Virus record (IMG/VR): IMGVR_UViG_3300043432_000083
Coordinates: 1-64,000 of that record
Reading direction: 5' to 3' (one strand)
From: a virus
Taxonomy: Duplodnaviria; Caudoviricetes
Length of the DNA: 64,000 bases
Below are positions 1 through 64,000 of the stretch, piece by piece. Under the pieces are notes generated by a model. It did no database searches. It saw only the letters and a program-made list of their open reading frames with translations, and had not been told where the DNA came from. Each line of letters starts with the position of its first letter. The first letter of the stretch is position 1. The translations under genes and the position numbers were made by a program.

Positions 1-174
1 AGCCAGGGAGCGCGGCGTGATAACCATCCGCGTCCCACCTGGTAACGGGGTCGCAGCGGAGGGGCTGCTTGGCCAGGTCCCGGAGAGGCTCGCGGGGAAC
101 ATCAAAGGTCCTGCTCGGAGAACAAAACGGGATCCGCGTTAGCGATCCATCCTCTATATTACCGAGACAGGACG

Positions 175-237
175 CCCTCGTCGGGTGACTGAGACCCGGC
201 CTGATGACGGCCCGACCAGTGCAAGGGGCCGAAAGGG
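175..237 (+). ncRNA. Hammerhead ribozyme, type III (stem III open), with one extra nt after the CUGAUGA core
   Basis: Stem III CCC 175-177/GGG 235-237; U178-A234; cleavage triplet CUC (C179); stem I GTCGGGT 180-186/ACCCGGC 194-200; core CTGATGA 201-207; stem II GGCCC 209-213/GGGCC 226-230; GAAA 231-234; loop I ACTG complementary to loop II CAGT. Confidence 0.85.
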
Positions 238-248
238 AGGAAGTTAAA

Positions 249-398
249 ATGAAGGAATGGGCAATCAAAACCCAAGGTCAAATTCTTATGTTCTGCTCCT
301 CGGAACAATCCGCAACCGTTCATTGTATTGCACTGCGGCGCGGTGGCTGGGGACTCGTGTATGTCGAACGAGTTCTCAGTAGGAGGACAGCATGCTAG
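249..398 (+). CDS. Hypothetical phage early protein
   Basis: ATG 249 with SD GGGAGG 235-240; 49 aa. Confidence 0.5.
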   Translation: MKEWAIKTQGQILMFCSSEQSATVHCIALRRGGWGLVYVERVLSRRTAC

Positions 399-598
399 AT
401 GAGAAGTTGATCAGATTAGTTAGACAATATCACAAGGTCGATGGAGAAGGATATCGCCCGCGTCAACAGAGGAGAATGATTCAGGGAAAAGCATCGCAGT
501 ATATTCTTCGTTCATATTCGCAGGACTATAGAATACTGATGGATGAGTGGGAGCGCATGGCAAAACCGCAACCGCGCTTTGTACAATGCATTGGATGA
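392..598 (+). CDS. Hypothetical protein
   Basis: SD AGGAGG upstream; overlaps previous ORF. Confidence 0.55.
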   Translation: MLDEKLIRLVRQYHKVDGEGYRPRQQRRMIQGKASQYILRSYSQDYRILMDEWERMAKPQPRFVQCIG

Positions 599-615
599 TT
601 AAAAGGGAGGATGAG

Positions 616-909
616 ATGAAATTCCCACTTGAGATCAACGATGAAACACGTCTTGTGGAAGTGCGGGATGTGTGGGGAGATGGAAAGGCGTTCGACACCG
701 TTAAGCCGGTAGGTGCTTGGCAGAAGAGATCTGGCAAACAATGGGCGAGCATCGTGCGATTCTGGCAACAGCCGGACGGGAGCTACAAACCAGATACATG
801 GACTGTTCGTCTCAATCGCCAAGGATACCGACTGGTCGGATGGGCAGATCAGATTGCCCAGCAGCAAGAGTCGCAGCACAATTCTGCTTGTCATGTTAAG
901 CGGACATAA
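616..909 (+). CDS. Hypothetical protein
   Basis: SD GGGAGG before ATG 616 (MKFPLEIN...). Confidence 0.6.
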   Translation: MKFPLEINDETRLVEVRDVWGDGKAFDTVKPVGAWQKRSGKQWASIVRFWQQPDGSYKPDTWTVRLNRQGYRLVGWADQIAQQQESQHNSACHVKRT

Positions 910-924
910 AAAGGGAGGAGTGAA

Positions 925-1212
925 ATGTTGACCATTGACATCCAGAATATCAGTAGCGTCTACAGTGGGAAGTCAGGGGCGTGTTGTTGCGGTTGCAAAG
1001 GGAAACACACATATGCCAGCACGCATCAAGAGTGGGCGGGAACGCATCGCGGCTACGCAGTCAGGGACGACGAGGTCAACGACCGAACAGTGAAGCTGAT
1101 CGTCAATAAAATCTTGAAAGCAGATCCTACGACGGTGCTGGAAAACAGCAGCGAGATGATTGCGGTGGATAATGGCTCTCGGCTTCTCGTTGCATATAGG
1201 AGGACAGCATGA
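925..1212 (+). CDS. Hypothetical phage protein with CCCGC motif
   Basis: SD GGAGG; SVYSGKSGACCCGCKG. Confidence 0.7.
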   Translation: MLTIDIQNISSVYSGKSGACCCGCKGKHTYASTHQEWAGTHRGYAVRDDEVNDRTVKLIVNKILKADPTTVLENSSEMIAVDNGSRLLVAYRRTA

Positions 1213-1403
1213 AAACCAATTGGGTCGCTCCGGGCGAAGGCGCAACAATCTGGGAATTAACGGAGCTATTAGACTGGACGCCGATGCGTTTTATTTTCCC
1301 ACCATATACGCCGAATATGAAAACAAACCTAGCGATCTCCTCGACCGGCGTGGTAGAAGAATATGACCGACAACGATTCGCGGTCGCGGAGGTGAAGGGA
1401 TGA
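1209..1403 (+). CDS. Hypothetical protein
   Basis: ATGA overlap, SD GGAGG. Confidence 0.5.
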   Translation: MKTNWVAPGEGATIWELTELLDWTPMRFIFPPYTPNMKTNLAISSTGVVEEYDRQRFAVAEVKG

Positions 1404-1660
1404 CGATCAGCCGATGCATGTGTGGCAAGCGCAAATCGCGCAATTGGGATCGATGCATTTCTTGCCAGACCTTCGAGAGCAGGAAGCGGATTGCTGAGGT
1501 TAAAGCAATCGTCACCTCCGGCAAGTGCCCGGACTGCGGAACTGGACTGCGGCGCAACCTCGCACTGACCGGCTGGTGGCAGTGCAGCCAGTATGGGGCC
1601 GAGGGCTTCAGGACAGATAGCAGCAAGCCCAGCTGCTCCTGGCAGGGATTCACAAGCTAA
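1400..1660 (+). CDS. Zinc-ribbon protein
   Basis: CMC..CISC..CPDC..C motifs; ATGA overlap. Confidence 0.65.
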   Translation: MTISRCMCGKRKSRNWDRCISCQTFESRKRIAEVKAIVTSGKCPDCGTGLRRNLALTGWWQCSQYGAEGFRTDSSKPSCSWQGFTS

Positions 1661-1723
1661 GCCGAAACCGGAGCGCCGTCGACTCCGGTCGTCCTGCGGT
1701 GGTGCGCAGGACCTGATGATGGC
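1661..1723 (+). ncRNA. Hammerhead ribozyme, type II (stem II open)
   Basis: GCC 1661-63 + GAAA 1664-67; stem III CCGGAG 1668-73/CTCCGG 1683-88; GUC cleavage triplet (C1690); stem I GTCCTGCG 1691-98/CGCAGGAC 1705-12; CTGATGA 1713-19; extra T; GGC 1721-23; fully intergenic. Confidence 0.88.
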
Positions 1724-1748
1724 AGCCAATAAACAGGAGGGAAGGGAT

Positions 1749-1955
1749 ATGGCAACGGGAGATAGATGGTCAGTGCTTCCAAAGACGACAAACAGTGCAG
1801 AAACAAAAGCTGCCTACGCTGCGCTTAGGGCGCTAGGATTCAAGTTGCACCCTGCATATCGCTCAAAGGCGCAAGCAGAAGTCGATGCCGAGAGAATGTT
1901 CAAGCTCACAGGGCATACGTTCTTTGTATCACAAACGCTGGACATTATTTTCTAG
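1749..1955 (+). CDS. Hypothetical protein
   Basis: SD AGGAGG upstream of ATG 1749. Confidence 0.6.
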   Translation: MATGDRWSVLPKTTNSAETKAAYAALRALGFKLHPAYRSKAQAEVDAERMFKLTGHTFFVSQTLDIIF

Positions 1956-1989
1956 GGGCGATAGCCAACAAAACGGGAGGGAGAGGATC

Positions 1990-2700
1990 ATGGCAACCAC
2001 AACGATGGAGAGCGAGAAGACCTTGGTGCAGTTGCAGGAAGAGGCCAAGCAGGCGCAGGAGCGACTGGCCCAGGCGCAGGAGACAGCTCGGAAAGCCGAA
2101 CGCGAAGCCAAGGACCGAGCGAAGCGCGAGGAATGGGTCACCGAGAAGAGACAGCAGGACACGATCCGCCTGAACATCCTGAAGGAGCTTCAAGCCGCAC
2201 TGAAAGTCAAAGGGATCGAGGCAACGATCACAGAAGGTCGCCGGACAGAGGAGCGCGGCTATGCCGATTGGACCAACTCCTTTCTGCGCGGCGACATCAC
2301 GATGCCTGGCGTGGACATCATCAACAAGTGGTCTGGGCTGGAGATCAATATCCACGCAGATAATGCAGAAGGTCGGACCGTTCGGTTCCCGAAGCGCAAG
2401 GACGGCAGCTTCAACTATGCCAAGATCGCCCAAGGGATCGCAGATCGACAGAAATTCCTTAAGGACCGGGATACGCGGTACAAGCAAGAGGCATCGGTGA
2501 GCACAGTCACCAAACAGATTGCCAAGCGGTTGCAGGACAAGTTCGGCCTGTCGGAATGGAGCAACTTAGTTTCCGCACACAGTAATGTTGGGCATGAGGA
2601 CAAGGTCGCGGTGGTGCTTGGGAGGCATTTACTGACCGAGGAGCAAGCGGAGAAGCTAATCACATTTGCCATCAACGAGTTGAGACTGTCATTCAGATAG
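1990..2700 (+). CDS. Hypothetical protein with N-terminal coiled coil
   Basis: SD before ATG 1990; E/Q/K/A-rich heptad N-terminus. Confidence 0.7.
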   Translation: MATTTMESEKTLVQLQEEAKQAQERLAQAQETARKAEREAKDRAKREEWVTEKRQQDTIRLNILKELQAALKVKGIEATITEGRRTEERGYADWTNSFLRGDITMPGVDIINKWSGLEINIHADNAEGRTVRFPKRKDGSFNYAKIAQGIADRQKFLKDRDTRYKQEASVSTVTKQIAKRLQDKFGLSEWSNLVSAHSNVGHEDKVAVVLGRHLLTEEQAEKLITFAINELRLSFR

Positions 2701-2709
2701 GAGGGAGCG

Positions 2710-3153
2710 ATGAAGAAAATCAGGGGGCAGAATCACCAAGAGGCGGCGTGGTTCACGGAAGCGTTCCGCGACGCCCAGCAGACCGTGGACCTGATCGGTC
2801 GCCTGGACGTCAAGATGGACGAGCTGGAGCATGAGCGCAATCACCATGCCGAGGAGCTGAAGCAGGCCCTCGCCAAGTTCAAGTCGTTGGGTCTGGAGCC
2901 GAAGGTCGAGGGCATGCACTATCAGGGCAATCTGTACGACCAGGAGAAGACGAGCATCCCGGTGATAGAGTTCAAGCGGGTCTGTCCGCCGAGCAAGTTC
3001 CTGAGCTGTGTGCAGGTCATCATCACGCGGGCGCGGGAAGTGCTGGGCAGCGAGACGGTGGCGGAGCAGTGGCCGCCGACGCCAGGGACGCCGAGGTTGG
3101 TGGTGAAGGCAAAGGCAGAGAGCAAGCAGCAGGCGAGGGAGAAGGCAGCATGA
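2710..3153 (+). CDS. Hypothetical phage protein
   Basis: SD GGAGGG; 147 aa with coiled-coil N-half. Confidence 0.7.
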   Translation: MKKIRGQNHQEAAWFTEAFRDAQQTVDLIGRLDVKMDELEHERNHHAEELKQALAKFKSLGLEPKVEGMHYQGNLYDQEKTSIPVIEFKRVCPPSKFLSCVQVIITRAREVLGSETVAEQWPPTPGTPRLVVKAKAESKQQAREKAA

Positions 3154-3335
3154 CGCGAGTGAAGACAGTTAACGGTTTTATGATCCCGGTGACGGCGCGA
3201 AACAAGCAGCGAATTGACAAGTTGCGACGCAAATACCAAGAGGAGTTCTCGCTGCATTTGCATGTCTATGATTTGGTCGGTTGTGTATATGGGCGGGAGA
3301 TCCTCCGAATCAAACGAAAGGTGGGGGCGGCATGA
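3150..3335 (+). CDS. Hypothetical basic protein
   Basis: ATGA overlap. Confidence 0.45.
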   Translation: MTRVKTVNGFMIPVTARNKQRIDKLRRKYQEEFSLHLHVYDLVGCVYGREILRIKRKVGAA

Positions 3336-3467
3336 CTTGGCTTGGGAACAACACAGACGCATGGTTACTGATCGGGATCGCTGTTCTCGTGGCGTGGATA
3401 GTAACACGATTGATCGACTGAGGAGGAATCAATATAGTCGTCTCGCAAGAGGCAAGAAGGAGGGAAG

Positions 3468-3653
3468 ATGGTAGAGTACAAAGGTCAACGAGAGCCGTTT
3501 TACGGTGGGTGTAGATATTACTGCACCTGTGGCCAATCGGTGGAAATCGAATATCCTCCGATAGAAACGGAGTTATCAGCTCCCAATCACAAGGAGAATG
3601 ATCGACAGGTCGATCAGTTTTTCGCCAGACACTCAGATTGTCCGGTCGAGTAG
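3468..3653 (+). CDS. Small Cys/His metal-binding protein
   Basis: SD GGAGG; CTC...HSDC. Confidence 0.55.
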   Translation: MVEYKGQREPFYGGCRYYCTCGQSVEIEYPPIETELSAPNHKENDRQVDQFFARHSDCPVE

Positions 3654-3705
3654 CTTCGGCAGCAACCCCGCTCAGGTCATCGGACAGACCTTTAGGAGGA
3701 GGTGC

Positions 3706-3966
3706 ATGAAGACAGCAGCTCAGAAATATCTGGTGCGGAGTCGGTACGGATGGGGCTGGGAAGTTATCGCCAATGACAAAGGCTGGCGAACTGATCCCAT
3801 TGAGTTCCGGTGGCTGGCTGAGGCCATTGCAGCGAAGCTGAATGAGGGGCAGCCGTATTCCAAGGCCATCATTGCAGCGGGCGGGCGATTCAGCAAAGCG
3901 GACGGTCAAGTCTATTCCAATAAGGACCGGATAGAGATTCGATCACTGACGCGGGCACACATATAG
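3706..3966 (+). CDS. Hypothetical protein
   Basis: SD AGGAGGAGG before ATG 3706. Confidence 0.6.
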   Translation: MKTAAQKYLVRSRYGWGWEVIANDKGWRTDPIEFRWLAEAIAAKLNEGQPYSKAIIAAGGRFSKADGQVYSNKDRIEIRSLTRAHI

Positions 3967-3979
3967 CGGAGGCTGCGAG

Positions 3980-4174
3980 ATGACTGGCAAGCAAGCTGAA
4001 GTGAAATTCCGAGACTATGCCAGAAGCAAAGGCTATGGCGAAAAGATCGTCGGGGACAACGCCTACAGCAAGACACGATCTCCGCAGTCGCCGATGATCC
4101 GTCTGATAGGGGCGAAAGGGGGCAAACTGCAAATCTATGAAACCACCAAAGGGCGATATGAAATCCAAGCGTAG
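3980..4174 (+). CDS. Hypothetical protein
   Basis: SD GGAGG. Confidence 0.55.
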   Translation: MTGKQAEVKFRDYARSKGYGEKIVGDNAYSKTRSPQSPMIRLIGAKGGKLQIYETTKGRYEIQA

Positions 4175-4424
4175 AAGGGGGCGACCGAAAATGATTCCAC
4201 GAGACGCGCAGCAGATTGAGCAGACGCAGTACATGTCCGTCACCGAGGCCATGGCCTATGCCGAGCGCCTGGGCATCACCACTACCCGCATGGGAATGAT
4301 CAATTGGCTTGACAAGTTTAGCCTAGGGCACCGCCTTGGGCCGGGCGGACACTGGGTGGTGGAGCGAGAGAAGCTAGGCAAGTTCCTTCGCGAGGGCGTA
4401 GTTGGTGAAGCAACGAGGAACTGA
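4158..4424 (+). CDS. Excisionase-like HTH DNA-binding protein with N-terminal AT-hook-like motif
   Basis: RRRGRPK followed by YMSVTEAMAYAERLG...GGHWVVEREKL (winged-HTH pattern). Confidence 0.65.
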   Translation: MKSKRRRGRPKMIPRDAQQIEQTQYMSVTEAMAYAERLGITTTRMGMINWLDKFSLGHRLGPGGHWVVEREKLGKFLREGVVGEATRN

Positions 4425-4654
4425 TGACGAAATGGGAGCGGTCCTATTTACGACAAGCGCTGTTTGCTGCGATTGATGAGCACACCTATCGCATCGAGTC
4501 CTATCGGATCGACTATAGCCATCACAAGGATGCATATCGACGCCCAAAAGTAGTGCCGGCAGAATATAAAGCGGACGTAGCAAGGCTAAAGCGAAAGATT
4601 AAGATATGGAAGATATTACTGGTGAAATTGAAAGATGCGGGAGCTGAGATATGA
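4424..4654 (+). CDS. Hypothetical protein
   Basis: TGATG overlap. Confidence 0.5.
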   Translation: MTKWERSYLRQALFAAIDEHTYRIESYRIDYSHHKDAYRRPKVVPAEYKADVARLKRKIKIWKILLVKLKDAGAEI

Positions 4655-4793
4655 ACCTCAGACGGAGCGTCAGGATTCTGGCGTTGCGGGTGCGGATCAA
4701 GCGCCGCCTGCGCCTGGCAGGGCTCCAGGTCTGGTGGGACATGAACATCCCAGACTTCGTAGCAGCATTGGAACAGATGAGGAGGATAGTTCG

Positions 4794-5093
4794 ATGATCT
4801 ATCGAGAACGGTTGAGACAAGCCATGGTCGCTGGAGCCGAGATCATTCCCGACGAGATGCAGACAGACCTCGATAAGCTGATCCTGTACGCCTACTACCA
4901 GGGCAAAACGGACGGCGTGCGGGAGGTTTGCCATATCCACACCAAGCAGATCAAGCGGGCCAAGGAGCAGGCCAAGGTATTGCGGTATCATCGCATGGCC
5001 GAGCGAGCACTGCCGGACGAGGTCATCTATCACGCGGACTACGCCGGAGACTATCCGGAGACGTTCGGCAGCGACGAATGGAAAGGGGAGTGA
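4794..5093 (+). CDS. Hypothetical protein
   Basis: SD GAGGAGG before ATG 4794. Confidence 0.6.
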   Translation: MIYRERLRQAMVAGAEIIPDEMQTDLDKLILYAYYQGKTDGVREVCHIHTKQIKRAKEQAKVLRYHRMAERALPDEVIYHADYAGDYPETFGSDEWKGE

Positions 5094-5094
5094 C

Positions 5095-5814
5095 ATGACG
5101 CGCAATGCCTATATTCAGTCGATCCTGGACGAGCAGGACCGGACCGGCATCCCGGCAGTGGCCTATGACGACTGGATCGTCACGCCGATCACCAAGTTTG
5201 CCATCGACCAGATAGGTCCCGGCGACTGGTGGCTGAAGCCTCTGCACGGCATGAGCAAAGATGGATTCGACCGGACGCTGCAGCAATGCTTGTCCGGCAA
5301 TTTACTGAATGGTGCCAAGTTCGCCTATGGCAGCCATAACGACGCGGCGGAAGTGCGTCTCAAGGAGCTGATCGTTGAAGCTCGACGAGAGGAAGAGATA
5401 CGGAAGCAACTAATCGAAGCTGAGCAGTCAGAACGTGTCCGCTGGCTGGCTGCAAAGACCGAGCTGGACACCGCAGTCAAGAAGCTGAAGTGGCAGCGAA
5501 AAGACATCGTCATCACGACAGCAGGTGGCGTAGAGATAACGGTATTGGCAACATGCTATGGCAATCTGGCAGTCCATAAAGCCTTTGGGAATAACAAAGG
5601 ATGGGTCTTGACGGACCTCAAGACGCTGAAGGGCTTTGGCTTGACATTCCCGATGCAGCATCTGGCCAAGGTGGCTGCGTATCGATTCCTACTGCTGCCA
5701 GACAGTGAGTTGGAGGTAGTGCGGCGCAATGGGAAGAATAAGAAAGTAAAGGCCGCGCAGGCGTTTGCACTGAGGGACTACCTGAGCACCGGCGATCCTT
5801 ACGCAGGGATTTGA
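5095..5814 (+). CDS. Hypothetical protein
   Basis: 239-aa ORF tightly coupled to neighbours. Confidence 0.7.
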   Translation: MTRNAYIQSILDEQDRTGIPAVAYDDWIVTPITKFAIDQIGPGDWWLKPLHGMSKDGFDRTLQQCLSGNLLNGAKFAYGSHNDAAEVRLKELIVEARREEEIRKQLIEAEQSERVRWLAAKTELDTAVKKLKWQRKDIVITTAGGVEITVLATCYGNLAVHKAFGNNKGWVLTDLKTLKGFGLTFPMQHLAKVAAYRFLLLPDSELEVVRRNGKNKKVKAAQAFALRDYLSTGDPYAGI

Positions 5815-5827
5815 AACGGAGAACAAC

Positions 5828-7432
5828 ATGAAAACCGTCAGCATCATCCCAGACAAACAGCTCTTCTGCGTTAGATTTCCTTACGATCCGGTGATGGTAG
5901 CTAAGGTCAAAGACCTGCCGGGTCGTCGGTGGAATCCTGCCGACAAGGTCTGGACACTTCCGGTCAGCGAGGAGTCGCTGGAGGCGCTGCTGTCCTGGGA
6001 ATTCCAGCCGTCTGATGGCGTCAAGGCATGGCAGGAGCGGATGTCGGCTCCGCCTACAGCTGCCATCGACGAGTCGAAGCTGGACCCGCGCCTGATGCCG
6101 TACCAGCGTCAGGGTGTGCAGGGGATCGTCAATCGACGTGGCAGAGTCCTACTGGGAGATGACATGGGCCTCGGAAAGTCTTGCCAAGCCCTGTCCTGGC
6201 TGCGACTGCATCCAGACGCCACTCCGGCGATTGTAGTCTGCCCCAGTAGCCTAAAGCTCAACTGGGAGCGCGAGATACGAATGTGGATCGGACAGGAGCC
6301 GAAGGTCGCTATTCTCTACGGGCGCAATGGGACAGGACTACCGGAGGCAAACATCTACATTGTCAACTATGATATCCTTGCGGCATGGCTGATGGAGCTG
6401 ACTGGTAAGGGATTCAAGACAGTGATTGTAGATGAAAGTCATTTCATCAAGGGGCAAAGTCAGCGGACAAAGGCAGTCAAGGGGCTGTGTAAGGGCGTAT
6501 CGAATGTGCTGATGCTGTCTGGCACGCCCATTGTGAATCGTCCGATGGAGGCATACAACACACTGAACATTCTAGCACCAGAGCATTTCCCAAGTCGGTT
6601 CAAATACGGCCTGCGATATTGTGCAGGCTATCAATCGCGATGGGGGTGGGACTTTACCGGCGCGTCGAATACGGACGAACTAAACAAGAAGCTGATCGAT
6701 ACGGTAATGATCCGGCGTCGTAAGGAGGATGTGCTCAAGGACCTGCCGGAGAAGGTCCATGCGGTCGTCCCGATGGAGATCAGCAACCGCAGCGAGTACC
6801 GCAAGGCGCAGGAGGATTTCGTCTTATGGCTACGAGAGAAGGGCGAGAAGGTCCGGGCGGAGTCGGCGTCGCGGGCCGAGGCGTTAGCCACGGTCGAAGG
6901 ACTGAAGCAGCTCACGATCAAGGGCAAGTTGGATGCCTGTCTGGAATGGATTGAAAGCGCATTGGAGCAGGATAATAAGCTATTAACCTTTATGAATCAC
7001 AAGCTGGCGGTCGATGCAGTGATGGCGCGGTTCGGTGACAAGGCTGTCAAGGTAGATGGATCGGTGGTGGGGGACGATAGGCAGGTGGCAGTGGATCGGT
7101 TTCAGACAGATGACACGGTCCGACTGTTCGTTGGCAACATCAAAGCAGCGGGCGCGGGATTAACTCTGACTGCAGCGACGCACATAGCGTTTCTCGAATT
7201 TCCATGGGCGCCAGGGGACGTGGATCAGTGCATAAGTAGAGCATATGCGCGAGTGAATAATTTACACGGGATTAATGTCTGGTATCTGATCGCCAAGGAT
7301 ACCATCGAGGAGCGGATCTGCAAGCTGCTGGACGACAAGCGGAAGGTATTGGGGCGAGTGCTGGATGGGAAGACAAGCGGAGCGGACGAGCAGGGCATAT
7401 TCGAGGCATTGTTGGCTGCGCTGAAGGAGTAA
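5828..7432 (+). CDS. SNF2-family helicase with N-terminal HARP-like domain (SMARCAL1-like annealing helicase)
   Basis: GDDMGLGKS (motif I), IVDESH (II), LSGTP (III), AAGAGLTLT (V), QCISRAYAR (VI); N-terminal RFPYDPVMVAKVKDLPGRRWNPADKVWTLP. Confidence 0.92.
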   Translation: MKTVSIIPDKQLFCVRFPYDPVMVAKVKDLPGRRWNPADKVWTLPVSEESLEALLSWEFQPSDGVKAWQERMSAPPTAAIDESKLDPRLMPYQRQGVQGIVNRRGRVLLGDDMGLGKSCQALSWLRLHPDATPAIVVCPSSLKLNWEREIRMWIGQEPKVAILYGRNGTGLPEANIYIVNYDILAAWLMELTGKGFKTVIVDESHFIKGQSQRTKAVKGLCKGVSNVLMLSGTPIVNRPMEAYNTLNILAPEHFPSRFKYGLRYCAGYQSRWGWDFTGASNTDELNKKLIDTVMIRRRKEDVLKDLPEKVHAVVPMEISNRSEYRKAQEDFVLWLREKGEKVRAESASRAEALATVEGLKQLTIKGKLDACLEWIESALEQDNKLLTFMNHKLAVDAVMARFGDKAVKVDGSVVGDDRQVAVDRFQTDDTVRLFVGNIKAAGAGLTLTAATHIAFLEFPWAPGDVDQCISRAYARVNNLHGINVWYLIAKDTIEERICKLLDDKRKVLGRVLDGKTSGADEQGIFEALLAALKE

Positions 7433-7448
7433 GCGAGGGAGGATAATC

Positions 7449-7667
7449 GTGATCAAGAAGAGGTCGAAGCGACGTGGCAAAATTGAGATTGACCTGACCG
7501 GACCGGAGGGCAATGCCTATGTGCTAATGGGCTATGTGCAGTTATTGTCGAAGCAACTCGACCGCGATCCGAAACCGGTCCTGGATGAAATGATGTCCGG
7601 CGACTACGAACATCTGGTGCGGGTCTTCGACCGAGAATTCGGGCACATCGTGACGCTGTATCGGTGA
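7449..7667 (+). CDS. Conserved hypothetical phage protein
   Basis: IDLTGPEGNAYVLMG...EMMSGDYEHL pattern; GTG start with SD. Confidence 0.75.
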   Translation: MIKKRSKRRGKIEIDLTGPEGNAYVLMGYVQLLSKQLDRDPKPVLDEMMSGDYEHLVRVFDREFGHIVTLYR

Positions 7668-7696
7668 GCGCAATCACAAAGAGGAGGGATAGGGAG

Positions 7697-9310
7697 ATGA
7701 AAGAGGAGATCAAAGCCTATTGGGAAGCGGGCTATCCGGGCCTGTATCTGCTGACCAGCGAGGAGACGCGGGCCGAGCGGACACTACAGGAAATCGTCAC
7801 CGAGAAGCAGCAAGACAATCCCGCGCCGGAGCAGCCGAGGCTATATCGATGGTCGCTGACGACCGGCTGGACACATCCGAGCAACCAGCCGGTATCGACT
7901 GGGCAGGGAGACACCACCGATCCGGTCGAGGCACTGAATGCCATGGCAAAGTTCCCAACAGAGACCATCGCGGTGTTGAAGGACTTCCATCCGTTTTTAG
8001 AGGTGCCGATCGTGCTGCGCAAACTGCGGGAGATCATGCGACTGTACAAGGCCAGTTACCGGCGCATGGCCATTCTGCTTTCTCCGGTGATGAAGCTGCC
8101 GGAGGAGATCAAGCGAGAGCTGACGGTGGTCGAGTTTGCTTTGCCGACGCGGGAAGACCTGGGCGAGGTGCTAGACGGTCTGTGTACCGCGAACAAGATC
8201 ACCACGCCGGAGAACGGGGCACGGGAACGGATCGTCGAGGCAGGTATGGGCATGACCACCGACGAGTTCGAGAATGCGCTGTCTCAGCTCTGGCAGGCGA
8301 AGCAGAGCTTCACGACAGACGGGATCGGCATTGTCTACCGGGAGAAGTCGCAGGTCATCAAGAAGTCCGGTGCGCTGGAATGCATTCTGGACAGCGGAGA
8401 GTCACTGGACACAGTCGGAGGCTATGATCTATACAAGTCGTTCGTCGAAGGACTGTGTATGGCCTCGCAGAAGGAGGCGCGGAAGTTCGGCCTGCAGAAT
8501 CCCAAGGGCGTGCTGCTTGTCGGGCCTCCTGGAGTCGGTAAGTCTCTCTGCGCGAAAGCGACCATGACCGTCATGGGCTGGCCGGGATTAAGGTTGGACT
8601 GTGGTGCCTTGTTTGGGCAATACGTCGGCCAGTCGGAGCAGCAGACGCGGGACGCATTAAAAACGGCTGAGGCGATGGCGCCCTGCGTGCTGTGGATTGA
8701 TGAGGTGGAAAAAGGCATCGGCACTGCGTCAGCGATGGGATTGACGGACTCCGGCACTTCCAGCCGCGTGGTGGCAACGATCCTGACCTGGTTGCAAGAG
8801 AAAACGGCGCCGGTGATTGTGGTCGCGACCGCGAACGAGATCCAGCGCATCCCTGACGCCCTGATGCGGGTAGGTCGGTTCAACGCAATCTTCTGGTGCG
8901 AACTACCGACAGTCGGAGAGCGCGCCGACATCCTGAAGATTCACCTACTGAAGAAGAATCGCTGGCCGCTGCCTGGACAGTCGATGGCAAATAGCGAAAA
9001 GCTGCTGAGGGATTTGGCCTCCTCAGCAGAAGGCTTCTCTGGTGCAGAACTGGCCGGAGCGGTCGAGGAAGGGCTGATGCAAGCCTTCCGGGAGCGGGTC
9101 AAAGGGAAGCATCCGAAGCGGGATCTGGAAGTCGGGGACATCCGAGCGGCGTTGGCAGCGATTGTGCCGCTGAGCCGACGCAGTCCTGAGTCAATGGAGG
9201 CGAGTCGGAAATGGGCACAGGGATTTGCCCGCCCGGTCAGTACCGAAGCGGAACTGGCCAAGCAGATGCCGACAGGGTCGGAGCGGAAACTACGGAGAGG
9301 AGAGGGATAA
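7697..9310 (+). CDS. Ycf46-like AAA+ ATPase (degenerate N-terminal AAA plus active C-terminal AAA)
   Basis: N-terminal YLLTSEETR and LKDFHPF; Walker A GPPGVGKS; Walker B LWIDEVEK; SRH ATAN..PDALMRVGRF; GFSGAEL. Confidence 0.9.
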   Translation: MKEEIKAYWEAGYPGLYLLTSEETRAERTLQEIVTEKQQDNPAPEQPRLYRWSLTTGWTHPSNQPVSTGQGDTTDPVEALNAMAKFPTETIAVLKDFHPFLEVPIVLRKLREIMRLYKASYRRMAILLSPVMKLPEEIKRELTVVEFALPTREDLGEVLDGLCTANKITTPENGARERIVEAGMGMTTDEFENALSQLWQAKQSFTTDGIGIVYREKSQVIKKSGALECILDSGESLDTVGGYDLYKSFVEGLCMASQKEARKFGLQNPKGVLLVGPPGVGKSLCAKATMTVMGWPGLRLDCGALFGQYVGQSEQQTRDALKTAEAMAPCVLWIDEVEKGIGTASAMGLTDSGTSSRVVATILTWLQEKTAPVIVVATANEIQRIPDALMRVGRFNAIFWCELPTVGERADILKIHLLKKNRWPLPGQSMANSEKLLRDLASSAEGFSGAELAGAVEEGLMQAFRERVKGKHPKRDLEVGDIRAALAAIVPLSRRSPESMEASRKWAQGFARPVSTEAELAKQMPTGSERKLRRGEG

Positions 9311-9312
9311 TC

Positions 9313-9564
9313 ATGGGCAACTGGATTCATCGAGTGAAGATCAAGCATCTGTTCACCGAAAAGGAGGATTACGAGTCCATTCAGGAATCCATGAACGCGA
9401 TTGCCGACGTGCTGAAGCGGTCAGGCTGTTTCTTTCGATTCGATCTCAAGAAGTTTCGGAATATTCCGAAAGGAGATGAGGTATTCGGACCAGCGGATTA
9501 TGCGAATAAGCTGCTTGCTAGGATGTATGATTATGCAGACGACAACCAAATTTGGATTGAGTAG
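9313..9564 (+). CDS. Hypothetical protein
   Basis: ...LARMYDYADDNQIWIE; SD upstream. Confidence 0.65.
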   Translation: MGNWIHRVKIKHLFTEKEDYESIQESMNAIADVLKRSGCFFRFDLKKFRNIPKGDEVFGPADYANKLLARMYDYADDNQIWIE

Positions 9565-9593
9565 CAGATAATTCACAATGGGAGGAACAGAGG

Positions 9594-10544
9594 ATGATCA
9601 CAAACGGAGGGCAATTACTGCAAGGCATGTATCTCATCGATCTGGACGTGCGGATACCGTGGGGCGTCCGCAAAGGGAAGCCGGAGGATGTAGGACTCAG
9701 CCAGGACAAGATGCCAGAGGAAGTCTTTCGACTCGCCAAGCGGTTCATCCCGCGCAACTGGCTGAAGGAGCATGTCTACATCGCGGGGCAGGCGGGCAAG
9801 GCGATCAATCGAGTCGCTAGTCCAGTGACATTCCCCATCGGGAAGGCGCGGCTGGTCCCGGTCAAGGCGCTGCCGGACCTGCTCAATCGGCTCCAGCAAC
9901 TTCAGGCCGACTTCAACGAGCGAACCGACTTGCGGCTGAACGACGGCGCCTATGAGCAGATGCGGGAGGACATGCTGGAGCGGCATCCCGAATTTCGGTC
10001 GGTGCTGATGGGCTGCTTCCTCCCGGTCGAGGTGATGCGGGATCGGTTCAGCCTGACGTGGCAAGTCTTCGAGCTGGCCATGCCGAAGGGTGGACAGGCT
10101 AAACAGATCTCCGATGCCAAGGCAAAGGCGCTGGCCGAAGCCCTGGAGCAGGAGGCAGCGAAAGCGAAGGCACAGGTCTCGACGTTCTTCGAGGCGCATC
10201 GGCGGACCATCTGCGAGGAGACGCTGAAAGCCTGTCAGCGGGTGTCAGAGCGGATTGCCCAGGGCCGGATCATCAACGAGGGGACGCTGAAGCAGATCAG
10301 CAAGAAGACGGAATGGTTCGCCCGGATGCTGGAGATCGGTCCTGGTGTAGGAACGGAGCAGGTGCAGTGGGCGGTTAGCCAACTCCGCTATGCGACCAAG
10401 ACGACCGAGGCCAAGGCAGTTCGGAACAACACCCAGTCAGCAGAGGAATTCAAGGAAGCGCTGAAAAAGGCGGGGGAGGAGTTGTCAAAGATCACTGATA
10501 TCGAGGTCAGTGCCGGACAGTACGGTCGGCGGCTGGTGAGGTGA
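9594..10544 (+). CDS. DUF3150-like protein
   Basis: IDLDVRIPWG..KPEDVGL..FRLAKRFIP..ARLVP pattern; located next to the AAA ATPase. Confidence 0.65.
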   Translation: MITNGGQLLQGMYLIDLDVRIPWGVRKGKPEDVGLSQDKMPEEVFRLAKRFIPRNWLKEHVYIAGQAGKAINRVASPVTFPIGKARLVPVKALPDLLNRLQQLQADFNERTDLRLNDGAYEQMREDMLERHPEFRSVLMGCFLPVEVMRDRFSLTWQVFELAMPKGGQAKQISDAKAKALAEALEQEAAKAKAQVSTFFEAHRRTICEETLKACQRVSERIAQGRIINEGTLKQISKKTEWFARMLEIGPGVGTEQVQWAVSQLRYATKTTEAKAVRNNTQSAEEFKEALKKAGEELSKITDIEVSAGQYGRRLVR

Positions 10545-10547
10545 ACT

Positions 10548-10814
10548 ATGCTGATCCGCATCGACACAGATGGGACAGTCAAGGGACTTTACAGCGATGA
10601 GTTGGCAGAGATCGGGCGCGGCATGGGGGACAGCCTGGAGGTTTGTAGGCTGTCCCATATTGAATTCAACAACGAACGGCAGTCTTGGGAAGTGGAAATC
10701 CTCGGTAGCAACCCGAAGCTAATCATCGACGGATTTCAAACACGAGCGGAGGCCTTGGACTGGGAGCAGCTAACCTTTGAACAGCAATTGGCAGAAGGGA
10801 GGATGTGCATATGA
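10548..10814 (+). CDS. Conserved protein of the AAA/DUF1257/DUF2997 cluster
   Basis: IDTDGTVKGLYSDE..RLSHIEF..W..FQTRAEALDWE. Confidence 0.7.
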   Translation: MLIRIDTDGTVKGLYSDELAEIGRGMGDSLEVCRLSHIEFNNERQSWEVEILGSNPKLIIDGFQTRAEALDWEQLTFEQQLAEGRMCI

Positions 10815-10975
10815 TCTACGCACTGAAGGCCTCGTCGGCATGGGACCAGCGCCGGACCAATCAGTCGGAACGCTGTCAGGTCTGTCGAGCGGTGTATCCT
10901 GGAGAGCTTCGGAAGAGCGTCGAAGGTGGGGTCTGCCAATTGTGCAAGAATGCGAAGAGCGAGGGGCAATCATGA
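10811..10975 (+). CDS. Small zinc-finger protein (54 aa, absent from ORF track)
   Basis: MIYALK..CQVC..VCQLC; ATGA overlaps at both ends. Confidence 0.55.
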   Translation: MIYALKASSAWDQRRTNQSERCQVCRAVYPGELRKSVEGGVCQLCKNAKSEGQS

Positions 10976-11409
10976 GCCAGTTATGCACTGTTAAGCCAAG
11001 CGAGAAGATCACCGATATCCCAGCCCTTCAAAAGGCGTTGGATGACCTGGGACTGAAGCTGGAGCAGAACAAGGCCGTTCGATTCTACCATGGGACTGAG
11101 ACCTGCACCTATGGCGCAACACTCCCAGGAAAATACGACATCGGGTTCGTGAAAATGCCGGACGGGACTTATGGGTTCCGAGCCGACAATGAGCTGCTCG
11201 GTGGGCGAAGTGGTTCGGATGGCTACGGACGTGGGGATGCCGGACGGAAGGTCCTCGGCGAGAACTGCGGCAAGCTGTTCCAACGCTATCGCTATCGGCT
11301 GCTGGAGAAGGGTCTGTATGCCAAGGGACTACATATCCTGTCCACCAAGACCGGATCGAAAGGGGAGCTGCTGCTCGACGTGCAGAAGATTGCGGTCGGC
11401 GCGAGGTAG
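10972..11409 (+). CDS. DUF1257 (Ycf35-like) protein
   Basis: MSQLCTVK..ITDIPALQKALDDLG..YDIGFVK..DGTYGFRAD. Confidence 0.75.
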   Translation: MSQLCTVKPSEKITDIPALQKALDDLGLKLEQNKAVRFYHGTETCTYGATLPGKYDIGFVKMPDGTYGFRADNELLGGRSGSDGYGRGDAGRKVLGENCGKLFQRYRYRLLEKGLYAKGLHILSTKTGSKGELLLDVQKIAVGAR

Positions 11410-11414
11410 TCGTA

Positions 11415-11855
11415 ATGGAGATGCTGTATATCCTGAACGGACAAGGGGAACCAGAGCTGACGACAGATCCACTCAAATGGAGCATATGGTTTGAACAGGC
11501 GAATCGGACAGTCGGCTATACAGATCTCGGAGATATAGGCGCAGTCTCCACGACATTCCTTGGGCTCAATCACAATTGGGGTTCCGGTCCGCCGATCCTG
11601 TGGGAGACGATGGTGTTCGGCGGACCGGAGGACCTGTGGCAGGAGCGCTATGCAAGCAAAGCGGAGGCCTTGCAAGGACATCGTGATAAGGTCGAGCATC
11701 TGCTACGGGAATACGGGACGCCATCGAGCAGAGAGCTGTCGAGGACATCCGAACCGAGTCGATTGCAAATAGCATCTATCCAGTTGGGACATCGCATATT
11801 GATCAAACAGGAGGAGGGATATGGCGACGATACGAGTGACCATCCCGGTAAATGA
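11415..11855 (+). CDS. Conserved hypothetical phage protein with C-terminal IxLGxRILIK motif
   Basis: VSTTFLGLNHNWGSGPPILWETMVFGG..RYASKAEALQGH. Confidence 0.7.
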   Translation: MEMLYILNGQGEPELTTDPLKWSIWFEQANRTVGYTDLGDIGAVSTTFLGLNHNWGSGPPILWETMVFGGPEDLWQERYASKAEALQGHRDKVEHLLREYGTPSSRELSRTSEPSRLQIASIQLGHRILIKQEEGYGDDTSDHPGK

Positions 11856-12012
11856 TCAGGAACCGGTGAAGGTGGAAGGGGTCGGGTATTCCGGCCCAGG
11901 CTGTGCCAAGGACATCGCAGCAATCCTGGATGTGCTCGGAGGAGAGTCGGAGCGCAGGAACAAGACTGAGTATTATCAGGCTGAAAAGATCAAGGAAAAG
12001 GCCCGTGCCTGA
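11821..12012 (+). CDS. DUF2997-like protein
   Basis: IRVTI..VKVEGVGYSGPGC..LG..RRNKTEYYQ; SD GGAGGAGG. Confidence 0.75.
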   Translation: MATIRVTIPVNDQEPVKVEGVGYSGPGCAKDIAAILDVLGGESERRNKTEYYQAEKIKEKARA

Positions 12013-12541
12013 TGAAGAAGCTCATCCTAATACAGGAATAATTGGAATAGTTACTGTGCCAACAGAGCAAGGCGAAATTGTACCAATACTTACTCATGTG
12101 AATACGAGTTTTGCATTCGCCCCAAATCCCTATGCCGAAGCTATGCCAGAGTATACAATAACATCCTCACCACACCCACTGAGTGTCATCTCTGCGAAAC
12201 GCGGAGTAGGGGCATGGCTGCTGTGGGACAAACAGAATCAAGGATTCCTGGTGGAAGTGCCGTATGACTGCTCTGAGTTCGCCGAAGATATGTATACAGA
12301 ACTACCTGCTGCGACGAAGACACAATTCCGGTTTCAGCGGCGCTATCAGTGGTTCATCTTTGCCACTCAGCTCCATATTGTCCAGCAGCTTCTGCTCAAG
12401 CATTTCGGTGCGTATGCGGTGGATGAGACAAACATGCCGCCGAACTGGATCGCTGCGGCGAACGCTCCGCTGTTCCAGACAAAGCATCAGCAGCGAATCG
12501 AGCTTGGGCAACGCGTACTGGTCAAGCCAGAGGAGGAGTGA
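12005..12541 (+). CDS. HARP-like domain protein with C-terminal IELGQRVLVK motif
   Basis: LVEVPYDCSEFAEDM..LP....R..QWFIF pattern; start uncertain. Confidence 0.55.
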   Translation: MPDEEAHPNTGIIGIVTVPTEQGEIVPILTHVNTSFAFAPNPYAEAMPEYTITSSPHPLSVISAKRGVGAWLLWDKQNQGFLVEVPYDCSEFAEDMYTELPAATKTQFRFQRRYQWFIFATQLHIVQQLLLKHFGAYAVDETNMPPNWIAAANAPLFQTKHQQRIELGQRVLVKPEEE

Positions 12542-12542
12542 T

Positions 12543-12749
12543 ATGCTCGGCAAAGGTAAATATGATGATGCCTGTACGACAGCACGAGCGTCAACGCAGG
12601 CGCGGGGCATTCTGCTCGTCGTCATCGACGGCCAGTATGGGCATGGATTCTCCGCCCAGGTGCCGCCTGAAGTTTCCGCACTGATTCCGAAGTTGCTGAG
12701 GGAGGTAGCAGATTCGATTGAATGCGATAATGCTGCGACGATGAATTGA
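12543..12749 (+). CDS. Hypothetical protein
   Basis: SD GAGGAGGAG before ATG 12543. Confidence 0.65.
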   Translation: MLGKGKYDDACTTARASTQARGILLVVIDGQYGHGFSAQVPPEVSALIPKLLREVADSIECDNAATMN

Positions 12750-13135
12750 AAAGGAATCTAACGATGCCGATGAATACGCTTTCGAGGGATCGTCCGCCTC
12801 AGTCGAAGGCAGTGTTGGTTGGTTGGATCGATGATGGTCGGATCGTCGTTCACACACCTTATGGAGAGGACTTCGTCAAGGATTGGAAAGCGCAGATCCC
12901 TCAGTATCTTCGGGAATGGCAGCGAACAGAACGGGTTTGGTATGTCCATGTCAAGGCGCTGGAGACGGTTTGCATTCTATTGATGAAATGGTTCGGCTGG
13001 TACAGCATCGATGTCCGGGAGATGCCGAGTCCTATTTGCAAACAGTTGGAAGAGCATCGAGAGCGACATAAAAAATCGGAGCAACAGGCTCCCATCGCGT
13101 TGGGACAGCGAATCTTAGTGAAGGACAGGCAATGA
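12746..13135 (+). CDS. Stand-alone HARP-like domain protein with C-terminal IALGQRILVK motif
   Basis: VHTPYGEDFVKDWKAQIP..REWQRTERVWYV resembles the helicase N-terminus. Confidence 0.65.
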   Translation: MKRNLTMPMNTLSRDRPPQSKAVLVGWIDDGRIVVHTPYGEDFVKDWKAQIPQYLREWQRTERVWYVHVKALETVCILLMKWFGWYSIDVREMPSPICKQLEEHRERHKKSEQQAPIALGQRILVKDRQ

Positions 13136-13145
13136 GAAGGGAGGC

Positions 13146-13634
13146 ATGATGTTCGACCAGATCGATAATTTGGCGAAGTCCCTGTCGTGGACATATGCTC
13201 AACGCACCGGAATAGAGTATGAGGAGCTCTATGCAGAAGCAGCCCTGTCGTTCCTATCAGCACAGGGGCGATATGATCCTGAGCGAAGCGCGTTGACCAC
13301 CTTCGCGTATGTTGCTATCTCGAATCACCTGAAAGGCTTCCGACCGAGCCGATGGGTGTCGTTGGAGCCGGAGGAGATGGAACAGCTTCCTGATACTCAT
13401 GTTCAGATCGGTCAGCGTGCTGAATTCCTCTCTGCGCTGGCAGATCTGTCCAAAGAAGCGCAGCATGTCTGCCTATTGGCCCTCAGCATCCCCTCAGAGG
13501 TCTGGGAGCTCGTGCCCAAATCGAGCCAAGCGCAGGGGTTGCTCATAACGCTGCTGCGGGAGCAGGGGTGGCGGCACAGGAAAATCAAAAAGTCTTTTGG
13601 AGAGATTCGGACCGTCTTGAAGGAGACGCGATGA
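13146..13634 (+). CDS. Sigma-70 family (region 2-like) phage transcription factor
   Basis: IEYEELYAEAALSFLSAQGRYDPERSALTTFAYVAISNHL. Confidence 0.75.
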   Translation: MMFDQIDNLAKSLSWTYAQRTGIEYEELYAEAALSFLSAQGRYDPERSALTTFAYVAISNHLKGFRPSRWVSLEPEEMEQLPDTHVQIGQRAEFLSALADLSKEAQHVCLLALSIPSEVWELVPKSSQAQGLLITLLREQGWRHRKIKKSFGEIRTVLKETR

Positions 13635-13924
13635 TCCGACGAAAAGCTCCACAACAACAGGCGCGACAGATCGGTCCCATTGAGCGAGAATATCTGCTAA
13701 AGTTTCAACAGTGGGCATTGGATCGCCACATCGAATTCCGCTGTCCGCAGCATGCCGATCCGAATCCGTTTTGCAGTTGTTATCTCTTCTCCGAATCATC
13801 GCAGAAATTCTCGACCGCCCAGATCGAGGCGCTGAAACGGGATTACTGGTCTTGGAACGATGGCAAGAAAAAAGAGCAGCAAAAAAGGGGCAGACTGTAT
13901 AATAAGGAGAAGGAGCGCACATGA
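13631..13924 (+). CDS. Hypothetical protein
   Basis: ATGA overlap; C-x2-H..CSC. Confidence 0.55.
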   Translation: MIRRKAPQQQARQIGPIEREYLLKFQQWALDRHIEFRCPQHADPNPFCSCYLFSESSQKFSTAQIEALKRDYWSWNDGKKKEQQKRGRLYNKEKERT

Positions 13925-14217
13925 CCGCGAAGGAAGTGTATAGGAAGTATAACAGATTATTTGTTCCAGAATTAGAATATCCCGGTAGCGTGTTGGACGA
14001 TCTCTGGGAAGCTGTCAAGCACGAAGCCGCGCCCCTCGATGCCGAGCGCGTGCAGGTGAGGCTCAAAGAGTTAGCGGAGTGGTTTGAAGATCCGAATCAG
14101 TCGCCGAGTGAAGTACAATCCATGTCTGGATTCAGCGCTGGCTATCTGCTGCGTGAAATCGCGGCGAGGCTAGGGTCCGTGATGGCAGAACATCAGCGAG
14201 AGAAGGGGACGGAGTGA
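13921..14217 (+). CDS. Hypothetical protein
   Basis: ATGA overlap; SD AGGAG. Confidence 0.6.
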   Translation: MTAKEVYRKYNRLFVPELEYPGSVLDDLWEAVKHEAAPLDAERVQVRLKELAEWFEDPNQSPSEVQSMSGFSAGYLLREIAARLGSVMAEHQREKGTE

Positions 14218-14519
14218 GAACACTCGGAGAAATCATTGAGTTAACTCGGAATGGTGAACGTCCAGACTACGACGAGCTTCGTTATGCTATTTGTGCGCTC
14301 GATGCTCTATCGACATTCGATTCGCACGGATTACAGCGTGCATCGAATATCGAGTGGGGAGAGAGCTTCAATCGTTGGAAGCAGGCGCTGGGCAAATCCC
14401 CAAAGGATTGGATTGGCTGGAATAATGACCCGGAGAATCCGGAGTTCCTTGCGCGTCGACGATTAGTTATAAAGTTCACCAAGAAGGTCATGAAAGACAT
14501 GAAGGAGGAGACGCCATGA
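14214..14519 (+). CDS. Hypothetical phage protein
   Basis: GTGA overlap; 101 aa. Confidence 0.65.
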   Translation: MRTLGEIIELTRNGERPDYDELRYAICALDALSTFDSHGLQRASNIEWGESFNRWKQALGKSPKDWIGWNNDPENPEFLARRRLVIKFTKKVMKDMKEETP

Positions 14520-14743
14520 CCACCGACGATATGATTAAAGCGCGGGATGACTTTTCGCTCCAACAAGATTATTTGACTCCCTCGCAGTGCTTTGAGGCCG
14601 GGTGGCTCGCCTGCCAACGGCAGATCAATGCAGAGATGCAGGGCATGTTGGAGCGGGTCAGGATAGCTGAATCACCGCACACCGTGACCGAGCTGTCTCC
14701 TGGAGTATTCGGATCAATTCCAGGACAGGACCAGACACCATGA
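14516..14743 (+). CDS. Hypothetical protein
   Basis: ATGA overlap; SD GGAGG. Confidence 0.55.
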   Translation: MTTDDMIKARDDFSLQQDYLTPSQCFEAGWLACQRQINAEMQGMLERVRIAESPHTVTELSPGVFGSIPGQDQTP

Positions 14744-15018
14744 CCCGCTACCTCTGGACCGCCTCGCGCGGCTTGACCGAACACCGCCCCTGGCCGACGT
14801 GGATCGCTATTGGAGCCACGTGTCTCGCCCTCGGCGCCATCGGGGATCACGTGTTGACGAATTATCAAACAGGGGTGGCGGTGGAGAATCTGAGAACGCA
14901 AACCGAGCGTATCTTGCTGGCCGCTGAGCGCCATGAATTGCCGAGAGAACGCGTAGTGACGCGGGCGCAGGCTGCCGTCACAACAGATCGAATCGACAAG
15001 GAACGGAGGTCTCAATGA
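14740..15018 (+). CDS. Membrane-anchored hypothetical protein
   Basis: One hydrophobic segment; ATGA overlaps. Confidence 0.55.
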   Translation: MTRYLWTASRGLTEHRPWPTWIAIGATCLALGAIGDHVLTNYQTGVAVENLRTQTERILLAAERHELPRERVVTRAQAAVTTDRIDKERRSQ

Positions 15019-15230
15019 AGCTGATCTTATTGATCTTATTGTTCAGCATTTCCGGCATCATCGGCGCGTTCTGCTGGCCCTACGCGATCAACTCATGGTT
15101 GTTGTATGCCGGTAAACCTCCTAGAGTGTTATGGTGGCATGGTTTTTTGCTCGGCTACGTCCCAGGGCTCGGACAGATGAGCGTTCCGGCGGCGGTGTTA
15201 ACGTGGATCGTTATGATGTTTCTCGCGTGA
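15015..15230 (+). CDS. Small membrane protein
   Basis: Very hydrophobic 71 aa; SD GGAGG. Confidence 0.7.
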   Translation: MKLILLILLFSISGIIGAFCWPYAINSWLLYAGKPPRVLWWHGFLLGYVPGLGQMSVPAAVLTWIVMMFLA

Positions 15231-15247
15231 GAAAGGAGGCCAACCCC

Positions 15248-15697
15248 ATGACCGCCCAGGAAGCTGGTATTGTCCTCAAGGTCCACCCGAACACGGTCCA
15301 TCGTTTAGTCCGCAACGGCCACCTGACCGCCTCACATGTACCGAAGGGCCGCCAACAGCATCACGTCATCATCGACGAGGCCAGTGTCAAAGCGTTCAAG
15401 GTCACCCCGAAGCGCACGCCGTCACAAATTGCCACAGAGATGTGGAGGAAGCGCCGCGAGATTGCTCACAGTCCAATGTCACCTGCACCGAGCATGTCGA
15501 GGGCGGAGGATGACCGGCTGATGAGCGATGACGCCGCAGAATCGCTGGCAATCAGACGGCGCGTGTTGGCTGGACAGGCGAAGAAGGGGGATGTGGAGAC
15601 GCTGCAGCAGAACCGTGTGACGCTGTGGTACAACAGAGGCCGCAATCTGATTGGAGATGTCCGGCAGAGCGTAGTAGCGCATTTGGTAGGAGCGTAG
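15248..15697 (+). CDS. HTH_17/excisionase-like DNA-binding protein
   Basis: MTAQEAGIVLKVHPNTVHRLVRNGHLTA; SD AAGGAGG. Confidence 0.8.
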   Translation: MTAQEAGIVLKVHPNTVHRLVRNGHLTASHVPKGRQQHHVIIDEASVKAFKVTPKRTPSQIATEMWRKRREIAHSPMSPAPSMSRAEDDRLMSDDAAESLAIRRRVLAGQAKKGDVETLQQNRVTLWYNRGRNLIGDVRQSVVAHLVGA

Positions 15698-15715
15698 AGG
15701 AGGAGAGCTGGGGTT

Positions 15716-15919
15716 ATGAGTGAGATAGAGGTCCAAATCCGCGTGACTAAGCCGGAGTGGAAGGATTGGAAGGTATATATGCTACAACGTGACCCACAGT
15801 GGCCGACATTATTGCGACTCGACGGCCAAGGAATCGGGAGCAGCATCATCGGTGATTTGTCTGTTCGGCAATTAATGCAGAATCTGGAGGATGCCGCCAA
15901 TGGCAAGCCATTGTACTGA
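15716..15919 (+). CDS. Hypothetical protein
   Basis: SD GGAGGAG. Confidence 0.55.
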   Translation: MSEIEVQIRVTKPEWKDWKVYMLQRDPQWPTLLRLDGQGIGSSIIGDLSVRQLMQNLEDAANGKPLY

Positions 15920-15991
15920 CTCGTCAGGAGTACCAATATCGCACCATGACACACTGCGGATCGTAGGGGAAATAGTGAACCAGAGGAGGGG

Positions 15992-16312
15992 ATGATGGCA
16001 CACGGTAATTATGATTGTTGTGCGATCTGCGATACTGAGGTTCGTTATAATACGAATGCGCCCGCAAAAGGTGTTTTGTGCCGTGAATGCTGTGATGCGC
16101 TGAGGGCATCTGATGTTCTTGTATGTGGAGCGGTAGGACTAAAGGCTTGGATGTTACAAATACCAGAACAGGCTCAGCCCCTACTATCCGCACTTAAATT
16201 TAGGGAATGTTGCTATCCGAACAGTGTTGACGATACGTGGAAATCTATCAACAAATCACAGCGCAATATCTCGAACGAAAATGGAGCATTGCAACAGAAG
16301 GGGGATGTTTAA
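15992..16312 (+). CDS. Cys-rich (zinc-binding) protein
   Basis: CCAIC..CRECC..CCY. Confidence 0.65.
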   Translation: MMAHGNYDCCAICDTEVRYNTNAPAKGVLCRECCDALRASDVLVCGAVGLKAWMLQIPEQAQPLLSALKFRECCYPNSVDDTWKSINKSQRNISNENGALQQKGDV

Positions 16313-16572
16313 TGGCTACTTTGAATGAATTGGAATTTGAATTTACCATCGGACAGATCGTTTATCATCGGCTCAAGCTGCCGCATCTTATGGGCAGTCA
16401 ACCCGAGAGCCGCACCCCACTACTGATCGTTACTCGGATCGCAGAGGAGTGCAGTGGTGGGGTACAGTTGAAGTACCAATGCCGGATCGGGGTCTCCAGT
16501 GGAATACACGTGATCACAATGGCGGATGGCGCACGGACCTATGAATTTCATGAGTGTGAGCTGGAGGCATAA
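16312..16572 (+). CDS. Hypothetical protein
   Basis: TAATG overlap; FEFTIGQIVYH. Confidence 0.6.
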   Translation: MATLNELEFEFTIGQIVYHRLKLPHLMGSQPESRTPLLIVTRIAEECSGGVQLKYQCRIGVSSGIHVITMADGARTYEFHECELEA

Positions 16573-16678
16573 GCGGACACTACGGTCGGCGCCCGCTGAT
16601 GAGCGGCGCAGACAATAATCCCGCAGCGACAGGTGGGGGCCGAGTGACCGTCTGCGGGAAATACAAAGGAGATCAACC

Positions 16679-17032
16679 ATGAAAATCAAGACAGGACTTG
16701 AACAGGAATACACGGACTACAAAGCACGTAACGCTGACCCCTATAGCGCTGCAGTGGTGGACTACAGTGAGAAGTGGGCGAACCTTATGGAAGTTAAGAT
16801 GTCATAAGGGCAATCTATTGTCGATTGTGCAAAATCGACTAGCCATGAAACAGACACCGATGGAATTACCGGCTTTATGTATGGGTGTGCCGTACAGGGG
16901 TTGGCCTACTTCTGGGAGCATGGGGAGGAGTTGCGGCAGTGGCACAACCTTGATACGCAAATCAAGGATGAGGGTGAGCAGGCCAACAAGTCTGGCGGCG
17001 TGCTGAATCCAGCAATCCTGACAATCGGCTAA
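16679..17032 (+). pseudogene. Phage protein gene (118 codons) interrupted by one in-frame TAA at 16805-16807
   Basis: SD AAGGAG; MKIKTGLEQEYTDYKARNADPYSAAVVDYSEKWANLMEVKMS*GQSIVDCAKSTSHETDTDGITGFMYGCAVQGLAYFWEHGEELRQWHN...GGVLNPAILTIG reads as one protein across the stop. Confidence 0.8.
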
Positions 17033-17039
17033 TGCAATT

Positions 17040-17249
17040 CGGGGCGTCGTCTAAACGGAGGACACTGGGCTTTACCCCCGGAAATGGCGGTAGGGGAGTC
17101 GGGAGAGACACATGAAAAAGCCGTGGTATCACATAGAAATAACGATTTGGGAGTTGTTTATTGTTTACTTCATGGTCAACTTACTGCTTAAGTATTTCGG
17201 AGTACTGCAACGGTTCGGCTTGTGTCCCTGACCCAGCCGCCCGCCCCGA
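17040..17249 (+). ncRNA. tRNA-like RNA (Gln/Glu-type body, anticodon UUA) whose T-loop is replaced by a 146-nt insert
   Basis: Acceptor CGGGGCG 17040-46/CGCCCCG 17242-48, A73 at 17249; D-stem GTCT/GGAC; anticodon stem CTGGG/CCCGG with loop CTTTACC; variable loop AAAT; T-stem GGCGG 17086-90/CCGCC 17237-41; insert 17091-17236. Confidence 0.85.
17112..17231 (+). CDS. 39-aa hydrophobic peptide encoded inside the tRNA-like RNA
   Basis: MKKPWYHIEITIWELFIVYFMVNLLLKYFGVLQRFGLCP; GGGAGAG 5' of ATG; one TM-like segment. Confidence 0.6.
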   Translation: MKKPWYHIEITIWELFIVYFMVNLLLKYFGVLQRFGLCP

Positions 17250-17284
17250 TCAATTAAGTAACCGTCAAATAAAGAGCAAATAAC

Positions 17285-17563
17285 ATGACCTATCCAACAT
17301 CGATAGCTATGCAGATTGAGGAATATGATCGTAAGCATCGCCAATTCATAGAAGCAATCCGACCGCTTATCGAGATGAAAGCAAAGATCGTAGATGTGCA
17401 GCCATCGCCGATATACGTCCTGAACTATGACGGAACATCTATTGTTCGCGTCGAGACTCGGTGGTCGCCTGAAAGCCAGCAGAGCTTTGCGCTTATTGAT
17501 AAACAGATAAACGCTATCGGTAAAACCATCTTCGGGGAATTGTGGGACCATGAACCGCGCTGA
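17285..17563 (+). CDS. Hypothetical protein
   Basis: 92-aa ORF. Confidence 0.55.
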   Translation: MTYPTSIAMQIEEYDRKHRQFIEAIRPLIEMKAKIVDVQPSPIYVLNYDGTSIVRVETRWSPESQQSFALIDKQINAIGKTIFGELWDHEPR

Positions 17564-17637
17564 TTGGGACACGATCTGGATCATCCTCGCCGTCGCGATG
17601 GTGCTGACGGTGGCGGTGGTGATTGGGGAGGGGTGAT

Positions 17638-18022
17638 ATGGGACGCAAATTGATGCGAGTACCGATAGATTTTCAGTATCCGCTCAATAAAGTGTGGAGT
17701 GGCTACATCAATCCTTATCCATCTACGAGGTGTGCGGCCTGTGATGGAAGCGGAGAGGTGTGGGATTGCCCTGAAACACAGCAGCGCCATGATGCGTGGA
17801 CGGCCTATGATCCGCCGACCGGAGATGGATACCAGCTATGGGGAAACGACATCCGAGGGATCGCCGATATCGCCTATCTTCTCGACGATAGAAGCGCTCT
17901 GCGAATGGGCCGCCGATCATGCGACGACATTCGGAAGCCACAAGGCTGATGCCTTACAATGGAGGCGCATGCTGGAAGAGAAGTTTGTGCGGCACGAAGA
18001 GGGCAGAATGATGTTCTGTTAG
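17638..18022 (+). pseudogene. Conserved phage protein gene split by one extra G in the GGGG run at 17840-17843
   Basis: MGRKLMRVPIDFQYPLNKVWSGY...PPTGDGYQLW in one frame continues as ETTSEGSPISPIFSTIEALCEW in the +1 frame. Confidence 0.7.
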
Positions 18023-18129
18023 ACATTGACGCGGTGAGGTGGGCCGTGCCGCTGCTGGCGACTTGCTCATTCACGCCAGCCCTCCCTCGCCCTGGCTGGG
18101 GGCTCCAGGCTGAACGGCTCAAGCCCCCT

Positions 18130-18255
18130 TTACCGTATCACCCCAGGTCGCTCCGTCGTGGAGATCGGCGGGGTCGTCGGAGCGGGCCACTTCGAAGGCG
18201 TATGGGTACAGGCCACCATAAACAGTACAGCGAGCACTGCAATAAGCGCCCTCAT
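18130..18255 (-). CDS. Small Pro-rich lipoprotein (o-spanin candidate), absent from ORF track
   Basis: MRALIAVLAVLFMVAC|THTPSKWPAPTTPP...; lipobox-like; last gene of the lysis region. Confidence 0.55.
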   Translation of the reverse strand: MRALIAVLAVLFMVACTHTPSKWPAPTTPPISTTERPGVIR

Positions 18256-18578
18256 CGCATCGCCGCATTCAAGAGATCGAAAAGCAACGATACAGGCACC
18301 GCAATCGTCGGCGCTCCTTGCCCCTTCTGCTCGTCGTACCAGTACACAGCGGGGACGATGCCCTTCCTGGCGATGTACATCTGTGCCTTCTGATACACCT
18401 CCTTGTAGGCGTCATCATGCTTCTCAGCGTCAAACAAGCGGGTCTGCAAGACGCCAAGATCGATGTATTGATTGACCTCTGCCGTGTCTTCGACTTTCTT
18501 GACGGCGGACGCAGTGAGTTGCAAGCCCGCCGCAATCGCGGGAATCAGTGCGGTTCCGATGGTGGCAAGTCCTGGCAT
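18252..18578 (-). CDS. Hypothetical protein of the lysis region (possible i-spanin)
   Basis: Hydrophobic N-terminus; SD GGAGG; overlaps the lipoprotein gene. Confidence 0.55.
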   Translation of the reverse strand: MPGLATIGTALIPAIAAGLQLTASAVKKVEDTAEVNQYIDLGVLQTRLFDAEKHDDAYKEVYQKAQMYIARKGIVPAVYWYDEQKGQGAPTIAVPVSLLFDLLNAAMR

Positions 18579-18733
18579 TGGTGTCCCTCCTGATAATCTC
18601 TGAACATCCGCTCCATGGCGCGACGTACACGCTGTGGCATTGGTGCGTTAGGCGGAAACGCCGTATTCTTGACCCCGCCCCAAGCGTAGTAGGGCTTTCG
18701 TCGTTTGGCTTTCTGTTCGGCCATCATACCTCG

Positions 18734-18865
18734 CTACCGTGGCGGAATGCACCATAGCGCCGCCTCTCCACGGGAGAAGCCATGATCCCTTGCCGCTTGG
18801 TAGCATCCAGCGCCAGCACAGCCAGCAAACAGGAACATTGTCAGAAGCAGCAGTACGTATCGCAT
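18734..18865 (-). CDS. Small lipoprotein
   Basis: MRYVLLLLTMFLFAGC lipobox. Confidence 0.55.
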   Translation of the reverse strand: MRYVLLLLTMFLFAGCAGAGCYQAARDHGFSRGEAALWCIPPR

Positions 18866-18956
18866 AGTTCTCGCTAGATGCGCGGGCGAATCGGGGAGTC
18901 TCACCTCCCTGGGTCGCGATTGCGTAGAGGGACCCCCGACCGCCCGCAAAGATGAA

Positions 18957-19121
18957 TTAGTCCTTTGACAGCGCCCCGAACGCCGCAGGTAGGGTCGAGA
19001 CCGCCCACACCATCCAGTCGTTCGGTAGTTCACAGTTGAAGCTCTTGAAAAAGACCAAGAGGACCGCCGTCACGCCGAGACCCGCAATCGTAGTTTTCCA
19101 GTTCTTCAGTCGTTCCAACAT
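18957..19121 (-). CDS. Small holin-like membrane protein (54 aa, absent from ORF track)
   Basis: MLERLKNWKTTIAGLGVTAVLLVFF...WAVSTLPAAFGALSKD; two hydrophobic segments; SD GAGGTG. Confidence 0.65.
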   Translation of the reverse strand: MLERLKNWKTTIAGLGVTAVLLVFFKSFNCELPNDWMVWAVSTLPAAFGALSKD

Positions 19122-19137
19122 CACCTCACCCCCTTCC

Positions 19138-19356
19138 TTACCACTCGTACATCGTTAAGATCAACCACACCAGCGCGTAGCCGAGCAATAACAAGATCGC
19201 CGTCACGCCGGGATGGCCCAGGATACGCAACACATCGAGGCCGGTCACGTCAGCCATGCTCGCAACTCCGCCAGCGCACGATGCCAGAAACAGACCCGCA
19301 CCGTGGCCGACATGGCTCGCCCAGGGCAGGGACCGAAGCGGGTGACGGCGCGACAT
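19138..19356 (-). CDS. Membrane protein
   Basis: C-terminal hydrophobic helix; start uncertain. Confidence 0.45.
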   Translation of the reverse strand: MSRRHPLRSLPWASHVGHGAGLFLASCAGGVASMADVTGLDVLRILGHPGVTAILLLLGYALVWLILTMYEW

Positions 19357-19366
19357 GGTCCGTACA

Positions 19367-19801
19367 TCACCCTTGGTCCATTTGGGGATATGGTCGATTA
19401 AGGACTGTAATCCACACAGCCTCGTTCGTCCATAAGGCTCGTTGAATCTGTCGAAACAGCGGAGTGAACGCCGCTCGGCTCCGAGTGACCGCATGGTCGC
19501 CAACGGCTTGCCCGACCAGTACGCACCCCTCGGTATCCGAGGCGGTGTTCCCGCTATGAATTCGTATGCCTGTAAAGCCCGGCACATCAAGGAGCAGCGG
19601 CAGGTCCCGCTTAAACCGTTGGGAAGGCGTCACGATGACCTTGTAACGTCCAGTGGGGATGGCTGTCTGGCCATCGACCTTTGGCCCGGTTCGCACCTGA
19701 TCTTCGAGGGTCCAGCACAATCGGTCCTCTTGGCCCTCCAGGAACAGTTCCCCGATGGTGCAGTCATCGTACAAATATCGGCGCAACAGATTCAACTGCA
19801 T
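19367..19801 (-). CDS. DUF5675-family protein, putative endolysin
   Basis: TIGEL..CWTLED..TAIPTGRY..SQRFKR.LP.LLDVPGFTGIRIHSGNTASDTEGCVLVG. Confidence 0.85.
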   Translation of the reverse strand: MQLNLLRRYLYDDCTIGELFLEGQEDRLCWTLEDQVRTGPKVDGQTAIPTGRYKVIVTPSQRFKRDLPLLLDVPGFTGIRIHSGNTASDTEGCVLVGQAVGDHAVTRSRAAFTPLFRQIQRALWTNEAVWITVLNRPYPQMDQG

Positions 19802-19802
19802 A

Positions 19803-19988
19803 TCATGCCTCCACTGGGATGTACGTAGGGCATGGAATCACCCGGTAAAACTTCGCCTCTGGCTGATCTAAGGCACAGCGCAACACATCGAACACAAAGC
19901 CCCGCATCATGTCTGTGCTGACATCGAGGCGGTCCAATTCCTCCGCTGTGAATGAGCGATAGGTGCCGTGCTGAGGCAGCGCCTTCAT
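19803..19988 (-). CDS. Hypothetical protein
   Basis: ATGA overlap (MKALPQ...). Confidence 0.45.
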   Translation of the reverse strand: MKALPQHGTYRSFTAEELDRLDVSTDMMRGFVFDVLRCALDQPEAKFYRVIPCPTYIPVEA

Positions 19989-21019
19989 AGCCCCTGTGTC
20001 TCCTGCACCGCCGTCACGCGGCACTGGTCATCAGTCGTCAACGTCAGCTTGAACCCTGGCCCGGCTATCCGCAAGGTCCCGCCACACGCCCAAGGCTGCA
20101 CGGTCCACAACTCCGAGACGGGAAGACCAGCAATCGTGTCGAAGGCGATCACGGTGCCCAGTGTCTCGTCATGGGGCAATCGCGCCCTGAAGCCGGTCAT
20201 GGCAAGCATGAAGACAAACTGATTTATGGGGTGCGGATTGCCATTATGCCACCGCAATAAGGCCAACTGCGCCACGCAGCGCGAGCAGGCGACCCATTGG
20301 TTCATCATTGACGCCAGGAACTCCTGACGTGCCTGCTCGAAGTAGCAGGACGGCAGCATCGACCTCAAGTAGTGCGTCGGCTCACAGCCCGCCTCGGCAA
20401 TCAGGGCATCATGCCATTGACGACGCGGATGCTCAGGGTCGAACGGGAACACTGTCTGAAACTGGTGTCCCAGCTCATGGATGATCACTTGGGTCAACTG
20501 ATATTGCAACACCACTGTAACGTCAGACGGAAAGGGGTTCTCCATGACCCCCAGACCCGCCGTAATGTTGATCCGACATGGCCCAGGATAGAACAGCGGG
20601 CCATCAGGGAGAATGCAATCACTAGTGTTGAGGGCATCAGGAATCGGGGCGCCTTCAATCGTGATGATGCGCAAGTCTGGAAACCAGGCCCTCGGCACCG
20701 TCTCCAGGACATGCTCGACGACATGCGCCGCTTCTGGCGTCAACCGCTCGGCCCCAATCACGACCAGCCCATCGGGTTGGGCCGCAACGGGACTAGCCGT
20801 GATGAGGAGCGCGAGCGTCAGCCAGAGCGGGAGGGGGGCGCCCAGGCTGGTGCGGGGGGACGCGCCTTCGGATTCTGTGTGAATCACGCCAGCACAATCA
20901 GGGTATTCCCAACAGGGGAGCGGATATTGCCCATGCGCCAGCGGCCAACAGCCATCGACGCGACACGGATGAGACGGCCCGAGTGCGTCTTTCATCGCGC
21001 TCATTTCGTAATCCACCAC
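19985..21019 (-). CDS. Putative secreted or membrane-anchored zinc metallopeptidase
   Basis: IIHELGH (HExxH) with downstream QEFLA; signal-like LWLTLALLITASPVAA. Confidence 0.6.
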   Translation of the reverse strand: MVDYEMSAMKDALGPSHPCRVDGCWPLAHGQYPLPCWEYPDCAGVIHTESEGASPRTSLGAPLPLWLTLALLITASPVAAQPDGLVVIGAERLTPEAAHVVEHVLETVPRAWFPDLRIITIEGAPIPDALNTSDCILPDGPLFYPGPCRINITAGLGVMENPFPSDVTVVLQYQLTQVIIHELGHQFQTVFPFDPEHPRRQWHDALIAEAGCEPTHYLRSMLPSCYFEQARQEFLASMMNQWVACSRCVAQLALLRWHNGNPHPINQFVFMLAMTGFRARLPHDETLGTVIAFDTIAGLPVSELWTVQPWACGGTLRIAGPGFKLTLTTDDQCRVTAVQETQGL

Positions 21020-21297
21020 TTGAATAACAATGTCAACAGACCACCGATGAGGCCGCTACTGATCCCGACTGCCCACAGCACACCCTTCGCCGCGCCTTGG
21101 GCTTGCCAGATTTGGCGCTCATGCTCACGCACGGTGTCGGCAATATCGCAGGTGTTGTTGTCGCGTAAATGCACGCACCGTGGTCGATCAAAAAGGGCTT
21201 TGATCATGTTCTCGATGGTCTCAATCTTCGTCTTGATCACCGCAATGTCTTGACAGGCGGTCGTAATACGCTCATCACTCTGTTGTTCCTCAACCAT
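21001..21297 (-). CDS. Coiled-coil plus C-terminal TM protein (holin/XhlA-like)
   Basis: DIAVIKTKIETIE..; C-terminal GVLWAVGISSGLIGGLLTLLFKWW. Confidence 0.65.
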   Translation of the reverse strand: MVEEQQSDERITTACQDIAVIKTKIETIENMIKALFDRPRCVHLRDNNTCDIADTVREHERQIWQAQGAAKGVLWAVGISSGLIGGLLTLLFKWWITK

Positions 21298-21311
21298 GTA
21301 TACCCCCTTGA

Positions 21312-21527
21312 TCAAGTCTGCCTGGGAACGAGTATCCACCGTTTGCCGTTCCATTCGCCTCGCCATCCTAACTGATCACCGAGCGCCGGATGATCAAGTG
21401 CCACGGCGATCACCGTCACGCTGCCGTCGTTATCGGGACGCACGTGTTTAACATCTGGGTCGTAGCCAACGACGGTCACGCCGTCGAGTTCGCCGGTATC
21501 GATTCGTATGCGGACTCTCGCTTTCAT
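21312..21527 (-). CDS. Hypothetical protein (possible tail-fibre chaperone)
   Basis: Immediately follows the tail tip gene; WRGEWNGKRW end. Confidence 0.5.
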   Translation of the reverse strand: MKARVRIRIDTGELDGVTVVGYDPDVKHVRPDNDGSVTVIAVALDHPALGDQLGWRGEWNGKRWILVPRQT

Positions 21528-21537
21528 CGTTGCCGCC

Positions 21538-24120
21538 TCATTTTTTGTTGTTCCCTGGGTACAGCCTGCGGTAGGTCGCTGTGCAGACACCTGTGCCCAA
21601 AATACGCTGTGCGGTGAGCTTATAAGTTTGACTCGTCGCAGGCGACGCATCATACCCGACGAGGGCGCACGTCACCACGATCTCTCCGTCTACCCCAGCG
21701 GGAGCAAAGATGCCCGCCCGCCCCAGATCCAACTGCGTCCCGCTCGTCGAGTCCTTACGAATGCGTAGGATCATACGGGTGTAATTTCCGCCTGCACCAC
21801 CCGCGACGTCGACCAGGCAATCCGCCTTGCCGTGGACCTCGACGATGCCACCATCGGTGGAGAGCGTCAGTGTCCCGATCTCGATCTCGGTGTCGCCAAC
21901 AGCCGTACCGGCGTCGTTGCTATAGTACCCGCCCACCGTGATCGCGTTGTTCGTGACCTTCGGCGTCGTGATGGCACTATCGTTGATTTTTGGCGTCGTG
22001 ATGTTACTGTCTGGGATCTTCGGTGTCGTGATCTGATCGGTCCCAACATCGCCAGTGACGATCTGCGTAAAGCTGAAACTCAAGCTGCTCGAATAGCTGC
22101 CGACATTGCCGCTCCAATCCACCGCCCGGATACGGAGATAGCGGGTCGTGGAGTAGGCGATCTGATTGAGGGTGAGGGTAACTTTTGCTCCTGGACCTTC
22201 TGTGTCACCACTATCCACGAGCGATCCCCCACCAGACGCCGCTGTTCTGATCTCCCATTGATAATAGGCAAGGTCATCATCAGATGGAGCGGTCCATTGA
22301 AAGGTGATTGTCTTCAAGTGCTGGTCGGTGATGGCCAGTGTTGTCGGCGCGCCTGGAGCCGTCGCATCACTTGGAGCCGCCTTGCTGGTGATGTCTGTAT
22401 TGACGGCAAGCGATGGAGTCAACATATTGACTCGGCTGACTCGGTAATCGTAGACTTTGCCGGTTACAAGCCCATCGATGCGGGTCGTCAATGAGACGCC
22501 GGTGAATTGATCAACGGCAACGGTCAGCCATTGAGAGTTCCCTGATGTGCGTTGCCGCACGAAGGTTTGTGCATAGCTTTCGCTGGTCGGCACATTATAA
22601 CGAAGTGTCTGGAACGCCGTAAATCCGCCTTGCCCATCCGTCACGGTTCCTGATCCAATAATGGTTAAGCTCGTGACGGGAGACGGGGTCGTCGCAGACC
22701 AGAGAGTCTCGCTAGGCGGGGTGATGTCTGCTGGATAGGTTCTCTGCGTATAATTATATATCGCAGATGTCCAAGCCTCGGCGTCTACTGCCGTGGTATC
22801 CATCTTCCTGGAAAGACTGACAATGCGAAACGGTTGCTGGGACAGTCCGAGCCTCGGCGCGTCGTATTTGAAGAGGTCCCCAACCGATAAATTGCGCATG
22901 TCTTGTCCAGAGACGAAATGGATTTTCAAGTCGCCGGTGGTAAGTCGTTTCGAAGCGTAATCGATGACTTTATCCGCGGTGGCTCCATTGGTGATGAATT
23001 CATTGCGGATACGGCGTTCACGTCCAATCGTGGACACCGACCTCGTGACAGAGAGTCGCATGGTGCCGCTCCGATGGTCAGGGGCGTAATCTAACACCAG
23101 CGTCGATGCGAGATCCTGCATAGATGTCCGTTTCAGCCCACCAAACTCTGAGACGTTGTTCCACGGTTGGCCTGCACCATGTCCGAATGTCGCGCCGTAG
23201 ATGATGGAGGATGACGTTTGATCGACCGTCAACGACCAGACGCCGCTACTCACCGCGCTCAGCGTCATGCCGCGCACCATGAGCCATTGATTGATGACGT
23301 CTATGGCCGGAGCCTGTTTCCACATCACGCCATTGCACGACAATAACCCGATGGCGTCAAGTCGTGTCGCGGCTGCAGAACAGCTCGCGCTATCGACTGA
23401 GGTATTCAAGCCCCACACAGAATCCGTTAATGTGGTCCAGATGGCTCGTGCGAAATTCTGTTCAGCCGTGCGTCCATCGGTATAGGCGTACAGGGTATGG
23501 AGTCCACCGCCGAATTTCGCTTGGCGGAGTGGGAATCGCGCCACTGTCACGCCAGCATAAATCGATGAGCTGATGGTATATTCTGTGGAATTGACCAGCG
23601 AGAGAATATCCCCAATGGAGTCCCGATAGAATGCCGTATTGAAGAACTGTGTTCCCTCTCCGAGCAGATAATCATATTGATTGTTGGCTATATCGTCCCC
23701 GACATAGGGAGTGGGATATGGGCCGACATCTGTGCCGAACACCACCGGAATGGCTTTACCGAGTCCCTGCTCGACATGCGCTTCAGGGAATAGGGATGTG
23801 GTGACGGTTCTTCCGGGCAGCAGCCCTTGTATGGTGTCGAGTTCTTGACCGGTCAACCGCAAACGTATGCGATCGTCGGTCAATACCTGTTCGGCAATTT
23901 TCCCAGAGAAACTTGGGAGATTTGATCCGTCTTCACGATCAAACAATGTGACATCCACGACGGTGCCGCGCAGGTCTTGATTGTTGAAGAATCCGTCTGT
24001 ATTAGATAGTTCGATGTTGACGTCATCTGTGGCGATAATGCCACCAAGCGTATCGGAGAGCGAATGCCGGATTTCTAGAGACTCCGCATTCAACAAGCGT
24101 CGCTCGTACAGGGTACCCAT
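21538..24120 (-). CDS. Tail tip / central tail fibre protein with fibronectin-III-like domains
   Basis: GKAIPVVFG; FN3-like GLVTGKVYDYRV and FQWTAPSDDDLAYYQWE..IRAVDWSGNVG; ITTPKI repeats. Confidence 0.8.
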   Translation of the reverse strand: MGTLYERRLLNAESLEIRHSLSDTLGGIIATDDVNIELSNTDGFFNNQDLRGTVVDVTLFDREDGSNLPSFSGKIAEQVLTDDRIRLRLTGQELDTIQGLLPGRTVTTSLFPEAHVEQGLGKAIPVVFGTDVGPYPTPYVGDDIANNQYDYLLGEGTQFFNTAFYRDSIGDILSLVNSTEYTISSSIYAGVTVARFPLRQAKFGGGLHTLYAYTDGRTAEQNFARAIWTTLTDSVWGLNTSVDSASCSAAATRLDAIGLLSCNGVMWKQAPAIDVINQWLMVRGMTLSAVSSGVWSLTVDQTSSSIIYGATFGHGAGQPWNNVSEFGGLKRTSMQDLASTLVLDYAPDHRSGTMRLSVTRSVSTIGRERRIRNEFITNGATADKVIDYASKRLTTGDLKIHFVSGQDMRNLSVGDLFKYDAPRLGLSQQPFRIVSLSRKMDTTAVDAEAWTSAIYNYTQRTYPADITPPSETLWSATTPSPVTSLTIIGSGTVTDGQGGFTAFQTLRYNVPTSESYAQTFVRQRTSGNSQWLTVAVDQFTGVSLTTRIDGLVTGKVYDYRVSRVNMLTPSLAVNTDITSKAAPSDATAPGAPTTLAITDQHLKTITFQWTAPSDDDLAYYQWEIRTAASGGGSLVDSGDTEGPGAKVTLTLNQIAYSTTRYLRIRAVDWSGNVGSYSSSLSFSFTQIVTGDVGTDQITTPKIPDSNITTPKINDSAITTPKVTNNAITVGGYYSNDAGTAVGDTEIEIGTLTLSTDGGIVEVHGKADCLVDVAGGAGGNYTRMILRIRKDSTSGTQLDLGRAGIFAPAGVDGEIVVTCALVGYDASPATSQTYKLTAQRILGTGVCTATYRRLYPGNNKK

Positions 24121-25472
24121 TAGTTCGGGACCTCCATATCCTCGGAGCTATACTGCCGTGCAACGGACTGCACGGCGAGATCAATGAGCCAGCGAGGGGC
24201 TGCGGTTCGTCGTCCCTTGTTCGCAGAGGTGCTTTCTGCCCGTGCCAGAATAATCGTCACTCGGTCGCTGAGCGATGTCACAATGCGAGGAACGATGCGG
24301 CGCTTCAAATACAAGCGTTCAATGGGAAGCAGGAGCACGTCTTGCGCGGACCGGACGCGCTCGACCATCCGGATCACCGTGTCGGATACTGAGTTCGATT
24401 CCTGCTGGAGTCCAGCGAGCTGCTTCAAAATCTCCTCAGACAGTTCTACGTGATCGCTTCCTGTTGCAACAAGAATCTTTGCAGCGGATACGACATCCGA
24501 GAGGTCTGTGGATTCGATGAGTAACTTGGCGAGCGATTTGAGGATATTATCAGCGACACCAAGCATATCAGAGAGGATGACAGTCGCTCCCTCCGGCGTG
24601 GTTTTTGCTGTAGAGGTAGAGTCCAATATGTCCAGGGCGTCATCGAGATGTCGTATAACAATTATGGAGGCCGACACCACGTCAGAGAGCGGCGACGGAT
24701 CATCCTGGATGCTGGAGATACGAATCTTCTGCACTCGGTCTTGCAAAGCAGAGAGATCGAGCATCATCGACGCTTTGGATTTGCGAAGGCGATCTGAGAG
24801 AAGGAGGAATTCATTGGCGTCAACGCTAGTCACAGGAACAGACGCATCCAGCTCCGCAATGATGTCGGCGTAGATCGCCCCAGCTGTCCCCCCCCAGGTA
24901 ATCGTGGTCCCGGTGAAGCCTGAGTTGCGGGCGACATCTTCCAAGTTAATGACGATGCCCGTCATTGTATTGTCGGCTAATTCCGTCCAGCTCGTCGGGG
25001 GCAAGATTCCGCCGCTGCTGGTGTCGCCAATGGCCCCAATCGTCGGATTGCCGGTGAGGGCGGATGACGCAAAGGCCGGATTCGGGGTCCCTGTGGCTTG
25101 ATCTGATTCGGCCTTTGATTGCTTGACGGCGCTGGCTCCTGTGCGAGACATCCCGCTGACGCTCAGGACGTCGATGTGCGCACCAACGGCCCCATCTCCA
25201 GTGCAGTCAAAGGTGACAGTCGTGGATGATGCCGCAGCCAGGGCGTTGCAGACGAATAGATAGAGCGTGTGGGTACCGCTCCCGAACGTCGCACTGACGA
25301 TCTTCGTGTAACTGTGCCCTTGCGAGTCGGTCACCACCCCGGCATCCGTCGTCTGCGATGCCGCGACGAACACCACGAGCAGATCATTCGCCGCCGGGGT
25401 GAAGGCGCCGGTCGTATAGACGCTGAGGTCTGTAGTGTCTTCGTAATGCAGGGCGAGGGTGACGGCAGCCAT
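24120..25472 (-). CDS. Minor tail protein with S/T-rich beta domain and Asp-periodic repeats
   Basis: PAANDLLVVFV..PPTSWTEL; repeats such as LSDVVSA and LSDRV. Confidence 0.65.
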   Translation of the reverse strand: MAAVTLALHYEDTTDLSVYTTGAFTPAANDLLVVFVAASQTTDAGVVTDSQGHSYTKIVSATFGSGTHTLYLFVCNALAAASSTTVTFDCTGDGAVGAHIDVLSVSGMSRTGASAVKQSKAESDQATGTPNPAFASSALTGNPTIGAIGDTSSGGILPPTSWTELADNTMTGIVINLEDVARNSGFTGTTITWGGTAGAIYADIIAELDASVPVTSVDANEFLLLSDRLRKSKASMMLDLSALQDRVQKIRISSIQDDPSPLSDVVSASIIVIRHLDDALDILDSTSTAKTTPEGATVILSDMLGVADNILKSLAKLLIESTDLSDVVSAAKILVATGSDHVELSEEILKQLAGLQQESNSVSDTVIRMVERVRSAQDVLLLPIERLYLKRRIVPRIVTSLSDRVTIILARAESTSANKGRRTAAPRWLIDLAVQSVARQYSSEDMEVPN

Positions 25473-25474
25473 AG

Positions 25475-26266
25475 CTACACGACCTCCTCTAGGCTCCAGG
25501 TGCCTTCATACTGCGTCAGGAACCGTTCGGTCCAGGTTCGCGCTTCGCTGCGCCGAACAAGCCAGGCATCGGCGGTGCCGCTGGTGGTGGCATCCCAGAG
25601 CACGAATGGCTGGTGTAGACCTAGCTGATCAATTTGCAGCATGCCAGACAGCTCCGACGATCCGACTGCGAGCGACGGTAGCGTGATTTGTGTTCGCGCT
25701 GATCCAAGTTGGAGGATGTCTTTGCCTCCGTCTGGATAGTCCACCGTCATCACCGGGTCGATGCGCTGCCGGTCAACCGGGTACAGGGGATCAGTGATGT
25801 CCAATGCCCCACCGACGAGAATTGTTCCGGCTTGATATTGCGTCCCGCTGCTCGGAGCCTGTGAATTGATGCGGATGTTCAAATATCGATATGAGCATGG
25901 GTTGACATTCAGATCTGTCAGTCGAATGGCGAGCCGCTTGCGTCCAGTATAGAGTTCAGTTTGCACCATCAGACCGGCTGTCCACGGTGGGGCACCCCAT
26001 GAGGATGGCACCGAATTGCCTTGAACGAGTACGCTGGTGACATTGGTGTTGTCAAGAAACAGGGCGGGAGTGGAGGCCACTGCTGACCAGAGATTGCCTG
26101 CTCCTGCATCCAGGATGATATCGACCGTTCCAGCCAGCGATGCGGATTTCCAGGGCCGGAATGGATGATAGGGATAGGAGGTGATGAAGGTGATTGGGAA
26201 TTCGGTGTCGGCGGATGTCGCTGAGGCGGTGAAGGTATAGAAGGAACTCACGATGCGATAGGGCAT
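25475..26266 (-). CDS. Distal tail/hub protein
   Basis: Directly after the tape measure; ends WSLEEVV. Confidence 0.7.
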   Translation of the reverse strand: MPYRIVSSFYTFTASATSADTEFPITFITSYPYHPFRPWKSASLAGTVDIILDAGAGNLWSAVASTPALFLDNTNVTSVLVQGNSVPSSWGAPPWTAGLMVQTELYTGRKRLAIRLTDLNVNPCSYRYLNIRINSQAPSSGTQYQAGTILVGGALDITDPLYPVDRQRIDPVMTVDYPDGGKDILQLGSARTQITLPSLAVGSSELSGMLQIDQLGLHQPFVLWDATTSGTADAWLVRRSEARTWTERFLTQYEGTWSLEEVV

Positions 26267-29200
26267 TAGCCGTTCCCCTGCTGCATATCTTTGACTGCTC
26301 GCCGCAATCGGCTGCCGGTTCGCAATTTGTCAACCAACGCCGTTTCCAATTCGTCAGCCAGCTTTCGCGCATCGGTCTGCCGGTCAGCGGTGATGGTGAT
26401 CGTCGGAGAAAAGACAATGGTGTCGGAGCCACTGCCCCCAGACTGATAGGCGGCTGCCTCTGATGCCGTCAGGACACGCTCGCCGCGATGCAGATTCGCT
26501 ACGTAATTGTCGCGCGGGACGTAATCCAATCCCCCGGCATGGCTTGGTAGCGCCGCCCCAGGGAATAGTCCGGCAATCAGCGTCCCCAGATAATCCTTCA
26601 ACGTTTGGTCGATCTGTTGCAGGGCGGTCACCGCCTCTTGCTGCTTCTCAGCCACGAACTGCTCATAGGTTTTGTCGCCGATCACCGCTTGCAACGCATC
26701 GGCGGCCTGCTTCTGTTCCACCCGCAACCGGTCCATCTGGATTGCCAACTCGTTCTGAATGGCAGTAAGTGCCTTGACTTGGAGCTGAGTGAGACTATCC
26801 ATCGCGGCCTGCTCTCTGGCTGAAATCTCTTGCAGAGTCATCTGGAGATTCGCCTGCTCGGCCTGGATCGCGGAGTCAATCGACGCGAGCTGGTCAATGG
26901 TTTGCTGCCGCTCGGCCTCAATCGCGGCATCGATGAGCGCGAGTTGCCCGGTTTGGCTATCGTTCAGCGCCGCGATCTGTGTGTCTATTGAGGCAAGCTG
27001 GTCTGACTGCTGCTGATTCAAGGCTTCGATGCTGGATTGAATCTCCTCGGCAGATCGCCCTTGTCCAGCCACCGACGCAATGCCTTGCAAGGCAGACGAC
27101 ACCTCGGCTGCGAGATTTTGGAATGCGGTTGACGGCAATTCATAGCCAGGCACTTGCTGCGCGGTTTGCAGGAGGCGCTGTCCGAGGTCCTGCACCGTCT
27201 TGGCTGCCTCAGCACTTGGCGACGCTTGAAAAGCTGAGTACGCTTCCTCAAATTGGGCTTTAAGTAGATCCAAACTCGTTTGTGGATGCGTTGGGGCCAG
27301 AAGATCAGTGATCGCGTCAAGCTGAGATTTCACTGCCTCCGCGATGCGCTGCCAGTCCTGGGCGAGTTGCAGTTCTTTCTGAAGGGCGTCAATCTCTGCC
27401 CGATTCGCATCTTGAATCGCCCGCTTCTGGTCATTGAGCGCATCGATCTGGACCTTCAGGCTGTCCTGGATGGTCTTCCGCTCCGTCTCTAGCGCGTCGA
27501 TCCTCGCATTGGAGGCGTCCTGGATCGCCTGCTTCTCCGCATTCAGATCGGCGATCCTGGCGTCAGAGGCTTGCTGGGCTGCGGTGCGTTCAGCTTGAAA
27601 CGCCGCTGCCGTGGCCTGCCGGATCGCCGCAAAGCCCGCCTCGGTGTTCTGGTAGAGGGTTTGAAGTGCTGAGACTGCTTCCGCCGCCGACGCCATGCCG
27701 TGAATCTGGAGAATCAACGTATTGAACGCGGACTTGAGTTGCGGCAGGGTCGCGTTGAAGGTCGTGACATCCGAGCCCCACGCCTTGAATGCCGAACCGA
27801 ACAGCGCCAATCGTGAGTTCACGTCGTCGAATTCCTGCCAGAGTTGGCGGGCGACATCGACCGGAGACGATGATGCAGACGTAACGTAGGCCCCGACTTC
27901 ACCAGTGATCGCGGTTGCCGACCACGGACTGAGCGCGCCTCGTTCCGCGGAGATCGTGAAGAACAATTCCGCTGCCGTCGTCAACTCTTTATTGATGGCC
28001 ATCACGGCGTCATGCAGCCTGGAGGCAATCGTCACCTGTTGCTGATAGGCGTCGGAGACCGCTTGCACAGCGGCTTGTGCGGCTTTTGCGATCTGCTCTG
28101 GTGAGTCCCCCGATTCAATGCTAACGGTCAGCGCATCGGCAGCCTTCGTGACACTCTCAGTCGCACGATCCATCATACGCCGTAGGCTGGCCGTGATCTC
28201 GTCTGTGTCGGTGCTGATGCTCGCCACTGCCTCATCAATGGCAGAGGACATCGCGGAGATTGTTAGAAGCGCCTCGCCGACGCGCTTCACGGTATCGGTA
28301 AAGGCTTCGCCCTCCTGCTGGAATTGTTTGAAATAATCGACCGTGATCTTCGTGAAGTCGGCCAGGGTCCCTGTGTAACCGTCCATGTTTGCCCCGGCAT
28401 CCTTGAGCAATGTAGACATCACAGAGAGCGAGGTCATCAGCGCGTCGAAGCCTTTGACTGCATCGCCCTTCTCACCGCCGCCGAGGGCCTTTAGGTCGAG
28501 ATCGCCAAAGCCCAGCGCGGCGACAATATCCGACACGGCCTCATCTGCCAATCCCTGGATACGCTTTTTCAGCTTCTTGCCCGCCTTGCCGCCTTTCCAC
28601 TTTTTGTCAACAATCTCAAGTCCGGTTTCTTCCAGTACCGTCATGGCTGCATCAAGCTCGGCCCCGAGGCGTTCCGGTAAGATGGTCATGAGCTGAACGG
28701 CATTCTCAACGATGCCGTGGAACAGCTTGTTGAGCGCATCCGCGAGACTCCGCTTAAGTTCCTGCTCTTTGCTGTTCTTCAACACATTGCCGCCGACGTA
28801 GGCTCGCACGTCCCCGACCCTCACGCCTGGCTCCGGGACATCCTCGAAATCGCTGCGCAGGGCATTACGGCTGAATGGATAGATACTGGCCTCGATTTTC
28901 CCCTTCGGCGTTGAGCCGAAGAGCGAGCCGATAAAGCCACCGATGAGCGTGCCGATGCCAGGGAGTAGGATAGTGCCAACCATGGAGCCCATCTGCGCAG
29001 CCTTGTTCCCATCCCAAATCGCGTTCGAGATGACATCGGACAGCTTGCCTCCCAATGAGCCGATGATAGAGCCCACGACGCCGCCGATGCCTGGCAAAAT
29101 CATATTTCCAACCATCCCGCCGATGCCTCCGATAATAGTCGCGCTTGTCCCGCCAAACATCGACCCCATGCCGAATCCGAGCATGCCGCCCGCCGCGCCT

Positions 29201-32200
29201 TGCCCCAACAATTCCGCGCCAGGCACGCCCGCCTGTGACAGCAGCGAGCCGATCTTGCTCCCGAACGCCTGCAACCCACCACCGAAGATCGATAGGAGCT
29301 TCGAGGCCCAGCCGAGCACAGAGCCGAAGATGCCAACATCACCACTGGCGACCTGCGCCGTATCGCCAAGCGTTTTGATGTTGCTGATGGCCTCAGTTGC
29401 CCCGGTCCATTGGAGCTGTGCTGCTGCTGCAGGGGAGGCGCTCAAGCTTACCATGCCGCCAATAGCTCTCGCGATCTTCTCCAGTCCGCCGAGGGCCTTT
29501 GGGATCTGCTGGAGCATGAGAATGACCTTGCCGACCTTGACGCCGAAAAGCGACATAATATCGGTGATGCCCTCGAACGCATTCTTAAATTGGGCAGCCA
29601 TTGAAAGAGAGGTCTCTTTGAGCTTGTACATTGAGGTATCAAGCTCTAGTATTTTCTCCTTGATGAGCGCGACTATAACAGGCGATTCTTTTTGGGTGTC
29701 CAACAACTCTGACCAAAACTGTTGCTCCTTCTGCAAGAGACTCAGTCGCTGCAGATCAGCCTCAATAGGAGATAGTTTCTTCATCTCTTGCAAAGCGTCG
29801 ATGCGTTCTCGATCAATTTGTAACAGCTTTATTTTTTCATTCACTAATTGCTCGATGCTGTTGAATGCTGAGATTTGCGATGCTGTTTCTTGATCCAATG
29901 CCTTGGACATGGCATGGCTATTCTCGATGATCGCATTCGCAGCTTTCTTAATATCATTCTGACGCATCTGTTCCCTGGTCTGGTAGAGACGCGAATCGAT
30001 TTCTTGCAGCATCTTCGTATAGCCGAGATATTGCAAACGAAGCTCATTCAAATAATCTATTGTGGCTTGTTCGTCGGCATCCAGCGCAGCTTTGAGGACG
30101 GACTGCTGTATCGCCCGCGCTTGACGAAAATACTCCAACTTCTTCTGTTCGGCTTCCTGCTCAGCGAGAACTCCTTGTTGACGCAATGCTTCTATCTTAC
30201 TTTCCAAATCCTTTTGAATGCCTTGAACAGCCAGACTGTAGTCGACCTGGTCCTGTTTCTTCTGCGCTTGCTTTGCAATCTCCAACCCAGCAGCATTTTG
30301 TGCTGCATTTTTTGCCTTCTCGATGAAGTCCAATTCGATCTGCAGTCGTTTTTCAGAGAGCTGAACAAGTTCGTCCGTTGATTGGTATTGCGAGATGTGG
30401 CGATCCTCATATGATTGCTGGACAGCTTTCGTCTCGTCATCAAGAGCTTTTAGAACCAGAGTTTTTTCATTTTCAGCCCGCTGCTGTTGCAGGTCGATGT
30501 CCTTCTTTGAGAGGTCTACGGCATGCTCAAATCGCTGGCTGTCTATATCTCGCAGCTTAACTGCTAAGTTTGTGTTGATCAGCTCAATCTCGTTGGCTCG
30601 GGTTTTTTCAGCCTGTGTACGATCCAGTCCATATTTGAGTTGATTGTCATACACCGCTTGCACAGTCTTTTTGTCCAGCTCTGCTTGCTGTCGAATAGCA
30701 TCTTCGCCAGCAGACAGCAGATTGATCTTGGCGCTGCCGATCTGCTTGGCCTTCTGGATGTCTTGTTCAGCTTCCTGAGCCTGCGCCTTGGCAACGCTGG
30801 CCATGATCGATTTTACAGCCGCTTCGTGAAGCTGCTCATAGGTGATCTTCTTCTTCATGGCCTCTTGGGCAATGGCATCGACCTTATCCGCAGCTTCCTT
30901 TGCGTCGGAAACTTGCAGAGTTCCAGCTTTTATACCTGCTGCCAACTGAAGTTCTTGCAATTCGATTTGTTTGTTGGCAGATATTTCTGCTGCCTTCGCT
31001 GGGGACAAGGTGGCTTGGGCGAGCTGCATCTGCGCTTGGGAGAGCTGCTGAATCAATTGCATTTGTTTCTGCAAGGCGCCAGCGGAGATCGGATCAGGTG
31101 GCGCGTTTCGTTTCTCGATCTCTTCCAGGATATCCTGTCTACGCTTCATCAGCGCTTCTTCCTCAATCGATTGCTTTCCTCGAATCCATCGGAAGAAATT
31201 CTCTAGTCGTCGAGTCTGGTCAGCGATCCATCCCTCTACAGTCGTCACCAATGCAGTGTTCTTGAACCAATTGAAGAATCCCGCCGCAACATCTTTCCAT
31301 GTATTCCACGCTAGGATCACACCAGTGATGGCAGCTCCAACGGCAATGATCTCTGGGGTCAGCATGCCTACTGCTGTAATCAGTGCGCCAATGCCCAGTT
31401 TAATAAGTACCGCCTTCAGACCCAGGAACAAGGTAGTCAATGCAGCTACAGCAATGCTAATGGCTGCAAATTGCTTAATAACACCACCTACTTCGGTGTT
31501 ACCGAATACAGCAAGACTTTCACTTGTCGTTTTCATAGCTGTGGCTATGGCTGTGAGAATAGGAAGTAGATCTTTGAATATCTGGAGTTTTATGGCAGTT
31601 TCAGCCTCTCCGATATCATGAAGCTGGCGCTGCCAATCGGTGAATTTTTTCTTCGTCAGATTATCAATGCCGAGGCCCATCTTTTCAACCTCTTCGGTTG
31701 CCTCGGCCATGCGTTCTTTGAATTGCGTTAGCAGTGGCATAAGTGCCAAGCCTTGTCGACTGAATGTGTCCCGAACAGCATTCAAAGCGGCATTCTTACC
31801 AGTCATGTTTTTCATACCCTCAGCGATTTCGCCAAGGATTTTCACTTGGCCTTTCATATGCCCTGATGAATCTCGAACAGATACCCCGAACTTTGCCAAG
31901 CCAGAGCCACCAGTTTCTATCTCATTCGAGAGCATGAAAAAGGCCCGCTGCAGAACGCTGGTATCCACCCCCACGTCCCCAGCCGCCTTCTGCAAGGCGG
32001 CCAGTTCGGTGGTTGAGGCATCCGTCACCAAAGACAGGCGCTTCAGTTCGCGGACATAATCCACGACTTCTGCTGATGCTTCCTTGAATGCGTGGACTAA
32101 CTTATAGCCAATGAATGTGCCGAACAGCGTGGCAGGGTCCATAAGCTGACGAAATCCATTAGCGGTATGTTCCAGCGAATTTTGAAGCTGTTGAAACGCT

Positions 32201-32346
32201 GAGACTGACTCTTTTTGGGAATCTTGGATCTTCTTGCCTGACTCCTCCGCCTTCTTCCCAAGGGAGTCCAATCCTTGAGTTACCTTCGCAAAAATCTGCG
32301 AGGCAGAGTCTTCAGCAGAAATCGTCAGTGTGACTTGTTGCCCCAC
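26266..32346 (-). CDS. Tape measure protein (2026 aa)
   Basis: Long helical A/Q/E/K-rich ORF; Gly-rich TM-like repeats; C-terminal SHAGGLDYVPRDNYVANLHRGERVLT. Confidence 0.93.
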   Translation of the reverse strand: MGQQVTLTISAEDSASQIFAKVTQGLDSLGKKAEESGKKIQDSQKESVSAFQQLQNSLEHTANGFRQLMDPATLFGTFIGYKLVHAFKEASAEVVDYVRELKRLSLVTDASTTELAALQKAAGDVGVDTSVLQRAFFMLSNEIETGGSGLAKFGVSVRDSSGHMKGQVKILGEIAEGMKNMTGKNAALNAVRDTFSRQGLALMPLLTQFKERMAEATEEVEKMGLGIDNLTKKKFTDWQRQLHDIGEAETAIKLQIFKDLLPILTAIATAMKTTSESLAVFGNTEVGGVIKQFAAISIAVAALTTLFLGLKAVLIKLGIGALITAVGMLTPEIIAVGAAITGVILAWNTWKDVAAGFFNWFKNTALVTTVEGWIADQTRRLENFFRWIRGKQSIEEEALMKRRQDILEEIEKRNAPPDPISAGALQKQMQLIQQLSQAQMQLAQATLSPAKAAEISANKQIELQELQLAAGIKAGTLQVSDAKEAADKVDAIAQEAMKKKITYEQLHEAAVKSIMASVAKAQAQEAEQDIQKAKQIGSAKINLLSAGEDAIRQQAELDKKTVQAVYDNQLKYGLDRTQAEKTRANEIELINTNLAVKLRDIDSQRFEHAVDLSKKDIDLQQQRAENEKTLVLKALDDETKAVQQSYEDRHISQYQSTDELVQLSEKRLQIELDFIEKAKNAAQNAAGLEIAKQAQKKQDQVDYSLAVQGIQKDLESKIEALRQQGVLAEQEAEQKKLEYFRQARAIQQSVLKAALDADEQATIDYLNELRLQYLGYTKMLQEIDSRLYQTREQMRQNDIKKAANAIIENSHAMSKALDQETASQISAFNSIEQLVNEKIKLLQIDRERIDALQEMKKLSPIEADLQRLSLLQKEQQFWSELLDTQKESPVIVALIKEKILELDTSMYKLKETSLSMAAQFKNAFEGITDIMSLFGVKVGKVILMLQQIPKALGGLEKIARAIGGMVSLSASPAAAAQLQWTGATEAISNIKTLGDTAQVASGDVGIFGSVLGWASKLLSIFGGGLQAFGSKIGSLLSQAGVPGAELLGQGAAGGMLGFGMGSMFGGTSATIIGGIGGMVGNMILPGIGGVVGSIIGSLGGKLSDVISNAIWDGNKAAQMGSMVGTILLPGIGTLIGGFIGSLFGSTPKGKIEASIYPFSRNALRSDFEDVPEPGVRVGDVRAYVGGNVLKNSKEQELKRSLADALNKLFHGIVENAVQLMTILPERLGAELDAAMTVLEETGLEIVDKKWKGGKAGKKLKKRIQGLADEAVSDIVAALGFGDLDLKALGGGEKGDAVKGFDALMTSLSVMSTLLKDAGANMDGYTGTLADFTKITVDYFKQFQQEGEAFTDTVKRVGEALLTISAMSSAIDEAVASISTDTDEITASLRRMMDRATESVTKAADALTVSIESGDSPEQIAKAAQAAVQAVSDAYQQQVTIASRLHDAVMAINKELTTAAELFFTISAERGALSPWSATAITGEVGAYVTSASSSPVDVARQLWQEFDDVNSRLALFGSAFKAWGSDVTTFNATLPQLKSAFNTLILQIHGMASAAEAVSALQTLYQNTEAGFAAIRQATAAAFQAERTAAQQASDARIADLNAEKQAIQDASNARIDALETERKTIQDSLKVQIDALNDQKRAIQDANRAEIDALQKELQLAQDWQRIAEAVKSQLDAITDLLAPTHPQTSLDLLKAQFEEAYSAFQASPSAEAAKTVQDLGQRLLQTAQQVPGYELPSTAFQNLAAEVSSALQGIASVAGQGRSAEEIQSSIEALNQQQSDQLASIDTQIAALNDSQTGQLALIDAAIEAERQQTIDQLASIDSAIQAEQANLQMTLQEISAREQAAMDSLTQLQVKALTAIQNELAIQMDRLRVEQKQAADALQAVIGDKTYEQFVAEKQQEAVTALQQIDQTLKDYLGTLIAGLFPGAALPSHAGGLDYVPRDNYVANLHRGERVLTASEAAAYQSGGSGSDTIVFSPTITITADRQTDARKLADELETALVDKLRTGSRLRRAVKDMQQGNG

Positions 32347-32610
32347 TCAGCGCCTCCTAGTATTCATGTCGGCTTTGCGTTCCGCGTCTTGGAGCAAATG
32401 CTCATACAGATAGCAGAGCAAGTCCCACGTGGTCAGCACGTCCTGCTTCGTGCCTCGCAATCCACCCGCTAATTCCAAGGCGATCATGCCGAGTCCGAAC
32501 TCCTTGACCATAGGCCGCCCTAAGTATGACCAGAGCCGCAAGGTTTCCCGTATGATTGGATCATCAGTAGGATTATGGCCATCAGCAGGGGTCGCCCCGC
32601 TGATCGCCAT
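32347..32610 (-). CDS. Tail assembly chaperone C-terminal extension (gpT-like, -1 frame)
   Basis: In frame after a -1 shift at A AAA AAC. Confidence 0.7.
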   Translation of the reverse strand: MAISGATPADGHNPTDDPIIRETLRLWSYLGRPMVKEFGLGMIALELAGGLRGTKQDVLTTWDLLCYLYEHLLQDAERKADMNTRRR

Positions 32611-32623
32611 TAGGAGTTTTTTT
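32581..32623 (-). promoter_or_regulatory. Programmed -1 frameshift site with 3' stimulatory hairpin
   Basis: CAA AAA AAC TCC TAA, followed by ATCAGCGGGG-cga-CCCCTGCTGAT hairpin. Confidence 0.75.
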
Positions 32624-33038
32624 GCAACTCCCCCCTATCCGGCACAGCCGCCAACCCAGACGACTGGCCAATGATCAGCAACTGCACCGACTGTGGGAGC
32701 TGGAGTTTCGTTTCATCGGTACAGGCCGGGTTGCCCTGCACACCCTTCCAGCCAACCACGAGATGCTGGATGATCTGTTTCCGGTAGCCCTTCCAGTTCG
32801 TCTCTTCAAAGCGACCAGACCGATCAGACTTAGTCCGGGTATGCTGAGTTTTGACATCCTCAAACCAATCGGCAGGCATTCGACGGCATTCGAACGCAGA
32901 CCAGCCATCAGTCTTCAGTTCACCATCTGAAGGCTCGTCGGTCAACACCTTGTGGGTGATTTGTGTCTGGTCTTCCTGATCAACAGAGATCAACAACCAG
33001 AAGCGTTCGTCAGGCTGGACTAATGTGATAAGACCCAT
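32610..33038 (-). CDS. Tail assembly chaperone (gpG-like)
   Basis: Between tail tube and tape measure; LVVGWKGV motif; ends QKNS. Confidence 0.8.
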   Translation of the reverse strand: MGLITLVQPDERFWLLISVDQEDQTQITHKVLTDEPSDGELKTDGWSAFECRRMPADWFEDVKTQHTRTKSDRSGRFEETNWKGYRKQIIQHLVVGWKGVQGNPACTDETKLQLPQSVQLLIIGQSSGLAAVPDRGELQKNS

Positions 33039-33124
33039 GAGTAAAGCTCCTTTGCCGCCATGTCCTAAGTCACTCAGGACATCCCGGTCTCGGCCACTCA
33101 TGGGCACAGGATGGAAGGTGAGAA

Positions 33125-34105
33125 CTAGACTACGTTATACCCTGTCGCTTGTGTGTTGGTGAGTGTGATCCTGATCGCGTAGCTGCTGGTGGTATCAAAC
33201 TCCCCAGTACCTTGGAATCCAACAGAAATCCGGTTCGGCCCGCCAATGTTGGCCGGGAAGCTACTATACAGCATCTTTGGAACATCGATAGTCATATATG
33301 GGCCGCTGGACACCGCTGGGGCCAGATTCAACAGCAGGCGCCGCTGAGTCTGGTTCTTGAAGGCGTTGAACTCCGTCAGATCCTGGAAATCCACCGTTCC
33401 GCTGACACGTACCTGCGTTGGCCCATTCCGAACAAATCGGTTCGGCACCCGTTGTCCGTCCAGCATAATGATCCCATCGGCGGGGTTCTCAATGGACACG
33501 GTGATAGATTCTGCAAAGTCAATAGCGGAACCCCCGACGCTCACAGAAGCGACATTCCACGCCCACTCCATCGGTTCAGTGAAGGTCGCGGTTGATGCCG
33601 CCATGATCGAAGTGACGCGGAACATCACCGTTGCTTTGGCTTGAACTAAAGCATTGCCTTGGACAGTCAGTTCGACTTTCGTGAAGATGGCATCGCTGTA
33701 CTGGAAGGCCGATGTGACATCTCTGTGAACCTGCAAGGTATAGGGAGGCAACATGCACTTCGGGTCGAACTTGGCATTTCGAGGGATGAATTCGTGGGTG
33801 TAGTCCTGGAACCCGGACACTGATGTTTGCGCGGTGGCGCTGACACTAGACTGTCCACACACGCCCCTCAAAAAGTGCCCGATCAGGAGCGGATGTGGCT
33901 CCATCGTGACGTCTCCGCCGCCCGATTCCTTACCCGGTTGCGCGATGCCTTCTGCGGTGCGTCCCACGATGCTTCCACGCCGAATCTGTTCAATGTTGGT
34001 CTGGAGCCCTTCCGAGACGATAGGTACGAAATTCCATGAGCTTGTCGCTGTCCCAAAACTCTGCTGTCTCGATACAGCCAGAAATCCCAATACGCCTTCA
34101 GCCAT
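33125..34105 (-). CDS. Major tail tube protein
   Basis: SRQQSFGTA..GGDVTME..YTHEF..PYTLQV..ITLTN. Confidence 0.88.
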   Translation of the reverse strand: MAEGVLGFLAVSRQQSFGTATSSWNFVPIVSEGLQTNIEQIRRGSIVGRTAEGIAQPGKESGGGDVTMEPHPLLIGHFLRGVCGQSSVSATAQTSVSGFQDYTHEFIPRNAKFDPKCMLPPYTLQVHRDVTSAFQYSDAIFTKVELTVQGNALVQAKATVMFRVTSIMAASTATFTEPMEWAWNVASVSVGGSAIDFAESITVSIENPADGIIMLDGQRVPNRFVRNGPTQVRVSGTVDFQDLTEFNAFKNQTQRRLLLNLAPAVSSGPYMTIDVPKMLYSSFPANIGGPNRISVGFQGTGEFDTTSSYAIRITLTNTQATGYNVV

Positions 34106-34132
34106 GTTCAGATCCTAGACGACTTCGCGTCA

Positions 34133-34345
34133 TTATCGGTCGCCTACACCGAGACCATCAGCGACAATAACTTTGATGTCGCGTTTCTCAACAAGTTTCT
34201 TCACTTCGGCATGGACAAGTCGAGCAGCTCCTCGGCTGACAAGGTCCTGTCCTCTGCTGTCTTCAATCTCGAAGATGGTCCCTGGTCCGACTGTACCCAC
34301 ATCGGAAATAAAGACCACCTCTTTGTCGGTCCACTCTAGTTTCAT
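34133..34345 (-). CDS. Small virion-associated protein
   Basis: GTVGPGTIFEIEDSRGQDLVSRG. Confidence 0.6.
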   Translation of the reverse strand: MKLEWTDKEVVFISDVGTVGPGTIFEIEDSRGQDLVSRGAARLVHAEVKKLVEKRDIKVIVADGLGVGDR

Positions 34346-34366
34346 TTGATTATAACCCTTTCTGCC

Positions 34367-35020
34367 TTACAGCTTAAGTAAATAATTTTGGATCGTTTGA
34401 TTCACCAATTGTTCTGCTAATGGGGGCGTAGGCAGCAATGGTCGCGCTTTCAGTCCAGGATGATGCACCTCCATTCGGAACATGACAGACTGGATGTCCC
34501 CTTTGCCTTTCGGAGCGCGTAGCCCTGCTCCCTTGATGGATTTTGCAGAGACAATACCAATCTTTGGTGTCCCAGATTGCCTCCGTACGAAGGAGGTCAA
34601 CTGCCCCGCGCCACCCAATCCGCTCATCGGCGGCATGAAGAACATTAACGCCTTGGCATTTTTCGGTCGGATGATATAGGGACGCGTTCCGAAGTGGTGA
34701 TACTCCGCCACAGAATTCTCGGGGAAGCCGACTACGACCTTGTCTGCCGACGCCTGATAGGTTACAGAGGCTCGCAGGATGCCGTTGTTCTGAAGGATCT
34801 TTGCACCTCTGCCAGATTGACGCCGACCGAACAGGGTGGAGGATGCTAGGGGCGCCCACTTCTTCTCTGAGCCTTCTGCCTGGAAATTCCGGTCGATCCA
34901 TTTGACAAGCTCCACCCCGATCTGACGATGCAGTGCTATTCGATCCTTGATCCGCCCGCCAGTCTGGGAGATCAGCGCCCGCGCCTCCGTTAATCCTTTG
35001 GCAATGATCCCGAGGCCCAT
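34367..35020 (-). CDS. Virion morphogenesis / tail completion protein (Mu gpG-like)
   Basis: RNFQAEG..WAPLASST..KILQNNGILRAS..YHHFGT..IIRPKNAKAL..VHHPGLKARPLL. Confidence 0.85.
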   Translation of the reverse strand: MGLGIIAKGLTEARALISQTGGRIKDRIALHRQIGVELVKWIDRNFQAEGSEKKWAPLASSTLFGRRQSGRGAKILQNNGILRASVTYQASADKVVVGFPENSVAEYHHFGTRPYIIRPKNAKALMFFMPPMSGLGGAGQLTSFVRRQSGTPKIGIVSAKSIKGAGLRAPKGKGDIQSVMFRMEVHHPGLKARPLLPTPPLAEQLVNQTIQNYLLKL

Positions 35021-35520
35021 TATCGGCTTCCGACAGTGGTGTCGATCTGCAAGGAGAGGAAGTCTGAATTCGCCAGCACCACCGAGGAGAATGTCACGCG
35101 CTGAAACATGATTCCTTGTGCGCTGCTCGCATGATTGAATGTCCCAGCCTCGACGATGGACACAGACGCGACGCTATCCGCAGATCCACCCCAAGTGGTG
35201 ATGACAGTCCACACGTTGCCGTTCAATGAAACGACATCATACGCTTTCCGTTTGACTTCCCCAGTTAGCGTCGCATTGGTCAGAGTCGCAGCGGTCGTAA
35301 CGGTGCCGATGGCAGTGTAATACATCGGAGAATTTGTTCCAACTGCTCGTGAGCCAACCCTTGAGGCCAGATAGTCCATACCATTGCTGACAATGAGATT
35401 GTCGCGTTCCTCTCGCTCGGTCATTACGACCGATCCGTTAGGCATCGTACGCCAGACTTCCTTGATCCATCGCCCATGCATCGGGAATACGCCAGCATCC
35501 GTGAAAATCAATTGTGACAT
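35020..35520 (-). CDS. Collar/fibre-base structural protein, paralog A
   Basis: NLIVSNG..YTAIGT..LTGEVKRK..IVEAGTFN..GIMFQR. Confidence 0.75.
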   Translation of the reverse strand: MSQLIFTDAGVFPMHGRWIKEVWRTMPNGSVVMTEREERDNLIVSNGMDYLASRVGSRAVGTNSPMYYTAIGTVTTAATLTNATLTGEVKRKAYDVVSLNGNVWTVITTWGGSADSVASVSIVEAGTFNHASSAQGIMFQRVTFSSVVLANSDFLSLQIDTTVGSR

Positions 35521-35553
35521 AGGTGCCCGCCATTCGCCATTCGAGGCAGTATT

Positions 35554-35796
35554 TTAGTCTCGCCGAACTGTTCTCATATTGACCAGATCGTCCCGTCCTG
35601 GACGCTGGGTGACGAAGCTTGCAACCAATGAGACCCCATCCCTGTAGACGACGCCTCGCCACTTGCAGGATCGGCATTGGAAGATATTGATCCCAGACAG
35701 ATGTTCTGCCAGCACTGCATTGCAATCCGGGCAACGGATGCGATGGCTTTCATCTGGAGTTCGTAATCGCAAGGCTTCTACAAATGCGTTCGTCAT
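35554..35796 (-). CDS. Zinc-ribbon protein (Mu Com-like)
   Basis: IRCPDCNAVLAE..QCRSCK. Confidence 0.6.
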   Translation of the reverse strand: MTNAFVEALRLRTPDESHRIRCPDCNAVLAEHLSGINIFQCRSCKWRGVVYRDGVSLVASFVTQRPGRDDLVNMRTVRRD

Positions 35797-36239
35797 AATG
35801 TGGCTGTCACCTCCGCTGCCAGGTCTATGGCTGCCTGTGCCCAGAATCCGTTATCGCCAGGGCCTCCGCCATGCTCGCCTCCGTTGATTTGCAACTGCCT
35901 CGATATCAGCGCGCCGCCAAGGGATCGATCAGTCATCAGGGCCAGCTCGACATAGCCCAGCAATTCGTCTCGCTGCGCCATCGCATCCTCGATTCCTGCC
36001 CCTGAAAAGGCGGCTACGACCACCTGCCATCGGTATAGATATCGTGTCCTTGTGCCTGCGGCAATAGGCTGCGTGGTCGGATCTCGCCGAAGCTCAAAAA
36101 TATTGATATGGGGTGATGCGCTGATCGGAATGACCGCCCTGGCGATCTCTATCGTTGCTTGAAGATCACGAACATTCGCATCATTCGCGATGGTGGTTTT
36201 CGTCCCGTTCAATATCGCGGTGTAATTGATGCGCGCCAT
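35793..36239 (-). CDS. Tail terminator-like protein
   Basis: Position; PHINIFE..DRSLGG. Confidence 0.7.
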   Translation of the reverse strand: MARINYTAILNGTKTTIANDANVRDLQATIEIARAVIPISASPHINIFELRRDPTTQPIAAGTRTRYLYRWQVVVAAFSGAGIEDAMAQRDELLGYVELALMTDRSLGGALISRQLQINGGEHGGGPGDNGFWAQAAIDLAAEVTATL

Positions 36240-36733
36240 TAGCTGTCCGCGTCCTGGTCGTCTTGCGCCTGGTCAATTCGGTTCGGCGAAACGCGCTGGT
36301 CGATGGCGTCCAAGATATTCATCGTTGGCGCGTACTGTTTAGTGCTGCTCCAGAATTGCAAGCTCTTTGGTGTCGTCTTGGAAAGGATTGTCCCCGAACT
36401 TGTGACGATGTCCGCTTCTCCGTCGAGCAAGGCTTTCAGCAAGGCATCATATCGGTCATTATATTGCTTGCACCACTGACTCACGCTCGGATCTTCCATA
36501 CTGATCTTCGAGGCGATGATGTCGGCTGCTGTCCCGAGCTTCGTCAAAGTCTTGAGCATTGGCGGCGCGCTCCCGGAGAACTGCGCCGTGTTCCAATACC
36601 GTCCGATGCGAGAATCGATTTCATCCTCTCGTGTCTCGATGAAGAATTCCACTTCGCCCGGCGTCATGCCTGCGGTGCTGATCAACGCGGGCAAAATGCT
36701 TTGCACCTGTCCTGCATCAACATAGCGTCCCAT
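36239..36733 (-). CDS. Head-tail adaptor
   Basis: MGRYV..EIDSRIGRYW..PPMLK. Confidence 0.75.
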   Translation of the reverse strand: MGRYVDAGQVQSILPALISTAGMTPGEVEFFIETREDEIDSRIGRYWNTAQFSGSAPPMLKTLTKLGTAADIIASKISMEDPSVSQWCKQYNDRYDALLKALLDGEADIVTSSGTILSKTTPKSLQFWSSTKQYAPTMNILDAIDQRVSPNRIDQAQDDQDADS

Positions 36734-37057
36734 TTATTGCGTCCTCCCCTGCTCAAATGGCAAGGTCTTCGTCACCTCAAACACCTGCCTGGTGATGAAT
36801 GGCGACCGACTGTTGGCATGGGTCGATTGTATCGCCGTCCATTCCTGCATCAAGTGACAAGGATATTTGCCGAACGAATCTGGAATAGTGACATAGACAT
36901 ACCAGTTGCCGGTCCCAGAGGTCACTGCCGCAAGGCTGGCTACCAGGGTTTCCGATGCTGTTTTGATCGCCAAACTGAGTGACAAAGGGTCAGTCGCGGC
37001 TGACCATGTGAATTGCTTGGTATCCCCAACTTCAACTCGTATATAAGGCGCTGCCAT
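36734..37057 (-). CDS. Structural protein (Ig/BppU-like)
   Basis: VGDT..SGTGNWYVYVTIP; SD AAGGA. Confidence 0.55.
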   Translation of the reverse strand: MAAPYIRVEVGDTKQFTWSAATDPLSLSLAIKTASETLVASLAAVTSGTGNWYVYVTIPDSFGKYPCHLMQEWTAIQSTHANSRSPFITRQVFEVTKTLPFEQGRTQ

Positions 37058-37065
37058 GCTGTCCT

Positions 37066-37593
37066 TTACAGACTTCCGACGCTGATGATGACTTGGACCG
37101 CCGCGATGTCGCTGTTCTGGAGGGTGAACGTCGCCGCCAATGGAGCGCGATTCAGCATGATCCCAGCCCCACTGCCCGCAGCATTCCACACGCCAGCCTC
37201 GCCAATCACCACGTTGACCAAAGAGTCTGTTCCGCCACCAAAGGTCGAGACGGCACTCCACGAATTATTAGTCGTCACCGATACCGCAGAAAACGTGAGG
37301 CGCTTGACTTCGCCAGCAAGGTTGGTCTGGTTGACGGAACCTACTGTCGTTGCTGTACCGACTGCGATGTAGGCCATTTGAGAATTTGCACCGACCCCAT
37401 AACTGGAAATCCATCGAGCCATCATCGACAAGCCGGTCTGTACGACCACGTTGTCGGCGCGATACTGTTCAGTAGTTCCGAAGTTCGAGAATCCTGGAGT
37501 TCGACGTTCCACGTTGATTAGATACGTCCCCTTCATAGGGAATCCAACGAGAGGAGAATTCGATACGGCTGTCTGCAACGGGGTCTTTGCCAT
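37066..37593 (-). CDS. Collar/fibre-base structural protein, paralog B
   Basis: NVVVQTG..YIAVGT..LAGEVKRL..IGEAGVWN..GIMLNR. Confidence 0.75.
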   Translation of the reverse strand: MAKTPLQTAVSNSPLVGFPMKGTYLINVERRTPGFSNFGTTEQYRADNVVVQTGLSMMARWISSYGVGANSQMAYIAVGTATTVGSVNQTNLAGEVKRLTFSAVSVTTNNSWSAVSTFGGGTDSLVNVVIGEAGVWNAAGSGAGIMLNRAPLAATFTLQNSDIAAVQVIISVGSL

Positions 37594-37659
37594 GAGGATC
37601 GGTCCTTATGTCCGACTAAGCGGCACAATTAACCATGTTACACAATACGTTGTCGTTTA

Positions 37660-39711
37660 TCATTCAATGCTACTTTTGCCCCCCCCAACGGCTATAACGC
37701 CGCGTCCAGCATGACTTTGTCCTATATGGGCGGACTGTCCCATATCGGCCTTGATATGTCCAGTCGTTACTATACCACCTTGCGACCCTGGACGCACAAT
37801 CGACACAGTCCATGAATCGGCAACCGCCCCAGATTCCCCACGCTCGCGTTGGCTGATAGTGAGAGCATCCAGTCGGTCGATGAGTGACATCAGTTCTGTC
37901 AAGACACGATGGTAATCATCCTGCCCAATATTTGCAATTGTGCTGTCTTGCGCCAGTACCTGATCGAGCAGACTTCGGAGTACGGACGCCGCACTGCGAG
38001 CCGTATCTGCCGTGAATGCCTGCTCAGGCAATGTTCGGCTCAGCGATAGGATGCTTGGCAGCAAATCTCCTGCAAGGGATGTCTCAGTGATGTCACGCCG
38101 GATATGCAGGACAGAGGCTGGTTGACTTCCCAGCGTAAACTGATCGAAGGTCTCGCGTGACTGTGTAACAGATCGGTGGGCATGATCCCACCCAAGCACC
38201 TCATCAAGCAACGCTCGGAAGGATATGAGGGTGTGCTGTTCTTTATCATCTGTTGGGATTGCATCCAATACAACTTTCAGATAAGTAAGCTGTGCGGTCA
38301 GAAGCCAGACGTCTGGCACATGAACACGCTCAACAACTATCCGGGATAACGCAGACAGCGACTGAATTACATCCATCGCAGATGTGTCGTCAGCAATCTC
38401 GCGGTATCGTGTTGTAATTTGGGAGGTTAAGTCTGCCCATGCCGACGACTCGCAGAGAAGTCTTACGAGAGTCGTCGATGCCTTGAATACTTCCGACGCT
38501 TCGCAGGCGTCTATCCAGTCTCGCAGGATGACCGTCTGTTGTGATGTGGCATCAATACCCTGTAACCCATCAAGCAATGCGCGTAAATGAACAACTGCCG
38601 CTGCCGACAGTACCGCATCATTCGCCGCTAACCCATCTAGCTGCGTTCTAGCCATCGCCGCATATCGTGCGATCACATCACCATACTGCATCACTTCTTG
38701 AAGTGTGCGGCTCATATGCAGTGAACGGCTCGGATCGTCTGCTGCAAGCATGCCCTCAATGAGATTTCGCGTCGCGCCTACGGTTCGATTATCGCTGTCC
38801 TGGGTGCGGAACATCTCCGACACATCGCGCATGACCGATTGAGACACTGGAAGATTGTCCAACAGCGCGAAACCCTCATTGTACGTTCGATTAATAGACA
38901 ACAGAGTATTGAGAACTTCCGTGTGTATCATCGAATCGAGAATCATTCGAGAGTAGGTCTGTGATAATTCTGGAACATAAACCGATGCGCTGAAGGTATC
39001 TGCCGCATTGCCCGCGACATCCGACAACTGGCGAATAGCCCATACTTGCGCCGAAACGTCGTCTTGCATGACTGGCACATTCGCAAGTGCGGTATCGAGT
39101 AATGCTCCAAACTGCGCCGTGATGATCGACGCGGAGGTGCCAGTCGAGATCAATGCATTGCGGTTGACGTTCCCCCAAGCGGTCGAGATCGCCCAGGCCA
39201 TCTGGACGAAGAGATATTCGCTGTTCGCCGTAAATTGGCCAGGACTGAATGAGAGGGTGGTCAATCGCCCAGAGGTTGTCGTGCTTAAATCTCTTAGAGT
39301 CGAGCATTGCACATTCGTCGTGATCTCTGTCGCGGACGACCCATTTTGGTTGGGGCTGCGATAGAGCCTGACGCGCATATAGCCGCGCCCGGTGGTATCG
39401 GCACTGGTGTCACCGATCAGGAAGGCAAACGACCAGGCTTGGTTTCCAAATGTCCCATAGTAGGCGCTTTGCGTCCTGAAGGCATCTCTAGTCCCAAGCG
39501 TTCCAGCGTTCGGCAACAGTCCGTTAGATGTGAAGCTACCCGTAGGAGCTGTTTGCAATGCACCGAGTAACGCAGACTTCGAGGCGGCCTGTGTCCCATG
39601 CGTCCAGCCGGTCCCGGTCTTGAGACTGGCAGGGGCTGTAGCCGTCAGCATCATATGGCTGCTGACGCCTGCGACGGTATTTTGAAAATACAGTTGGATT
39701 GTTGAGGCCAT
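37660..39711 (-). CDS. Fibre-like structural protein: S/T-rich N-terminal domain plus ~19-residue Asp-periodic repeats
   Basis: Repeated R-x-L-x-[DE]-x5-D units over ~450 aa. Confidence 0.65.
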   Translation of the reverse strand: MASTIQLYFQNTVAGVSSHMMLTATAPASLKTGTGWTHGTQAASKSALLGALQTAPTGSFTSNGLLPNAGTLGTRDAFRTQSAYYGTFGNQAWSFAFLIGDTSADTTGRGYMRVRLYRSPNQNGSSATEITTNVQCSTLRDLSTTTSGRLTTLSFSPGQFTANSEYLFVQMAWAISTAWGNVNRNALISTGTSASIITAQFGALLDTALANVPVMQDDVSAQVWAIRQLSDVAGNAADTFSASVYVPELSQTYSRMILDSMIHTEVLNTLLSINRTYNEGFALLDNLPVSQSVMRDVSEMFRTQDSDNRTVGATRNLIEGMLAADDPSRSLHMSRTLQEVMQYGDVIARYAAMARTQLDGLAANDAVLSAAAVVHLRALLDGLQGIDATSQQTVILRDWIDACEASEVFKASTTLVRLLCESSAWADLTSQITTRYREIADDTSAMDVIQSLSALSRIVVERVHVPDVWLLTAQLTYLKVVLDAIPTDDKEQHTLISFRALLDEVLGWDHAHRSVTQSRETFDQFTLGSQPASVLHIRRDITETSLAGDLLPSILSLSRTLPEQAFTADTARSAASVLRSLLDQVLAQDSTIANIGQDDYHRVLTELMSLIDRLDALTISQRERGESGAVADSWTVSIVRPGSQGGIVTTGHIKADMGQSAHIGQSHAGRGVIAVGGGKSSIE

Positions 39712-39714
39712 TGC

Positions 39715-42700
39715 CTAGATGTACTCCTCGTCCCAGATTACAGCCAAATCTCTGACACCACCCATCACCAAGGTCTCCAAATCTTTCTTGTCAGCCATTC
39801 GCCCAGTGTAGACGATCTCCCGTGGCTGGCCATCTACACCGCCCACCTTCAAGACGATTTGCACCTCAAACCCGCGACGGAGGACTTGCAAGGCTTCGTT
39901 GTAGTATTGCAATCCATCTGTGGCCATCTGATGTGTCGCGCCCAGGAAATCCTTGCGATATGCCTCAATCGCAGTCTCCAGATACTGAATAGCCGATGGT
40001 GTCAAAGCTCCTTGATTCCGCTCCGACTCGTATCGAGCCAAATGAATCCAGTCACGGATCATCAGGAATTTGCCGAGGATACGGTCTGGATACTGGGCTC
40101 GATCACGGAACATGAGTTGGATATTCCGGTCGAAGCGACCGCGCCGCCCGGTCTCCGTGAGGTAGCCGTCATGGGCGATATGGACATCAGACAGGACGAT
40201 ACTCTGGCCGACGGAGTGGTTCAGGGCTAATTCTGGATGCTCATGCACAAACCCGTAGCACCTGATTCCCGTTTCCTTCCCATTCAACCATATTCGTCGG
40301 AAGAATCGCACTGGCAAGTCCGGCTTAAAAGCATTCGCTGGCACTGCACTGAAATGATGTTGCTGAATCGCAAAACCGTTATAGATCGACCATCGAAGAT
40401 ATTTCGGCAAGTTCTGAGCGTCAAGAAGCTCCTCGTCTGCGTCGATCCAATGAATAAAATCTCCGGTCGCTCGCTGCCATCCTCGGTTTCGCACAGCATC
40501 AAATCCAACTTGCAATGGATTCTGTCCCTGCCCAGGCTCAATACCAAACCGTCGCAGTATTTCCGGCGTCGTATCAGTTGAGCCGGTATCATCAACGATG
40601 ATCTCGTCACAATAGGGAGCAATCGACTTCAGGCACCGCGTCAGCAAGGATTCCCCATTCTTGACGATCATCGCTCCAGTGAGGCTGAGTTGTGGCGATT
40701 GAAGCCACTTGCGACGTTCCAAGTTGAGCGTGCTGACAGGCATCAAGGCTTTCTTTGTATAGCAATTCAACAGCCACGCCAGGGGTCGGTTGTCGTATTT
40801 CGACAAGGCCCCACCTTCGACAATCATCGCCAACAAGTCAGACTTGCCACCCAACATTTCCTTGACATCATGGCCGTCAAAGACCCATCGGCGCTTTCGT
40901 GGCTCGCCTCGATGGAGTCTGTCTTGCTGAACCCCAGGACAGGCCGTTACGAAGCAGATATGGCCGCCATCATTCGTCAGATATTCAGCATCCTTGATAT
41001 GCTTGAGTGGATCGATTGAGCAATCAAGGCTTTCAACGCCAACCACGAAATCCGCCTTGCCATCCCGCACCGACTCTGTGCTAAGCATCTGTGCAAGATG
41101 GTCCGCGATTATATCGCCATTCGCGCCAACGCCCCTGATGGTCTTTGGTTTGTATTGTGCCGCAACATTTGCCACGGCATGATAGAGATGGTCGGTTGGC
41201 AGCCGTGGAGCATCCTGCTCCATACGCTCGACTTCATCTTTATGACGGAATGCGGTTGTTTGTTCAGGCGTCAAGTCTGGTAATATCTTTTCAACGCCGT
41301 TGACATCGCCCAATCGCCACCAGTGCCTGACCAGCCTGAGTTTGTCCTTCGACCGTAGCTCGATAGCCCCAAGCAGGAAGTGCTCCCAATCTTCCGCTGC
41401 TCCTGACCAATCGTAGTGCTCGGCCCCATTCCGGCCAGCGTCTGACATACGCTTGTTCAGTAGATCATCGCTGATGACGTCCCAGGCGGCGTCAACGAAT
41501 CGATTGACGAAGTCCGGCGTGGCAGACTTGCTAGGATGCTCAACTAATCTAGCGAATCCATCAGCAAGACTGGTCGTCTCTGGCAAGGCTCCGAGGGTGG
41601 ATGCGACCACCGGAAGTCCGCAGGCAGCAGCTTCCATCGTAGTCAAGCACGAGACTTCCTCGAAATTGTTAGATGGGTATAGAAGCACCCTCGCCCTCGA
41701 ATACAAGCCATACAATTCAGACTTCTTCAACGCCCCAAGCCATTTTGCTCTTGGTCCCAGGTTCGCCATAAGCTGCTGACAATGCTGGTAAAATGGGGCG
41801 AGCGATTCGACGGTATTATTGTAAGCGGCCACATATAGCGTCAGGTTCGGATTGCGCTCCAAGAGTTTCGGGAACACCTGGGACAACAACACATCCAGTC
41901 CTCGTTCAGGACGGGAGGCATAGACGATGGCATTTTTGTCCTTCTGGCCACGCTTATCTATCGACTTCCTCACGAAATCCAAATCAATCCCGTTCCGCAT
42001 TGGGGCCATGATCTCCGGTGGTAGATCGTAGACCTTGCAGAGTTGTCTCGCGTGCCAGTTCGAGACTGGGACAATATAGTCCACGTTCCATAGGCTTGAC
42101 CGGAACGGCACATGGAACCGTTTCAACCCAAGGTCATGGCACCACAAGATATTCAGCTTGCTCTGCAACGCCAGATTGAACCCGGTCGGCTCCCGCTGGA
42201 TGATACTGATGTCGTGTGGGGTCGAGCTTGCATAACGGACATAGTCTCCAATAGGCAAGTAGGTCACGCCATCGAATTTCCCTGGCTGTCCTGGTAGATT
42301 CGAGAACACAGTAACACTGTGGCCCCGCTTCGCCAAAGCTCTGCATAGTCCAATCGCTGCTGACTCTGAACCGCCAAGGTCCTTCGTCCGATCTGTCTGT
42401 CCATCAAATGGCATCCCGGCGACCGCCATCAAGATTGACAGCTCCTTCACCGGAGGCGTCGAGGTGCAGGATGGCACCGGGAAACGGTCAGGGAGCGGTT
42501 GGGCTTCGATGATTGGCGCGGTCGCTGTCGGTGCAGTTGCTTTATCAGTGTTGATCTTGCCACCGCACACGTCCCAGAGATAGCTCGCCATATCAGCCCA
42601 TGATGTTCCTGCGCTACCTGTCGAGCCTTCAACATCGTATGGCCGTTCCTTGAGCACGCGGACCAATTCAGCGGGGAATCGTTCATGGCCACACTTCACG

Positions 42701-44421
42701 CCATGCTTGACGGTTTCACTAAGCACCATCGTCGGGACTACCACCGGATAGCATCCAGACCATTGCGCCTCCAGCGCCGTCTTGCAGCATAGCTCTCCGC
42801 CCGTGCAAGGATAGGCCCAGACTTCAGCTTCCGCAAATTCTTTCAGTGCATCAGTATGGGCAATGCGGCCAAGGTGAACGACGCCGGGCTGCTGCAACAT
42901 CTGCTCAATCCTGCCGCGCTCACGTTGCATGCTCTCCCGAACAGGAGCCGCAACGACGGCTTCAGACCGTTTCCAGAAATCCCAGCCATAGGTGACATGC
43001 AGTTCGGCATCAGGAACTTGTGCCTTCACGTTCGGCCACATCTCTAGGAGTTGTGCCAAGCCACGGTCATAGGAGGACGCATACAGCACCCGGTTCCTAA
43101 CTTTTGGATGGGCAGCAACAGCTTCAGCGATCTTCTCTGTATCTACACCAAGCCAGTGTTGATAGGTCTTGGTCGGATTAACCCACGGACAGGCTTTAAG
43201 AAGTTCCTGCCGATGGTACTCACTGATACAGAGGACCGCATCGAGGCTGTCCATCAACTTCGGCGGCAAGAAGGTGGCCGCTTGTCCAGGAGCAGGAAGA
43301 TCGGTGGTCCAGAAGACCTTCGTCGCTGCTGGGATATGCACCATATCCAATGATTTGAACAGGATCAGTACGTCCCGGTCGGCCTTTGGATTCTGATCGC
43401 GGCCAAGGTAGGTCACGCCGCCGATTTCTAGGCCGTTATCCGGGCCGTTCTTATAGACTGTGACCTCATGACCCTGTATAGCCCAGGCTTCAGCGACCTT
43501 GACGACCATCTCCTCGGACCCGCCAAGGCTCTCAGGCTGAAGCGGCGTCCATCCACCAGTGACATGACCACAATGGATGCTCACGGTGGCCCGTCGGAAG
43601 CTGATCGTCCGGTTCGCGTAGGACTGGCCCTGATCCTGTTCCTCGATCAATTCGTGATCGACCACCTTGTGCAATCCAGCCTGCTTCGCCAAGTCAATCA
43701 GGTCTTGCTCGCTGAAGACGCGCAGATGCTCTCTGGCATCCTCTAGCTTGCCGTGATGCGGGATTGGGGTTGCTGGAACGCTGATGTACAGGATGCCGCC
43801 TGGGGCGAGGTGCTTGGTTGCTGTCTTGAGACAGGTTAGAGGATCAAGGACATGCTCCAAGACTTCGGAGATGAGGACTGCGTCGAATTTCGGAAACATT
43901 GCGACAGAGCCGTCTCGCTGTGTCCATTGCTGCAACTCAAATTCTTCAATGGGACACTGGACGAATGTGAGATCGAACCCCCACTTGTTTGCTCGTTCCT
44001 CAGCAACATCAACGGCTTTGGTACACAAATCGACCCCGACACCCTTGATCCCGCTCGCCGCCAAATTGAGCAGCTGCCACCCGTCCAAACATCCCAAGTC
44101 CAAGACCGTCTGATGCTTCCGCTCCAGGATCAGTTCACGAATCTTGGCGAACCGTTTCACTTGTTCATGGCGTCGGAAGATTTGATCCTCTGGACAGACC
44201 CCACCTCGCATCGTCCTGTAATACTCCTGATAGGCTTCAGGAGAGTTTATGTGTGCCGTCAAGGATTCGATTTCTTGGCGAACAGGATCGCTTGTTGGCA
44301 GAATTGATACGCCAAGCCGCGCCTTTATCGCCTGATCCCGCTCGATCAGTCCTTTCGGATCGTTCATCACTTCTTTATAATCTGTCAATTGCTCTGGGTC
44401 CGTCATTGAGTTTTCAGTCAC
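39715..44421 (-). CDS. Giant multidomain glycosyltransferase: SAM-MTase, GT4, GT4, degenerate MTase, GT2
   Basis: VLDLGCLDG/EVLEHV; two LGGSE..YAS(S/R)..RGL..YP..E..EA units; AMIVKNG..DTGSTD..WIDADE; GTG start overlapping the upstream TGA. Confidence 0.9.
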   Translation of the reverse strand: MTENSMTDPEQLTDYKEVMNDPKGLIERDQAIKARLGVSILPTSDPVRQEIESLTAHINSPEAYQEYYRTMRGGVCPEDQIFRRHEQVKRFAKIRELILERKHQTVLDLGCLDGWQLLNLAASGIKGVGVDLCTKAVDVAEERANKWGFDLTFVQCPIEEFELQQWTQRDGSVAMFPKFDAVLISEVLEHVLDPLTCLKTATKHLAPGGILYISVPATPIPHHGKLEDAREHLRVFSEQDLIDLAKQAGLHKVVDHELIEEQDQGQSYANRTISFRRATVSIHCGHVTGGWTPLQPESLGGSEEMVVKVAEAWAIQGHEVTVYKNGPDNGLEIGGVTYLGRDQNPKADRDVLILFKSLDMVHIPAATKVFWTTDLPAPGQAATFLPPKLMDSLDAVLCISEYHRQELLKACPWVNPTKTYQHWLGVDTEKIAEAVAAHPKVRNRVLYASSYDRGLAQLLEMWPNVKAQVPDAELHVTYGWDFWKRSEAVVAAPVRESMQRERGRIEQMLQQPGVVHLGRIAHTDALKEFAEAEVWAYPCTGGELCCKTALEAQWSGCYPVVVPTMVLSETVKHGVKCGHERFPAELVRVLKERPYDVEGSTGSAGTSWADMASYLWDVCGGKINTDKATAPTATAPIIEAQPLPDRFPVPSCTSTPPVKELSILMAVAGMPFDGQTDRTKDLGGSESAAIGLCRALAKRGHSVTVFSNLPGQPGKFDGVTYLPIGDYVRYASSTPHDISIIQREPTGFNLALQSKLNILWCHDLGLKRFHVPFRSSLWNVDYIVPVSNWHARQLCKVYDLPPEIMAPMRNGIDLDFVRKSIDKRGQKDKNAIVYASRPERGLDVLLSQVFPKLLERNPNLTLYVAAYNNTVESLAPFYQHCQQLMANLGPRAKWLGALKKSELYGLYSRARVLLYPSNNFEEVSCLTTMEAAACGLPVVASTLGALPETTSLADGFARLVEHPSKSATPDFVNRFVDAAWDVISDDLLNKRMSDAGRNGAEHYDWSGAAEDWEHFLLGAIELRSKDKLRLVRHWWRLGDVNGVEKILPDLTPEQTTAFRHKDEVERMEQDAPRLPTDHLYHAVANVAAQYKPKTIRGVGANGDIIADHLAQMLSTESVRDGKADFVVGVESLDCSIDPLKHIKDAEYLTNDGGHICFVTACPGVQQDRLHRGEPRKRRWVFDGHDVKEMLGGKSDLLAMIVEGGALSKYDNRPLAWLLNCYTKKALMPVSTLNLERRKWLQSPQLSLTGAMIVKNGESLLTRCLKSIAPYCDEIIVDDTGSTDTTPEILRRFGIEPGQGQNPLQVGFDAVRNRGWQRATGDFIHWIDADEELLDAQNLPKYLRWSIYNGFAIQQHHFSAVPANAFKPDLPVRFFRRIWLNGKETGIRCYGFVHEHPELALNHSVGQSIVLSDVHIAHDGYLTETGRRGRFDRNIQLMFRDRAQYPDRILGKFLMIRDWIHLARYESERNQGALTPSAIQYLETAIEAYRKDFLGATHQMATDGLQYYNEALQVLRRGFEVQIVLKVGGVDGQPREIVYTGRMADKKDLETLVMGGVRDLAVIWDEEYI

Positions 44422-45248
44422 TTGGACACCTCCTGCATCATGCGGTGAGTGGTTTGATTCTGCGATATTACCGTATTCGCCCAATACCGTTCCTTCATCA
44501 TGTTGTACACGATCTGATCTGGTCGATGATGATTCACCATCACGTCTGGTCGATGTTTCCACTTCTCCGCGAACCGCTCCCAGTCCTGGATTTCAATGTC
44601 GGTGTCTTGGCTGGCAGTGTGATCCGCTCGGCGACTACGCTTATCAAGGTGCAAACATCTCGCGGCATCCGTTACGCCGTATTGCAGACCAGCATCACGG
44701 ACTCGCTGTGCATAATCTGTGTCTCCATAACAGACATACATTCCTGAGTCGAAGTAGCCGACCTTCTCGATGCACTCTCTGGTCATCAGGAATGCGGCTC
44801 CGTTGTAGGTTGAATAATCGACCTTCTCCGCTGGCTCAGGCTCCTCATACAGTTTCCACAGATCGTCGAATTGGTCGCTGACGACTCTAGGTCCAAGGAA
44901 CGCGCAACCCGAATCGTCCTGAATCGCATCTAACAACGCCAAGGCGTCAGGGGCCAGCAGGATATCTGAGGTCAAGATGAATATCTTCTCCGATTGTCCA
45001 GCCAATACCAGCCCCCGGTTCAGCGAGGTCCAGACGCCAAGATTCTTCTCATGCCGGATGACCCGCGCCCCACGTCGCATGGCGTCAGCGAAGACCGCAT
45101 CCATCCCTGGCGCCGTTGAGCAGTTGTCCAGCAAGACGACGGACGACACCAGCTTGTCATGATGGGCGTTCGCCCAGTAATGGGCCAGCGTCGCCGCGAG
45201 GATAGCAGGAGCGTTCCTGCACGGTATCACCACGGACACCCTACTCAT
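44418..45248 (-). CDS. Glycosyltransferase family 2
   Basis: VSVVIPCRN..LDNCS..NLG..NRGL..VGYFD..YGDTDY. Confidence 0.88.
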   Translation of the reverse strand: MSRVSVVIPCRNAPAILAATLAHYWANAHHDKLVSSVVLLDNCSTAPGMDAVFADAMRRGARVIRHEKNLGVWTSLNRGLVLAGQSEKIFILTSDILLAPDALALLDAIQDDSGCAFLGPRVVSDQFDDLWKLYEEPEPAEKVDYSTYNGAAFLMTRECIEKVGYFDSGMYVCYGDTDYAQRVRDAGLQYGVTDAARCLHLDKRSRRADHTASQDTDIEIQDWERFAEKWKHRPDVMVNHHRPDQIVYNMMKERYWANTVISQNQTTHRMMQEVSK

Positions 45249-45344
45249 GTCTCTTGTCCTTTTTCAACTGCTCCCACCGCTTCAAGCACTGCTCGCACAA
45301 GGGAGGAATGCCAAGGCATACCGGACAGACGGAACGAATATCGG

Positions 45345-46136
45345 TCAAGGCTTCCACCCTTCCGCCAGCTTCACCTCAAATGCCTTGACCTGCTCCGGTG
45401 TGCCGAGACCATGAAACTCCTCAACTGGAATCGCCCGGATGTTGCGTTGGTGTCGTTGGGCATGGTTCGCAGATGGGGCCAGATAAAATTCCCCGTTGGT
45501 TCGGTCGTTCTTGACGACCATTGAGCAGATCGCAGTTACCAGATCACCGGTCCTCCGCCACCAATAAGCTCCACACGTCGCCATATCTGAGACCTGCTTC
45601 TTTTCCACGACCTGCACCACCATATCGGTCCCGTCTGTCACCACGTAGCTCCATTGAGGCCCGGTTCCAGGAAACGTCAAAATGAATCCATCAAGGTTAT
45701 CAACCATCGCCTTGTTGTGAATCGCTTCCAGATTGCACTTGATCCACTGATCGCTGTTGAGGATCAGCACAGGATCATTCGGGGGCAATCCCACCGCAGC
45801 CGCTAGGACAGACATGGCTGCACCTTGCGTCGGACCTGGGATGACACAGGTTCTGATGGATGGCCATTGGCCGCTATCATCAGTCCAAGACCAGTCCCAT
45901 AATTCGTCTTGCAACAATCGCCCATCGCTGTTATCTTTCACCACCGCAATAATTCCGTCTCGCCAAGCAGAGGGCACCACATCCAATACCCAGTCCAGCA
46001 TCCGCCGCCCGCCAACCGGGATCAGCGGCTTCGGCTCTTTGTAGCCTTGGTCTTTGAAGCGTTTGCCTTCGCCGCAACACGGGATGATGATGTGCGGGAT
46101 GCTGTCTTTTTCACGGGTGTTTTCGGCTCTGTCCAC
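45345..46136 (-). CDS. Sugar-phosphate nucleotidyltransferase
   Basis: IIIPCCGEGKRFKDQGYKEPKPLI..NSDQ..VEKKQVS..NGEFYLAP..GLGTPE. Confidence 0.88.
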   Translation of the reverse strand: MDRAENTREKDSIPHIIIPCCGEGKRFKDQGYKEPKPLIPVGGRRMLDWVLDVVPSAWRDGIIAVVKDNSDGRLLQDELWDWSWTDDSGQWPSIRTCVIPGPTQGAAMSVLAAAVGLPPNDPVLILNSDQWIKCNLEAIHNKAMVDNLDGFILTFPGTGPQWSYVVTDGTDMVVQVVEKKQVSDMATCGAYWWRRTGDLVTAICSMVVKNDRTNGEFYLAPSANHAQRHQRNIRAIPVEEFHGLGTPEQVKAFEVKLAEGWKP

Positions 46137-46181
46137 GATTGGGAACCCTCCTGTGTGAGATATTCGCCATAGTGCGTCACG

Positions 46182-46871
46182 TTATGCCACCACTGCTTGA
46201 GCTGGTGCATCCATGCCATGTTGTCGTGCTCCACCCGGCAATAACCTGCCGCGTCCAAGAATGCGATGGATCAACCACGGTTCGACTTCATGTGGTCCTG
46301 CGACTTCAATCAACCGGCATCCGGCCTGCCGAGCCGCTTGCTTGCCTGCGTCCCCATCTTCAATGACGGTCATCTGTTCCGGCTGAATATGCCAGATATG
46401 GGCGGCCTTCTGATACATTTGTGGAGAGGGCTTGGCGTGCAGCACATCCTCATTGCTGAGGTAGAAGTCCATAAAGTTAATAATCCCCATGTTCAGCAGC
46501 ACGGCCTGCACTGTGGCTCGAATGGAGTTCGAGCAACAACACATCTGCCAATTGGCATGCTTCAGCGTTAGCAGCAACGCGGTCACCTCCGGCCTCGGCT
46601 TCGTATCTGCCACCGCAATCAGTGTCGCTTCCTTCTTGCGGTGTTCAATGTCAGTTATAACAGCCAGGTTATTCGGTATCCTCCCTATCTGCACCAACAG
46701 ATCCACCTTGCGGCGCGTCGGCAGACCCTTAAAGGTGGACAAGTGTTCCTCCCAGGTGATCGGCGGACAGTATGGGATCAATGCGTGGTTGACCGCCTCA
46801 AAATGGGCGACATCACTATCCCAAATGCAATTGTCGAGATCGAGCGCCAAATATCCCGCTACATCACGCAT
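46182..46871 (-). CDS. HAD-family phosphatase
   Basis: DLDNCIWD (DxD); CSNS; KPSP; IEDGDAG. Confidence 0.88.
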   Translation of the reverse strand: MRDVAGYLALDLDNCIWDSDVAHFEAVNHALIPYCPPITWEEHLSTFKGLPTRRKVDLLVQIGRIPNNLAVITDIEHRKKEATLIAVADTKPRPEVTALLLTLKHANWQMCCCSNSIRATVQAVLLNMGIINFMDFYLSNEDVLHAKPSPQMYQKAAHIWHIQPEQMTVIEDGDAGKQAARQAGCRLIEVAGPHEVEPWLIHRILGRGRLLPGGARQHGMDAPAQAVVA

Positions 46872-47880
46872 GGCAGAATTCCTCTAATGTTGGTCTGATC
46901 GTTCTCAAATCGGATGGTTTCGAGTATAGTATGGTCAACAAACGGTATCCCGCTTTTATGTATGCAGTATTTCTCTTATGATCTTTGTCTATATTTTTGT
47001 GCCAGTAGCTACCATCCAACTCCACGATCTTGCCTTGAGTTTCAGACAGAAAATCTGGATAATGTCCAGCAACGCGCTTCGCATGACGACCCCCACCAGT
47101 AAACACCCACAACTCAGGCTGAATTTCGTCAAGCATGGCAAGTATAGCCTTCTCAGTGTTATTTGGCTTTGCCATTGAAATCATTGATCTGGCACCATTT
47201 AATAATTGTTCGCGTTGAGCTGGGTCATTCCATCGTGCAAGTGTTTGCTTGCTAGTCTTCTTACGATTTTCAGGTAAACACTTCACTGCTTGTATTTTCT
47301 TAGATACCCTCTCTTTGTATTCAGGATCTTGCCATCTCGCTTTTACGGCTCTTATAATTTTCTGTTTTTCCTCTTCTGACTTTTTGCGACTCATGCGACC
47401 CTTCCAATTTGGATCGGAGGCTATTTGCTGCATTCTAATACGATGTTTCTTTCTGTATTCCTCATTATCCCAAATTTTCTGAAGTCTATTTGTCCGACGT
47501 GCTGCAATCTCAGGATCAGCCCATTCCTTTTTTCTTGCTTTACTCAGATTCTTCCGATATTCATCAGCCTTCGGACTGTTCAGCAATTCCTTGATAGCCT
47601 TCTTATGAGATTCTGAAAATCTCTGCAATACTTCAGGCCGAGTTTCCTTACGTCCTTTATTCCACGCCACTTGGCCAAGATGAGATATTCGCAATTTCTC
47701 TCTTGTCTCGGCTGATGCTTTTCTCCCAGTATTGGCTCGACCTATTTTCTCAAACATAGCTGCTTTTGTCTCAGGCGTCCTCCTGTTCCAAGCACCTTTT
47801 GACGCAGCACTTCTTCGTTCCTTTGTATATTTGCCAAGTGGATCAGTAGGATTTACTTTTTCCGCTGCTATCCGCTTCAT
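46864..47880 (-). CDS. Homing-endonuclease-like protein: NUMOD3 repeats plus Vsr/DUF559-like nuclease
   Basis: SAETREKLRISHLGQVAWNKG, SEEEKQKI; C-terminal PNNTE..YPDF..IVELDGSYWH; AT-rich DNA. Confidence 0.8.
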   Translation of the reverse strand: MKRIAAEKVNPTDPLGKYTKERRSAASKGAWNRRTPETKAAMFEKIGRANTGRKASAETREKLRISHLGQVAWNKGRKETRPEVLQRFSESHKKAIKELLNSPKADEYRKNLSKARKKEWADPEIAARRTNRLQKIWDNEEYRKKHRIRMQQIASDPNWKGRMSRKKSEEEKQKIIRAVKARWQDPEYKERVSKKIQAVKCLPENRKKTSKQTLARWNDPAQREQLLNGARSMISMAKPNNTEKAILAMLDEIQPELWVFTGGGRHAKRVAGHYPDFLSETQGKIVELDGSYWHKNIDKDHKRNTAYIKAGYRLLTILYSKPSDLRTIRPTLEEFCHA

Positions 47881-48134
47881 TGCCCAATCCTGATTGTATC
47901 GATGATGATATACAGCGACAGTGCAGTGACAAGAAGACCACAAAGAATCAGCACCACAAGCATGATCCCCTCAAGCGATTTCATGCGGCCTCCACTGGCT
48001 GCGGAATATGCTCCCATGTCCATTGACATCCTGGTGTCTGGCAGGACTGGGACAGTATCATGTCACGACTGTCCAATGACCCGATCACTCGGTTGAGGCA
48101 TTGCGGACAAATCAGCACCCACGGATAATCTTGC

Positions 48135-48410
48135 CTAGCCACCAAACTCCCTCCTTGCCTTCGCCATGATCGATTCACAAGGAATGCCAGCTAACGCGCA
48201 CCACATCTCCAGCAACATCGACGGAGTTTGCAGCCACTGCCTCGCCTTGTCGCTGTCGGCGTCCAGTGTGTTCACCCTCGCATCCAGCCATGCTTGTTCG
48301 ATTACTGATTGCGCCAAGCTGACGTAGCCGCTGTGCCGCAGTATCTCATTCTCTCGTGTGCGGGTACGCAGGCGGAACACATCGTCCAGCGGGTTGCTTT
48401 CCATCGTCAT
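48135..48410 (-). CDS. Hypothetical protein
   Basis: LAQSVIEQAWLDA..ARQWL..WCALAGI; ATGA overlap. Confidence 0.6.
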   Translation of the reverse strand: MTMESNPLDDVFRLRTRTRENEILRHSGYVSLAQSVIEQAWLDARVNTLDADSDKARQWLQTPSMLLEMWCALAGIPCESIMAKARREFGG

Positions 48411-49144
48411 CGCGCAAACCAGGGATACCATTCCATCTCGTTAACCTTCGGCTCAGGGATCTCGCCAGAGGCCAGCATGCCGATGACCGACGCGAACCCA
48501 CATCCCCATTTCGTCTCCAACCACGTCCGGTTGAAGCCTTGTGCCTGCATGTTCTGGGTTGTTGGAGTCCCTCTATCCATGTGCTGCCAATGTCGATCTA
48601 ATCCAATCGGATGATGACTCCAACCATGGGCATCAGAAATTGAGACCCGGTCTTTACTGAGTCCCCGAATTGCCCGCGCCTGCCAATCCCATTCCTGGAA
48701 GCCATTGACCACAAACCGCTCGTCGAACCAGCCAACCTCTCGCAGTACCTTGCGATTAAACAGGAACGCCAAGTCCCCAGCCGGAGCGACATAGAGATCA
48801 GCATCATGCTGGGAGATCAGCTCGACCCATCCAACTTGAACCTCTACATCGTCCATCGAACATAGCAGCCATTCGACTTCAGGATCACGGAAAGCCCACA
48901 GCATCGCGGTATTCCAGGTCCGCGACATATGGCCTGCCGACTCCGGCGTCCGCCCCATCGAAATGACCTGGCTGCGCTCCGGCAGTTCCACCCCTCGTCC
49001 CGTCTCTGGATGCCCGGCCAACAGATACAGATGGCGATACGTCGGAATCGTTCGCATCCATCCTTGCAGCGTTCGCTCCAGCAATTCATTGCGCTTATGC
49101 CCAGCTATCGCTATGACTGTCTTTGAGAAGTTTACGCTGGGCAC
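48407..49144 (-). CDS. Glycosyltransferase family 2-like
   Basis: SRTWN..SMDDV..VGWFDERF..QEWDW. Confidence 0.75.
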   Translation of the reverse strand: MPSVNFSKTVIAIAGHKRNELLERTLQGWMRTIPTYRHLYLLAGHPETGRGVELPERSQVISMGRTPESAGHMSRTWNTAMLWAFRDPEVEWLLCSMDDVEVQVGWVELISQHDADLYVAPAGDLAFLFNRKVLREVGWFDERFVVNGFQEWDWQARAIRGLSKDRVSISDAHGWSHHPIGLDRHWQHMDRGTPTTQNMQAQGFNRTWLETKWGCGFASVIGMLASGEIPEPKVNEMEWYPWFAR

Positions 49145-49989
49145 GATTCCATCCTTTTTATGTCGACTGCAATCTCCGCCTCTATTGTCTGTCGTAGACC
49201 CTCGCTCAACGTCTTGGGCAGCCAGCCAAGTTTTCTTAGTTGGTAAGGGAAGGCTTCAATCGCCATGGGTTCCCCACTTCGATAAGGCAATGCGCCAAAC
49301 AACAACTTGCTGGTAGATCGTGTGTGGCAGCGCACTATCGTAGCAACTTCTTCGATAGAGGTGATATAGCCTGTTCCGCAGTCTAGCGTCACCGACTCCC
49401 CCTCTCCGCACAACTCCTTGCCACGTTCCGCCAGCGTCAGGAACGCCGACGCCACATCGCTGACATGAATGAAGTCCCGGTACTGCTGACCCGGCGTCAA
49501 CGGTATGTCCTGATTACTGAGGCACTGCCTAATGAGATCATGAATAAACTTGCCGTCATGATCCCCTTCGCCGTAGACATAATGCAGCTTGACGTTCAGG
49601 AATCGGGTAGAGGTACCTTGGCAGGCCAGCGTTGCCCATTTCGCAAAGGTCTTTTTCGATAAGACATAAGGGGCCATATGCGTCGAATCTTCGGGCAGTG
49701 CCGTATCTGCTGCGATGAACAGCGGAACCTTGTTGACAATAGCTCGCTCCAACAGTCTTAGCGGACCATTCACGTTGTCCACCAACACATCTTCCAAACG
49801 GGATAAATTCTCACATCGTCCATGATTTGTCGCCAAGTGAACAATCGCATCGAGCCCACCGAACATCATCCCATATCCAGGTATATCGCTGTGTGGCAGC
49901 CGATACACATTCCAGTTTACCAACTCAAATGCTTGGCGGACATGCTGTCCAATGAATCCGCTGGCTCCGGTGATCAAAACGTCTGGCAT
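49132..49989 (-). CDS. NAD-dependent sugar epimerase/reductase (CDP-abequose/paratose synthase-like)
   Basis: TGASGFIG; YVLSK; GQQYRDFIHVSD; FGALPYR. Confidence 0.88.
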   Translation of the reverse strand: MPDVLITGASGFIGQHVRQAFELVNWNVYRLPHSDIPGYGMMFGGLDAIVHLATNHGRCENLSRLEDVLVDNVNGPLRLLERAIVNKVPLFIAADTALPEDSTHMAPYVLSKKTFAKWATLACQGTSTRFLNVKLHYVYGEGDHDGKFIHDLIRQCLSNQDIPLTPGQQYRDFIHVSDVASAFLTLAERGKELCGEGESVTLDCGTGYITSIEEVATIVRCHTRSTSKLLFGALPYRSGEPMAIEAFPYQLRKLGWLPKTLSEGLRQTIEAEIAVDIKRMESCPA

Positions 49990-51257
49990 CAGACGACCTC
50001 AATCTCTGGAATTGGGATGATGAACTTGCCTCCACGTCGGCGATACTCGGCCTGCTGCGCCAAGATTTCCTCCTTGAAGTTCCATGTTAGCAATAAGGCG
50101 TAATCGGGCTGATCCTCTAACAACCGCTCAGGTGTATAGATCGGCAGCCGTGAGCCTGTCATGTATCGACCCTGCTTCGCTGGGCTTTTGTCCACAACGT
50201 ACTCGATCAGCTTGGTGCTGGCTTCAATTCCGCAACTGTTCAACAGGGTTCCCCCTTTGGCCGCTGCGCCATACGCCACAACGCGCTTGCCCTTCACAGC
50301 CAAATCAGTCAGGCATTGGATCAGGTTCTCCTGTGACTGCTTGACTCGTTCCGCGAATGCTGCGTAGGTTTGATAATCCTTGACGCCCCACCGATCCTCT
50401 TCATTGAGGAGCTGTATCAATCGAGGGCTCATCCGCCGAGTGGTCAGCATGTGGTAATGTTGGGCGTAGATGCGTAGGGACCCACCATGCGTCGGCAACT
50501 GCTCCACATCGAAGATGGCCAGCCCATGCGATAAGAACAAGGCTTTCAGCGCCTTCAGGGAGTAATAGCACAGGTGTTCATGATAACAGGTGTCAAACTC
50601 GCATCGGTCAATCAGTTCCTTAACATGCGGAACCTCGAAAACCGCCACACCCTTCTCTGCGAGGAGAGTGGCGACACCAGCTACGAAGCCGTTGGTGTCT
50701 GCGACATGCGCCAGCACATTGTTGCCCAGGATCACGTCGGCGTAGATCCCCTCCCAGGCCAATTCCTGTGCCAAGGTCTTTGTGAAGAACTCATTGCGGG
50801 TCGGGATGCCCTTCGCTATAGCCGCCCTAACTGGCCCTTCTGACGGATCAATACCGAGGACTGGGATGCCTCTCGCCACGAAATGCTGAAGTAGATAGCC
50901 GTCATTGCTGGCAATCTCGACTGCTAGGCTTTTCTTGTTGAGTGCGAACCGATCAATCAGTGCATCTACATTCTGCTTGCAATGGTTCACCCATGCCTCA
51001 GACACCGAGGAGAAATAAGGATAATCAGTCTGAAACACCTTTTCCGGCGCAACCGTATGGACAAGTTGCACCAGTGAACACTCTGAACAGAAGGCCAGGT
51101 CCATCGGATACCGAGGCTCCCGCTGGTCAAGCTGATCCTGCCTCAGCAAATGCCCGGACAGCGGCAGGTTGCCAAGGCTGAGGAATGTCTTGATGTCCGG
51201 CGAGCCGCAGGCCCGACAGACGGTAATGTCAGCATCATACTGTGCTTGGGTCTGCAT
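49989..51257 (-). CDS. NDP-hexose C-methyltransferase
   Basis: CRAC..CSEC zinc motif; EIASNDG; YHEHLCYY; THGGSLR; YGAAAKG; LTWNFKEEI. Confidence 0.92.
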   Translation of the reverse strand: MQTQAQYDADITVCRACGSPDIKTFLSLGNLPLSGHLLRQDQLDQREPRYPMDLAFCSECSLVQLVHTVAPEKVFQTDYPYFSSVSEAWVNHCKQNVDALIDRFALNKKSLAVEIASNDGYLLQHFVARGIPVLGIDPSEGPVRAAIAKGIPTRNEFFTKTLAQELAWEGIYADVILGNNVLAHVADTNGFVAGVATLLAEKGVAVFEVPHVKELIDRCEFDTCYHEHLCYYSLKALKALFLSHGLAIFDVEQLPTHGGSLRIYAQHYHMLTTRRMSPRLIQLLNEEDRWGVKDYQTYAAFAERVKQSQENLIQCLTDLAVKGKRVVAYGAAAKGGTLLNSCGIEASTKLIEYVVDKSPAKQGRYMTGSRLPIYTPERLLEDQPDYALLLTWNFKEEILAQQAEYRRRGGKFIIPIPEIEVV

Positions 51258-51991
51258 CAATCCTCCCAGGTTTTCCATGCTGCCTTGCCACTTTGCCACA
51301 TGGCCTCCAGTTCTCTCCAATCCCGCTCGGTATCCATGCACTGCCAGAATCCGTCATGCTGATAGGCGGCAAGTTGGCCGTCCTTCGCCAGTCGCTGCAT
51401 TGGGTCCTGTTCCCATTGGGTCTGATCGCCGTCGATGTAGTCGAAGACACCAGGCTCGCAGGCGAAGAAGCCCCCGTTGATCCAACCTCCGGAATGCTCC
51501 GGCTTCTCGGTGAAGGACGCCACGTCGTTGCTTGTCAGTATCAGTTCGCCAAATCGACCGCGAGGACGAACTGCTGCCACCGTACAGAGTTTGCCCTGCT
51601 CTCGATGGAAGGCCAAGAAGTCAGTCAGGTTCAAATCCGTCACGCCATCACACCAACTCATCAGGAACGTCCCACGATGTTCCAACATGGGCTTGAGCCT
51701 AAGCAATCGACCGCCATTCTGCGTCCCATAGCCGGTTGAGCCTCGGTAGACCTTCCAATTGGATGGGAAGGCCATCGGGTCTGAGCAGTACCAATCGATC
51801 ACCCATCCCATATGTCCCAGCGCCAGCATGAAGTTCTTGAACCCATGCCGACCGAAGTGCTGCATGATGTGCCAGAGGATCGGCTTGCCGCCAATCTCGA
51901 CCATTGCCTTTGGTCGATCTGCGAAGGTGGCCTTCAGGCGCTCGCCGTTACCGCCACACAGTATGACGACTGGAACCGTGTTAGCGTCCAA
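51257..51991 (-). CDS. rfbF: Glucose-1-phosphate cytidylyltransferase
   Basis: ILCGGNGERL..PKAMVEIGGKPILWHIM..INGGFF..HDGFWQCMDTERD..AAWKTW. Confidence 0.88.
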   Translation of the reverse strand: MDANTVPVVILCGGNGERLKATFADRPKAMVEIGGKPILWHIMQHFGRHGFKNFMLALGHMGWVIDWYCSDPMAFPSNWKVYRGSTGYGTQNGGRLLRLKPMLEHRGTFLMSWCDGVTDLNLTDFLAFHREQGKLCTVAAVRPRGRFGELILTSNDVASFTEKPEHSGGWINGGFFACEPGVFDYIDGDQTQWEQDPMQRLAKDGQLAAYQHDGFWQCMDTERDWRELEAMWQSGKAAWKTWED

Positions 51992-53123
51992 ACGCCCCGC
52001 TCCTTCCTGCGTCGCTATTCAACAGATGTGCCTTGCGGTCACATCGGCAACCACAATCCGCCATCCACGCTTCCTGTCGCGCCATCCATTCGGCCATCTG
52101 CTCAGCGGGATAGTCGTAATACAGGTCCCAGAATCCCTTGTCGGCCAGATTGCCCAATGCAATGGGTCGGAAATCCGGCGCTGCCGACTGCGAACAGGGA
52201 TACAGCCAGCCGTCATAGCCGATGGTCGGGAAGACAAACCGGGAGACGCAAGGGAAGGTCCTCGATTGTCCGATCAGATCACGCTCCTGATCAGTGTCTG
52301 AAAACATGGTCTGGCACTCGGCGCTGCTCTCCTTATCCGTGACCGTCTGGATCATGTCCGCCCAGCGCAACCGCTCGTCTGGCGTTAGGAGCAAATCGGT
52401 GGCGCAATTGCCGCGAGGTTCCTGCGGGAAGGCGAAGCGCAGCACATCACAACCTGCCTCTCGGAAGTCCTGCACAAATCTCTGCATTTCCCCAAGTCTA
52501 GCATTCTCGCGGAACACCAAATAGGTCGCAGCGAGTTCAAATGGTCGCAAGAGCCATCCCCTCCGGACTTGGCTCAACGCTTCAACATTCTCCAAGACTC
52601 GACGGTATAGTCCGGTCCCGTAGACGCCCTGATGCACAATGCCGTAGATTGCATCTGATCCTGCATCAACGCTCACACTGACATAGCTCTTCCGGTGCAT
52701 CATGCCAGATTCCAAACTGTTTAAGAGGGCATCTGACACTTTCAACGCCTTCGTGTTGATTCCGACCGTGATGCCGCGACACACCGCCGCATTGAATAGA
52801 TAGTCGAAGTCTGGTGAGTGCAGGGGGTCGGTTGCGTACCCGGCAAAGATGATCTTCTGCACACCACCATCGATCATCTCAGTCAGCACGTCCAGCGCCC
52901 GGTCTAACGGGAGTCGGTCAGATACAGCTTGCGCAGATCCGCCATAGCAATGCGGACAGGGGAGCCAACACAACTTATCGGTCGCCGGTCCAGGCTGCCA
53001 TTCAATCTGATGCGGCATCACAGTCTTGTTGAGGACCGAGGTCTTGAATACGGACCAGTCCGGTACATAATCTGCCGCATACTGATACCGGGCCAAAAAG
53101 AACTCTTCCATCATCACGGTCAT
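51981..53123 (-). CDS. Radical SAM enzyme, DesII-like NDP-sugar-modifying candidate
   Basis: CWLPCPHC (CxxxCxxC); SVDAGS; C-terminal CVSRF..GWLYPC..CGCRC auxiliary Cys. Confidence 0.8.
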   Translation of the reverse strand: MTVMMEEFFLARYQYAADYVPDWSVFKTSVLNKTVMPHQIEWQPGPATDKLCWLPCPHCYGGSAQAVSDRLPLDRALDVLTEMIDGGVQKIIFAGYATDPLHSPDFDYLFNAAVCRGITVGINTKALKVSDALLNSLESGMMHRKSYVSVSVDAGSDAIYGIVHQGVYGTGLYRRVLENVEALSQVRRGWLLRPFELAATYLVFRENARLGEMQRFVQDFREAGCDVLRFAFPQEPRGNCATDLLLTPDERLRWADMIQTVTDKESSAECQTMFSDTDQERDLIGQSRTFPCVSRFVFPTIGYDGWLYPCSQSAAPDFRPIALGNLADKGFWDLYYDYPAEQMAEWMARQEAWMADCGCRCDRKAHLLNSDAGRSGAFGR

Positions 53124-53740
53124 GCCCACCATGCCCCTTGTGGATGGACAACAGCATCCTCGCGATTCAGTATCCGCTCGTACAGTGCTGGGTAATCTGT
53201 CACGATGCCGTCAGCCTGCATCCACTCTTCCAGCTTGGCCAGATCGACCGGTCGTCCGTGCAGTTCAGGAGATAGGACATAGGCTCGGAAATCATGCTCA
53301 TGCAAGAGTCGAATATCCTCTGCTGACACCCAATCTTCATCCGGCTGTTCAAGCCATGCACCCTGCTCGATGGCGTTCACATCTATCTGCTCACGCTGTG
53401 TCACAACCGTCAATGTCCCAGAGAGACCACAATAGGGATGCAGTGGACTGATAAATATTTGCATATTCGTCCATCCCTGCTTTGCGAGGGTGATCCTCAT
53501 GTTCTGCACCGTCTCTTGGCTCTTCAGATGCAGGAACACTTGCTTGCTGAACTCTGACTTTGGGATTTCCCACCAGATCTCCGGTCGATCATGGCCCACG
53601 CGGAGGAAATTGTGATGCGCGCCCCAGACATCAACCTCCACACCCCACCCCTTATTTAGAGCCTCGTCAAGCGCACAGGGGTGATTCTGGTGACGTTGTT
53701 CTGGCCACCAACTTCCCCTATGGCAGATGATCTGTGTCAC
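53120..53740 (-). CDS. PI-PLC/glycerophosphodiester phosphodiesterase-like protein
   Basis: ICHRG..N..GVEVDVW..GHD..HLK..SPELHGR..GIVTDYP. Confidence 0.8.
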   Translation of the reverse strand: MTQIICHRGSWWPEQRHQNHPCALDEALNKGWGVEVDVWGAHHNFLRVGHDRPEIWWEIPKSEFSKQVFLHLKSQETVQNMRITLAKQGWTNMQIFISPLHPYCGLSGTLTVVTQREQIDVNAIEQGAWLEQPDEDWVSAEDIRLLHEHDFRAYVLSPELHGRPVDLAKLEEWMQADGIVTDYPALYERILNREDAVVHPQGAWWA

Positions 53741-53970
53741 TTGGCCTCCGCTGCTTTGCGTGACAGTTGATCGATCTGGAATCGGAGGCTCACGATCTCA
53801 ATCTCCCGCTGGATTTGTCTGGCGAAGTCCACCAGGGTGGATTCAAGCGCCTGTGACCGCGCTTGGCATATTGCCAACTCCTTCGCAGCCTCCGGCTTCT
53901 CCTCCGCGAACGCCATCACCGGCATCAGCATCAACAGCTCAATTACAATCAACCATCGTCTTACGGACAT
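53737..53970 (-). CDS. Signal-peptide coiled-coil protein
   Basis: MSVRRWLIVIELLMLMPVMAFA|EE. Confidence 0.6.
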   Translation of the reverse strand: MSVRRWLIVIELLMLMPVMAFAEEKPEAAKELAICQARSQALESTLVDFARQIQREIEIVSLRFQIDQLSRKAAEAK

Positions 53971-54299
53971 ACGACCTCATGGCAGGTTAGCAGGTTCTCG
54001 ATCTTCAGCTTGATCCCGTCCGTAGTCGTATCCGCCGCCTTCCGCAACTGCTCGTCCTTATATGTCTTCGCCTGCGTCACCACGCCGTCCACCCACTGCG
54101 TCAGCAGATACTCCACGTACTCTCGGCGCGTCCAAGCCACAGACGGCGGGGTCAGGGCGGCGCGCTCAGCATTGACTTTTTGCAACAAGACGCCAATCGC
54201 CCTATCTTGGTCGTCAGTGGTTGTCAAGATCAATGATCCCGCCCACGCCGGGTGGCTGAGGGCGAGGAAGAGTAGGGTCAATCCAATCAGTCGTCGCAT
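53961..54299 (-). CDS. Signal-peptide protein
   Basis: MRRLIGLTLLFLALSHPAWA|GS; SD AGGAGG. Confidence 0.7.
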   Translation of the reverse strand: MRRLIGLTLLFLALSHPAWAGSLILTTTDDQDRAIGVLLQKVNAERAALTPPSVAWTRREYVEYLLTQWVDGVVTQAKTYKDEQLRKAADTTTDGIKLKIENLLTCHEVVCP

Positions 54300-54309
54300 G
54301 CAATCCTCC

Positions 54310-55092
54310 TTAACTTGTGGGCGCCACAGGTTCGTCATAGACCAACTCGAATCGTATGCGCCCAGTGGCATCCGATGGAGTGGCGTTCGGCGTAATGGTG
54401 ATAGTTTGCGCAGCAACACCCACATAATTGGTTCCCCACGCCCTCGTACCTACATCAGTCGTATTGATCGCGGTCGAGGCCGACGCGCCTTGCTGCAAGA
54501 CCGTGCCGGACGTGGTGGCAGTAATGACCATCACGCGCCATGCCACGCTTCGCAGGATCGCGTTGGCGGGAATGGTGATCGTCGTCGCGGTAGTCGGGGA
54601 AGCGGCGATGGGGGTGAGTTCGGTCTTGTGGCCCTTTTTAAACTCCTGCCCGTTGGCACCAGCGAGTGTGATCCCGGCTCCAGCCAAAGGGGAGAGTGTC
54701 AACATTGTTGCGCCAGCAGAGTTTTTGATGTTAACAACAAAGCTCCCAGTGGGTTGCCATGTCAGATGGTGTGCGGTGTCTTTGAAGAATCCCCATTTGC
54801 TGACTCCATTATCGTAGAAATATAGGGACGCATATTGTGCGGCACCGGGCGTATCGAGAATCAGATTGTTGTCATTTCTCGTGATCGTAACGGCTCCCCC
54901 ACTCACCGTCAGCCCTGCCTGCATGGTTTGGAGGGCTTTCCACTCATTCGGACGATTCAGTGCAATTCCGCCTCCGCTGCCTTGGTACCCTGGAGACGGG
55001 AAGAAGCCTTGGGCTGAGGCGAGGCGCGGGAGCAGGGCCATACACAAGACCAGCCACAACACAGGAGCAATCCTCAGTCGCCGCTGCATCAT
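54310..55092 (-). CDS. Signal-peptide protein with fibre/decoration-like beta-rich body
   Basis: MMQRRLRIAPVLWLVLCMALLPRLASA|QG; NEWKALQTMQAG; TITIPANAIL..TGRIRFELVY. Confidence 0.7.
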   Translation of the reverse strand: MMQRRLRIAPVLWLVLCMALLPRLASAQGFFPSPGYQGSGGGIALNRPNEWKALQTMQAGLTVSGGAVTITRNDNNLILDTPGAAQYASLYFYDNGVSKWGFFKDTAHHLTWQPTGSFVVNIKNSAGATMLTLSPLAGAGITLAGANGQEFKKGHKTELTPIAASPTTATTITIPANAILRSVAWRVMVITATTSGTVLQQGASASTAINTTDVGTRAWGTNYVGVAAQTITITPNATPSDATGRIRFELVYDEPVAPTS

Positions 55093-55397
55093 CGCGCCTC
55101 CATGATCCGCACGTTGCCGCTGCCCACCACCCAAACCGCGACCGACTGCGTCAAGGTCCAACTCGCGCCAGTGTTGGCAGGGATGATGTAGCCAGCCCCT
55201 GAGGTGGCGGTGGCGGAATTGAAGCCCCAATAAACATGATCCGAGGTGTTGTTGAACACCGACAGCATCTTACGTCCCGAGAATGGGGTGGCCCCCACCC
55301 GCACCTCCTGCGCTGAGGTGACGAGTGAGAGCGTCCCGACCGTACCGCTTTCGCTGATGGTGACCCGCTGATCTGCTCGATACCAATCACGAGGCAT
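55089..55397 (-). CDS. Small beta-rich structural protein
   Basis: GRKMLSVFNNT..VYWG..GYIIPA..NVRIMEA; SD GGAGG. Confidence 0.7.
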   Translation of the reverse strand: MPRDWYRADQRVTISESGTVGTLSLVTSAQEVRVGATPFSGRKMLSVFNNTSDHVYWGFNSATATSGAGYIIPANTGASWTLTQSVAVWVVGSGNVRIMEAR

Positions 55398-55409
55398 AGT
55401 TCACCCTCC

Positions 55410-55832
55410 TTATGGATTGACGATGAACCAGCCCACGTCGATGTTCGCCGCCACGCCACTCTGCGTTCCGAGGTAACCGAGCGAAAAATACCCACCGGAC
55501 CCCTGCGGAGCTACGGTCGTCACCACGACCTGCCCGATCAGGTTGTAGGATGCTACCCCAGCACCCAACAGCACCGGAGACACCAACACCACCGCGCCGG
55601 AATTCAGGGCGGTCGTGCTCTGTGTGGCGGAGGTCGCTCCGGAGTTGATTCTGGTGATGCCCGCCACTCGGTTCGCCCCGCCCATCGCGGCTCTCGGCGG
55701 CACATTGTGGATCAGTGCGGACGACAAGGTCATCGTTGCATTGACGGCCATTGGACCGTTAAAGCCGACAGAGCCGGTAAAGGTCGCTCCGTCAGCGGCG
55801 ACCAATTTCCGTCGAATTTTATGCACGGCCAT
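55410..55832 (-). CDS. Putative head fibre/decoration protein
   Basis: G/A/T/S-rich; ends VGWFIVNP. Confidence 0.6.
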   Translation of the reverse strand: MAVHKIRRKLVAADGATFTGSVGFNGPMAVNATMTLSSALIHNVPPRAAMGGANRVAGITRINSGATSATQSTTALNSGAVVLVSPVLLGAGVASYNLIGQVVVTTVAPQGSGGYFSLGYLGTQSGVAANIDVGWFIVNP

Positions 55833-55903
55833 ATTGATTCACCATTCTGTCACCCTGGACACCTTTGCGCTTCTGCTTCACTGGGTCCCTGTGTCCCGAC
55901 CAG

Positions 55904-56209
55904 TTATAGCTCTGCTTGCTTGGGCTTGTTCCGCCGACGACGAGGTTCTGGAACGTCTACCTGCTCGAACTCTTCGAATGACTCTGGTGTATTGACAGGC
56001 TCCTGGCCCATCTCTGCTCGAATCTGCTCGTCGGTCTTCCGGACAATGCAGCCTTCGCCGTACTGCTCTTTCAGATATCGAACATTACTTGGGTCTTGCC
56101 ACGCCGATGGCAGCTTCTCGCCTTTGCGGCACACCAAGGTCCTGAAATTGAAATCCCGGTTCGCGTACCAGTTGCTTCGTGCAAAATCATCGCCCCATCC
56201 AGAGGACAT
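55904..56209 (-). CDS. Hypothetical protein downstream of the capsid gene
   Basis: SD AAGGAG before MSSGWG. Confidence 0.6.
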   Translation of the reverse strand: MSSGWGDDFARSNWYANRDFNFRTLVCRKGEKLPSAWQDPSNVRYLKEQYGEGCIVRKTDEQIRAEMGQEPVNTPESFEEFEQVDVPEPRRRRNKPKQAEL

Positions 56210-56227
56210 GATTACTTCACTCCTTCT

Positions 56228-56316
56228 GAAAGAAGAACAGAAGCGGAGGGAGCACTGGGTACGACGCCCATCGTTGTGTCCTCGTTGTCGTGAGGCTGCG
56301 TCATGGCTCCCTCCGC
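56228..56316 (-). terminator. Terminator/attenuator-like structure after the major capsid gene
   Basis: 11-bp inverted repeat GCGGAGGGAGC (56243-53/56306-16) enclosing a 52-nt structured loop, followed on the - strand by TTCTGTTCTTCTTT. Confidence 0.5.
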
Positions 56317-56328
56317 CGCTATTTGTTG

Positions 56329-57330
56329 TTACGCCACCACCGAGCTCAGCAGATAGGTCAGCTGCGTTGCGGTGATCCGCTCGTCTTGGAAGTAGTTCAC
56401 CCGCTTGAGGCGGGCCTTGATGTCGTCGTCGTCCTTGGTCTCCACGAGGAAGTCCGTGAAGCCCTGCGGCCGCCACCGGAAGGCATACACGCCCGACGGC
56501 GTGTTCCTGGCGGGCCGATCTGCCGCCACAAACAGGCTGGCGTTCTTGCCCCAGATGAAGGTCATGCTCGACGCGCTGGTCGGCAGGCCCTCCGCCGCGT
56601 TCTGCTTCGGCGTTTTGCCCACAAAGTACCGACCCACCTGGAACACCGGCGCGATGACCGCCTCGATATTGCCAGCAGTGGCCACCTGCGCACCCTTGAC
56701 ACGGTCAATCATGTCGGGATGCAAGAGCAGCGAGTCATGCACTTCCTGTCCCACGACCATGGTGAATTTGCTCTGGCCGGTCTCCTTCATGATCCACAGC
56801 CGACCGGTCGTGACGTCCGAGACCGGGTCGCTGTTGGCACGATCCGACCACTGCGCGGTGCCAGTCAGGGCATTGCCAGACCCGACGTTCGCGGCGGTGG
56901 TCAGCAGATTCGCCACGCGATTCTCCATGTCTAACATCAGGAGCTGCATCACGTGACGGGCCGCACTCTCTTCAAGCGCCAGAGCTTCGTCGGCGTTGTC
57001 CAAATCCTCATACGCAATGAACTCCTCCAACGCATAGTTCTTGGCATAGTAGGTCGCGCTGGAGACCGCAGTTTCGACTCGGTTCGGGCGGGTGCCGCGA
57101 GCCCGGTTGGTGTCAGGCACCTTGAACCAATAATCCTTATCCCAGGTCCGGTATATATCAGACTGCTTGGCTACTGGAACCACCGGAATGATCTGCGGAG
57201 CCAAGAACTGACTGGGCTCCACATAGAACTGAATCGACATTTCGCTCAAGGGTGAATCGATGTGCCAGTCTGTGTCGCTGGCTGCGTATCGCCGCTCTGC
57301 GGAGAGGGCGGCCATTCGTGGATCACTCAT
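56329..57330 (-). CDS. Major capsid protein
   Basis: HIDSPLSEMS..FLAPQIIPVVPVAKQS..ENRVA..WSD..SDPV..WGK; position after protease and decoration genes. Confidence 0.9.
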   Translation of the reverse strand: MSDPRMAALSAERRYAASDTDWHIDSPLSEMSIQFYVEPSQFLAPQIIPVVPVAKQSDIYRTWDKDYWFKVPDTNRARGTRPNRVETAVSSATYYAKNYALEEFIAYEDLDNADEALALEESAARHVMQLLMLDMENRVANLLTTAANVGSGNALTGTAQWSDRANSDPVSDVTTGRLWIMKETGQSKFTMVVGQEVHDSLLLHPDMIDRVKGAQVATAGNIEAVIAPVFQVGRYFVGKTPKQNAAEGLPTSASSMTFIWGKNASLFVAADRPARNTPSGVYAFRWRPQGFTDFLVETKDDDDIKARLKRVNYFQDERITATQLTYLLSSVVA

Positions 57331-57352
57331 AATTAGTCGCTCCTTTCTCCGC

Positions 57353-57730
57353 TTACGCGGCGCCCGTCAGTTGAGGATTGAGGATCATCGAGAAGGTGCC
57401 CGATGCCACCACGCTCTCTCGTGCGGTCCCGGCATAGTTCGATCCTACCGCCGTGCGGAAGTAGCCCTGGGCGTCGCAGTCCAATCGGTCGCCCCGAGTG
57501 ATGGCGGCTCCGGCCACTGCCTTCGTGATGCCGCTCATCCGGACCCGAACCGTCCGGCCCGATCCTGCCTTGGTCTGCGTGACGCCGATGATCGCGCCGC
57601 CCGACAGACTCGTCACCCGCACCTGGTTGTCATTCACCGTCGATAGGCGAACGCCTCGGTACTGATGACTCGACAAATCCCATTCGGCCACTGCCGAGAA
57701 TTCCGGCATGCCACCAATGCTCTCAGCCAT
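57353..57730 (-). CDS. Capsid cement/decoration protein (DUF2190-like)
   Basis: IIGV..VRVRMSGITKAVAGAAITRGDRL..AGTARE. Confidence 0.82.
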   Translation of the reverse strand: MAESIGGMPEFSAVAEWDLSSHQYRGVRLSTVNDNQVRVTSLSGGAIIGVTQTKAGSGRTVRVRMSGITKAVAGAAITRGDRLDCDAQGYFRTAVGSNYAGTARESVVASGTFSMILNPQLTGAA

Positions 57731-57871
57731 CTCTTATATCCTAACCCACTCAGGGGCATTCATTGTCGCAATTCAATTTAGTGCTTTCTAAGTCCCTACG
57801 AATTCTGTCCGATACGGACAGCCTGAAATCCTATCGACCTGCGACACGCAGATCAATTCCATACCTAGTCC

Positions 57872-59509
57872 CTATTTCTTGAACATCCGACCCATGCGGG
57901 CCGCTCCAGCATCCTGCTTGGCCTGTCCTTGCGGCGTGATACCCGCCGCCATGTCCTTCAGGTCCGGATTGGCGTCATAGATCGCCTTCAGCGCCACGCT
58001 GAACACCTTCTCATTCTTGTCCTTCATGTACTGTTTGGCCTGCTTGGTCGCTTCGGCCTTCGCCTCAGACGGTCGCAGCAGCTCAAGAGTCCCAGGCTGG
58101 CCCGCCGTCTCGGTCGCCTCGCCGCTGGACAGCTCCTTGAACAGGAAGGTCCCAGGCTTGCGCGACTCGAACAGCGACTTCAGGGCGTCCAGGTTGGACA
58201 GCTCCTTGCCGTTCTGCGAATAGGCTTTGACCTGCCCACCGGAGAGTGTGTCATACAAATGCTCGACGATGGGCCGCTCAACCGGGAGGATCTTCAGATT
58301 GGACTCACTGGTCAGGGAGCTGAACCACGACTCCTTCTCGGTGACGCGGTTCCGCTCGGCCAGCTCCGCCTTTTCCTTCTCCAGCTCGACCACGCGCTGC
58401 TGGGCGGAGGTTTCCTTCTGGCTCAGCTCAGTGACCCTGGTGGAATGCTCCTGAATGGTGTCCGACAGTTCTTGATTCTTGTTCGTGAGTTCCGCGATCT
58501 GGGCCTGCAATGCCTCGACCGTCGGAGTCTGTCCGTCAGCCATTGCGTGTGCTCCTTCCGTCGGGGCAGATGCGCCCACTGGGGTTGTGTCCGGGCCTAA
58601 TTCGCCATCGGACTGCATGTTGTTTTTCGCTTTGCTGATCTGTATGGCTTTCTCCTGTGCTTGCGCCTCTGCTTCCGAACTATGGGTACCCAAGACCTTA
58701 CCGGTAGACTCAGAGATCAGCACCCACTTGTCTCCTTGCTGCTCAATAATGTATCGCCTTTCTGCCTGTTGTCCAAATATCTGAAAGGCTTCGTCTGGTT
58801 CATAGAGATCGCAGACCTGTCCCGAGGCACATTCCCCTTCCACCAAAGAGCAGCAGGCAATATATTGATTTGTGCCCTTGGGATCGGAAGGCCCACAAAA
58901 GAATTCACAATTGCCGCAGCAATCCATCAACCCATCATCATTTGCATCCTCGCCGCCTGCTCGATAATGAACTACGGCTTTGTCCTTCTTGTTAACAGTA
59001 ACTGGAAGCGACCATTGCGCGGTGGATGGGGCAGACCCGTCCATCATGCCCATGTCATACCGCTTGAACGGACGCTGCTCGCCATCGTACAGCGTCTCCA
59101 ATGCCGCGAGGCTGGTCACAGCCGGGATGTCCGCGCCAAGCAGTGAGAGCGCCTTGACAACCCGTGGCCATGTCTTGCCATTGCAACTGTAGTCCCAATA
59201 TATCTCTGCCGACACCCTATTGTATGCGCGCCGTTTGATCGCTTGGTACACCTGCTTCGGCAGATCGGTCAGGTCGCAGTAGAGCTTGTCCCCGATGCGC
59301 CGGAGGTTCCTCACCCAGCCGATGGCAGGCATCCCGTCCGACTGGGCCAAGGGCTGTGAGGCATCGTGCCCCAGCTTCATCGGCGGATCGAATCCGACCT
59401 GTCCGAAGGCAGCGACCATATGGTCCAGATCCTGCTCGGAATAAACATCACGATTCCACGTGCCAACGCTGAAGATGGGCACCTGTTTTAGCTCAAAGGT
59501 TTCACTCAC
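57872..59509 (-). CDS. Mu-type prohead protease/scaffold with a Cys-rich insertion
   Basis: IFSVGTW..KLGH..PAIGWV..VSAEIY..SLLGADIPAV; C-terminal coiled coil. Confidence 0.88.
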   Translation of the reverse strand: MSETFELKQVPIFSVGTWNRDVYSEQDLDHMVAAFGQVGFDPPMKLGHDASQPLAQSDGMPAIGWVRNLRRIGDKLYCDLTDLPKQVYQAIKRRAYNRVSAEIYWDYSCNGKTWPRVVKALSLLGADIPAVTSLAALETLYDGEQRPFKRYDMGMMDGSAPSTAQWSLPVTVNKKDKAVVHYRAGGEDANDDGLMDCCGNCEFFCGPSDPKGTNQYIACCSLVEGECASGQVCDLYEPDEAFQIFGQQAERRYIIEQQGDKWVLISESTGKVLGTHSSEAEAQAQEKAIQISKAKNNMQSDGELGPDTTPVGASAPTEGAHAMADGQTPTVEALQAQIAELTNKNQELSDTIQEHSTRVTELSQKETSAQQRVVELEKEKAELAERNRVTEKESWFSSLTSESNLKILPVERPIVEHLYDTLSGGQVKAYSQNGKELSNLDALKSLFESRKPGTFLFKELSSGEATETAGQPGTLELLRPSEAKAEATKQAKQYMKDKNEKVFSVALKAIYDANPDLKDMAAGITPQGQAKQDAGAARMGRMFKK

Positions 59510-59829
59510 CCTCTGTCCTCCTCAGCCAGCCTCGGCATCAGTCGCACTCTTGCACCCTCAATCGCTGAGGAGCTTTCAACGGATCGTCGCAGTAACTTGT
59601 CGCGCATCACTCTGTTGCTCAGATAGTGATTGGTCTCGATCCATGGCTGAAGAATCGCGGTCGGCGCGGACGCAGGACAGGACCCCGTGGCCTGGTCCGA
59701 CAAACACATAGGGGAGGAGGCGGCATAGGGAAGGATGCCGACCTGTCCTGCCGCCGACAGCGTAGTCCTCTCACTCATGCGAAGCACTGAGTCCACTGCA
59801 TTACCAACTCCACCTCCGCCACCGACGAC

Positions 59830-60015
59830 TCATCTTCGGTTTGCCTCTTTCTCCGTCTGCTCCCATGGATTGTGCACCCTGACACCCCGGTCCACGGTCG
59901 TCCCTGCAAGCTGCGTCTTGCCACACTTCCCACATCGTACACCAGGCTTGCCGCCGATCCAGGTGCGGGAGAATCGACCGCCGCAATTGCTATGCACTGT
60001 CCCTGGTGAGGCCAT
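59830..60015 (-). CDS. Small zinc-ribbon protein
   Basis: HSNCGG..RCGKCG; SD GGAGG. Confidence 0.55.
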   Translation of the reverse strand: MASPGTVHSNCGGRFSRTWIGGKPGVRCGKCGKTQLAGTTVDRGVRVHNPWEQTEKEANRR

Positions 60016-60016
60016 C

Positions 60017-60283
60017 TTAACATCCCTCCTTCTCGCCCAACTCGTCTGGAGTGATCTTGCCATACTCTAACACTGGTTTGTCGAATGCCTGCGTGATGTA
60101 CAGCAGATCGTCCTTGAGCTCCTCTAAACTGTCTGCGCACAGCGGGATCGGCTCCTCGGTATAGCTACAAATGCTACCATCGTCATCGTCATAATAAACT
60201 TCATGGATGCCGTAGTGCTCGATCTCATCTGGGCTGATCTCGCTCCGCAGATAGCGATGAAGAATGCGATAGTTCCACGTCAT
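60017..60283 (-). CDS. Conserved hypothetical phage protein
   Basis: MTWNYRI..YGIHEVYYD..EEL..AFDKPVL. Confidence 0.75.
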   Translation of the reverse strand: MTWNYRILHRYLRSEISPDEIEHYGIHEVYYDDDDGSICSYTEEPIPLCADSLEELKDDLLYITQAFDKPVLEYGKITPDELGEKEGC

Positions 60284-61158
60284 ACCGCACCATGTGCAGC
60301 GATATGGACGTTGCAAGGCGCTTGGCTGGTTCGATCCCAGCAATTCGAGCAGACTGGATAGCCCTGTACCATAGCATAATCCTCCTGAAGTTCTATGTGT
60401 CGATAACAACGCGAACAGCCCGGCATGATGACAGAGTCTTGCAATCCTTTTGGCTCTACCACCGCCAGCAATTCCTTCGGCAAGACCATCCGCGCCACGT
60501 CCCCGAACTGCTCAATCAAGAACGCGGCTTCTCGGAGACGTTTGGCTTGGTGTCGAGAAACATCATAATAGGCATCCTCCGCCCCGAACCGGCTCCGATC
60601 TGCCTGTTGTCCTGGCTGCACCCCGTCCTGCGCCCACGGTGCTTTCGTATGTCGGACAATCACGGCATCTGTTTTTGCGCAGCGCCATCCCTTCGCCCGC
60701 GCTTGCAAACTGAGGTATAGATCGTCCAAGGTCTGCACCCTCACATCAGGCTCAATCCCACTTTCCCGATCTATCACCATGCAGAACCCGCAGCAGTAGG
60801 CCAGCTCCAGCGTGGAGTCTATCAACATCGCTTCTGGAATCTTCTCGTCATGCTTAATCGCCTCTGCTGGATTCAGCAAGGCAATGTTCGGAAGGGCTGA
60901 CATGCGACAGATCAGATTAACCAGCCAGCCGTCATGCAGCACCTCTGCATCATCTTCAATAAGGCACAGATAACGGGCTTGTGACCGGCGGAACAGGCGA
61001 ATGCGCTTCTCGACTTTCGTCAGTTGCTCCCCCTTTTCGATATACACATCGGCCAGCATCCCCGCTGAGATGGTTTCGAGGGACTTGAGTAGTCGAGCGA
61101 GCCAGGGATTGCTCTCGGAGTCCCGCACGCTGATCCCGATGTCCACGAGGTTCGGCAC
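60280..61158 (-). CDS. Glycosyltransferase family 2-like
   Basis: YLCLIEDDAEV..GWL..GFCMVI..DDLYLSLQARAKGW..VRH. Confidence 0.7.
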   Translation of the reverse strand: MPNLVDIGISVRDSESNPWLARLLKSLETISAGMLADVYIEKGEQLTKVEKRIRLFRRSQARYLCLIEDDAEVLHDGWLVNLICRMSALPNIALLNPAEAIKHDEKIPEAMLIDSTLELAYCCGFCMVIDRESGIEPDVRVQTLDDLYLSLQARAKGWRCAKTDAVIVRHTKAPWAQDGVQPGQQADRSRFGAEDAYYDVSRHQAKRLREAAFLIEQFGDVARMVLPKELLAVVEPKGLQDSVIMPGCSRCYRHIELQEDYAMVQGYPVCSNCWDRTSQAPCNVHIAAHGAV

Positions 61159-61319
61159 TAGTCTGATTCCTTATCTAGTGCCAGCACTGTGTCCCCTTCC
61201 TCATCGTCATCCTCATCCTCCAGTCCGATACTGGCATCCACCTCTTGGTCGAAGCTCGCTTGTGCCAACAGGTCCCGCGTCTCCTCCATCTGATCTAATT
61301 CCACCAATAACTCCATCAT
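61158..61319 (-). CDS. Highly acidic 53-aa protein (absent from ORF track)
   Basis: MMELLVELDQMEETRDLLAQASFDQEVDASIGLEDEDDDEEGDTVLALDKESD; SD GGGAGGGG; 21 D/E versus 2 K/R. Confidence 0.65.
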   Translation of the reverse strand: MMELLVELDQMEETRDLLAQASFDQEVDASIGLEDEDDDEEGDTVLALDKESD

Positions 61320-61326
61320 CCCCTCC

Positions 61327-64000
61327 CTATGCCGCCTTCAACACAGTGATGCCGAACTTGTGCTCTATCGGCGCCCAGACTATCGGATTGATGTAAGCGC
61401 TCTTCGCCACCGACGGCGTGTTCCGCAGTGTGCTGGACACTTGCTTCGCGACATTGGCGACCAGTTTCTTCGCCTCGGTCTTGGTCGTCGGTGGAGGGGC
61501 AGACTTCAAGGCTCGTTGCGCCACGCTGGTCCCGATCAGTGTGCGTAGGTCCTTCGCAGAGCATTTGCCATATCCCTTGAGATAGCCATTGACCTGTCCT
61601 GCCGAAACCGAAAAGACTTTGTCGGAACCCGACTTACCTACCAAGCGGGATCCGATGGCTGAAGCCAATGTTGGATCGGTGATCGTTCCTTGCCATGCCA
61701 TCCCTTTCTTGCCGATGAAGTCGAATTTCACAATGTCTCCAGTGACTGTTAAGTGTCGAGCTTCCAAGGTTGTGGCGCCATACGCTTTGACATTGGCCTG
61801 GGTGTCGGCATCTGAGCCGACGCGCATCGCGGTCGCCAATATCAAGCCGGTGACCACCGCCTCCTCTTTGCCTTTGGCCAGGTCTTGCTCGACGCCCCGC
61901 ACCAGCTTCGGATAGACCTTGCTCAGCTCCGCCACCCGCTGGAACTTCGCCGCCGCCCGCTCTCCGGTCGCCTTGGTGCTGTAGAGATACTGCTGACGAC
62001 CTTTGCTGTCAATGCCAGTGGCTTGCAAAGCACTATTCGGATTATCGCTCACTTCCACACCAGTCCATTGCGGTGGAATATGCAGTGCTTTAATCCGATC
62101 CAAGGCGTCTCTATCAGTGATAACCTGCCCGTCCCCGCCCACGAAGGCGCGTCCGCCGACCTGATACTCATCGCTGACAGCAGCTCCGGCTCCCTCAACG
62201 GCGGTCCACTTGCCTGACTCGTCACGTGCCTGATCCGGGTTGAAGTCGTAGTCCCGCGAGGCGTGATCGCCGCAGAAGCCGCGTCCAGACAGCTCGATGC
62301 CCTTGGCTACTTCAGACGGCGTGATGTACTGCACAGGCCCCTCGTCGCGGGTGATGGGCGTCCATAGGCTTCGGCAGTTGTAATGGCGCGGTGGGCTGAG
62401 TCGATCTTCTTCTGGACTCCCTGGCCGCATGATCTTCTGATCCAGATAGTGACAGACCTCGGTGGTCCTGGCATCCAAGATCGCGCTGTACTGCATTCCG
62501 ATAATGAAGCCCGACTCGACCTCCGGCGCAAACATCGCCTTCCGGCCCTCGTTGAGCGCCTCGATGGTGTTGGTCCGCACCATTGTCTCCAGCCGGTACG
62601 GGGTCAGCAGCTTCTCGTCGATGGCCTGATCCGGGTCTCCCAGCCAGGGCAGGAACACATCGGACAGGGCCTGCTGCACGTCCCGCAGCGGGAGACCCTG
62701 CTTGATCGCGTCGTACAGCACAGCTTTGGCGTCGGACAGGATCGGGTCGCGGAGCTGGGCACCCCACAGGGACGCTTTGGACTCGAAGAACTCCAACGCC
62801 TTCTCCGGCGGCAGGCCCTCCAGGGTATGGCGGACTTGATAGTCCTTCGCCTTCTGCCGCTTCAGCTCAGCTTGGGCATCCTTGCCACCCATGCGGAATG
62901 CCGCCCCCAGCACCTCCCGCAGCGTCGGCACCAACTGACCCAAGCCCCGCAGCTCCAGGTCATTGACCAGTTTGGTCGTCAGCTCCTTGCCGTTCAGCTT
63001 GCGGGTGATGAGGGCGATCAGCTTGTCCCGGCCCTGTGCCAAGATCGCACGGATACGCTGCTTGGACTGGGCCTCCAGCGCGTCCAGGTTGGTCCGAATA
63101 GCAACGAAGTCTACTTTGCGCTCATATTGGGTCAGGTCGCGGGGCAGGTCGGGAATGTCGGCGTAGTCGTGCTCATCACTTTCAGTATTGCTTCCTCCGC
63201 CATCCATCCACTTGCCACTGTCATCCCTAGCTTGGTTGGGGTCGAAGTCGTACTGCTTTTTTACTTTCAAGCCTTTTGCAGATACAAGAACTTCCTTATC
63301 CCCGCCTGCATTCAGATTTCCACTACTATATGCAGACAACAGAATATTTTTGATGGGGACCTTCATTGCAACGACTATTCCTTTTTTGCCGGCATATTGT
63401 TTCGCTATTCGCAAACTTGATGTCCAAGATTCTACCGGATATCGAGTTTGCAGCACTTGCTTCACATCTTCAACCTTTCCAATTCCTCGATATAATACAA
63501 TAGATTGTATTTTACCTCCTTCAGACATTCGCCATTGAGTATAAGCTATTCTCTTTATTGCATGGTCGGCTAATTTATCAAAATAGCGTTTACCCAATTG
63601 AGTCTTTCCCATAGTCCCTAGCAATGGAGAGCTGGCCCCGCGAGGCGTTCCTATATGTCCACCAACTAATTTCTCAAATTCATGATATGTCTTATCCTGT
63701 GTTAATTCATTAAATAATTGATCCCTCCTATCCGAGGAATACCGACCAAAACTTTTATACGCAGCTTCTATTCTATCTGAATTGATAAGGAGTAGGTGAG
63801 AATCTTGCCAGTTCTTGCCTACACCTTTCTCTTCGCTGCCTACACCACTACCACCACCCTCGGTCCACTTCCCATCCTCATCCCTGGCCTGGTCCGGATC
63901 GAAGTCGTACTGCTTGCCAGTCAACCGCTTCTTCAGCTCGGCCTTGACCTGCTCGGCGTCCCAGTCGGGATGCTCAACCACGATGGCCTGCGCCAACTTG
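61327..64000 (-). CDS. MuF head morphogenesis polyprotein (5'-truncated): ART-like domain, MuF domain, DNA topoisomerase IB domain
   Basis: ART: VLYRG/ESWTSS/KEVLV; MuF: RLETMVRTN..YSAILDARTTEVC..PPRHYNCRS; TopoIB: IPPQW, GIDSKGRQQYLY, MRVG, FIGKKG, AKDLRT, LRNTPSVAKSAYI; frame open to the window edge. Confidence 0.9.
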   Translation of the reverse strand, partial: KLAQAIVVEHPDWDAEQVKAELKKRLTGKQYDFDPDQARDEDGKWTEGGGSGVGSEEKGVGKNWQDSHLLLINSDRIEAAYKSFGRYSSDRRDQLFNELTQDKTYHEFEKLVGGHIGTPRGASSPLLGTMGKTQLGKRYFDKLADHAIKRIAYTQWRMSEGGKIQSIVLYRGIGKVEDVKQVLQTRYPVESWTSSLRIAKQYAGKKGIVVAMKVPIKNILLSAYSSGNLNAGGDKEVLVSAKGLKVKKQYDFDPNQARDDSGKWMDGGGSNTESDEHDYADIPDLPRDLTQYERKVDFVAIRTNLDALEAQSKQRIRAILAQGRDKLIALITRKLNGKELTTKLVNDLELRGLGQLVPTLREVLGAAFRMGGKDAQAELKRQKAKDYQVRHTLEGLPPEKALEFFESKASLWGAQLRDPILSDAKAVLYDAIKQGLPLRDVQQALSDVFLPWLGDPDQAIDEKLLTPYRLETMVRTNTIEALNEGRKAMFAPEVESGFIIGMQYSAILDARTTEVCHYLDQKIMRPGSPEEDRLSPPRHYNCRSLWTPITRDEGPVQYITPSEVAKGIELSGRGFCGDHASRDYDFNPDQARDESGKWTAVEGAGAAVSDEYQVGGRAFVGGDGQVITDRDALDRIKALHIPPQWTGVEVSDNPNSALQATGIDSKGRQQYLYSTKATGERAAAKFQRVAELSKVYPKLVRGVEQDLAKGKEEAVVTGLILATAMRVGSDADTQANVKAYGATTLEARHLTVTGDIVKFDFIGKKGMAWQGTITDPTLASAIGSRLVGKSGSDKVFSVSAGQVNGYLKGYGKCSAKDLRTLIGTSVAQRALKSAPPPTTKTEAKKLVANVAKQVSSTLRNTPSVAKSAYINPIVWAPIEHKFGITVLKAA
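62203..63915 (-). repeat. Three dispersed YDFxPxQARDxxGKW repeats (62203-62253, 63205-63258, 63862-63915)
   Basis: YDFDPDQARDEDGKWT / YDFDPNQARDDSGKWM / YDFNPDQARDESGKWT; similar at DNA level. Confidence 0.9.

Follow-up and report, generated by a model that had tools for sequence, protein, structure and literature searches.

A probable type III hammerhead ribozyme overlapping the ribosome-binding site of the first early gene of an uncultivated phage

The locus studied here raises the question of whether an RNA that folds like a hammerhead ribozyme, and whose stem III runs into the Shine-Dalgarno (SD) sequence of the next gene, cuts the early mRNA of a phage, and whether such a cut would serve the processing of the transcript or the control of its translation. 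The DNA analysed, referred to as the window, is a stretch of 64,000 nucleotides and forms the first 64 kb of the record of an uncultivated virus (97,760 bp, with 127-bp terminal repeats). Position 175, at which the candidate begins, lies just inside the arbitrary start of the assembly, and the true upstream sequence is found at the end of the record. The original prediction had placed a type III hammerhead at 175-251 and had regarded it as a ribozyme-gated translation switch.

The full hammerhead core and the three stems of this prediction are all present in the sequence, and they were found again by an independent descriptor, which also returned the type III topology for 175-237 (Table 1). 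The core strand C3-U4-G5-A6-N7-G8-A9 is complete, and so is G12-A13-A14 within the GAAA at 231-234; A15.1 pairs with U16.1 (A234-U178), and the base at position 17 is not a G (C179). Three helices of 7, 5 and 4 bp leave the core. Two of them, stems I and II, are also part of the minimum free energy (MFE) structure predicted without constraints, and the stem I hairpin has a pair probability of 0.8-0.99 in local contexts. The predicted complementarity of the loops, ACUG at 188-191 with CAGU at 217-220, is likewise there, with a chance probability of about 0.07-0.11, which is weak taken alone. The GGG at 235-237, which forms most of the 3′ strand of stem III, lies within the SD as had been claimed.

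The cleavage triplet CUC (177-179) is atypical; the NUH rule permits it. The pair G209-C230 (G10.1-C11.1) is present, but an extra base, C208, separates G209 from A9. This base, absent from the first account of the site, is able to pair with the catalytic G12, and the pair C208-G231 is predicted with a probability of about 0.9.

Table 1. Features of the candidate hammerhead and its surroundings. Positions refer to the window unless the genome is named.
Feature	Position	Strand	Basis or remark
Promoter-like TTGACT-17-TATAGT	genome 97434-97462	+	Promoter scan; best sigma-70-like site of the AT-rich divergent region
Non-coding leader, 3′ part	1-174	+	Whole leader about 345 nt, with its start about 165 nt upstream of the window
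Second upstream anti-SD, UCCUCU	150-155	+	Potential partner strand of GGAGGA 236-241
Stem III, 5′ strand, CCCU	175-178	+	Sequence, descriptor; U178 = U16.1
Stem III, pairs	C175-G237, C176-G236, C177-G235, U178-A234	+	Sequence, descriptor
C17; predicted cut	C179; between C179 and G180	+	Core geometry
Stem I hairpin	180-200 (strands 180-186/194-200)	+	7 bp, one U-G; 7-nt loop GACUGAG at 187-193
Core CUGAUGA (C3-A9)	201-207	+	Sequence
Extra C between A9 and G10.1	208	+	Descriptor
Stem II hairpin	209-230 (strands 209-213/226-230)	+	5 bp; 12-nt loop at 214-225 with CAGU 217-220
Core GAAA (G12, A13, A14, A15.1)	231-234	+	Sequence
Stem III, 3′ strand, AGGG	234-237	+	Sequence, descriptor
SD, GGGAGG	235-240	+	8-nt spacer, then ATG 249-251
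First early ORF (ORF1), 49 aa	249-398	+	Stop overlaps ATG 392 of the next gene
Type II hammerhead, Rfam RF02276	1660-1731	+	54.7 bits, gathering score 37; predicted cut after C1690

The descriptor used here asks for CUGANGA, GAAA, U16.1-H17 and three helices with stems of at least 4/3/3 bp, and allows at most one inserted base. The segment 175-237 is its sole type III match on both strands of the 97,760-bp genome, and the descriptor also recovers the type II hammerhead known to Rfam, at 1661-1723. Dinucleotide shuffling of the genome (300 shuffles) yielded 7 permissive matches, or about 0.02 per genome, and none with all stems of at least 7/5/4 bp. When the + strand of the 18-kb early region was shuffled 400 times, 7 matches of any topology were obtained, one of them with at least 16 bp in total. 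The chance rate for 4 kb of one strand is about 0.004 for any topology and about 0.0006 for a match as well paired as the candidate.

Comparison with the Rfam hammerhead models by Infernal, by which the original prediction was to be verified, did not bear it out: no model matches 175-237 even at E<=10, in searches with 101 nt, 2.5 kb or the whole genome, and the candidate stays below the gathering score of RF00008 Hammerhead_3 (48.5 bits). The MFE structure of the local segment has no unusual stability (z -1.18) and uses a shifted register of stem III. Counted by hand, all structural constraints of the type III RNAMotif descriptor published by Perreault et al. in 2011 (PMC3088659) are present in 175-237, and the descriptor bonus is -7, which is exactly at the cut-off (-7 or lower) before the G/C-balance penalty. 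As the candidate shows, the Rfam type III model overlooks phage forms that have an extra base behind A9, and such sites are probably under-counted.

The type II hammerhead at 1660-1731 is the sole match to Rfam in the window at gathering thresholds. It sits exactly between the stop codon TAA at 1658-1660 and the SD at 1735-1741, which is followed by ATG at 1749, and it carries an extra base, U1720, after A9, in the same position as C208. Its hairpins stay at 55-100% in long contexts, and it does not pair with its own SD. In this ribozyme, loop I and the GCCA tail are joined by a 4-bp pseudoknot. The two hammerheads lie on the same (+) strand, 1,423 nt apart, and both end just before a ribosome-binding site (RBS); the predicted cuts after C179 and C1690 are separated by 1,511 nt.

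To follow the inserted base, viral contigs were scanned for CUGAUGA-N-GGCAGCCAA; the scan gave 79 loci (L032-L110) with 59 unique sites. At these 59 CUGAUGA-N-GGC sites the base N is U in 47 cases, C in 6, A in 5 and G in one. Forty unique sites pass our type II descriptor, and most of them follow a stop codon. Thirty of these 40 phage hammerheads are followed within 25 nt by an SD and a start codon; in the set of 40, the SD mostly lies 10-25 nt beyond the ribozyme and is not part of its helices. As the cleavage triplet, 38 of the 40 have GUC and none has CUC. Judged by these counts, the succession of stop codon, ribozyme and RBS is a recurrent phage design, and the inserted base after A9 is a normal variant. 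The type II hammerheads with an inserted base are widespread and often form arrays of four to six per locus (L035, L052, L078, L093), in which each member has a stop codon, the ribozyme, an SD and a start codon.

No DNA similarity of the locus to catalogued phages was detected. Of the 8 matches in viral contigs to a pattern of the core, stem II and GAAAGGG, none has a hammerhead fold, and at least some fall within coding sequence. The loci related by the proteins of 1885-2700 and 925-1212, by the helicase or by the protein of 616-909 are distant and show neither synteny of the leader nor a matching ribozyme; for the neighbouring proteins, identity to the nearest relatives is 30-60%, and synteny is absent. 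The alignment of the ORF1 family led to no locus in the viral or genome contig collections. A homologous copy of 175-237, by which conservation and covariation could be judged, was not found in the viral and genome collections searched. Other phage loci that bear hammerheads, 0.9 Mb in all, contained none of type III; RF00008 gave nothing in 50 other phage records, and when a covariance model was derived from the candidate by itself, its only matches in the 0.9 Mb overlapped type II and type I hammerheads in part. The helicase relative L020, a distantly related phage, contains a well-formed type I hammerhead at 14243-14303, with a stem II (GGCCCG/CGGGCC) much like that of the candidate, and a second copy at 6985-7045 in which stem I is unpaired. 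Both L020 copies have the same one-base insertion as the candidate and a candidate-like stem II, and neither is reported by Rfam at the gathering score.

The region upstream of the candidate has the features of a transcribed, non-coding leader. In the AT-rich divergent region before window position 1, five promoter-like sites are found on the + strand, compared with 0.7 expected. The leader up to C179 has 63% G+C and a purine-rich + strand, and its score is non-coding in all six frames. An ORF of 144 aa that crosses the site on the minus strand was rejected as coding (codon score -0.165, antisense-type composition). The leader was also rejected as a known RNA family, with no match to Rfam and no recognisable aptamer, and as an unusually stable structure, its fold z-score being -0.09. 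Together with the near-consensus promoter before it, the leader takes up genome positions 97434-97633 and window positions 1-174, and it carries at 112-125 the sequence TGCTCGGAGAACAA, which loosely resembles a boxA antitermination element. This boxA-like sequence is the only copy in the window and is not significant (0.29 expected).

Six small ORFs follow the candidate (249-398, 392-598, 616-909, 925-1212, 1209-1403 and 1400-1660), and the gene 616-909 uses the same GGGAGG hexamer as its SD. The codon usage of ORF1 is weak and non-coding-like (likelihood ratio 0.16), and the ORF was not found in the word-indexed protein collection. An exhaustive phmmer search detected two small homologues: P0006 (43 aa, 64% identity, E 3e-8) and P0010 (44 aa, 56%, E 1e-4). 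Since ORF1 has homologues among small proteins, a strong RBS and a stop codon overlapping the next start, it is taken as a real small gene. The family consists of proteins of 43-49 aa with the motif SEQxAT..CIALRRxGWGLVYVE and has no match in Pfam. A related unit, LxLRxxGWG, is found in 3-8 copies in longer proteins; the comparison took in P0005 and P0012 besides P0006 and P0010.

From the geometry of the core and its surroundings, we conclude that 175-237 is probably a genuine, somewhat atypical type III hammerhead, which would cut the leader of about 345 nt off the early mRNA. Counted in favour of a ribozyme were the uniqueness of the match, the low chance rate, the certified neighbour with the same insertion, the promoter and the homologues of ORF1; counted against it were the lack of an Rfam match, the CUC triplet, the C208-G12 pair, the borderline descriptor score, the competition by the leader and the lack of a homologous copy. 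The leader would belong to the first rightward early operon of the phage. While the anatomy can be read directly, we infer from it each of the following steps. Once the polymerase has passed G237, stems I (7 bp), II (5 bp) and III (4 bp) would form together with a 4-bp loop-loop pseudoknot, and the RNA would cut itself between C179 and G180. The leader would depart with a 2′,3′-cyclic phosphate, and the short stem III would then dissociate. The remaining mRNA body would begin with a 5′-OH at the stem I hairpin and would present GGGAGG in single-stranded form 8 nt before the AUG of ORF1. The structured 5′-OH end proposed originally agrees with this geometry, in which the predicted cut would leave the 5′-OH flush with the hairpin. 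Acting together, the cuts after C179 and C1690 would free a unit of 1,511 nt with the six small genes. We propose that the main job of the ribozyme would be transcript processing that gives a defined, protected 5′ end, and that unmasking of the SD would be a secondary effect of modest size.

It is possible, if doubtful, that the main selected function is instead a ribozyme-gated translation switch, in which the SD would be masked until self-cleavage and translation of ORF1 would depend on the ribozyme. Hammerheads engineered to free an SD on cleavage do work in bacteria (PMC5367253, PMC12192606). At the locus, the strands that could mask the SD are CCCU(C) at 175-179, in two registers, and UCCUCU at 150-155. 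In the segment 170-240 alone the hammerhead fold dominates, with stem probabilities of 0.66-1.0, and the SD bases G235-G237 belong to stem III; the shifted register, C176-C179 with G237-G240, covers four of the six SD bases and has a predicted probability of 0.97 in 140-241 and 0.61 in 100-290. The pairing of 150-155 with 236-241 is part of the MFE structure of 150-290 and has a low ensemble probability in other contexts. All three masking strands lie 5′ of the predicted cut, a geometry that fits the release of an anti-SD strand claimed by the original prediction. The probability that 235-240 is unpaired is predicted to rise from 0.003-0.04 before cleavage to 0.12 after it, a 3- to 40-fold gain. 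An SD base at position 15.2 would force the CUC triplet, and this double constraint would explain so odd a choice. The masking helices, however, are only 4-6 bp long, and the predicted cost of opening the SD falls from 2.0-3.6 to 1.3 kcal/mol on cleavage, a change of only about 0.7-2.3 kcal/mol in a calculation that covers secondary structure and leaves out tertiary structure. Unmasking of the SD by cleavage is plausible, the predicted effect being real but modest. The type II ribozyme of this genome and most of the 40 related type II hammerheads leave the SD outside their helices, and no sensor domain or ligand is evident, which points to a constitutive delay and not to a switch. What stands of the earlier interpretation is a well-formed type III fold on the transcribed strand of a non-coding leader, but only three of the six SD bases lie in the 4-bp helix and the gain in accessibility is modest; that this is a gated translation switch can only be inferred. 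Most related phage hammerheads precede an RBS and leave it unpaired. Processing of the transcript would account for the place before the RBS just as well as translation gating would.

A hammerhead-like fold without useful activity, arisen by chance or decayed, seems rather unlikely; 175-245 would then be a structured 5′ untranslated region that tunes translation of the uncut mRNA. Inactive hammerhead-like RNAs are listed by Perreault et al. (PMC3088659), and the lack of an Rfam match, the inserted C able to pair with G12, the CUC triplet, the borderline score with the published descriptor, the competition of the leader with stem I and the z-score of only -1.18 would all agree with such a fold. 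The chance rates given above are low for it, and the site lies in non-coding RNA directly before an RBS and near a certified hammerhead with the same insertion. This insertion, C included, is common in natural phage hammerheads, and CUC is within the NUH rule. Far less probable is an allosteric hammerhead under the control of the leader, in which the leader segment -51..-42 (CGACGGGGGC) would pair with G174-G183 and block the ribozyme, the 3′ strand of stem I would pair with the SD, and some signal received by way of the leader would decide whether the mRNA stays uncut and untranslated or is cut and translated. The pairing of G174-G183 with this segment does appear when the whole leader is included, and stem I then falls to 2-6% at equilibrium; the full-length MFE structure contains a leader-ribozyme helix of 10 bp and, apart from this helix, pairs C196, C197, C200, C201 and U202 with G240, G239, G236, G235 and A234. 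The leader is, moreover, long and without another visible role. Its complementarity to the ribozyme is, however, not clearly above chance (p 0.04-0.19 against shuffled leaders), and the helix was rejected as a significant feature; co-transcriptional folding favours local helices, and no aptamer was recognisable in the Rfam scan of the leader.

The preferred reading, a self-cutting hammerhead that mainly processes the transcript, can be set beside several known systems. Clustered phage hammerheads have been known since 2011, when prophages were described as carrying hammerheads of mixed types clustered about one gene or a short block of genes (PMC3088659). In the same study, Watson-Crick pseudoknots that join stem I to stem II are reported for each of the three hammerhead types, and those of type III are linked to a stem I longer than stem II by 2 bp; the RNAMotif descriptors of the study have 'one base allowed after core' and include a pair of a type III and a type II hammerhead within 2 kb. 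With 7 bp in stem I and 5 bp in stem II, the candidate shows the published difference. If a cluster is defined by two or more hammerheads that share a strand of phage DNA, lie no more than 2 kb apart and stand around small genes, 175-237 and 1660-1731 form one, with six small ORFs between them. The likeness to the clustered phage hammerheads extends to the two topologies on one strand within less than 2 kb, the bracketing of small phage genes, the predicted loop-loop pseudoknot, the extra base after A9 and the proposed polycistronic cutting. The candidate differs from them in its position, which is the 3′ end of a long non-coding leader and not the space between two genes, in the overlap of stem III with the SD and in its CUC triplet. 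Neither the SD overlap nor the CUC triplet is discussed in PMC3088659, PMC6155905 or PMC6765202, and the words ribosome and translation are absent from the 2011 text. According to reviews, what prokaryotic hammerheads do is still an open question; the processing of polycistronic RNA into pieces of differing stability or translation is mentioned there (PMC6155905, PMC6765202).

With the type III family RF00008 (clan CL00010) the candidate shares the core CUGANGA, GAAA and UH, as well as capped stems I and II and an open stem III. It differs from this family in having no match at E<=10, a C after A9, and loops of 7 and 12 nt with Watson-Crick complementarity. The engineered SD-masking hammerheads, which include aptazymes and thermozymes (PMC5367253, PMC12192606), resemble it in that the SD is paired to a strand across the cleavage site, from which the cut would free it. 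These devices are designed, however, and have a sensor aptamer or thermometer and an extended masking helix, whereas the candidate pairs three to four SD bases and shows no visible sensor.

Phage hammerheads at the head of early operons might conceivably, though we think it improbable, be natural cleavage-dependent translation starters, with the SD held in stem III or a competing register until the leader is cut; at this locus, how fast the cut is made could in addition depend on the leader segment that is complementary to the cleavage site. If true, this would give bacterial and phage hammerheads a regulatory job and would make them the natural counterpart of the engineered SD-releasing ribozymes. 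As a test case the site is compact, combining a promoter, a disposable leader, a ribozyme that shares helix bases with the SD, and a small conserved ORF, and at 175-251 transcript processing and translational unmasking should be separable.

In RiboJ-type insulators, a hammerhead placed before the RBS strips off a variable leader and leaves a hairpin at the new 5′-OH end. RiboJ itself was engineered from a plant satellite ribozyme. The candidate resembles it in placement and in the predicted removal of the leader, and differs from it in being a natural phage sequence.

What the first reader, a model, noticed from the sequence alone, without database searches (positions are those of the whole stretch)
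17040..17249. tRNA-shaped RNA with an ochre (UUA) anticodon whose T-loop is a 146-nt hairpin encoding a hydrophobic peptide
Seen: an intact cloverleaf scaffold (7-bp acceptor, D-arm GTCT/GGAC, 5-bp anticodon stem with 7-nt loop CTTTACC, 4-nt variable loop, perfect T-stem GGCGG/CCGCC, discriminator A, then TCA rather than CCA). The T-loop TTCGA is absent and replaced by 17091-17236. That insert holds a complete ORF (17112-17231, MKKPWYHIEITIWELFIVYFMVNLLLKYFGVLQRFGLCP). It folds back on itself (GTCGGG/CCTGAC, GACACA/TGTGTC, AAGCCG/CGGCTT, GAAATA/TATTTC, GAGTTG/CAACTT), so the RBS and start region pair with the end of the ORF. Known: the body resembles tRNA-Gln/Glu; tmRNA places its ORF at the anticodon-arm position, not in the T-loop; RBS-sequestered hydrophobic peptides are typical of type I toxins. 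Inference: a tRNA-mRNA hybrid. It could be excised by RNase P/Z as a stable, translationally silent membrane-peptide message, act as a decoy or sensor for host anticodon nucleases that unlocks the peptide on cleavage, or be a suppressor tRNA switched off by the insert. Caveat: C at position 37 is non-canonical, so decoding ability is doubtful.
Basis: partly seen in the sequence, partly recalled or inferred. Interest (0 to 1): 0.9.

Follow-up and report, generated by a model that had tools for sequence, protein, structure and literature searches.

The report
T-loop-less ochre tRNA carrying a peptide gene
A freshwater phage carries a tRNA-shaped gene that could read the stop codon UAA but has a small membrane-peptide gene where its T-loop should be, and it lies 7 bases after an anti-defence (Tad4-family) gene broken by a single in-frame UAA, so the two may form a stop-codon switch; none of this has been tested in the laboratory.

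Summary
Positions 17040-17249(+) form a Glu/Gln-type cloverleaf: 7-bp acceptor, D-arm with GG, 5-bp anticodon stem, loop CUUUACC (anticodon UUA), 4-nt variable loop and a G53-C61 T-stem. In place of the T-loop there are 146 nt holding a 39-codon ORF with its own Shine-Dalgarno. ARAGORN and Rfam miss the native gene. ARAGORN calls tRNA-Stop(tta) once the interior is deleted, using native letters only; shuffled controls pass in 0.3-2.6% of trials.

- The gene directly upstream matches Pfam Tad4 (Thoeris inhibitor, E=1.8e-30) across a single in-frame TAA. It is the only such interrupted gene I found in the 97.8-kb phage. A separate first-stage note on this window (e1-5962281) had also flagged this TAA.
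- Short contigs from the source metagenome show at least two relatives in other flanks. Their 5' 31 nt are identical, their anticodon loop differs (6 nt, UGUGAU), and one has a shorter interior.
- Six of seven listed ORF substitutions are synonymous (P about 0.005), so the peptide gene looks real.

No excision restores a T-loop, and I found no intron core, RNA ligase, RtcB or reverse transcriptase in the phage.

Best reading (about 0.4): a cis-linked ochre suppressor and client pair on a tRNA-mRNA hybrid. Rivals: an RNase P-processed scaffold for the peptide mRNA, or a relic. No relatives turned up in the large databases, and no RNA data are available.

The parts
16679..17032 (+). Tad4-family (type I Thoeris inhibitor) gene, 117 sense codons, with one in-frame TAA at codon 43; ends with TAA 17030-17032, 7 nt before the tRNA-like gene
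   Evidence: Read through, it matches Pfam PF25186 Tad4 (E=1.8e-30, residues 1-104 of 117) and phrog_9822 (E=1.6e-33). Nine viral relatives are uninterrupted. All 15 invariant columns are kept, nine of them after the stop.
16805..16807 (+). In-frame TAA (candidate client codon)
   Evidence: Aligns with K (4), E, T or S in relatives, just before an invariant Gly. The next in-frame start is 24 codons downstream, inside a conserved motif. It is the only in-frame stop in the genome flanked by coding sequence and not followed by a start with an SD.
17040..17090 (+). tRNA 5' part: acceptor 5' strand, D-arm, anticodon arm (anticodon TTA 17072-17074, C37 at 17075), 4-nt variable loop, T-stem 5' strand
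   Evidence: ARAGORN tRNA-Stop(tta) with controls; Glu/Gln type. 17040-17069 is 100% identical in a relative that differs by about 12% elsewhere.
17091..17236 (+). 146-nt replacement of the T-loop; extends the T-stem into a long imperfect hairpin; GC 0.445 (interior 0.36) against 0.547 for the genome
   Evidence: The basal parts 17091-17109 and 17225-17236 are kept in a relative whose interior is about 48 nt instead of 115. It occurs once in the genome.
17101..17107 (+). Shine-Dalgarno GGGAGAG of the peptide ORF; its Gs pair with CCC of CCCUGA at the ORF end
   Evidence: unpaired probability 0.00-0.01 for GGG.
17112..17231 (+). 39-codon ORF for a hydrophobic peptide (N-terminal KK, one hydrophobic stretch of about 20 residues)
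   Evidence: 6 of 7 listed differences to a relative are individually synonymous (P=0.005), against 2 of 7 in each other frame. No homologue in the protein collections beyond itself.
17237..17249 (+). tRNA 3' part: T-stem 3' strand, acceptor 3' strand, discriminator A; followed by TCA, not CCA
   Evidence: 17225-17254 is retained in one relative.

Best explanation
The element is a tRNA(Glu/Gln)-derived gene that has lost its T-loop. In its place the T-arm carries a small, genuinely coding membrane-peptide gene. It belongs to a small family of such modules in freshwater phages.

In this phage the anticodon loop reads UUA, and the module sits 7 nt downstream of a Tad4-family anti-Thoeris gene whose only defect is one in-frame UAA. 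I read the two as a cis-linked suppressor and client pair.

Inferred steps of the mechanism:
- Both genes lie in the same + strand run of early genes with no terminator called between them, so I assume they share one early transcript.
- RNase P cuts at 17040, and a 3' nuclease plus CCA addition finish the tRNA-like RNA.
- While the RNA is folded, the peptide's SD is shut in the basal helix.
- The RNA is charged, most likely with Gln, Lys or Glu, and reads UAA inefficiently, because position 37 is C and the elbow is abnormal.
- Full-length Tad4 is therefore made only at a low or conditional level.
- Opening the T-arm by ribosomes translating the peptide would destroy the tRNA fold, so the two outputs would exclude each other.

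Shown here: the cloverleaf, the missing T-loop, the ORF under protein-level constraint, the SD-stop pairing in the predicted fold, the Tad4 match across the TAA, and the existence of relatives.

Inferred only: processing, charging, decoding and any switching.
For: (1) The cloverleaf is specific. ARAGORN calls tRNA-Stop(tta) on native letters after interior deletion, against 0.3% and 2.6% in controls. U8, A14, G18G19, A21, U33 and G53-C61 are present.

(2) The upstream gene matches Tad4 across the TAA (E=1.8e-30). All relatives are uninterrupted. The aligned residue is K, E, T or S, so a Lys, Glu or Gln insertion would be tolerated, and TAA is one change from AAA, GAA or CAA.

(3) The part after the stop shows no decay. 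pN is 0.19-0.24 after the stop against 0.29-0.43 before it, and all invariant residues are kept.

(4) It is the only interrupted gene I found in about 110 crude gene calls. It is the immediate neighbour of the only tRNA-like gene in the genome, and the stop type matches the anticodon. My rough estimate is below 1e-3 by chance within one genome.

(5) The module is conserved in at least two other genomic contexts, with 31 identical 5' nucleotides. That argues against a dead one-off.

(6) The peptide ORF is under purifying selection.
Against: - No T-loop can be rebuilt by any excision. The possible 7-nt loops are GACCCAG, TACCCAG, TAGCCAG and so on. A 146-nt helix at the elbow has no precedent in a decoding tRNA and should clash with the ribosome; this is from my knowledge of ribosome structure, not tested here.
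- C37 is almost never seen in tRNAs.
- The relatives carry a 6-nt loop, UGUGAU, which cannot decode. So decoding is not a conserved property of the family.
- The phage ends 31 of about 110 genes with TAA. An efficient suppressor would be costly.
- Anti-defence genes are dispensable, so a chance nonsense mutation is not rare.
- This finding came out of a scan of very many windows, so chance coincidences are expected somewhere.
- Nothing shows that the RNA is made, charged or used.
Confidence: 0.4

Rival explanations
1. A tRNA-shaped processing and stability scaffold for a small-peptide mRNA, with no decoding. The acceptor/T-stem helix directs RNase P (5') and a 3' nuclease to cut a compact, closed mRNA of about 210 nt out of the polycistronic early transcript. 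This would work like tRNA punctuation, or like the laboratory 'tRNA scaffold' for RNA expression. The peptide is translated only when the basal helix opens. The TAA in Tad4 is an unrelated nonsense mutation.
For: - The ORF shows protein-level constraint.
- The SD is paired with the stop region.
- The acceptor and D region is perfectly conserved while the anticodon loop is free to change, even to 6 nt, in relatives.
- The same + strand gene block has a bona fide Hammerhead_II ribozyme placed in the same way, between a stop codon and the next SD. So this phage does use intercistronic RNA-processing elements.
- Position -1 is U.
Against: - It does not explain why the loop here is exactly a 7-nt U33-UUA loop next to the genome's only TAA-interrupted gene.
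- One relative has an interior too short (about 48 nt) for this ORF, so the peptide is not the conserved part.
- The hairpin is no more stable than expected for the peptide.
Confidence: 0.3
2. A relic. A once-functional phage ochre-suppressor tRNA lost its T-loop to the insertion of a small-gene cassette with imperfect inverted ends. The tRNA part is now dead and only hitch-hikes with the peptide gene, and Tad4 is a pseudogene that lost its suppressor.
For: - No T-loop, C37, and no call by any tRNA finder.
- The insert is AT-rich compared with the genome and has imperfect inverted ends.
- The relatives' anticodon loop looks degraded, 6 nt.
- No splicing or repair enzymes in the phage.
Against: - The 31 nt of acceptor plus D-arm are identical between relatives that differ by about 12% elsewhere. 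The chance of that is about 0.02 if they were evolving neutrally.
- All seven differences (six substitutions and one deleted base) in the tRNA 5' part cluster within 17070-17083, which does not look like uniform decay.
- Tad4 shows no second lesion.
- The insert occurs once in the genome and has no target-site duplication.
Confidence: 0.2
3. An anti-defence RNA: a decoy or sensor for tRNA-targeting host nucleases that cut U-rich anticodon loops of Glu, Gln or Lys tRNAs. It sits in an anti-defence neighbourhood, and the variable anticodon loop sets which nuclease is addressed.
For: A Glu/Gln-type body with a UUU-containing loop. Adjacent to an anti-Thoeris gene. The loop is the one hypervariable part between relatives.
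Against: Purely circumstantial. No nuclease, target or cleavage is known. The relatives' loop UGUGAU resembles no tRNA loop that I know to be a nuclease target. It does not explain the matched TAA.
Confidence: 0.07
4. An intron. The 146 nt are spliced out, by self-splicing or by enzymes, to give a normal suppressor tRNA.
For: Group I introns are known in the T-loop of tmRNA genes (PMC11915505). Archaeal tRNAs can carry T-loop introns (PMC3241643).
Against: - No Rfam group I hit or any ribozyme hit at E<=10.
- 146 nt is far below known group I sizes. The smallest intron-bearing tmRNA gene (tmRNA plus intron) in PMC11915505 is 545 bp.
- No excision restores UUCRA, whereas tmRNA introns always reconstitute the loop (PMC11915505).
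- No RtcB, RNA ligase or splicing endonuclease in the phage.
- The host looks bacterial (SD sites, sigma-like gene).
Confidence: 0.03

Closest known systems
Phage-encoded suppressor tRNAs with in-frame stop codons in phage genes (stop-codon-recoded crAss-like and Lak phages; e.g. bioRxiv 10.1101/2021.08.26.457843, PMC9523058, PMC10879173)
   Same: A phage tRNA gene whose anticodon matches a stop codon, and a phage gene that needs that stop read to give the full protein.
   Different: Here there is one client codon in one accessory gene of a phage that otherwise uses the standard code (31 of about 110 genes end in TAA). The stop is UAA rather than UAG or UGA. The tRNA lacks a T-loop, has C37, and carries an ORF.
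tmRNA (tRNA-mRNA hybrid), including forms with a group I intron in the T-loop (PMC11915505)
   Same: One RNA combines a tRNA-like part with an ORF. In tmRNA genes the T-loop is a known place of interruption.
   Different: tmRNA has no anticodon arm, has the G3-U70 alanine identity, and its ORF lies between the D-like loop and the T-arm without an SD or AUG. tmRNA introns splice to restore the T-loop. Here the anticodon arm is present, positions 3-70 are G-C, the ORF has its own SD and AUG, and no T-loop can be restored. ARAGORN finds no tmRNA.
hok/sok-type type I toxin mRNAs (from my own knowledge, not tested here)
   Same: A small hydrophobic peptide whose SD is closed by pairing between the 5' and 3' parts of a compact, stable mRNA.
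   Different: No sequence similarity to any toxin family. No antisense promoter detected. The closing helices here are the stems of a tRNA.
YrlA / bacterial Y RNAs, which are tRNA mimics also found in phages (PMC4201824)
   Same: A non-decoding RNA with tRNA-like arms fused to a long helix.
   Different: As I recall, in YrlA the T-arm and D-arm are intact and the long helix replaces the anticodon arm; I did not open PMC4201824 to check this. Here it would be the reverse. No Rfam hit.
Laboratory ochre suppressors of E. coli (supB tRNA-Gln, supG/L tRNA-Lys; from my own knowledge)
   Same: Anticodon UUA on a Gln- or Lys-type tRNA, inserting Gln or Lys at UAA with modest efficiency.
   Different: Those are otherwise normal tRNAs with A37 and a T-loop.

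Membership tests
Canonical elongator tRNA | 7-bp acceptor, D-arm with G18G19, 5-bp anticodon stem, 7-nt loop with U33, 4-5-nt variable loop, 5-bp T-stem with G53-C61, all with correct spacing | tested here: met
   (direct reading). ARAGORN call after interior deletion; controls 6/2000 and 51/2000.
Canonical elongator tRNA | T-loop UUCRANY that forms the elbow with the D-loop | tested here: not met
   146 nt stand in its place, and no combination of flanking letters gives U54-U55-C56-R57-A58.
Canonical elongator tRNA | Purine at position 37 | tested here: not met
   C at 17075.
Canonical elongator tRNA | Detected by tRNA models on the native sequence | tested here: not met
   ARAGORN finds no gene, with or without introns allowed. 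Rfam RF00005 gives no hit at E<=10.
Suppressor tRNA with client gene | Anticodon complementary to a stop codon | tested here: met
   TTA at 17072-17074 in a 7-nt loop after U33.
Suppressor tRNA with client gene | A gene with the cognate in-frame stop, with homology continuing across the stop | tested here: met
   Tad4 PF25186 match over residues 1-104 across TAA 16805-16807. Alignment A1.
Suppressor tRNA with client gene | Pair conserved in relatives | tested here: not met
   Nine Tad4 loci have neither an in-frame stop nor a tRNA. Relatives of the element have another loop and other flanks.
Suppressor tRNA with client gene | Aminoacylation and read-through | not testable with these tools
   Needs acid-urea Northern blots and reporter assays.
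tRNA or tmRNA gene with group I or BHB intron | Catalytic intron core or a bulge-helix-bulge motif, and splicing that restores the T-loop | tested here: not met
   No Rfam ribozyme or intron hit at E<=10. The loop cannot be restored. No endonuclease or ligase in the phage.
tmRNA | tRNA-Ala-like domain without an anticodon arm, with a tag ORF that has no start codon | tested here: not met
   ARAGORN -m finds none. Positions 3-70 are G-C. An anticodon arm is present. The ORF has an SD and AUG.
Type I toxin-antitoxin | Small hydrophobic peptide with a sequestered SD | tested here: met
Type I toxin-antitoxin | Antisense RNA partner, or similarity to a known toxin family | tested here: not met
   No promoter-like site on the - strand (a simple scan). 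No Pfam or PHROG match at E<=10, and no feature hit above the chance level.
MITE / mobile inverted-repeat insertion | Terminal inverted repeats, target-site duplication, several copies | tested here: not met
   Imperfect inverted ends are present, but there is no flanking direct repeat and only one copy in the genome.
Retron msr-msd RNA | Terminal inverted repeats, short stem-loops, a long hairpin and an adjacent reverse transcriptase | tested here: not met
   The shape is similar, but there is no RVT_1 anywhere in the phage, and the spacing is exactly that of a tRNA.
YrlA / Y RNA | Intact T- and D-arms, with the long helix in place of the anticodon arm | tested here: not met
   No Rfam hit at E<=10. 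The architecture is reversed.

The most novel reading that the evidence does not exclude
A bifunctional tRNA-mRNA hybrid of a kind not described. A T-loop-less tRNA whose T-arm is itself the message for a membrane peptide still gets charged and reads UAA, and so gates an anti-Thoeris (Tad4) gene placed just upstream. The folded state (tRNA active, peptide silent) and the ribosome-opened state (peptide made, tRNA destroyed) exclude each other, giving the phage a two-state RNA switch between an anti-defence protein and a membrane peptide.
Probability: 0.15. Interest if true: 0.9.

Novelty: new variant of a known kind. Interest (0 to 1): 0.62.

Why it matters
If the link is real, three things follow.
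- A standard-code phage would be using a private, weak ochre suppressor to meter a single anti-defence protein.
- A tRNA could then decode without a T-loop and with a large cargo at its elbow, which present knowledge of ribosome structure does not predict.
- Tad4-type Thoeris inhibitors would be under translational control.

Even on the more modest reading, a tRNA-shaped, RNase P-cut scaffold for a small-peptide mRNA would be a natural counterpart of the engineered 'tRNA scaffold'. It would also add a second kind of intercistronic processing signal to a phage that already uses a hammerhead ribozyme.

There is a practical point as well. Genes of this shape are invisible to ARAGORN and to the Rfam tRNA model, so similar modules may be overlooked elsewhere.

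Tried and rejected
- Exact-pattern scans for relatives found nothing real.
  - IMG/VR: anticodon arm, T-arm base, D-arm and gapped basal-helix pattern. The last gave one hit, L027, which on reading has no tRNA-like part and is a chance match.
  - JGI metagenome contigs: T-arm base. The 11 hits all lack the tRNA 5' half and are chance matches.
  - GTDB genomes: D-arm and 3' end, none.
- BLAST of the region or the 5' half against phages and E. coli genomes: no match.
Nothing in Pfam or PHROGs, and nothing above the chance level in the ESM Atlas.
- The downstream gene P0001 has no homologue.
- The AAA+ protein (7664-9310, one of the larger early proteins) gave only two IMG/VR relatives, both at 37% identity, so synteny could not be used.
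- Sequencing runs: only the source sample holds the stretch, and no RNA holder is listed. Expression and splicing could therefore not be examined.
- Tandem back-up stops after TAA-terminated genes: 45% have TAG or TGA within 10 codons, against 34% (TGA genes) and 13% (TAG genes). With crude gene calls and small numbers this is inconclusive.
- A 6-nt complementarity between the anticodon loop and codons 2-4 of the ORF (pair I4) is at the chance level for this length.
- I looked for a hidden T-arm inside the insert. GGTTCGGCT at 17211-17219 has no flanking stem.
- Retron, YrlA, tmRNA, intron and MITE readings were rejected; see the membership tests.
- I did not use structure or complex prediction, because no claim here rests on protein binding.

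Full report
**Where it lies.** The window is the first 64 kb of a 97,760-bp IMG/VR virus record with direct terminal repeats. It comes from a freshwater metagenome. The element sits near the end of a run of small + strand genes: a sigma-like gene, an HTH gene and many orphans. The phage has no canonical tRNA gene. ARAGORN finds none on the whole genome, and Rfam RF00005 gives no hit at E<=10.

**The observation.**
- The 5' part, 17040-17090, has tRNA spacing to the base: 7-bp acceptor strand, U8, a 4-bp D-stem with loop AAACGGA (A14, G18G19, A21), A26, a 5-bp anticodon stem, loop CUUUACC (U33, anticodon UUA, C37), a 4-nt variable loop and GGCGG.
- The 3' part, 17237-17249, supplies CCGCC, the acceptor 3' strand and discriminator A.
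- Between them lie 146 nt instead of seven.
- The minimum-free-energy fold gives the cloverleaf with one long T-arm hairpin.

That test donates a T-loop, so I ran a fairer one. I deleted the interior at all combinations of 26 x 27 end points, using native letters only. 21 of these constructs are called tRNA-Stop(tta). Constructs with a shuffled body and a donated perfect T-arm are called in only 6 of 2000 cases. Constructs with the acceptor kept and the interior shuffled are called in 51 of 2000. The scaffold is tRNA-derived beyond reasonable doubt. Its 5' half shares 32 of 51 positions with both E. coli tRNA-Glu(UUC) and tRNA-Gln(UUG), and almost nothing with Lys, Val, Met or Leu. The D-stem, position 26 and the 4-nt variable loop follow the Glu pattern.

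**Is the hairpin more than chance?** Less so. The whole element folds at z=-1.9 against dinucleotide shuffles. The hairpin 17086-17241 is no more stable than sequences that encode the same peptide with resampled or permuted synonymous codons (z +0.36 and -0.50). What is notable is the base of the arm. The T-stem continues into GUCGGG/CCUGAC and GACACA/UGUGUC, which pair the SD (GGGAGAG, 6 nt before the AUG) with the last codons and the UGA stop. The unpaired probability of the SD Gs is about 0.

**The upstream gene.** This is the main addition to the finding as given. The frame 16679-17032 ends 7 nt before the element and contains one in-frame TAA at codon 43.
- Read through, it matches Pfam PF25186, the type I Thoeris inhibitor Tad4, at E=1.8e-30 over residues 1-104. 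It also matches phrog_9822 at E=1.6e-33. According to a recent review, Tad4 binds ThsB and blocks its active site with a loop (PMC13728456).
- Nine viral relatives (40-67% identity) are uninterrupted. The TAA column holds K (four times), E, T or S, next to an invariant Gly.
- All invariant residues are kept, nine of them after the stop. Non-synonymous divergence is lower after the stop than before it.
- There is no start codon for 24 codons after the TAA.
- A crude genome-wide screen looked for stops flanked on both sides by coding-like sequence. This was the only case not followed at once by an SD and a start.
- A separate first-stage note on this window (e1-5962281) had seen the same TAA. 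I confirmed it independently and added the family assignment.

**Relatives.** The large collections gave nothing: six exact-pattern scans, BLAST, and protein searches with the peptide and with the downstream gene. Laying the contigs of the source sample's two runs on the region was informative. The main contig is identical to the window, including the TAA and the insert. Short contigs at lower depth show relatives.
- **Relative 1** (406 nt, about 88% identical over 17039-17229).
  - The match starts at 17039, one base before the first acceptor base, after an unrelated flank.
  - It is identical over the first 31 nt.
  - Its anticodon loop is UGUGAU, one base shorter with four substitutions.
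  - It keeps the T-arm base and the ORF, then diverges at the ORF's stop.
- **Relative 2** (149 nt).
  - It has the same altered loop.
  - It keeps 17077-17109 and 17225-17254.
  - It carries about 48 other letters in place of the 115-nt interior.
  - It then continues into an unrelated SD and ATG.

So the tRNA-like frame plus the basal helix is the conserved unit. The interior is exchangeable and the anticodon loop is variable. These are fragments from one sample, possibly from few genomes, and I could not retrieve their full sequences.

**Constraint on the ORF and the helix.** Seven differences to the relative are listed inside the ORF. Six are individually synonymous, and two of those share one codon, so together the seven changes give H7R and L25F. 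Placing the same kinds of change at random gives six or more synonymous in 0.5% of trials, and five or more in 3.8%. The other two frames score 2 of 7. Within the predicted helix, one pair changes on both sides (G17153A with C17180U) and three A-to-G changes keep their pairs as G-U. One change breaks a pair. The protein-level signal is the clearer one. The peptide has two N-terminal lysines and one hydrophobic stretch and belongs to no known family.

**What it is not.**
- *Not an intron-containing tRNA in any known sense.* There is no group I or other ribozyme signal at E<=10. At 146 nt it is far too short. No excision restores a T-loop, unlike the T-loop introns of tmRNA genes, which always do (PMC11915505). 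The phage encodes no RtcB, RNA ligase or splicing endonuclease.
- *Not tmRNA*: it has an anticodon arm, no G3-U70, and an ORF with its own SD and AUG.
- *Not a retron RNA*, despite the similar outline: no reverse transcriptase is present.
- *Not YrlA*.
- *Not a multi-copy MITE*.

**How it most likely works.** Two facts pull in different directions. The match between a UUA anticodon and the only TAA-interrupted gene, which is its immediate neighbour, is hard to put down to chance within one genome. My rough product is under 1e-3: 2/110 for adjacency, 3/64 for a stop anticodon, 1/3 for the same stop. Against that, the scan looked at very many windows and anti-defence genes do decay. On the other side, a tRNA without a T-loop, with C37 and with a 146-nt helix at the elbow is a poor candidate for passage through the ribosome, and the relatives' 6-nt loop cannot decode at all.

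I therefore put about 0.4 on a live or conditional suppressor and client pair. In this reading both genes, which lie in the same + strand run with no terminator called between them, share one early transcript. RNase P and 3' trimming release the tRNA-like RNA, it is charged with Gln, Lys or Glu, and weak UAA reading meters Tad4. I put about 0.3 on a pure processing and stability scaffold for the peptide mRNA. That reading fits the conserved acceptor and D region and the free loop. It also fits the phage's use of a Hammerhead_II ribozyme in the same stop-element-SD arrangement at 1660-1731. I put about 0.2 on a relic of a former suppressor and client pair, and the rest on a nuclease decoy or an intron. 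The first two readings can both be true at once. That combination, a two-state tRNA/mRNA molecule, is the most novel case the evidence does not exclude.

**Limits.** There is no RNA evidence of any kind, since no RNA run is listed for this DNA. The comparative evidence rests on a few short contigs from the source sample. The gene calls used for genome-wide statements are my own crude ones. Statements about ribosome sterics, synthetase identity rules and RNase P preferences come from general knowledge, not from tests here.

Noticed in passing
window 1660-1731 (+): Rfam Hammerhead_II ribozyme at 54.7 bits (gathering score 37). It starts on the last base of the stop codon (1658-1660) of a Cys-rich ORF and lies a few bases before the SD of the next gene (ATG 1750). 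This is an intercistronic self-cleaving ribozyme in the same + strand gene block as the tRNA-like element.
   Followed up: partly
window 175-251: Another first-stage note (e1-5962282) proposes a type III hammerhead here. Rfam finds nothing in 100-400 at E<=10, nor in 1-20000 at E<=1.
   Followed up: partly
window 17030-17191 (+): After the terminal TAA of the Tad4 gene, the same frame stays open for 52 more codons through the tRNA-like gene to TAA 17189-17191. A UAA suppressor would also extend Tad4. Probably chance.
   Followed up: no
window 16970-17010 and 17274-17430: The source metagenome holds other, diverged copies of the Tad4 gene and of the downstream orphan gene 17285-17563 (about 89% identity) in other flanks. 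So these accessory genes circulate among co-occurring phages.
   Followed up: no
window 13146-13634 and 15131-15697 (+): A sigma-70 region 2-like protein and an HTH_17 / excisionase-like protein lie among the small orphan genes upstream.
   Followed up: no
whole genome (G000): This 97.8-kb phage with terminal repeats has no detectable canonical tRNA, and the one larger protein I searched with has relatives only at 37% identity in IMG/VR. Stop use in crude gene calls: TGA 55, TAA 31, TAG 24.
   Followed up: partly
window 17039 and 17249: The base before the acceptor stem (T) can pair with discriminator A, making an 8-bp terminal inverted repeat (pair I1). This could shift or weaken RNase P cleavage.
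   Followed up: no

Follow-up and report, generated by a model that had tools for sequence, protein, structure and literature searches.

A polyvalent MuF head protein of an uncultured freshwater phage carries an ADP-ribosyltransferase-like module and a type IB topoisomerase with a predicted acidic plug

Introduction

In studied phages, the MuF domain is located in the capsid together with the portal. Effectors packaged in the head decide the first minutes of phage infection; apart from T4 Alt, the N4 virion RNA polymerase and the P1 Dar proteins, few of them have, to our knowledge, been studied. Outside the phages, vaccinia virus carries its type IB topoisomerase in the virion core, and the enzyme stimulates early transcription.

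Both MuF-fused effectors and head-packaged ADP-ribosyltransferases (ARTs) are established concepts (PMC5512222, PMC9503650, PMC5576092). Phage-type polyvalent proteins join several effectors in one polypeptide to MuF or a portal as the head-packaging domain, and are encoded among head genes; ARTs are described in PMC5512222 and PMC9503650 as their commonest enzymatic passengers, with delivery together with the DNA being predicted. T4 Alt, an ART of the R-S-E clade, is carried in the phage head and targets the host as infection begins (PMC5512222). In MuF polymorphic toxins, a C-terminal enzymatic extension follows MuF, ARTs are among the payloads, and in 89% of cases a small ORF comes next that is a putative immunity gene; these toxins are reported only from temperate phages and prophages (PMC5576092). 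Here, we describe a head protein that resembles all of these systems and differs from each of them.

Results

The window analyzed is a stretch of 64,000 nucleotides (positions 1 to 64,000 of IMG/VR record IMGVR_UViG_3300043432_000083). The full record is the complete genome, 97,760 bp, of an uncultured freshwater phage, and its numbering is that of the window. The original prediction, made from the letters of the window, had placed ART motifs, a MuF domain and a type IB topoisomerase (TopoIB) in one reading frame that lacked its N-terminus. In the full record this is a single intact ORF of 936 codons with its ATG at 64137, so that extension past the window edge at 64000 adds 46 residues, and Pfam and hhalign searches found all three modules within it. 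Neither the full record nor two Logan assemblies contain a stop or frameshift separating the domains; the two contig assemblies cover 61100 to 64000 with zero differences or gaps, although both come from the probable source sample and are not independent. The runs listed with this stretch were DNA runs only (n = 2, both from the probable source sample), with no RNA runs. The first 20 residues of the protein, MPLASDRTWLKTYGGLPWWR, are kept in the closest relative (P0004). The features are collected in Table 1.

Table 1. Features of the head protein and neighboring genes (numbering of the window and of the full record; aa, residues of the respective protein)
Feature	Position	Strand	Basis
Polyvalent MuF head protein, 936 aa	61327..64000 in window (full ORF to 64137)	-	ORF in full record and Logan contigs
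N-terminal segment, aa 1-76	63910..64000 in window, runs to 64137	-	comparison with relative P0004
Tag 1, YDFDPDQARDEDGKW, aa 77-91, before ART-like domain	63865..63909	-	tag search
ART-like domain, aa 95-295; core aa 211-300	63253..63855	-	profile-profile and fold searches, motifs
Tag 2, YDFDPNQARDDSGKW, aa 296-310, before MuF region	63208..63252	-	tag search
MuF (SPP1 gp7 / Mu gpF) region, aa 311-629	62251..63207	-	Pfam and PHROG
Tag 3, YDFNPDQARDESGKW, aa 630-644, before topoisomerase	62206..62250	-	tag search
Type IB topoisomerase, aa 650-936	61330..62190	-	Pfam, alignment to 2f4q
TopoIB N-terminal domain	62008-62145	-	Top1B_N_bact
TopoIB catalytic core	61399-61974	-	Topoisom_I
Acidic partner gene, 53 aa	61158..61319	-	ORF, charge, predicted complex
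545-aa fusion of head maturation protease (aa 1-145) and coiled-coil, scaffold-like region	57872..59509	-	domain searches

The genes are arranged in the order portal (Portal_Mu), an 80-aa ORF, the head protein gene, the acidic partner gene, a 292-aa ORF and the protease-scaffold gene, with the major capsid gene somewhat further on. This is a Mu-type head module, and the position of the head protein gene after the portal is that of MuF / SPP1 gp7 minor head proteins. The prohead protease gene is ∼1.8 kb downstream of the head protein gene, and its product is a candidate processing enzyme for head cargo. The complete genome gave no match to the Phage_integrase, Resolvase or rve models, the three searched for a tyrosine integrase, a serine recombinase or an rve transposase.

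The Pfam model Phage_Mu_F matched aa 472-590 (62368-62724) with 42.7 bits (cut-off 29.6), and the MuF region matched head morphogenesis families in PHROG (E 5e-14). The original prediction had MuF flanked by effectors on either side, and the domain positions agree: MuF is central in one polypeptide, with the ART-like module on its N-terminal side and the TopoIB on its C-terminal side. As in phage-type polyvalent proteins, two effector-type domains, the ART-like one and the TopoIB, share a single ORF with the packaging domain MuF among head genes. In PMC5512222 and PMC9503650, type IB topoisomerase is not a listed passenger, and the word occurs there only in a reference title.

The ART-like domain had no match among Pfam models, PHROG models or PDB sequences, and it is not filed in the Pfam family ADPrib_exo_Tox because that model, run against the genome, gave no match at E values up to 10. 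When the region was compared with a canonical ART by BLASTP, the match lacked significance (E 1.5), yet the motifs align. These are Y216-R217-G218, S237-W-T-S-S241 and K281-E282-V283, with R217, T239-S240-S241 and D280-K281-E282 in the core, so that the STS site reads T-S-S and the ExE site D-K-E. In a profile-profile comparison of the family with canonical phage YRG/STS/ExE domains, all three motifs were in register (hhalign, 93.4%, E 2.6e-7, 84 columns). In an AF2 model of the region (pLDDT 62.5 overall, ∼80 in the core) the strands are ordered as in an R-S-E ART, and the top PDB structures matching this model were nearly all of the ART fold, but with middling scores (best Z 7.7, rmsd 3.4, 92 residues aligned; Foldseek E 1.6e-3). 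BFVD gave seven matches at E values up to 1e-3, one of them a 'phage head morphogenesis domain-containing protein' (E 2.9e-5), and the nearest named clusters in the Atlas, which serve as leads only, include DRAT, ADPrib_exo_Tox and Mod_ADP_RT. The family has no name and is sparse, with 11 matches among 1.8 billion representatives; Y-R-G, the Ser/Thr, the W and the second glutamate (E282) are invariant in it. Together, motifs, profiles and models support an R-S-E-type ART-like module.

The original prediction had named this domain R-S-E ART-like. The type stood, and its activity is less certain than the label implies, because D-K-E stands in place of the E-x-E consensus; the domain also differs from T4 Alt in this respect, as well as in belonging to a sparse unnamed family and in being attached to MuF by fusion. 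Independently of the other readings considered below, the domain could have an ART fold that is catalytically dead or has taken on another function, such as a binding or NAD-sensing module, rather than a transferase. Besides the replacement of [EQ]-x-E by D-K-E and the lack of any matching ART Pfam model, one relative with R-G-E at this place points in this direction; the first acidic position is occupied in relatives by E, E, Q or R. Against it, the aspartate retains the carboxylate, and the invariant residues include the second glutamate, on which catalysis by R-S-E ARTs chiefly depends. We consider a loss of transferase activity unlikely, though it is the alternative to which we give the most weight.

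The C-terminal module matched both Pfam domains of bacterial TopoIB, Top1B_N_bact at aa 665-710 (53 bits, cut-off 27) and Topoisom_I at aa 722-913 (87.7 bits, cut-off 23.7; 91.5 bits in the whole-genome search). Its nearest solved structure is Deinococcus radiodurans TopIB (2f4q, E 1e-29). The five catalytic positions read from the window by the original prediction are all intact: R772 (MRVG), K810 (GKKG), R865 (KDLRT), N906 (LRNT) and Y915 (SAYI) align with R137, K174, R239, N280 and Y289 of 2f4q, and among 30 fused homologues four of the positions are invariant and N906 is present in at least 90%. Like the poxvirus-type and bacterial enzymes (vaccinia/variola, 2h7f; D. radiodurans, 2f4q), the phage TopoIB is a two-domain enzyme of ∼290 residues with the R-K-R-N-Y pentad; it differs in being fused to a head protein behind a tag, in having an acidic partner, and in its identity of only ∼30% to the solved bacterial enzyme. 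It is catalytically complete and, judged by these residues, apparently active. A phage integrase or telomere resolvase was set aside as an identity for this module, as topoisomerase models match, the pentad is full and the N-terminal domain is that of bacterial TopIB. When families IA, IIA and IB were searched, this TopoIB was the only topoisomerase match in the complete genome.

The small ORF after the TopoIB encodes a 53-aa protein with 21 D+E and 2 K+R residues. Its ATG lies 7 nt past the TopoIB stop, with GGAGGGG just upstream, and its stop codon shares bases with the GTG of the following gene; by this layout the gene is translationally coupled. It is kept in the closest relative, and the protein has the form of an amphipathic helix followed by an acidic tail. 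This is a rarer type of partner and lacks the LGFD motif of the commonest one. A small ORF with a net charge of -8 or below is found at the TopoIB stop in 47 of 77 related phage loci, compared with 3.2% of background small ORFs. Structure prediction of the TopoIB together with the partner gave a complex score of 0.92 (0.93, 0.88 and 0.92 in the individual runs) versus 0.02 for the best control; 58 of 80 solved complexes and 2 of 110 mismatched pairs attained that mark, counts that are only rough here since our own alignments were used. The runs share at least 89% of their contacts, with a pLDDT of 77 or more for the partner. Residues 123, 161, 216, 257 and 266 in the numbering of the TopoIB domain belong to the interface, and the partner is predicted to touch all five catalytic residues. 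Hence, the partner is predicted to occupy the DNA-binding and active-site cleft of the TopoIB as a plug. It shares with DNA-mimic inhibitors such as T7 Ocr its small size, strong acidity and predicted location in a DNA-binding cleft, but there is no sequence relation to Ocr, and its target would be the phage's own enzyme rather than a host restriction enzyme. As the partner is predicted to plug the TopoIB, the enzyme probably travels in the capsid.

A partner that is predicted to block the active site would also suit an immunity protein, and MuF, a C-terminal enzymatic extension and a small ORF, here the TopoIB and the coupled 53-aa ORF, form the defining layout of MuF toxins (PMC5576092). We therefore considered that the TopoIB and the ART could be toxic to competitors or superinfecting phages, with the acidic ORF protecting the producer. 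The genome, however, has no match to an integrase, resolvase or transposase of the kinds searched, while MuF toxins were reported only from temperate phages and prophages. Moreover, MuF is central here with cargo on both sides, topoisomerases are absent from the listed MuF toxin domains (PMC5576092), and relaxation by a TopoIB is not obviously lethal. A toxin with its immunity gene is, in our estimation, very unlikely.

A 15-residue tag, YDF[DN]P[DN]QARDxxGKW, stands in front of each module of the head protein. A search of all six frames of the 97.8-kb genome found only four copies, three in the head protein and one in the adjacent portal, all at module boundaries. In the portal the tag joins an extra C-terminal domain of 138 aa, for which there was no Pfam or PHROG match and no homologue of similar length; the Atlas was uninformative, and a single-sequence AF2 model (pLDDT 34) was too poor for use. 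A Cys/His/Asp pattern of transglutaminase- or papain-like kind may be present in this domain. With three tagged modules on the MuF protein and a fourth on the portal, the module set is unusually full. Across phages the tag has the consensus [FW]-x-E-x-x-H-P-R-x3-G-[KR]-[FW] and leads into a Gly/Ser-rich stretch; the copies described here belong to the Q-A-R...W variant, the rarer one of the family. Among the homologues, about half have the tag just upstream of the TopoIB. In other phages it also stands close to the N-terminus where the TopoIB is a gene by itself, and several of these genes adjoin a portal gene.

The four copies differ in their synonymous codons, which argues for selection on the peptide; for the same reason, a recent duplication was rejected as their origin. 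Because the tag is also found on stand-alone TopoIB genes, we read it as a putative head-loading or processing signal and not as a mere linker. Neither a conserved tag on each module nor an acidic partner gene was found by term search in PMC5512222 and PMC9503650. If the tags were protease sites, for which the nearby prohead protease gene would be a candidate counterpart, the fusion might serve merely for co-expression or dosing: the modules would be cleaved, and the TopoIB, as the sole topoisomerase match among the three families searched in the genome, would work late in the producing cell in replication, concatemer processing or recombination and never enter a capsid. Repeated independent fusion to MuF and to the inward-facing end of the portal is hard to explain without packaging, however, and a late-gene position is poor for a replication enzyme. 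Of the alternatives, we find this one the most improbable.

We also analyzed how often this arrangement recurs. In 49 long homologues, the TopoIB clade is fused to portal families, MuF, ART, NUDIX or 2H domains, with PARP also among the co-fused effectors, and its most frequent partners are portal C-termini and MuF. Among 80 TopoIB loci in IMG/VR, 24 are portal fusions, and in a further 16 a portal gene of the same orientation lies no more than 4 kb away; in the remaining 40, no portal or MuF was detected by phmmer neighbor classification, which is insensitive, and this is not evidence of absence. In cultured phages, a tblastn search of INPHARED gave only six weak records (25-28% identity) from jumbo and Bacteroides phages, annotated as stand-alone topoisomerase genes or hypothetical protein, and no fused form. 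Tag, TopoIB and acidic partner form a common cassette in uncultured phages, of which the locus described here is a MuF-borne variant with an added ART. The original prediction had missed the repeated tag, the coupled partner gene and the commonness of the cassette. A literature search for phage-, portal- or MuF-linked topoisomerase IB returned nothing relevant, and we found no paper on this arrangement.

The preference of the clade for portal C-termini and for MuF, the partner of the portal, could alternatively mean that the TopoIB acts inside the particle. Tethered beside the portal, it would free DNA of twist while the terminase packs the genome or during ejection, and it would not be directed at the host; that no other topoisomerase of the three families searched was matched in the genome is in line with such a role. 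It is at odds, though, with polyvalent proteins in which the enzyme is fused alongside effectors of the usual host-directed kinds (ART, NUDIX, 2H, PARP) and with the tagged stand-alone copies, which have no portal tether, and an inhibitor-like partner predicted over the active site better suits an enzyme that is kept off DNA during assembly. An in-particle role seems to us quite unlikely, if less so than a toxin.

Discussion

Overall, we favor the reading that this is a polyvalent MuF head protein with ART-fold and TopoIB cargos, in which the tag would serve as loading or processing signal and the acidic partner as plug, and we give it a probability of roughly 60%. Packaging, cleavage, ejection, the activities and their targets are what we infer. 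Carriage of the ART and TopoIB in the capsid and their injection, as the original prediction proposed, would fit both the head-module setting and the recurrent fusion to portal and MuF.

In the producing cell, and perhaps also in the DNA-filled head, the partner would hold the TopoIB off DNA in the manner of a DNA mimic. The cargo would enter the prohead via MuF and the tags, where the modules might be cut apart by the prohead protease, and would leave with the DNA at infection. The ART could then modify a host protein. What a topoisomerase would do on linear incoming DNA is not obvious; the TopoIB may relax supercoils on the incoming phage genome or on the host chromosome and so promote early transcription or replication, a part like that of the poxvirus enzyme packaged in its virion. 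By analogy, the virion TopIB of vaccinia appears to be the closest functional counterpart of a head-borne TopoIB.

More tentatively, and at somewhat less than even odds, the tag could be a general and portable head-loading signal of tailed phages for fused or free enzymes, comparable to encapsulin cargo peptides or the capsid-targeting sequence of T4. The TopoIB, kept inactive until ejection by a co-evolving DNA-mimic plug, would then be among the commonest cargos, and poxvirus-like virion topoisomerases would be widespread in bacteriophages, a trait not yet described for them.

If the favored reading is true, a capsid-borne TopoIB would add a new class to the injected phage enzymes and give bacterial viruses a counterpart of the encapsidated poxvirus topoisomerase, and the acidic partner matched to it hints at an inbuilt safety catch. 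Should the tag be a loading signal, it would account for the swapping of cargo modules and could be used for loading chosen proteins into phage capsids.

Results

A single intact frame joins ART-like, MuF and topoisomerase modules

The original prediction placed a MuF domain, a type IB topoisomerase (TopoIB) and an ADP-ribosyltransferase (ART)-like domain in one reading frame. This frame is open on the minus strand from 61327 to the last base of the window, which covers bases 1-64000 of the virus record. Extending the window into the full virus record (97,760 bp, exact terminal repeats of 127 bp, rated complete) to reach the N-terminus, as had been proposed, bore this out: the start ATG lies at 64137, giving an intact ORF of 936 residues (P0002). 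Contigs of another assembler from two freshwater-metagenome runs spanned 61100-64000 in one piece with zero differences; because both runs are probably the source sample of the record, this agreement excludes no more than an artefact of a single assembly. The fusion is independently supported by the closest relative, P0004 (1277 residues, 82-kb metagenome contig, 67% identity to P0002 across the topoisomerase), as it has the same MuF-tag-topoisomerase order in a single frame, the tag being a 15-residue peptide. An intein bearing a DUF559-type endonuclease interrupts the MuF domain of P0004 (locus L084, 9014-12874, plus strand). Between the first tag and MuF of P0004, some 170 residues of unrelated sequence take the place of the ART-like domain, so the N-terminal cargo slot is swappable. 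Residues 47-76 of P0002, before its first tag (63910-64000 running on to 64137, minus strand), matched an Rv0078B-related antitoxin at 16.9 bits, below the cut-off of 27.1, and phrog_35457, also below threshold; this is probably due to chance, though the stretch lies directly upstream of the ART module.

Features of P0002 and of the surrounding head module
Feature	Position	Strand	Remark
Tag 1, YDFDPDQARDEDGKW	P0002 77-91	-	before ART-like domain
ART-like domain	P0002 95-295	-	between first two tags
Tag 2, YDFDPNQARDDSGKW	P0002 296-310	-	before MuF
Phage_Mu_F	P0002 472-590	-	Pfam, over curated cut-off
Tag 3, YDFNPDQARDESGKW	P0002 630-644	-	before topoisomerase
Top1B_N_bact	P0002 665-710	-	Pfam, over curated cut-off
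Topoisom_I	P0002 722-913	-	Pfam, over curated cut-off
Mu-type portal, 1297 aa	genome 64383-68276, beyond window edge	-	two inteins, own tagged C-terminal domain
80-codon ORF	genome 64137-64379, beyond window edge	-	between portal and MuF genes
Acidic partner ORF, 53 codons	61158-61319	-	starts 7 bases after topoisomerase stop
292-aa ORF	window 60280-61158	-	between acidic partner and protease-scaffold gene
Prohead protease-scaffold	window 57872-59509	-	PHROG head maturation protease, aa 1-145

The MuF part matched head-morphogenesis families in PHROGs. Among solved structures, the type IB enzyme of Deinococcus radiodurans (2f4q, E 1e-29) comes closest to the TopoIB, ahead of 6z01 from Caldiarchaeum subterraneum and the poxvirus enzymes. 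The five catalytic residues of 2f4q align with R772, K810, R865, N906 and Y915 of P0002, the very positions named beforehand. When 29 fused homologues were aligned, four of these were invariant and the Asn was present in at least 90%. This domain was the sole match in the genome for topoisomerase families IA, IIA and IB.

The N-terminal module has a probable ART-like fold

Residues 95-295 matched nothing in Pfam, PHROGs or PDB sequences, and only eleven relatives were found among 1.8 billion representative proteins; several of them are parts of giant multi-domain proteins, and one is attached to a portal. In P0052, a giant metagenomic protein of 7059 residues, the domain family recurs in about nine to eleven tandem copies, and P0057 (2249 residues) has several copies together with a Pfam DRAT match. 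Y216-R217-G218, W238 and E282 are invariant within this small family, and W238 is always followed by Thr or Ser. A family profile matched a canonical YRG/STS/ExE profile, built from domains cut from phage polyvalent proteins bearing Pfam ADPrib_exo_Tox, with 93.4% probability (E 2.6e-7, 84 columns) and all three motifs in register. The position two ahead of the Glu is E, E, Q or R in the family and D in P0002.

The AlphaFold model was of moderate confidence (pLDDT 62.5, core about 80; shallow alignment). It shows the strand order of R-S-E transferases: the Arg closes strand 1, strand 2 bears T-S-S, and strand 5 opens with the Glu. Foldseek and an independent all-against-all structure aligner returned almost wholly ART-fold proteins, including TreX, KptA, CNFy domain 4, diphtheria and pertussis toxins, PARPs, C3 and Scabin. 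With Z 7.7 and E 1.6e-3 as the highest marks, the predicted fold by itself is suggestive of an ART and not decisive. Predicted viral structures gave seven matches at E 1e-3 or better, one being a 1390-residue 'phage head morphogenesis domain-containing protein', with named ARTs ranking lower. A language-model search offered DUF4765, DRAT, ADPrib_exo_Tox and Mod_ADP_RT clusters as leads. We conclude that residues 95-295 probably form an R-S-E-clade ART fold of a family without a name. The predicted motifs are present in register; D-K-E takes the place of ExE, and catalysis with it is putative.

A conserved tag heads each module

A feature beyond the original prediction is that nearly identical stretches of fifteen residues head each P0002 module, and a six-frame scan found the pattern just four times in the whole genome. 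The fourth copy, at residue 1151 of the neighbouring portal, links a C-terminal domain of 130 residues to that protein. Synonymous sites vary among the four coding stretches, with GCC, GCT, GCA and GCG for the Ala; it is therefore the peptide that is conserved, and not a fresh copy of one DNA segment. The commonest form of the tag in homologues is [FW]-x-E-x-x-H-P-R-x3-G-[KR]-[FW] with a Gly/Ser-rich stretch behind it. About half of the long homologues carry such a tag directly ahead of the topoisomerase, and in one protein of 1560 residues five modules each have one in front. Stand-alone topoisomerase ORFs, several of which adjoin a portal gene, also carry it near the N-terminus. Because the tag is kept on free-standing proteins, a pure inter-domain linker is the less favoured reading; the tag would rather be a signal for loading or docking and perhaps a site of processing as well.

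Fusion partners of the TopoIB clade in long proteins are three portal families, MuF (four cases), and ART, PARP, NUDIX and 2H domains. Of 80 IMG/VR loci, 24 fuse the topoisomerase to a portal, and in another 16 a portal lies on the same strand within 4 kb; portal and MuF detection was insensitive, and the remaining 40 count only as unclassified. The cassette is thus common, and its MuF-borne form with an added ART is a rarer variant. Among cultured phages, INPHARED gave only weak matches: genes annotated as stand-alone topoisomerases, or as a hypothetical protein, from jumbo and Bacteroides phages.

A small acidic protein is predicted to bind the topoisomerase

The ORF after the topoisomerase is preceded by GGAGGGG and overlaps the next gene's start with its stop; of the encoded residues, 21 are acidic and 2 basic. 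A clearly homologous 53-residue ORF occupies the corresponding place in the P0004 locus. In the same IMG/VR sample, a small acidic ORF (30-110 residues, net charge -8 or lower) begins at the topoisomerase stop in 47 of 77 evaluable loci, compared with 3.2% of all small ORFs there. Forty share an LGFD motif; the partner of P0002 is of a rarer type, an amphipathic helix with an acidic tail. Where the best control gave 0.02, the predicted complex with the TopoIB domain scored 0.92 (runs 0.93, 0.88, 0.92), a mark that 58 of 80 solved complexes attained, as did 2 of 110 mismatched pairs; these counts are rough, as our own alignments were used. Contacts agreed by at least 89% between runs, partner pLDDT was at least 77, and all five catalytic positions lay within the predicted interface. 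The modelling supports binding of the acidic partner to TopoIB.

The head module and its neighbours

The minus-strand order is portal, 80-codon ORF, P0002, acidic partner, 292-residue ORF, protease-scaffold and, further on, major capsid protein. The first portal intein has an HNH endonuclease (about aa 126-460) and the second is a Hint-type insertion from about aa 569. Behind the portal tag (aa 1151-1165), the C-terminal domain shows a pattern of Cys...His...Asp (GQCQDN, FHAWN, IVDTT) and has no match to any family or fold. The 80-codon ORF is coupled to both neighbours, starting 3 nt past the portal stop and overlapping the MuF ATG with its own stop (TGATG); by position, it could be the partner of the portal's cargo domain, as the acidic ORF would be for the topoisomerase. 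The 292-residue ORF has an EDD motif and a Cys-rich C-terminal end (CxxC...CxxC), with no significant family match and one weak PHROG match (E 0.008); the closest relative has a 265-aa ORF at the corresponding place (L084 13041-13838), alike in size and position only. In the protease-scaffold gene, the prohead protease shares one chain with a Cys-rich insert (CCGNCEFFCG...CC...C...C) and a long, scaffold-like coiled-coil tail. Searches of the genome for an integrase, a resolvase and an rve transposase gave no hit, so the phage is probably virulent.

Discussion

MuF- and portal-fused effectors and head-packaged ARTs are established (PMC5512222, PMC9503650, PMC5576092). None of these three papers lists a topoisomerase as passenger, and the literature searched, with incomplete coverage, yielded no description of a topoisomerase IB in a phage virion. 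The layout of TopoIB and acidic ORF corresponds to the 'toxin plus small immunity ORF' arrangement of MuF toxins (PMC5576092), and on our best reading the acidic ORF would be a dedicated plug for the topoisomerase.

The view of P0002 as a MuF protein with effectors on both sides holds for the domains and their order; packaging and injection we infer. The ART-fold domain and TopoIB would be packaged in the capsid, processed and ejected, and their activities and targets are likewise putative. Poxviruses encapsidate a topoisomerase, and this is the nearest functional analogy to the putative role of the P0002 enzyme. P0002 is best read as a polyvalent MuF head protein that would load an ART-fold domain and an active-looking TopoIB into the capsid behind a conserved tag.
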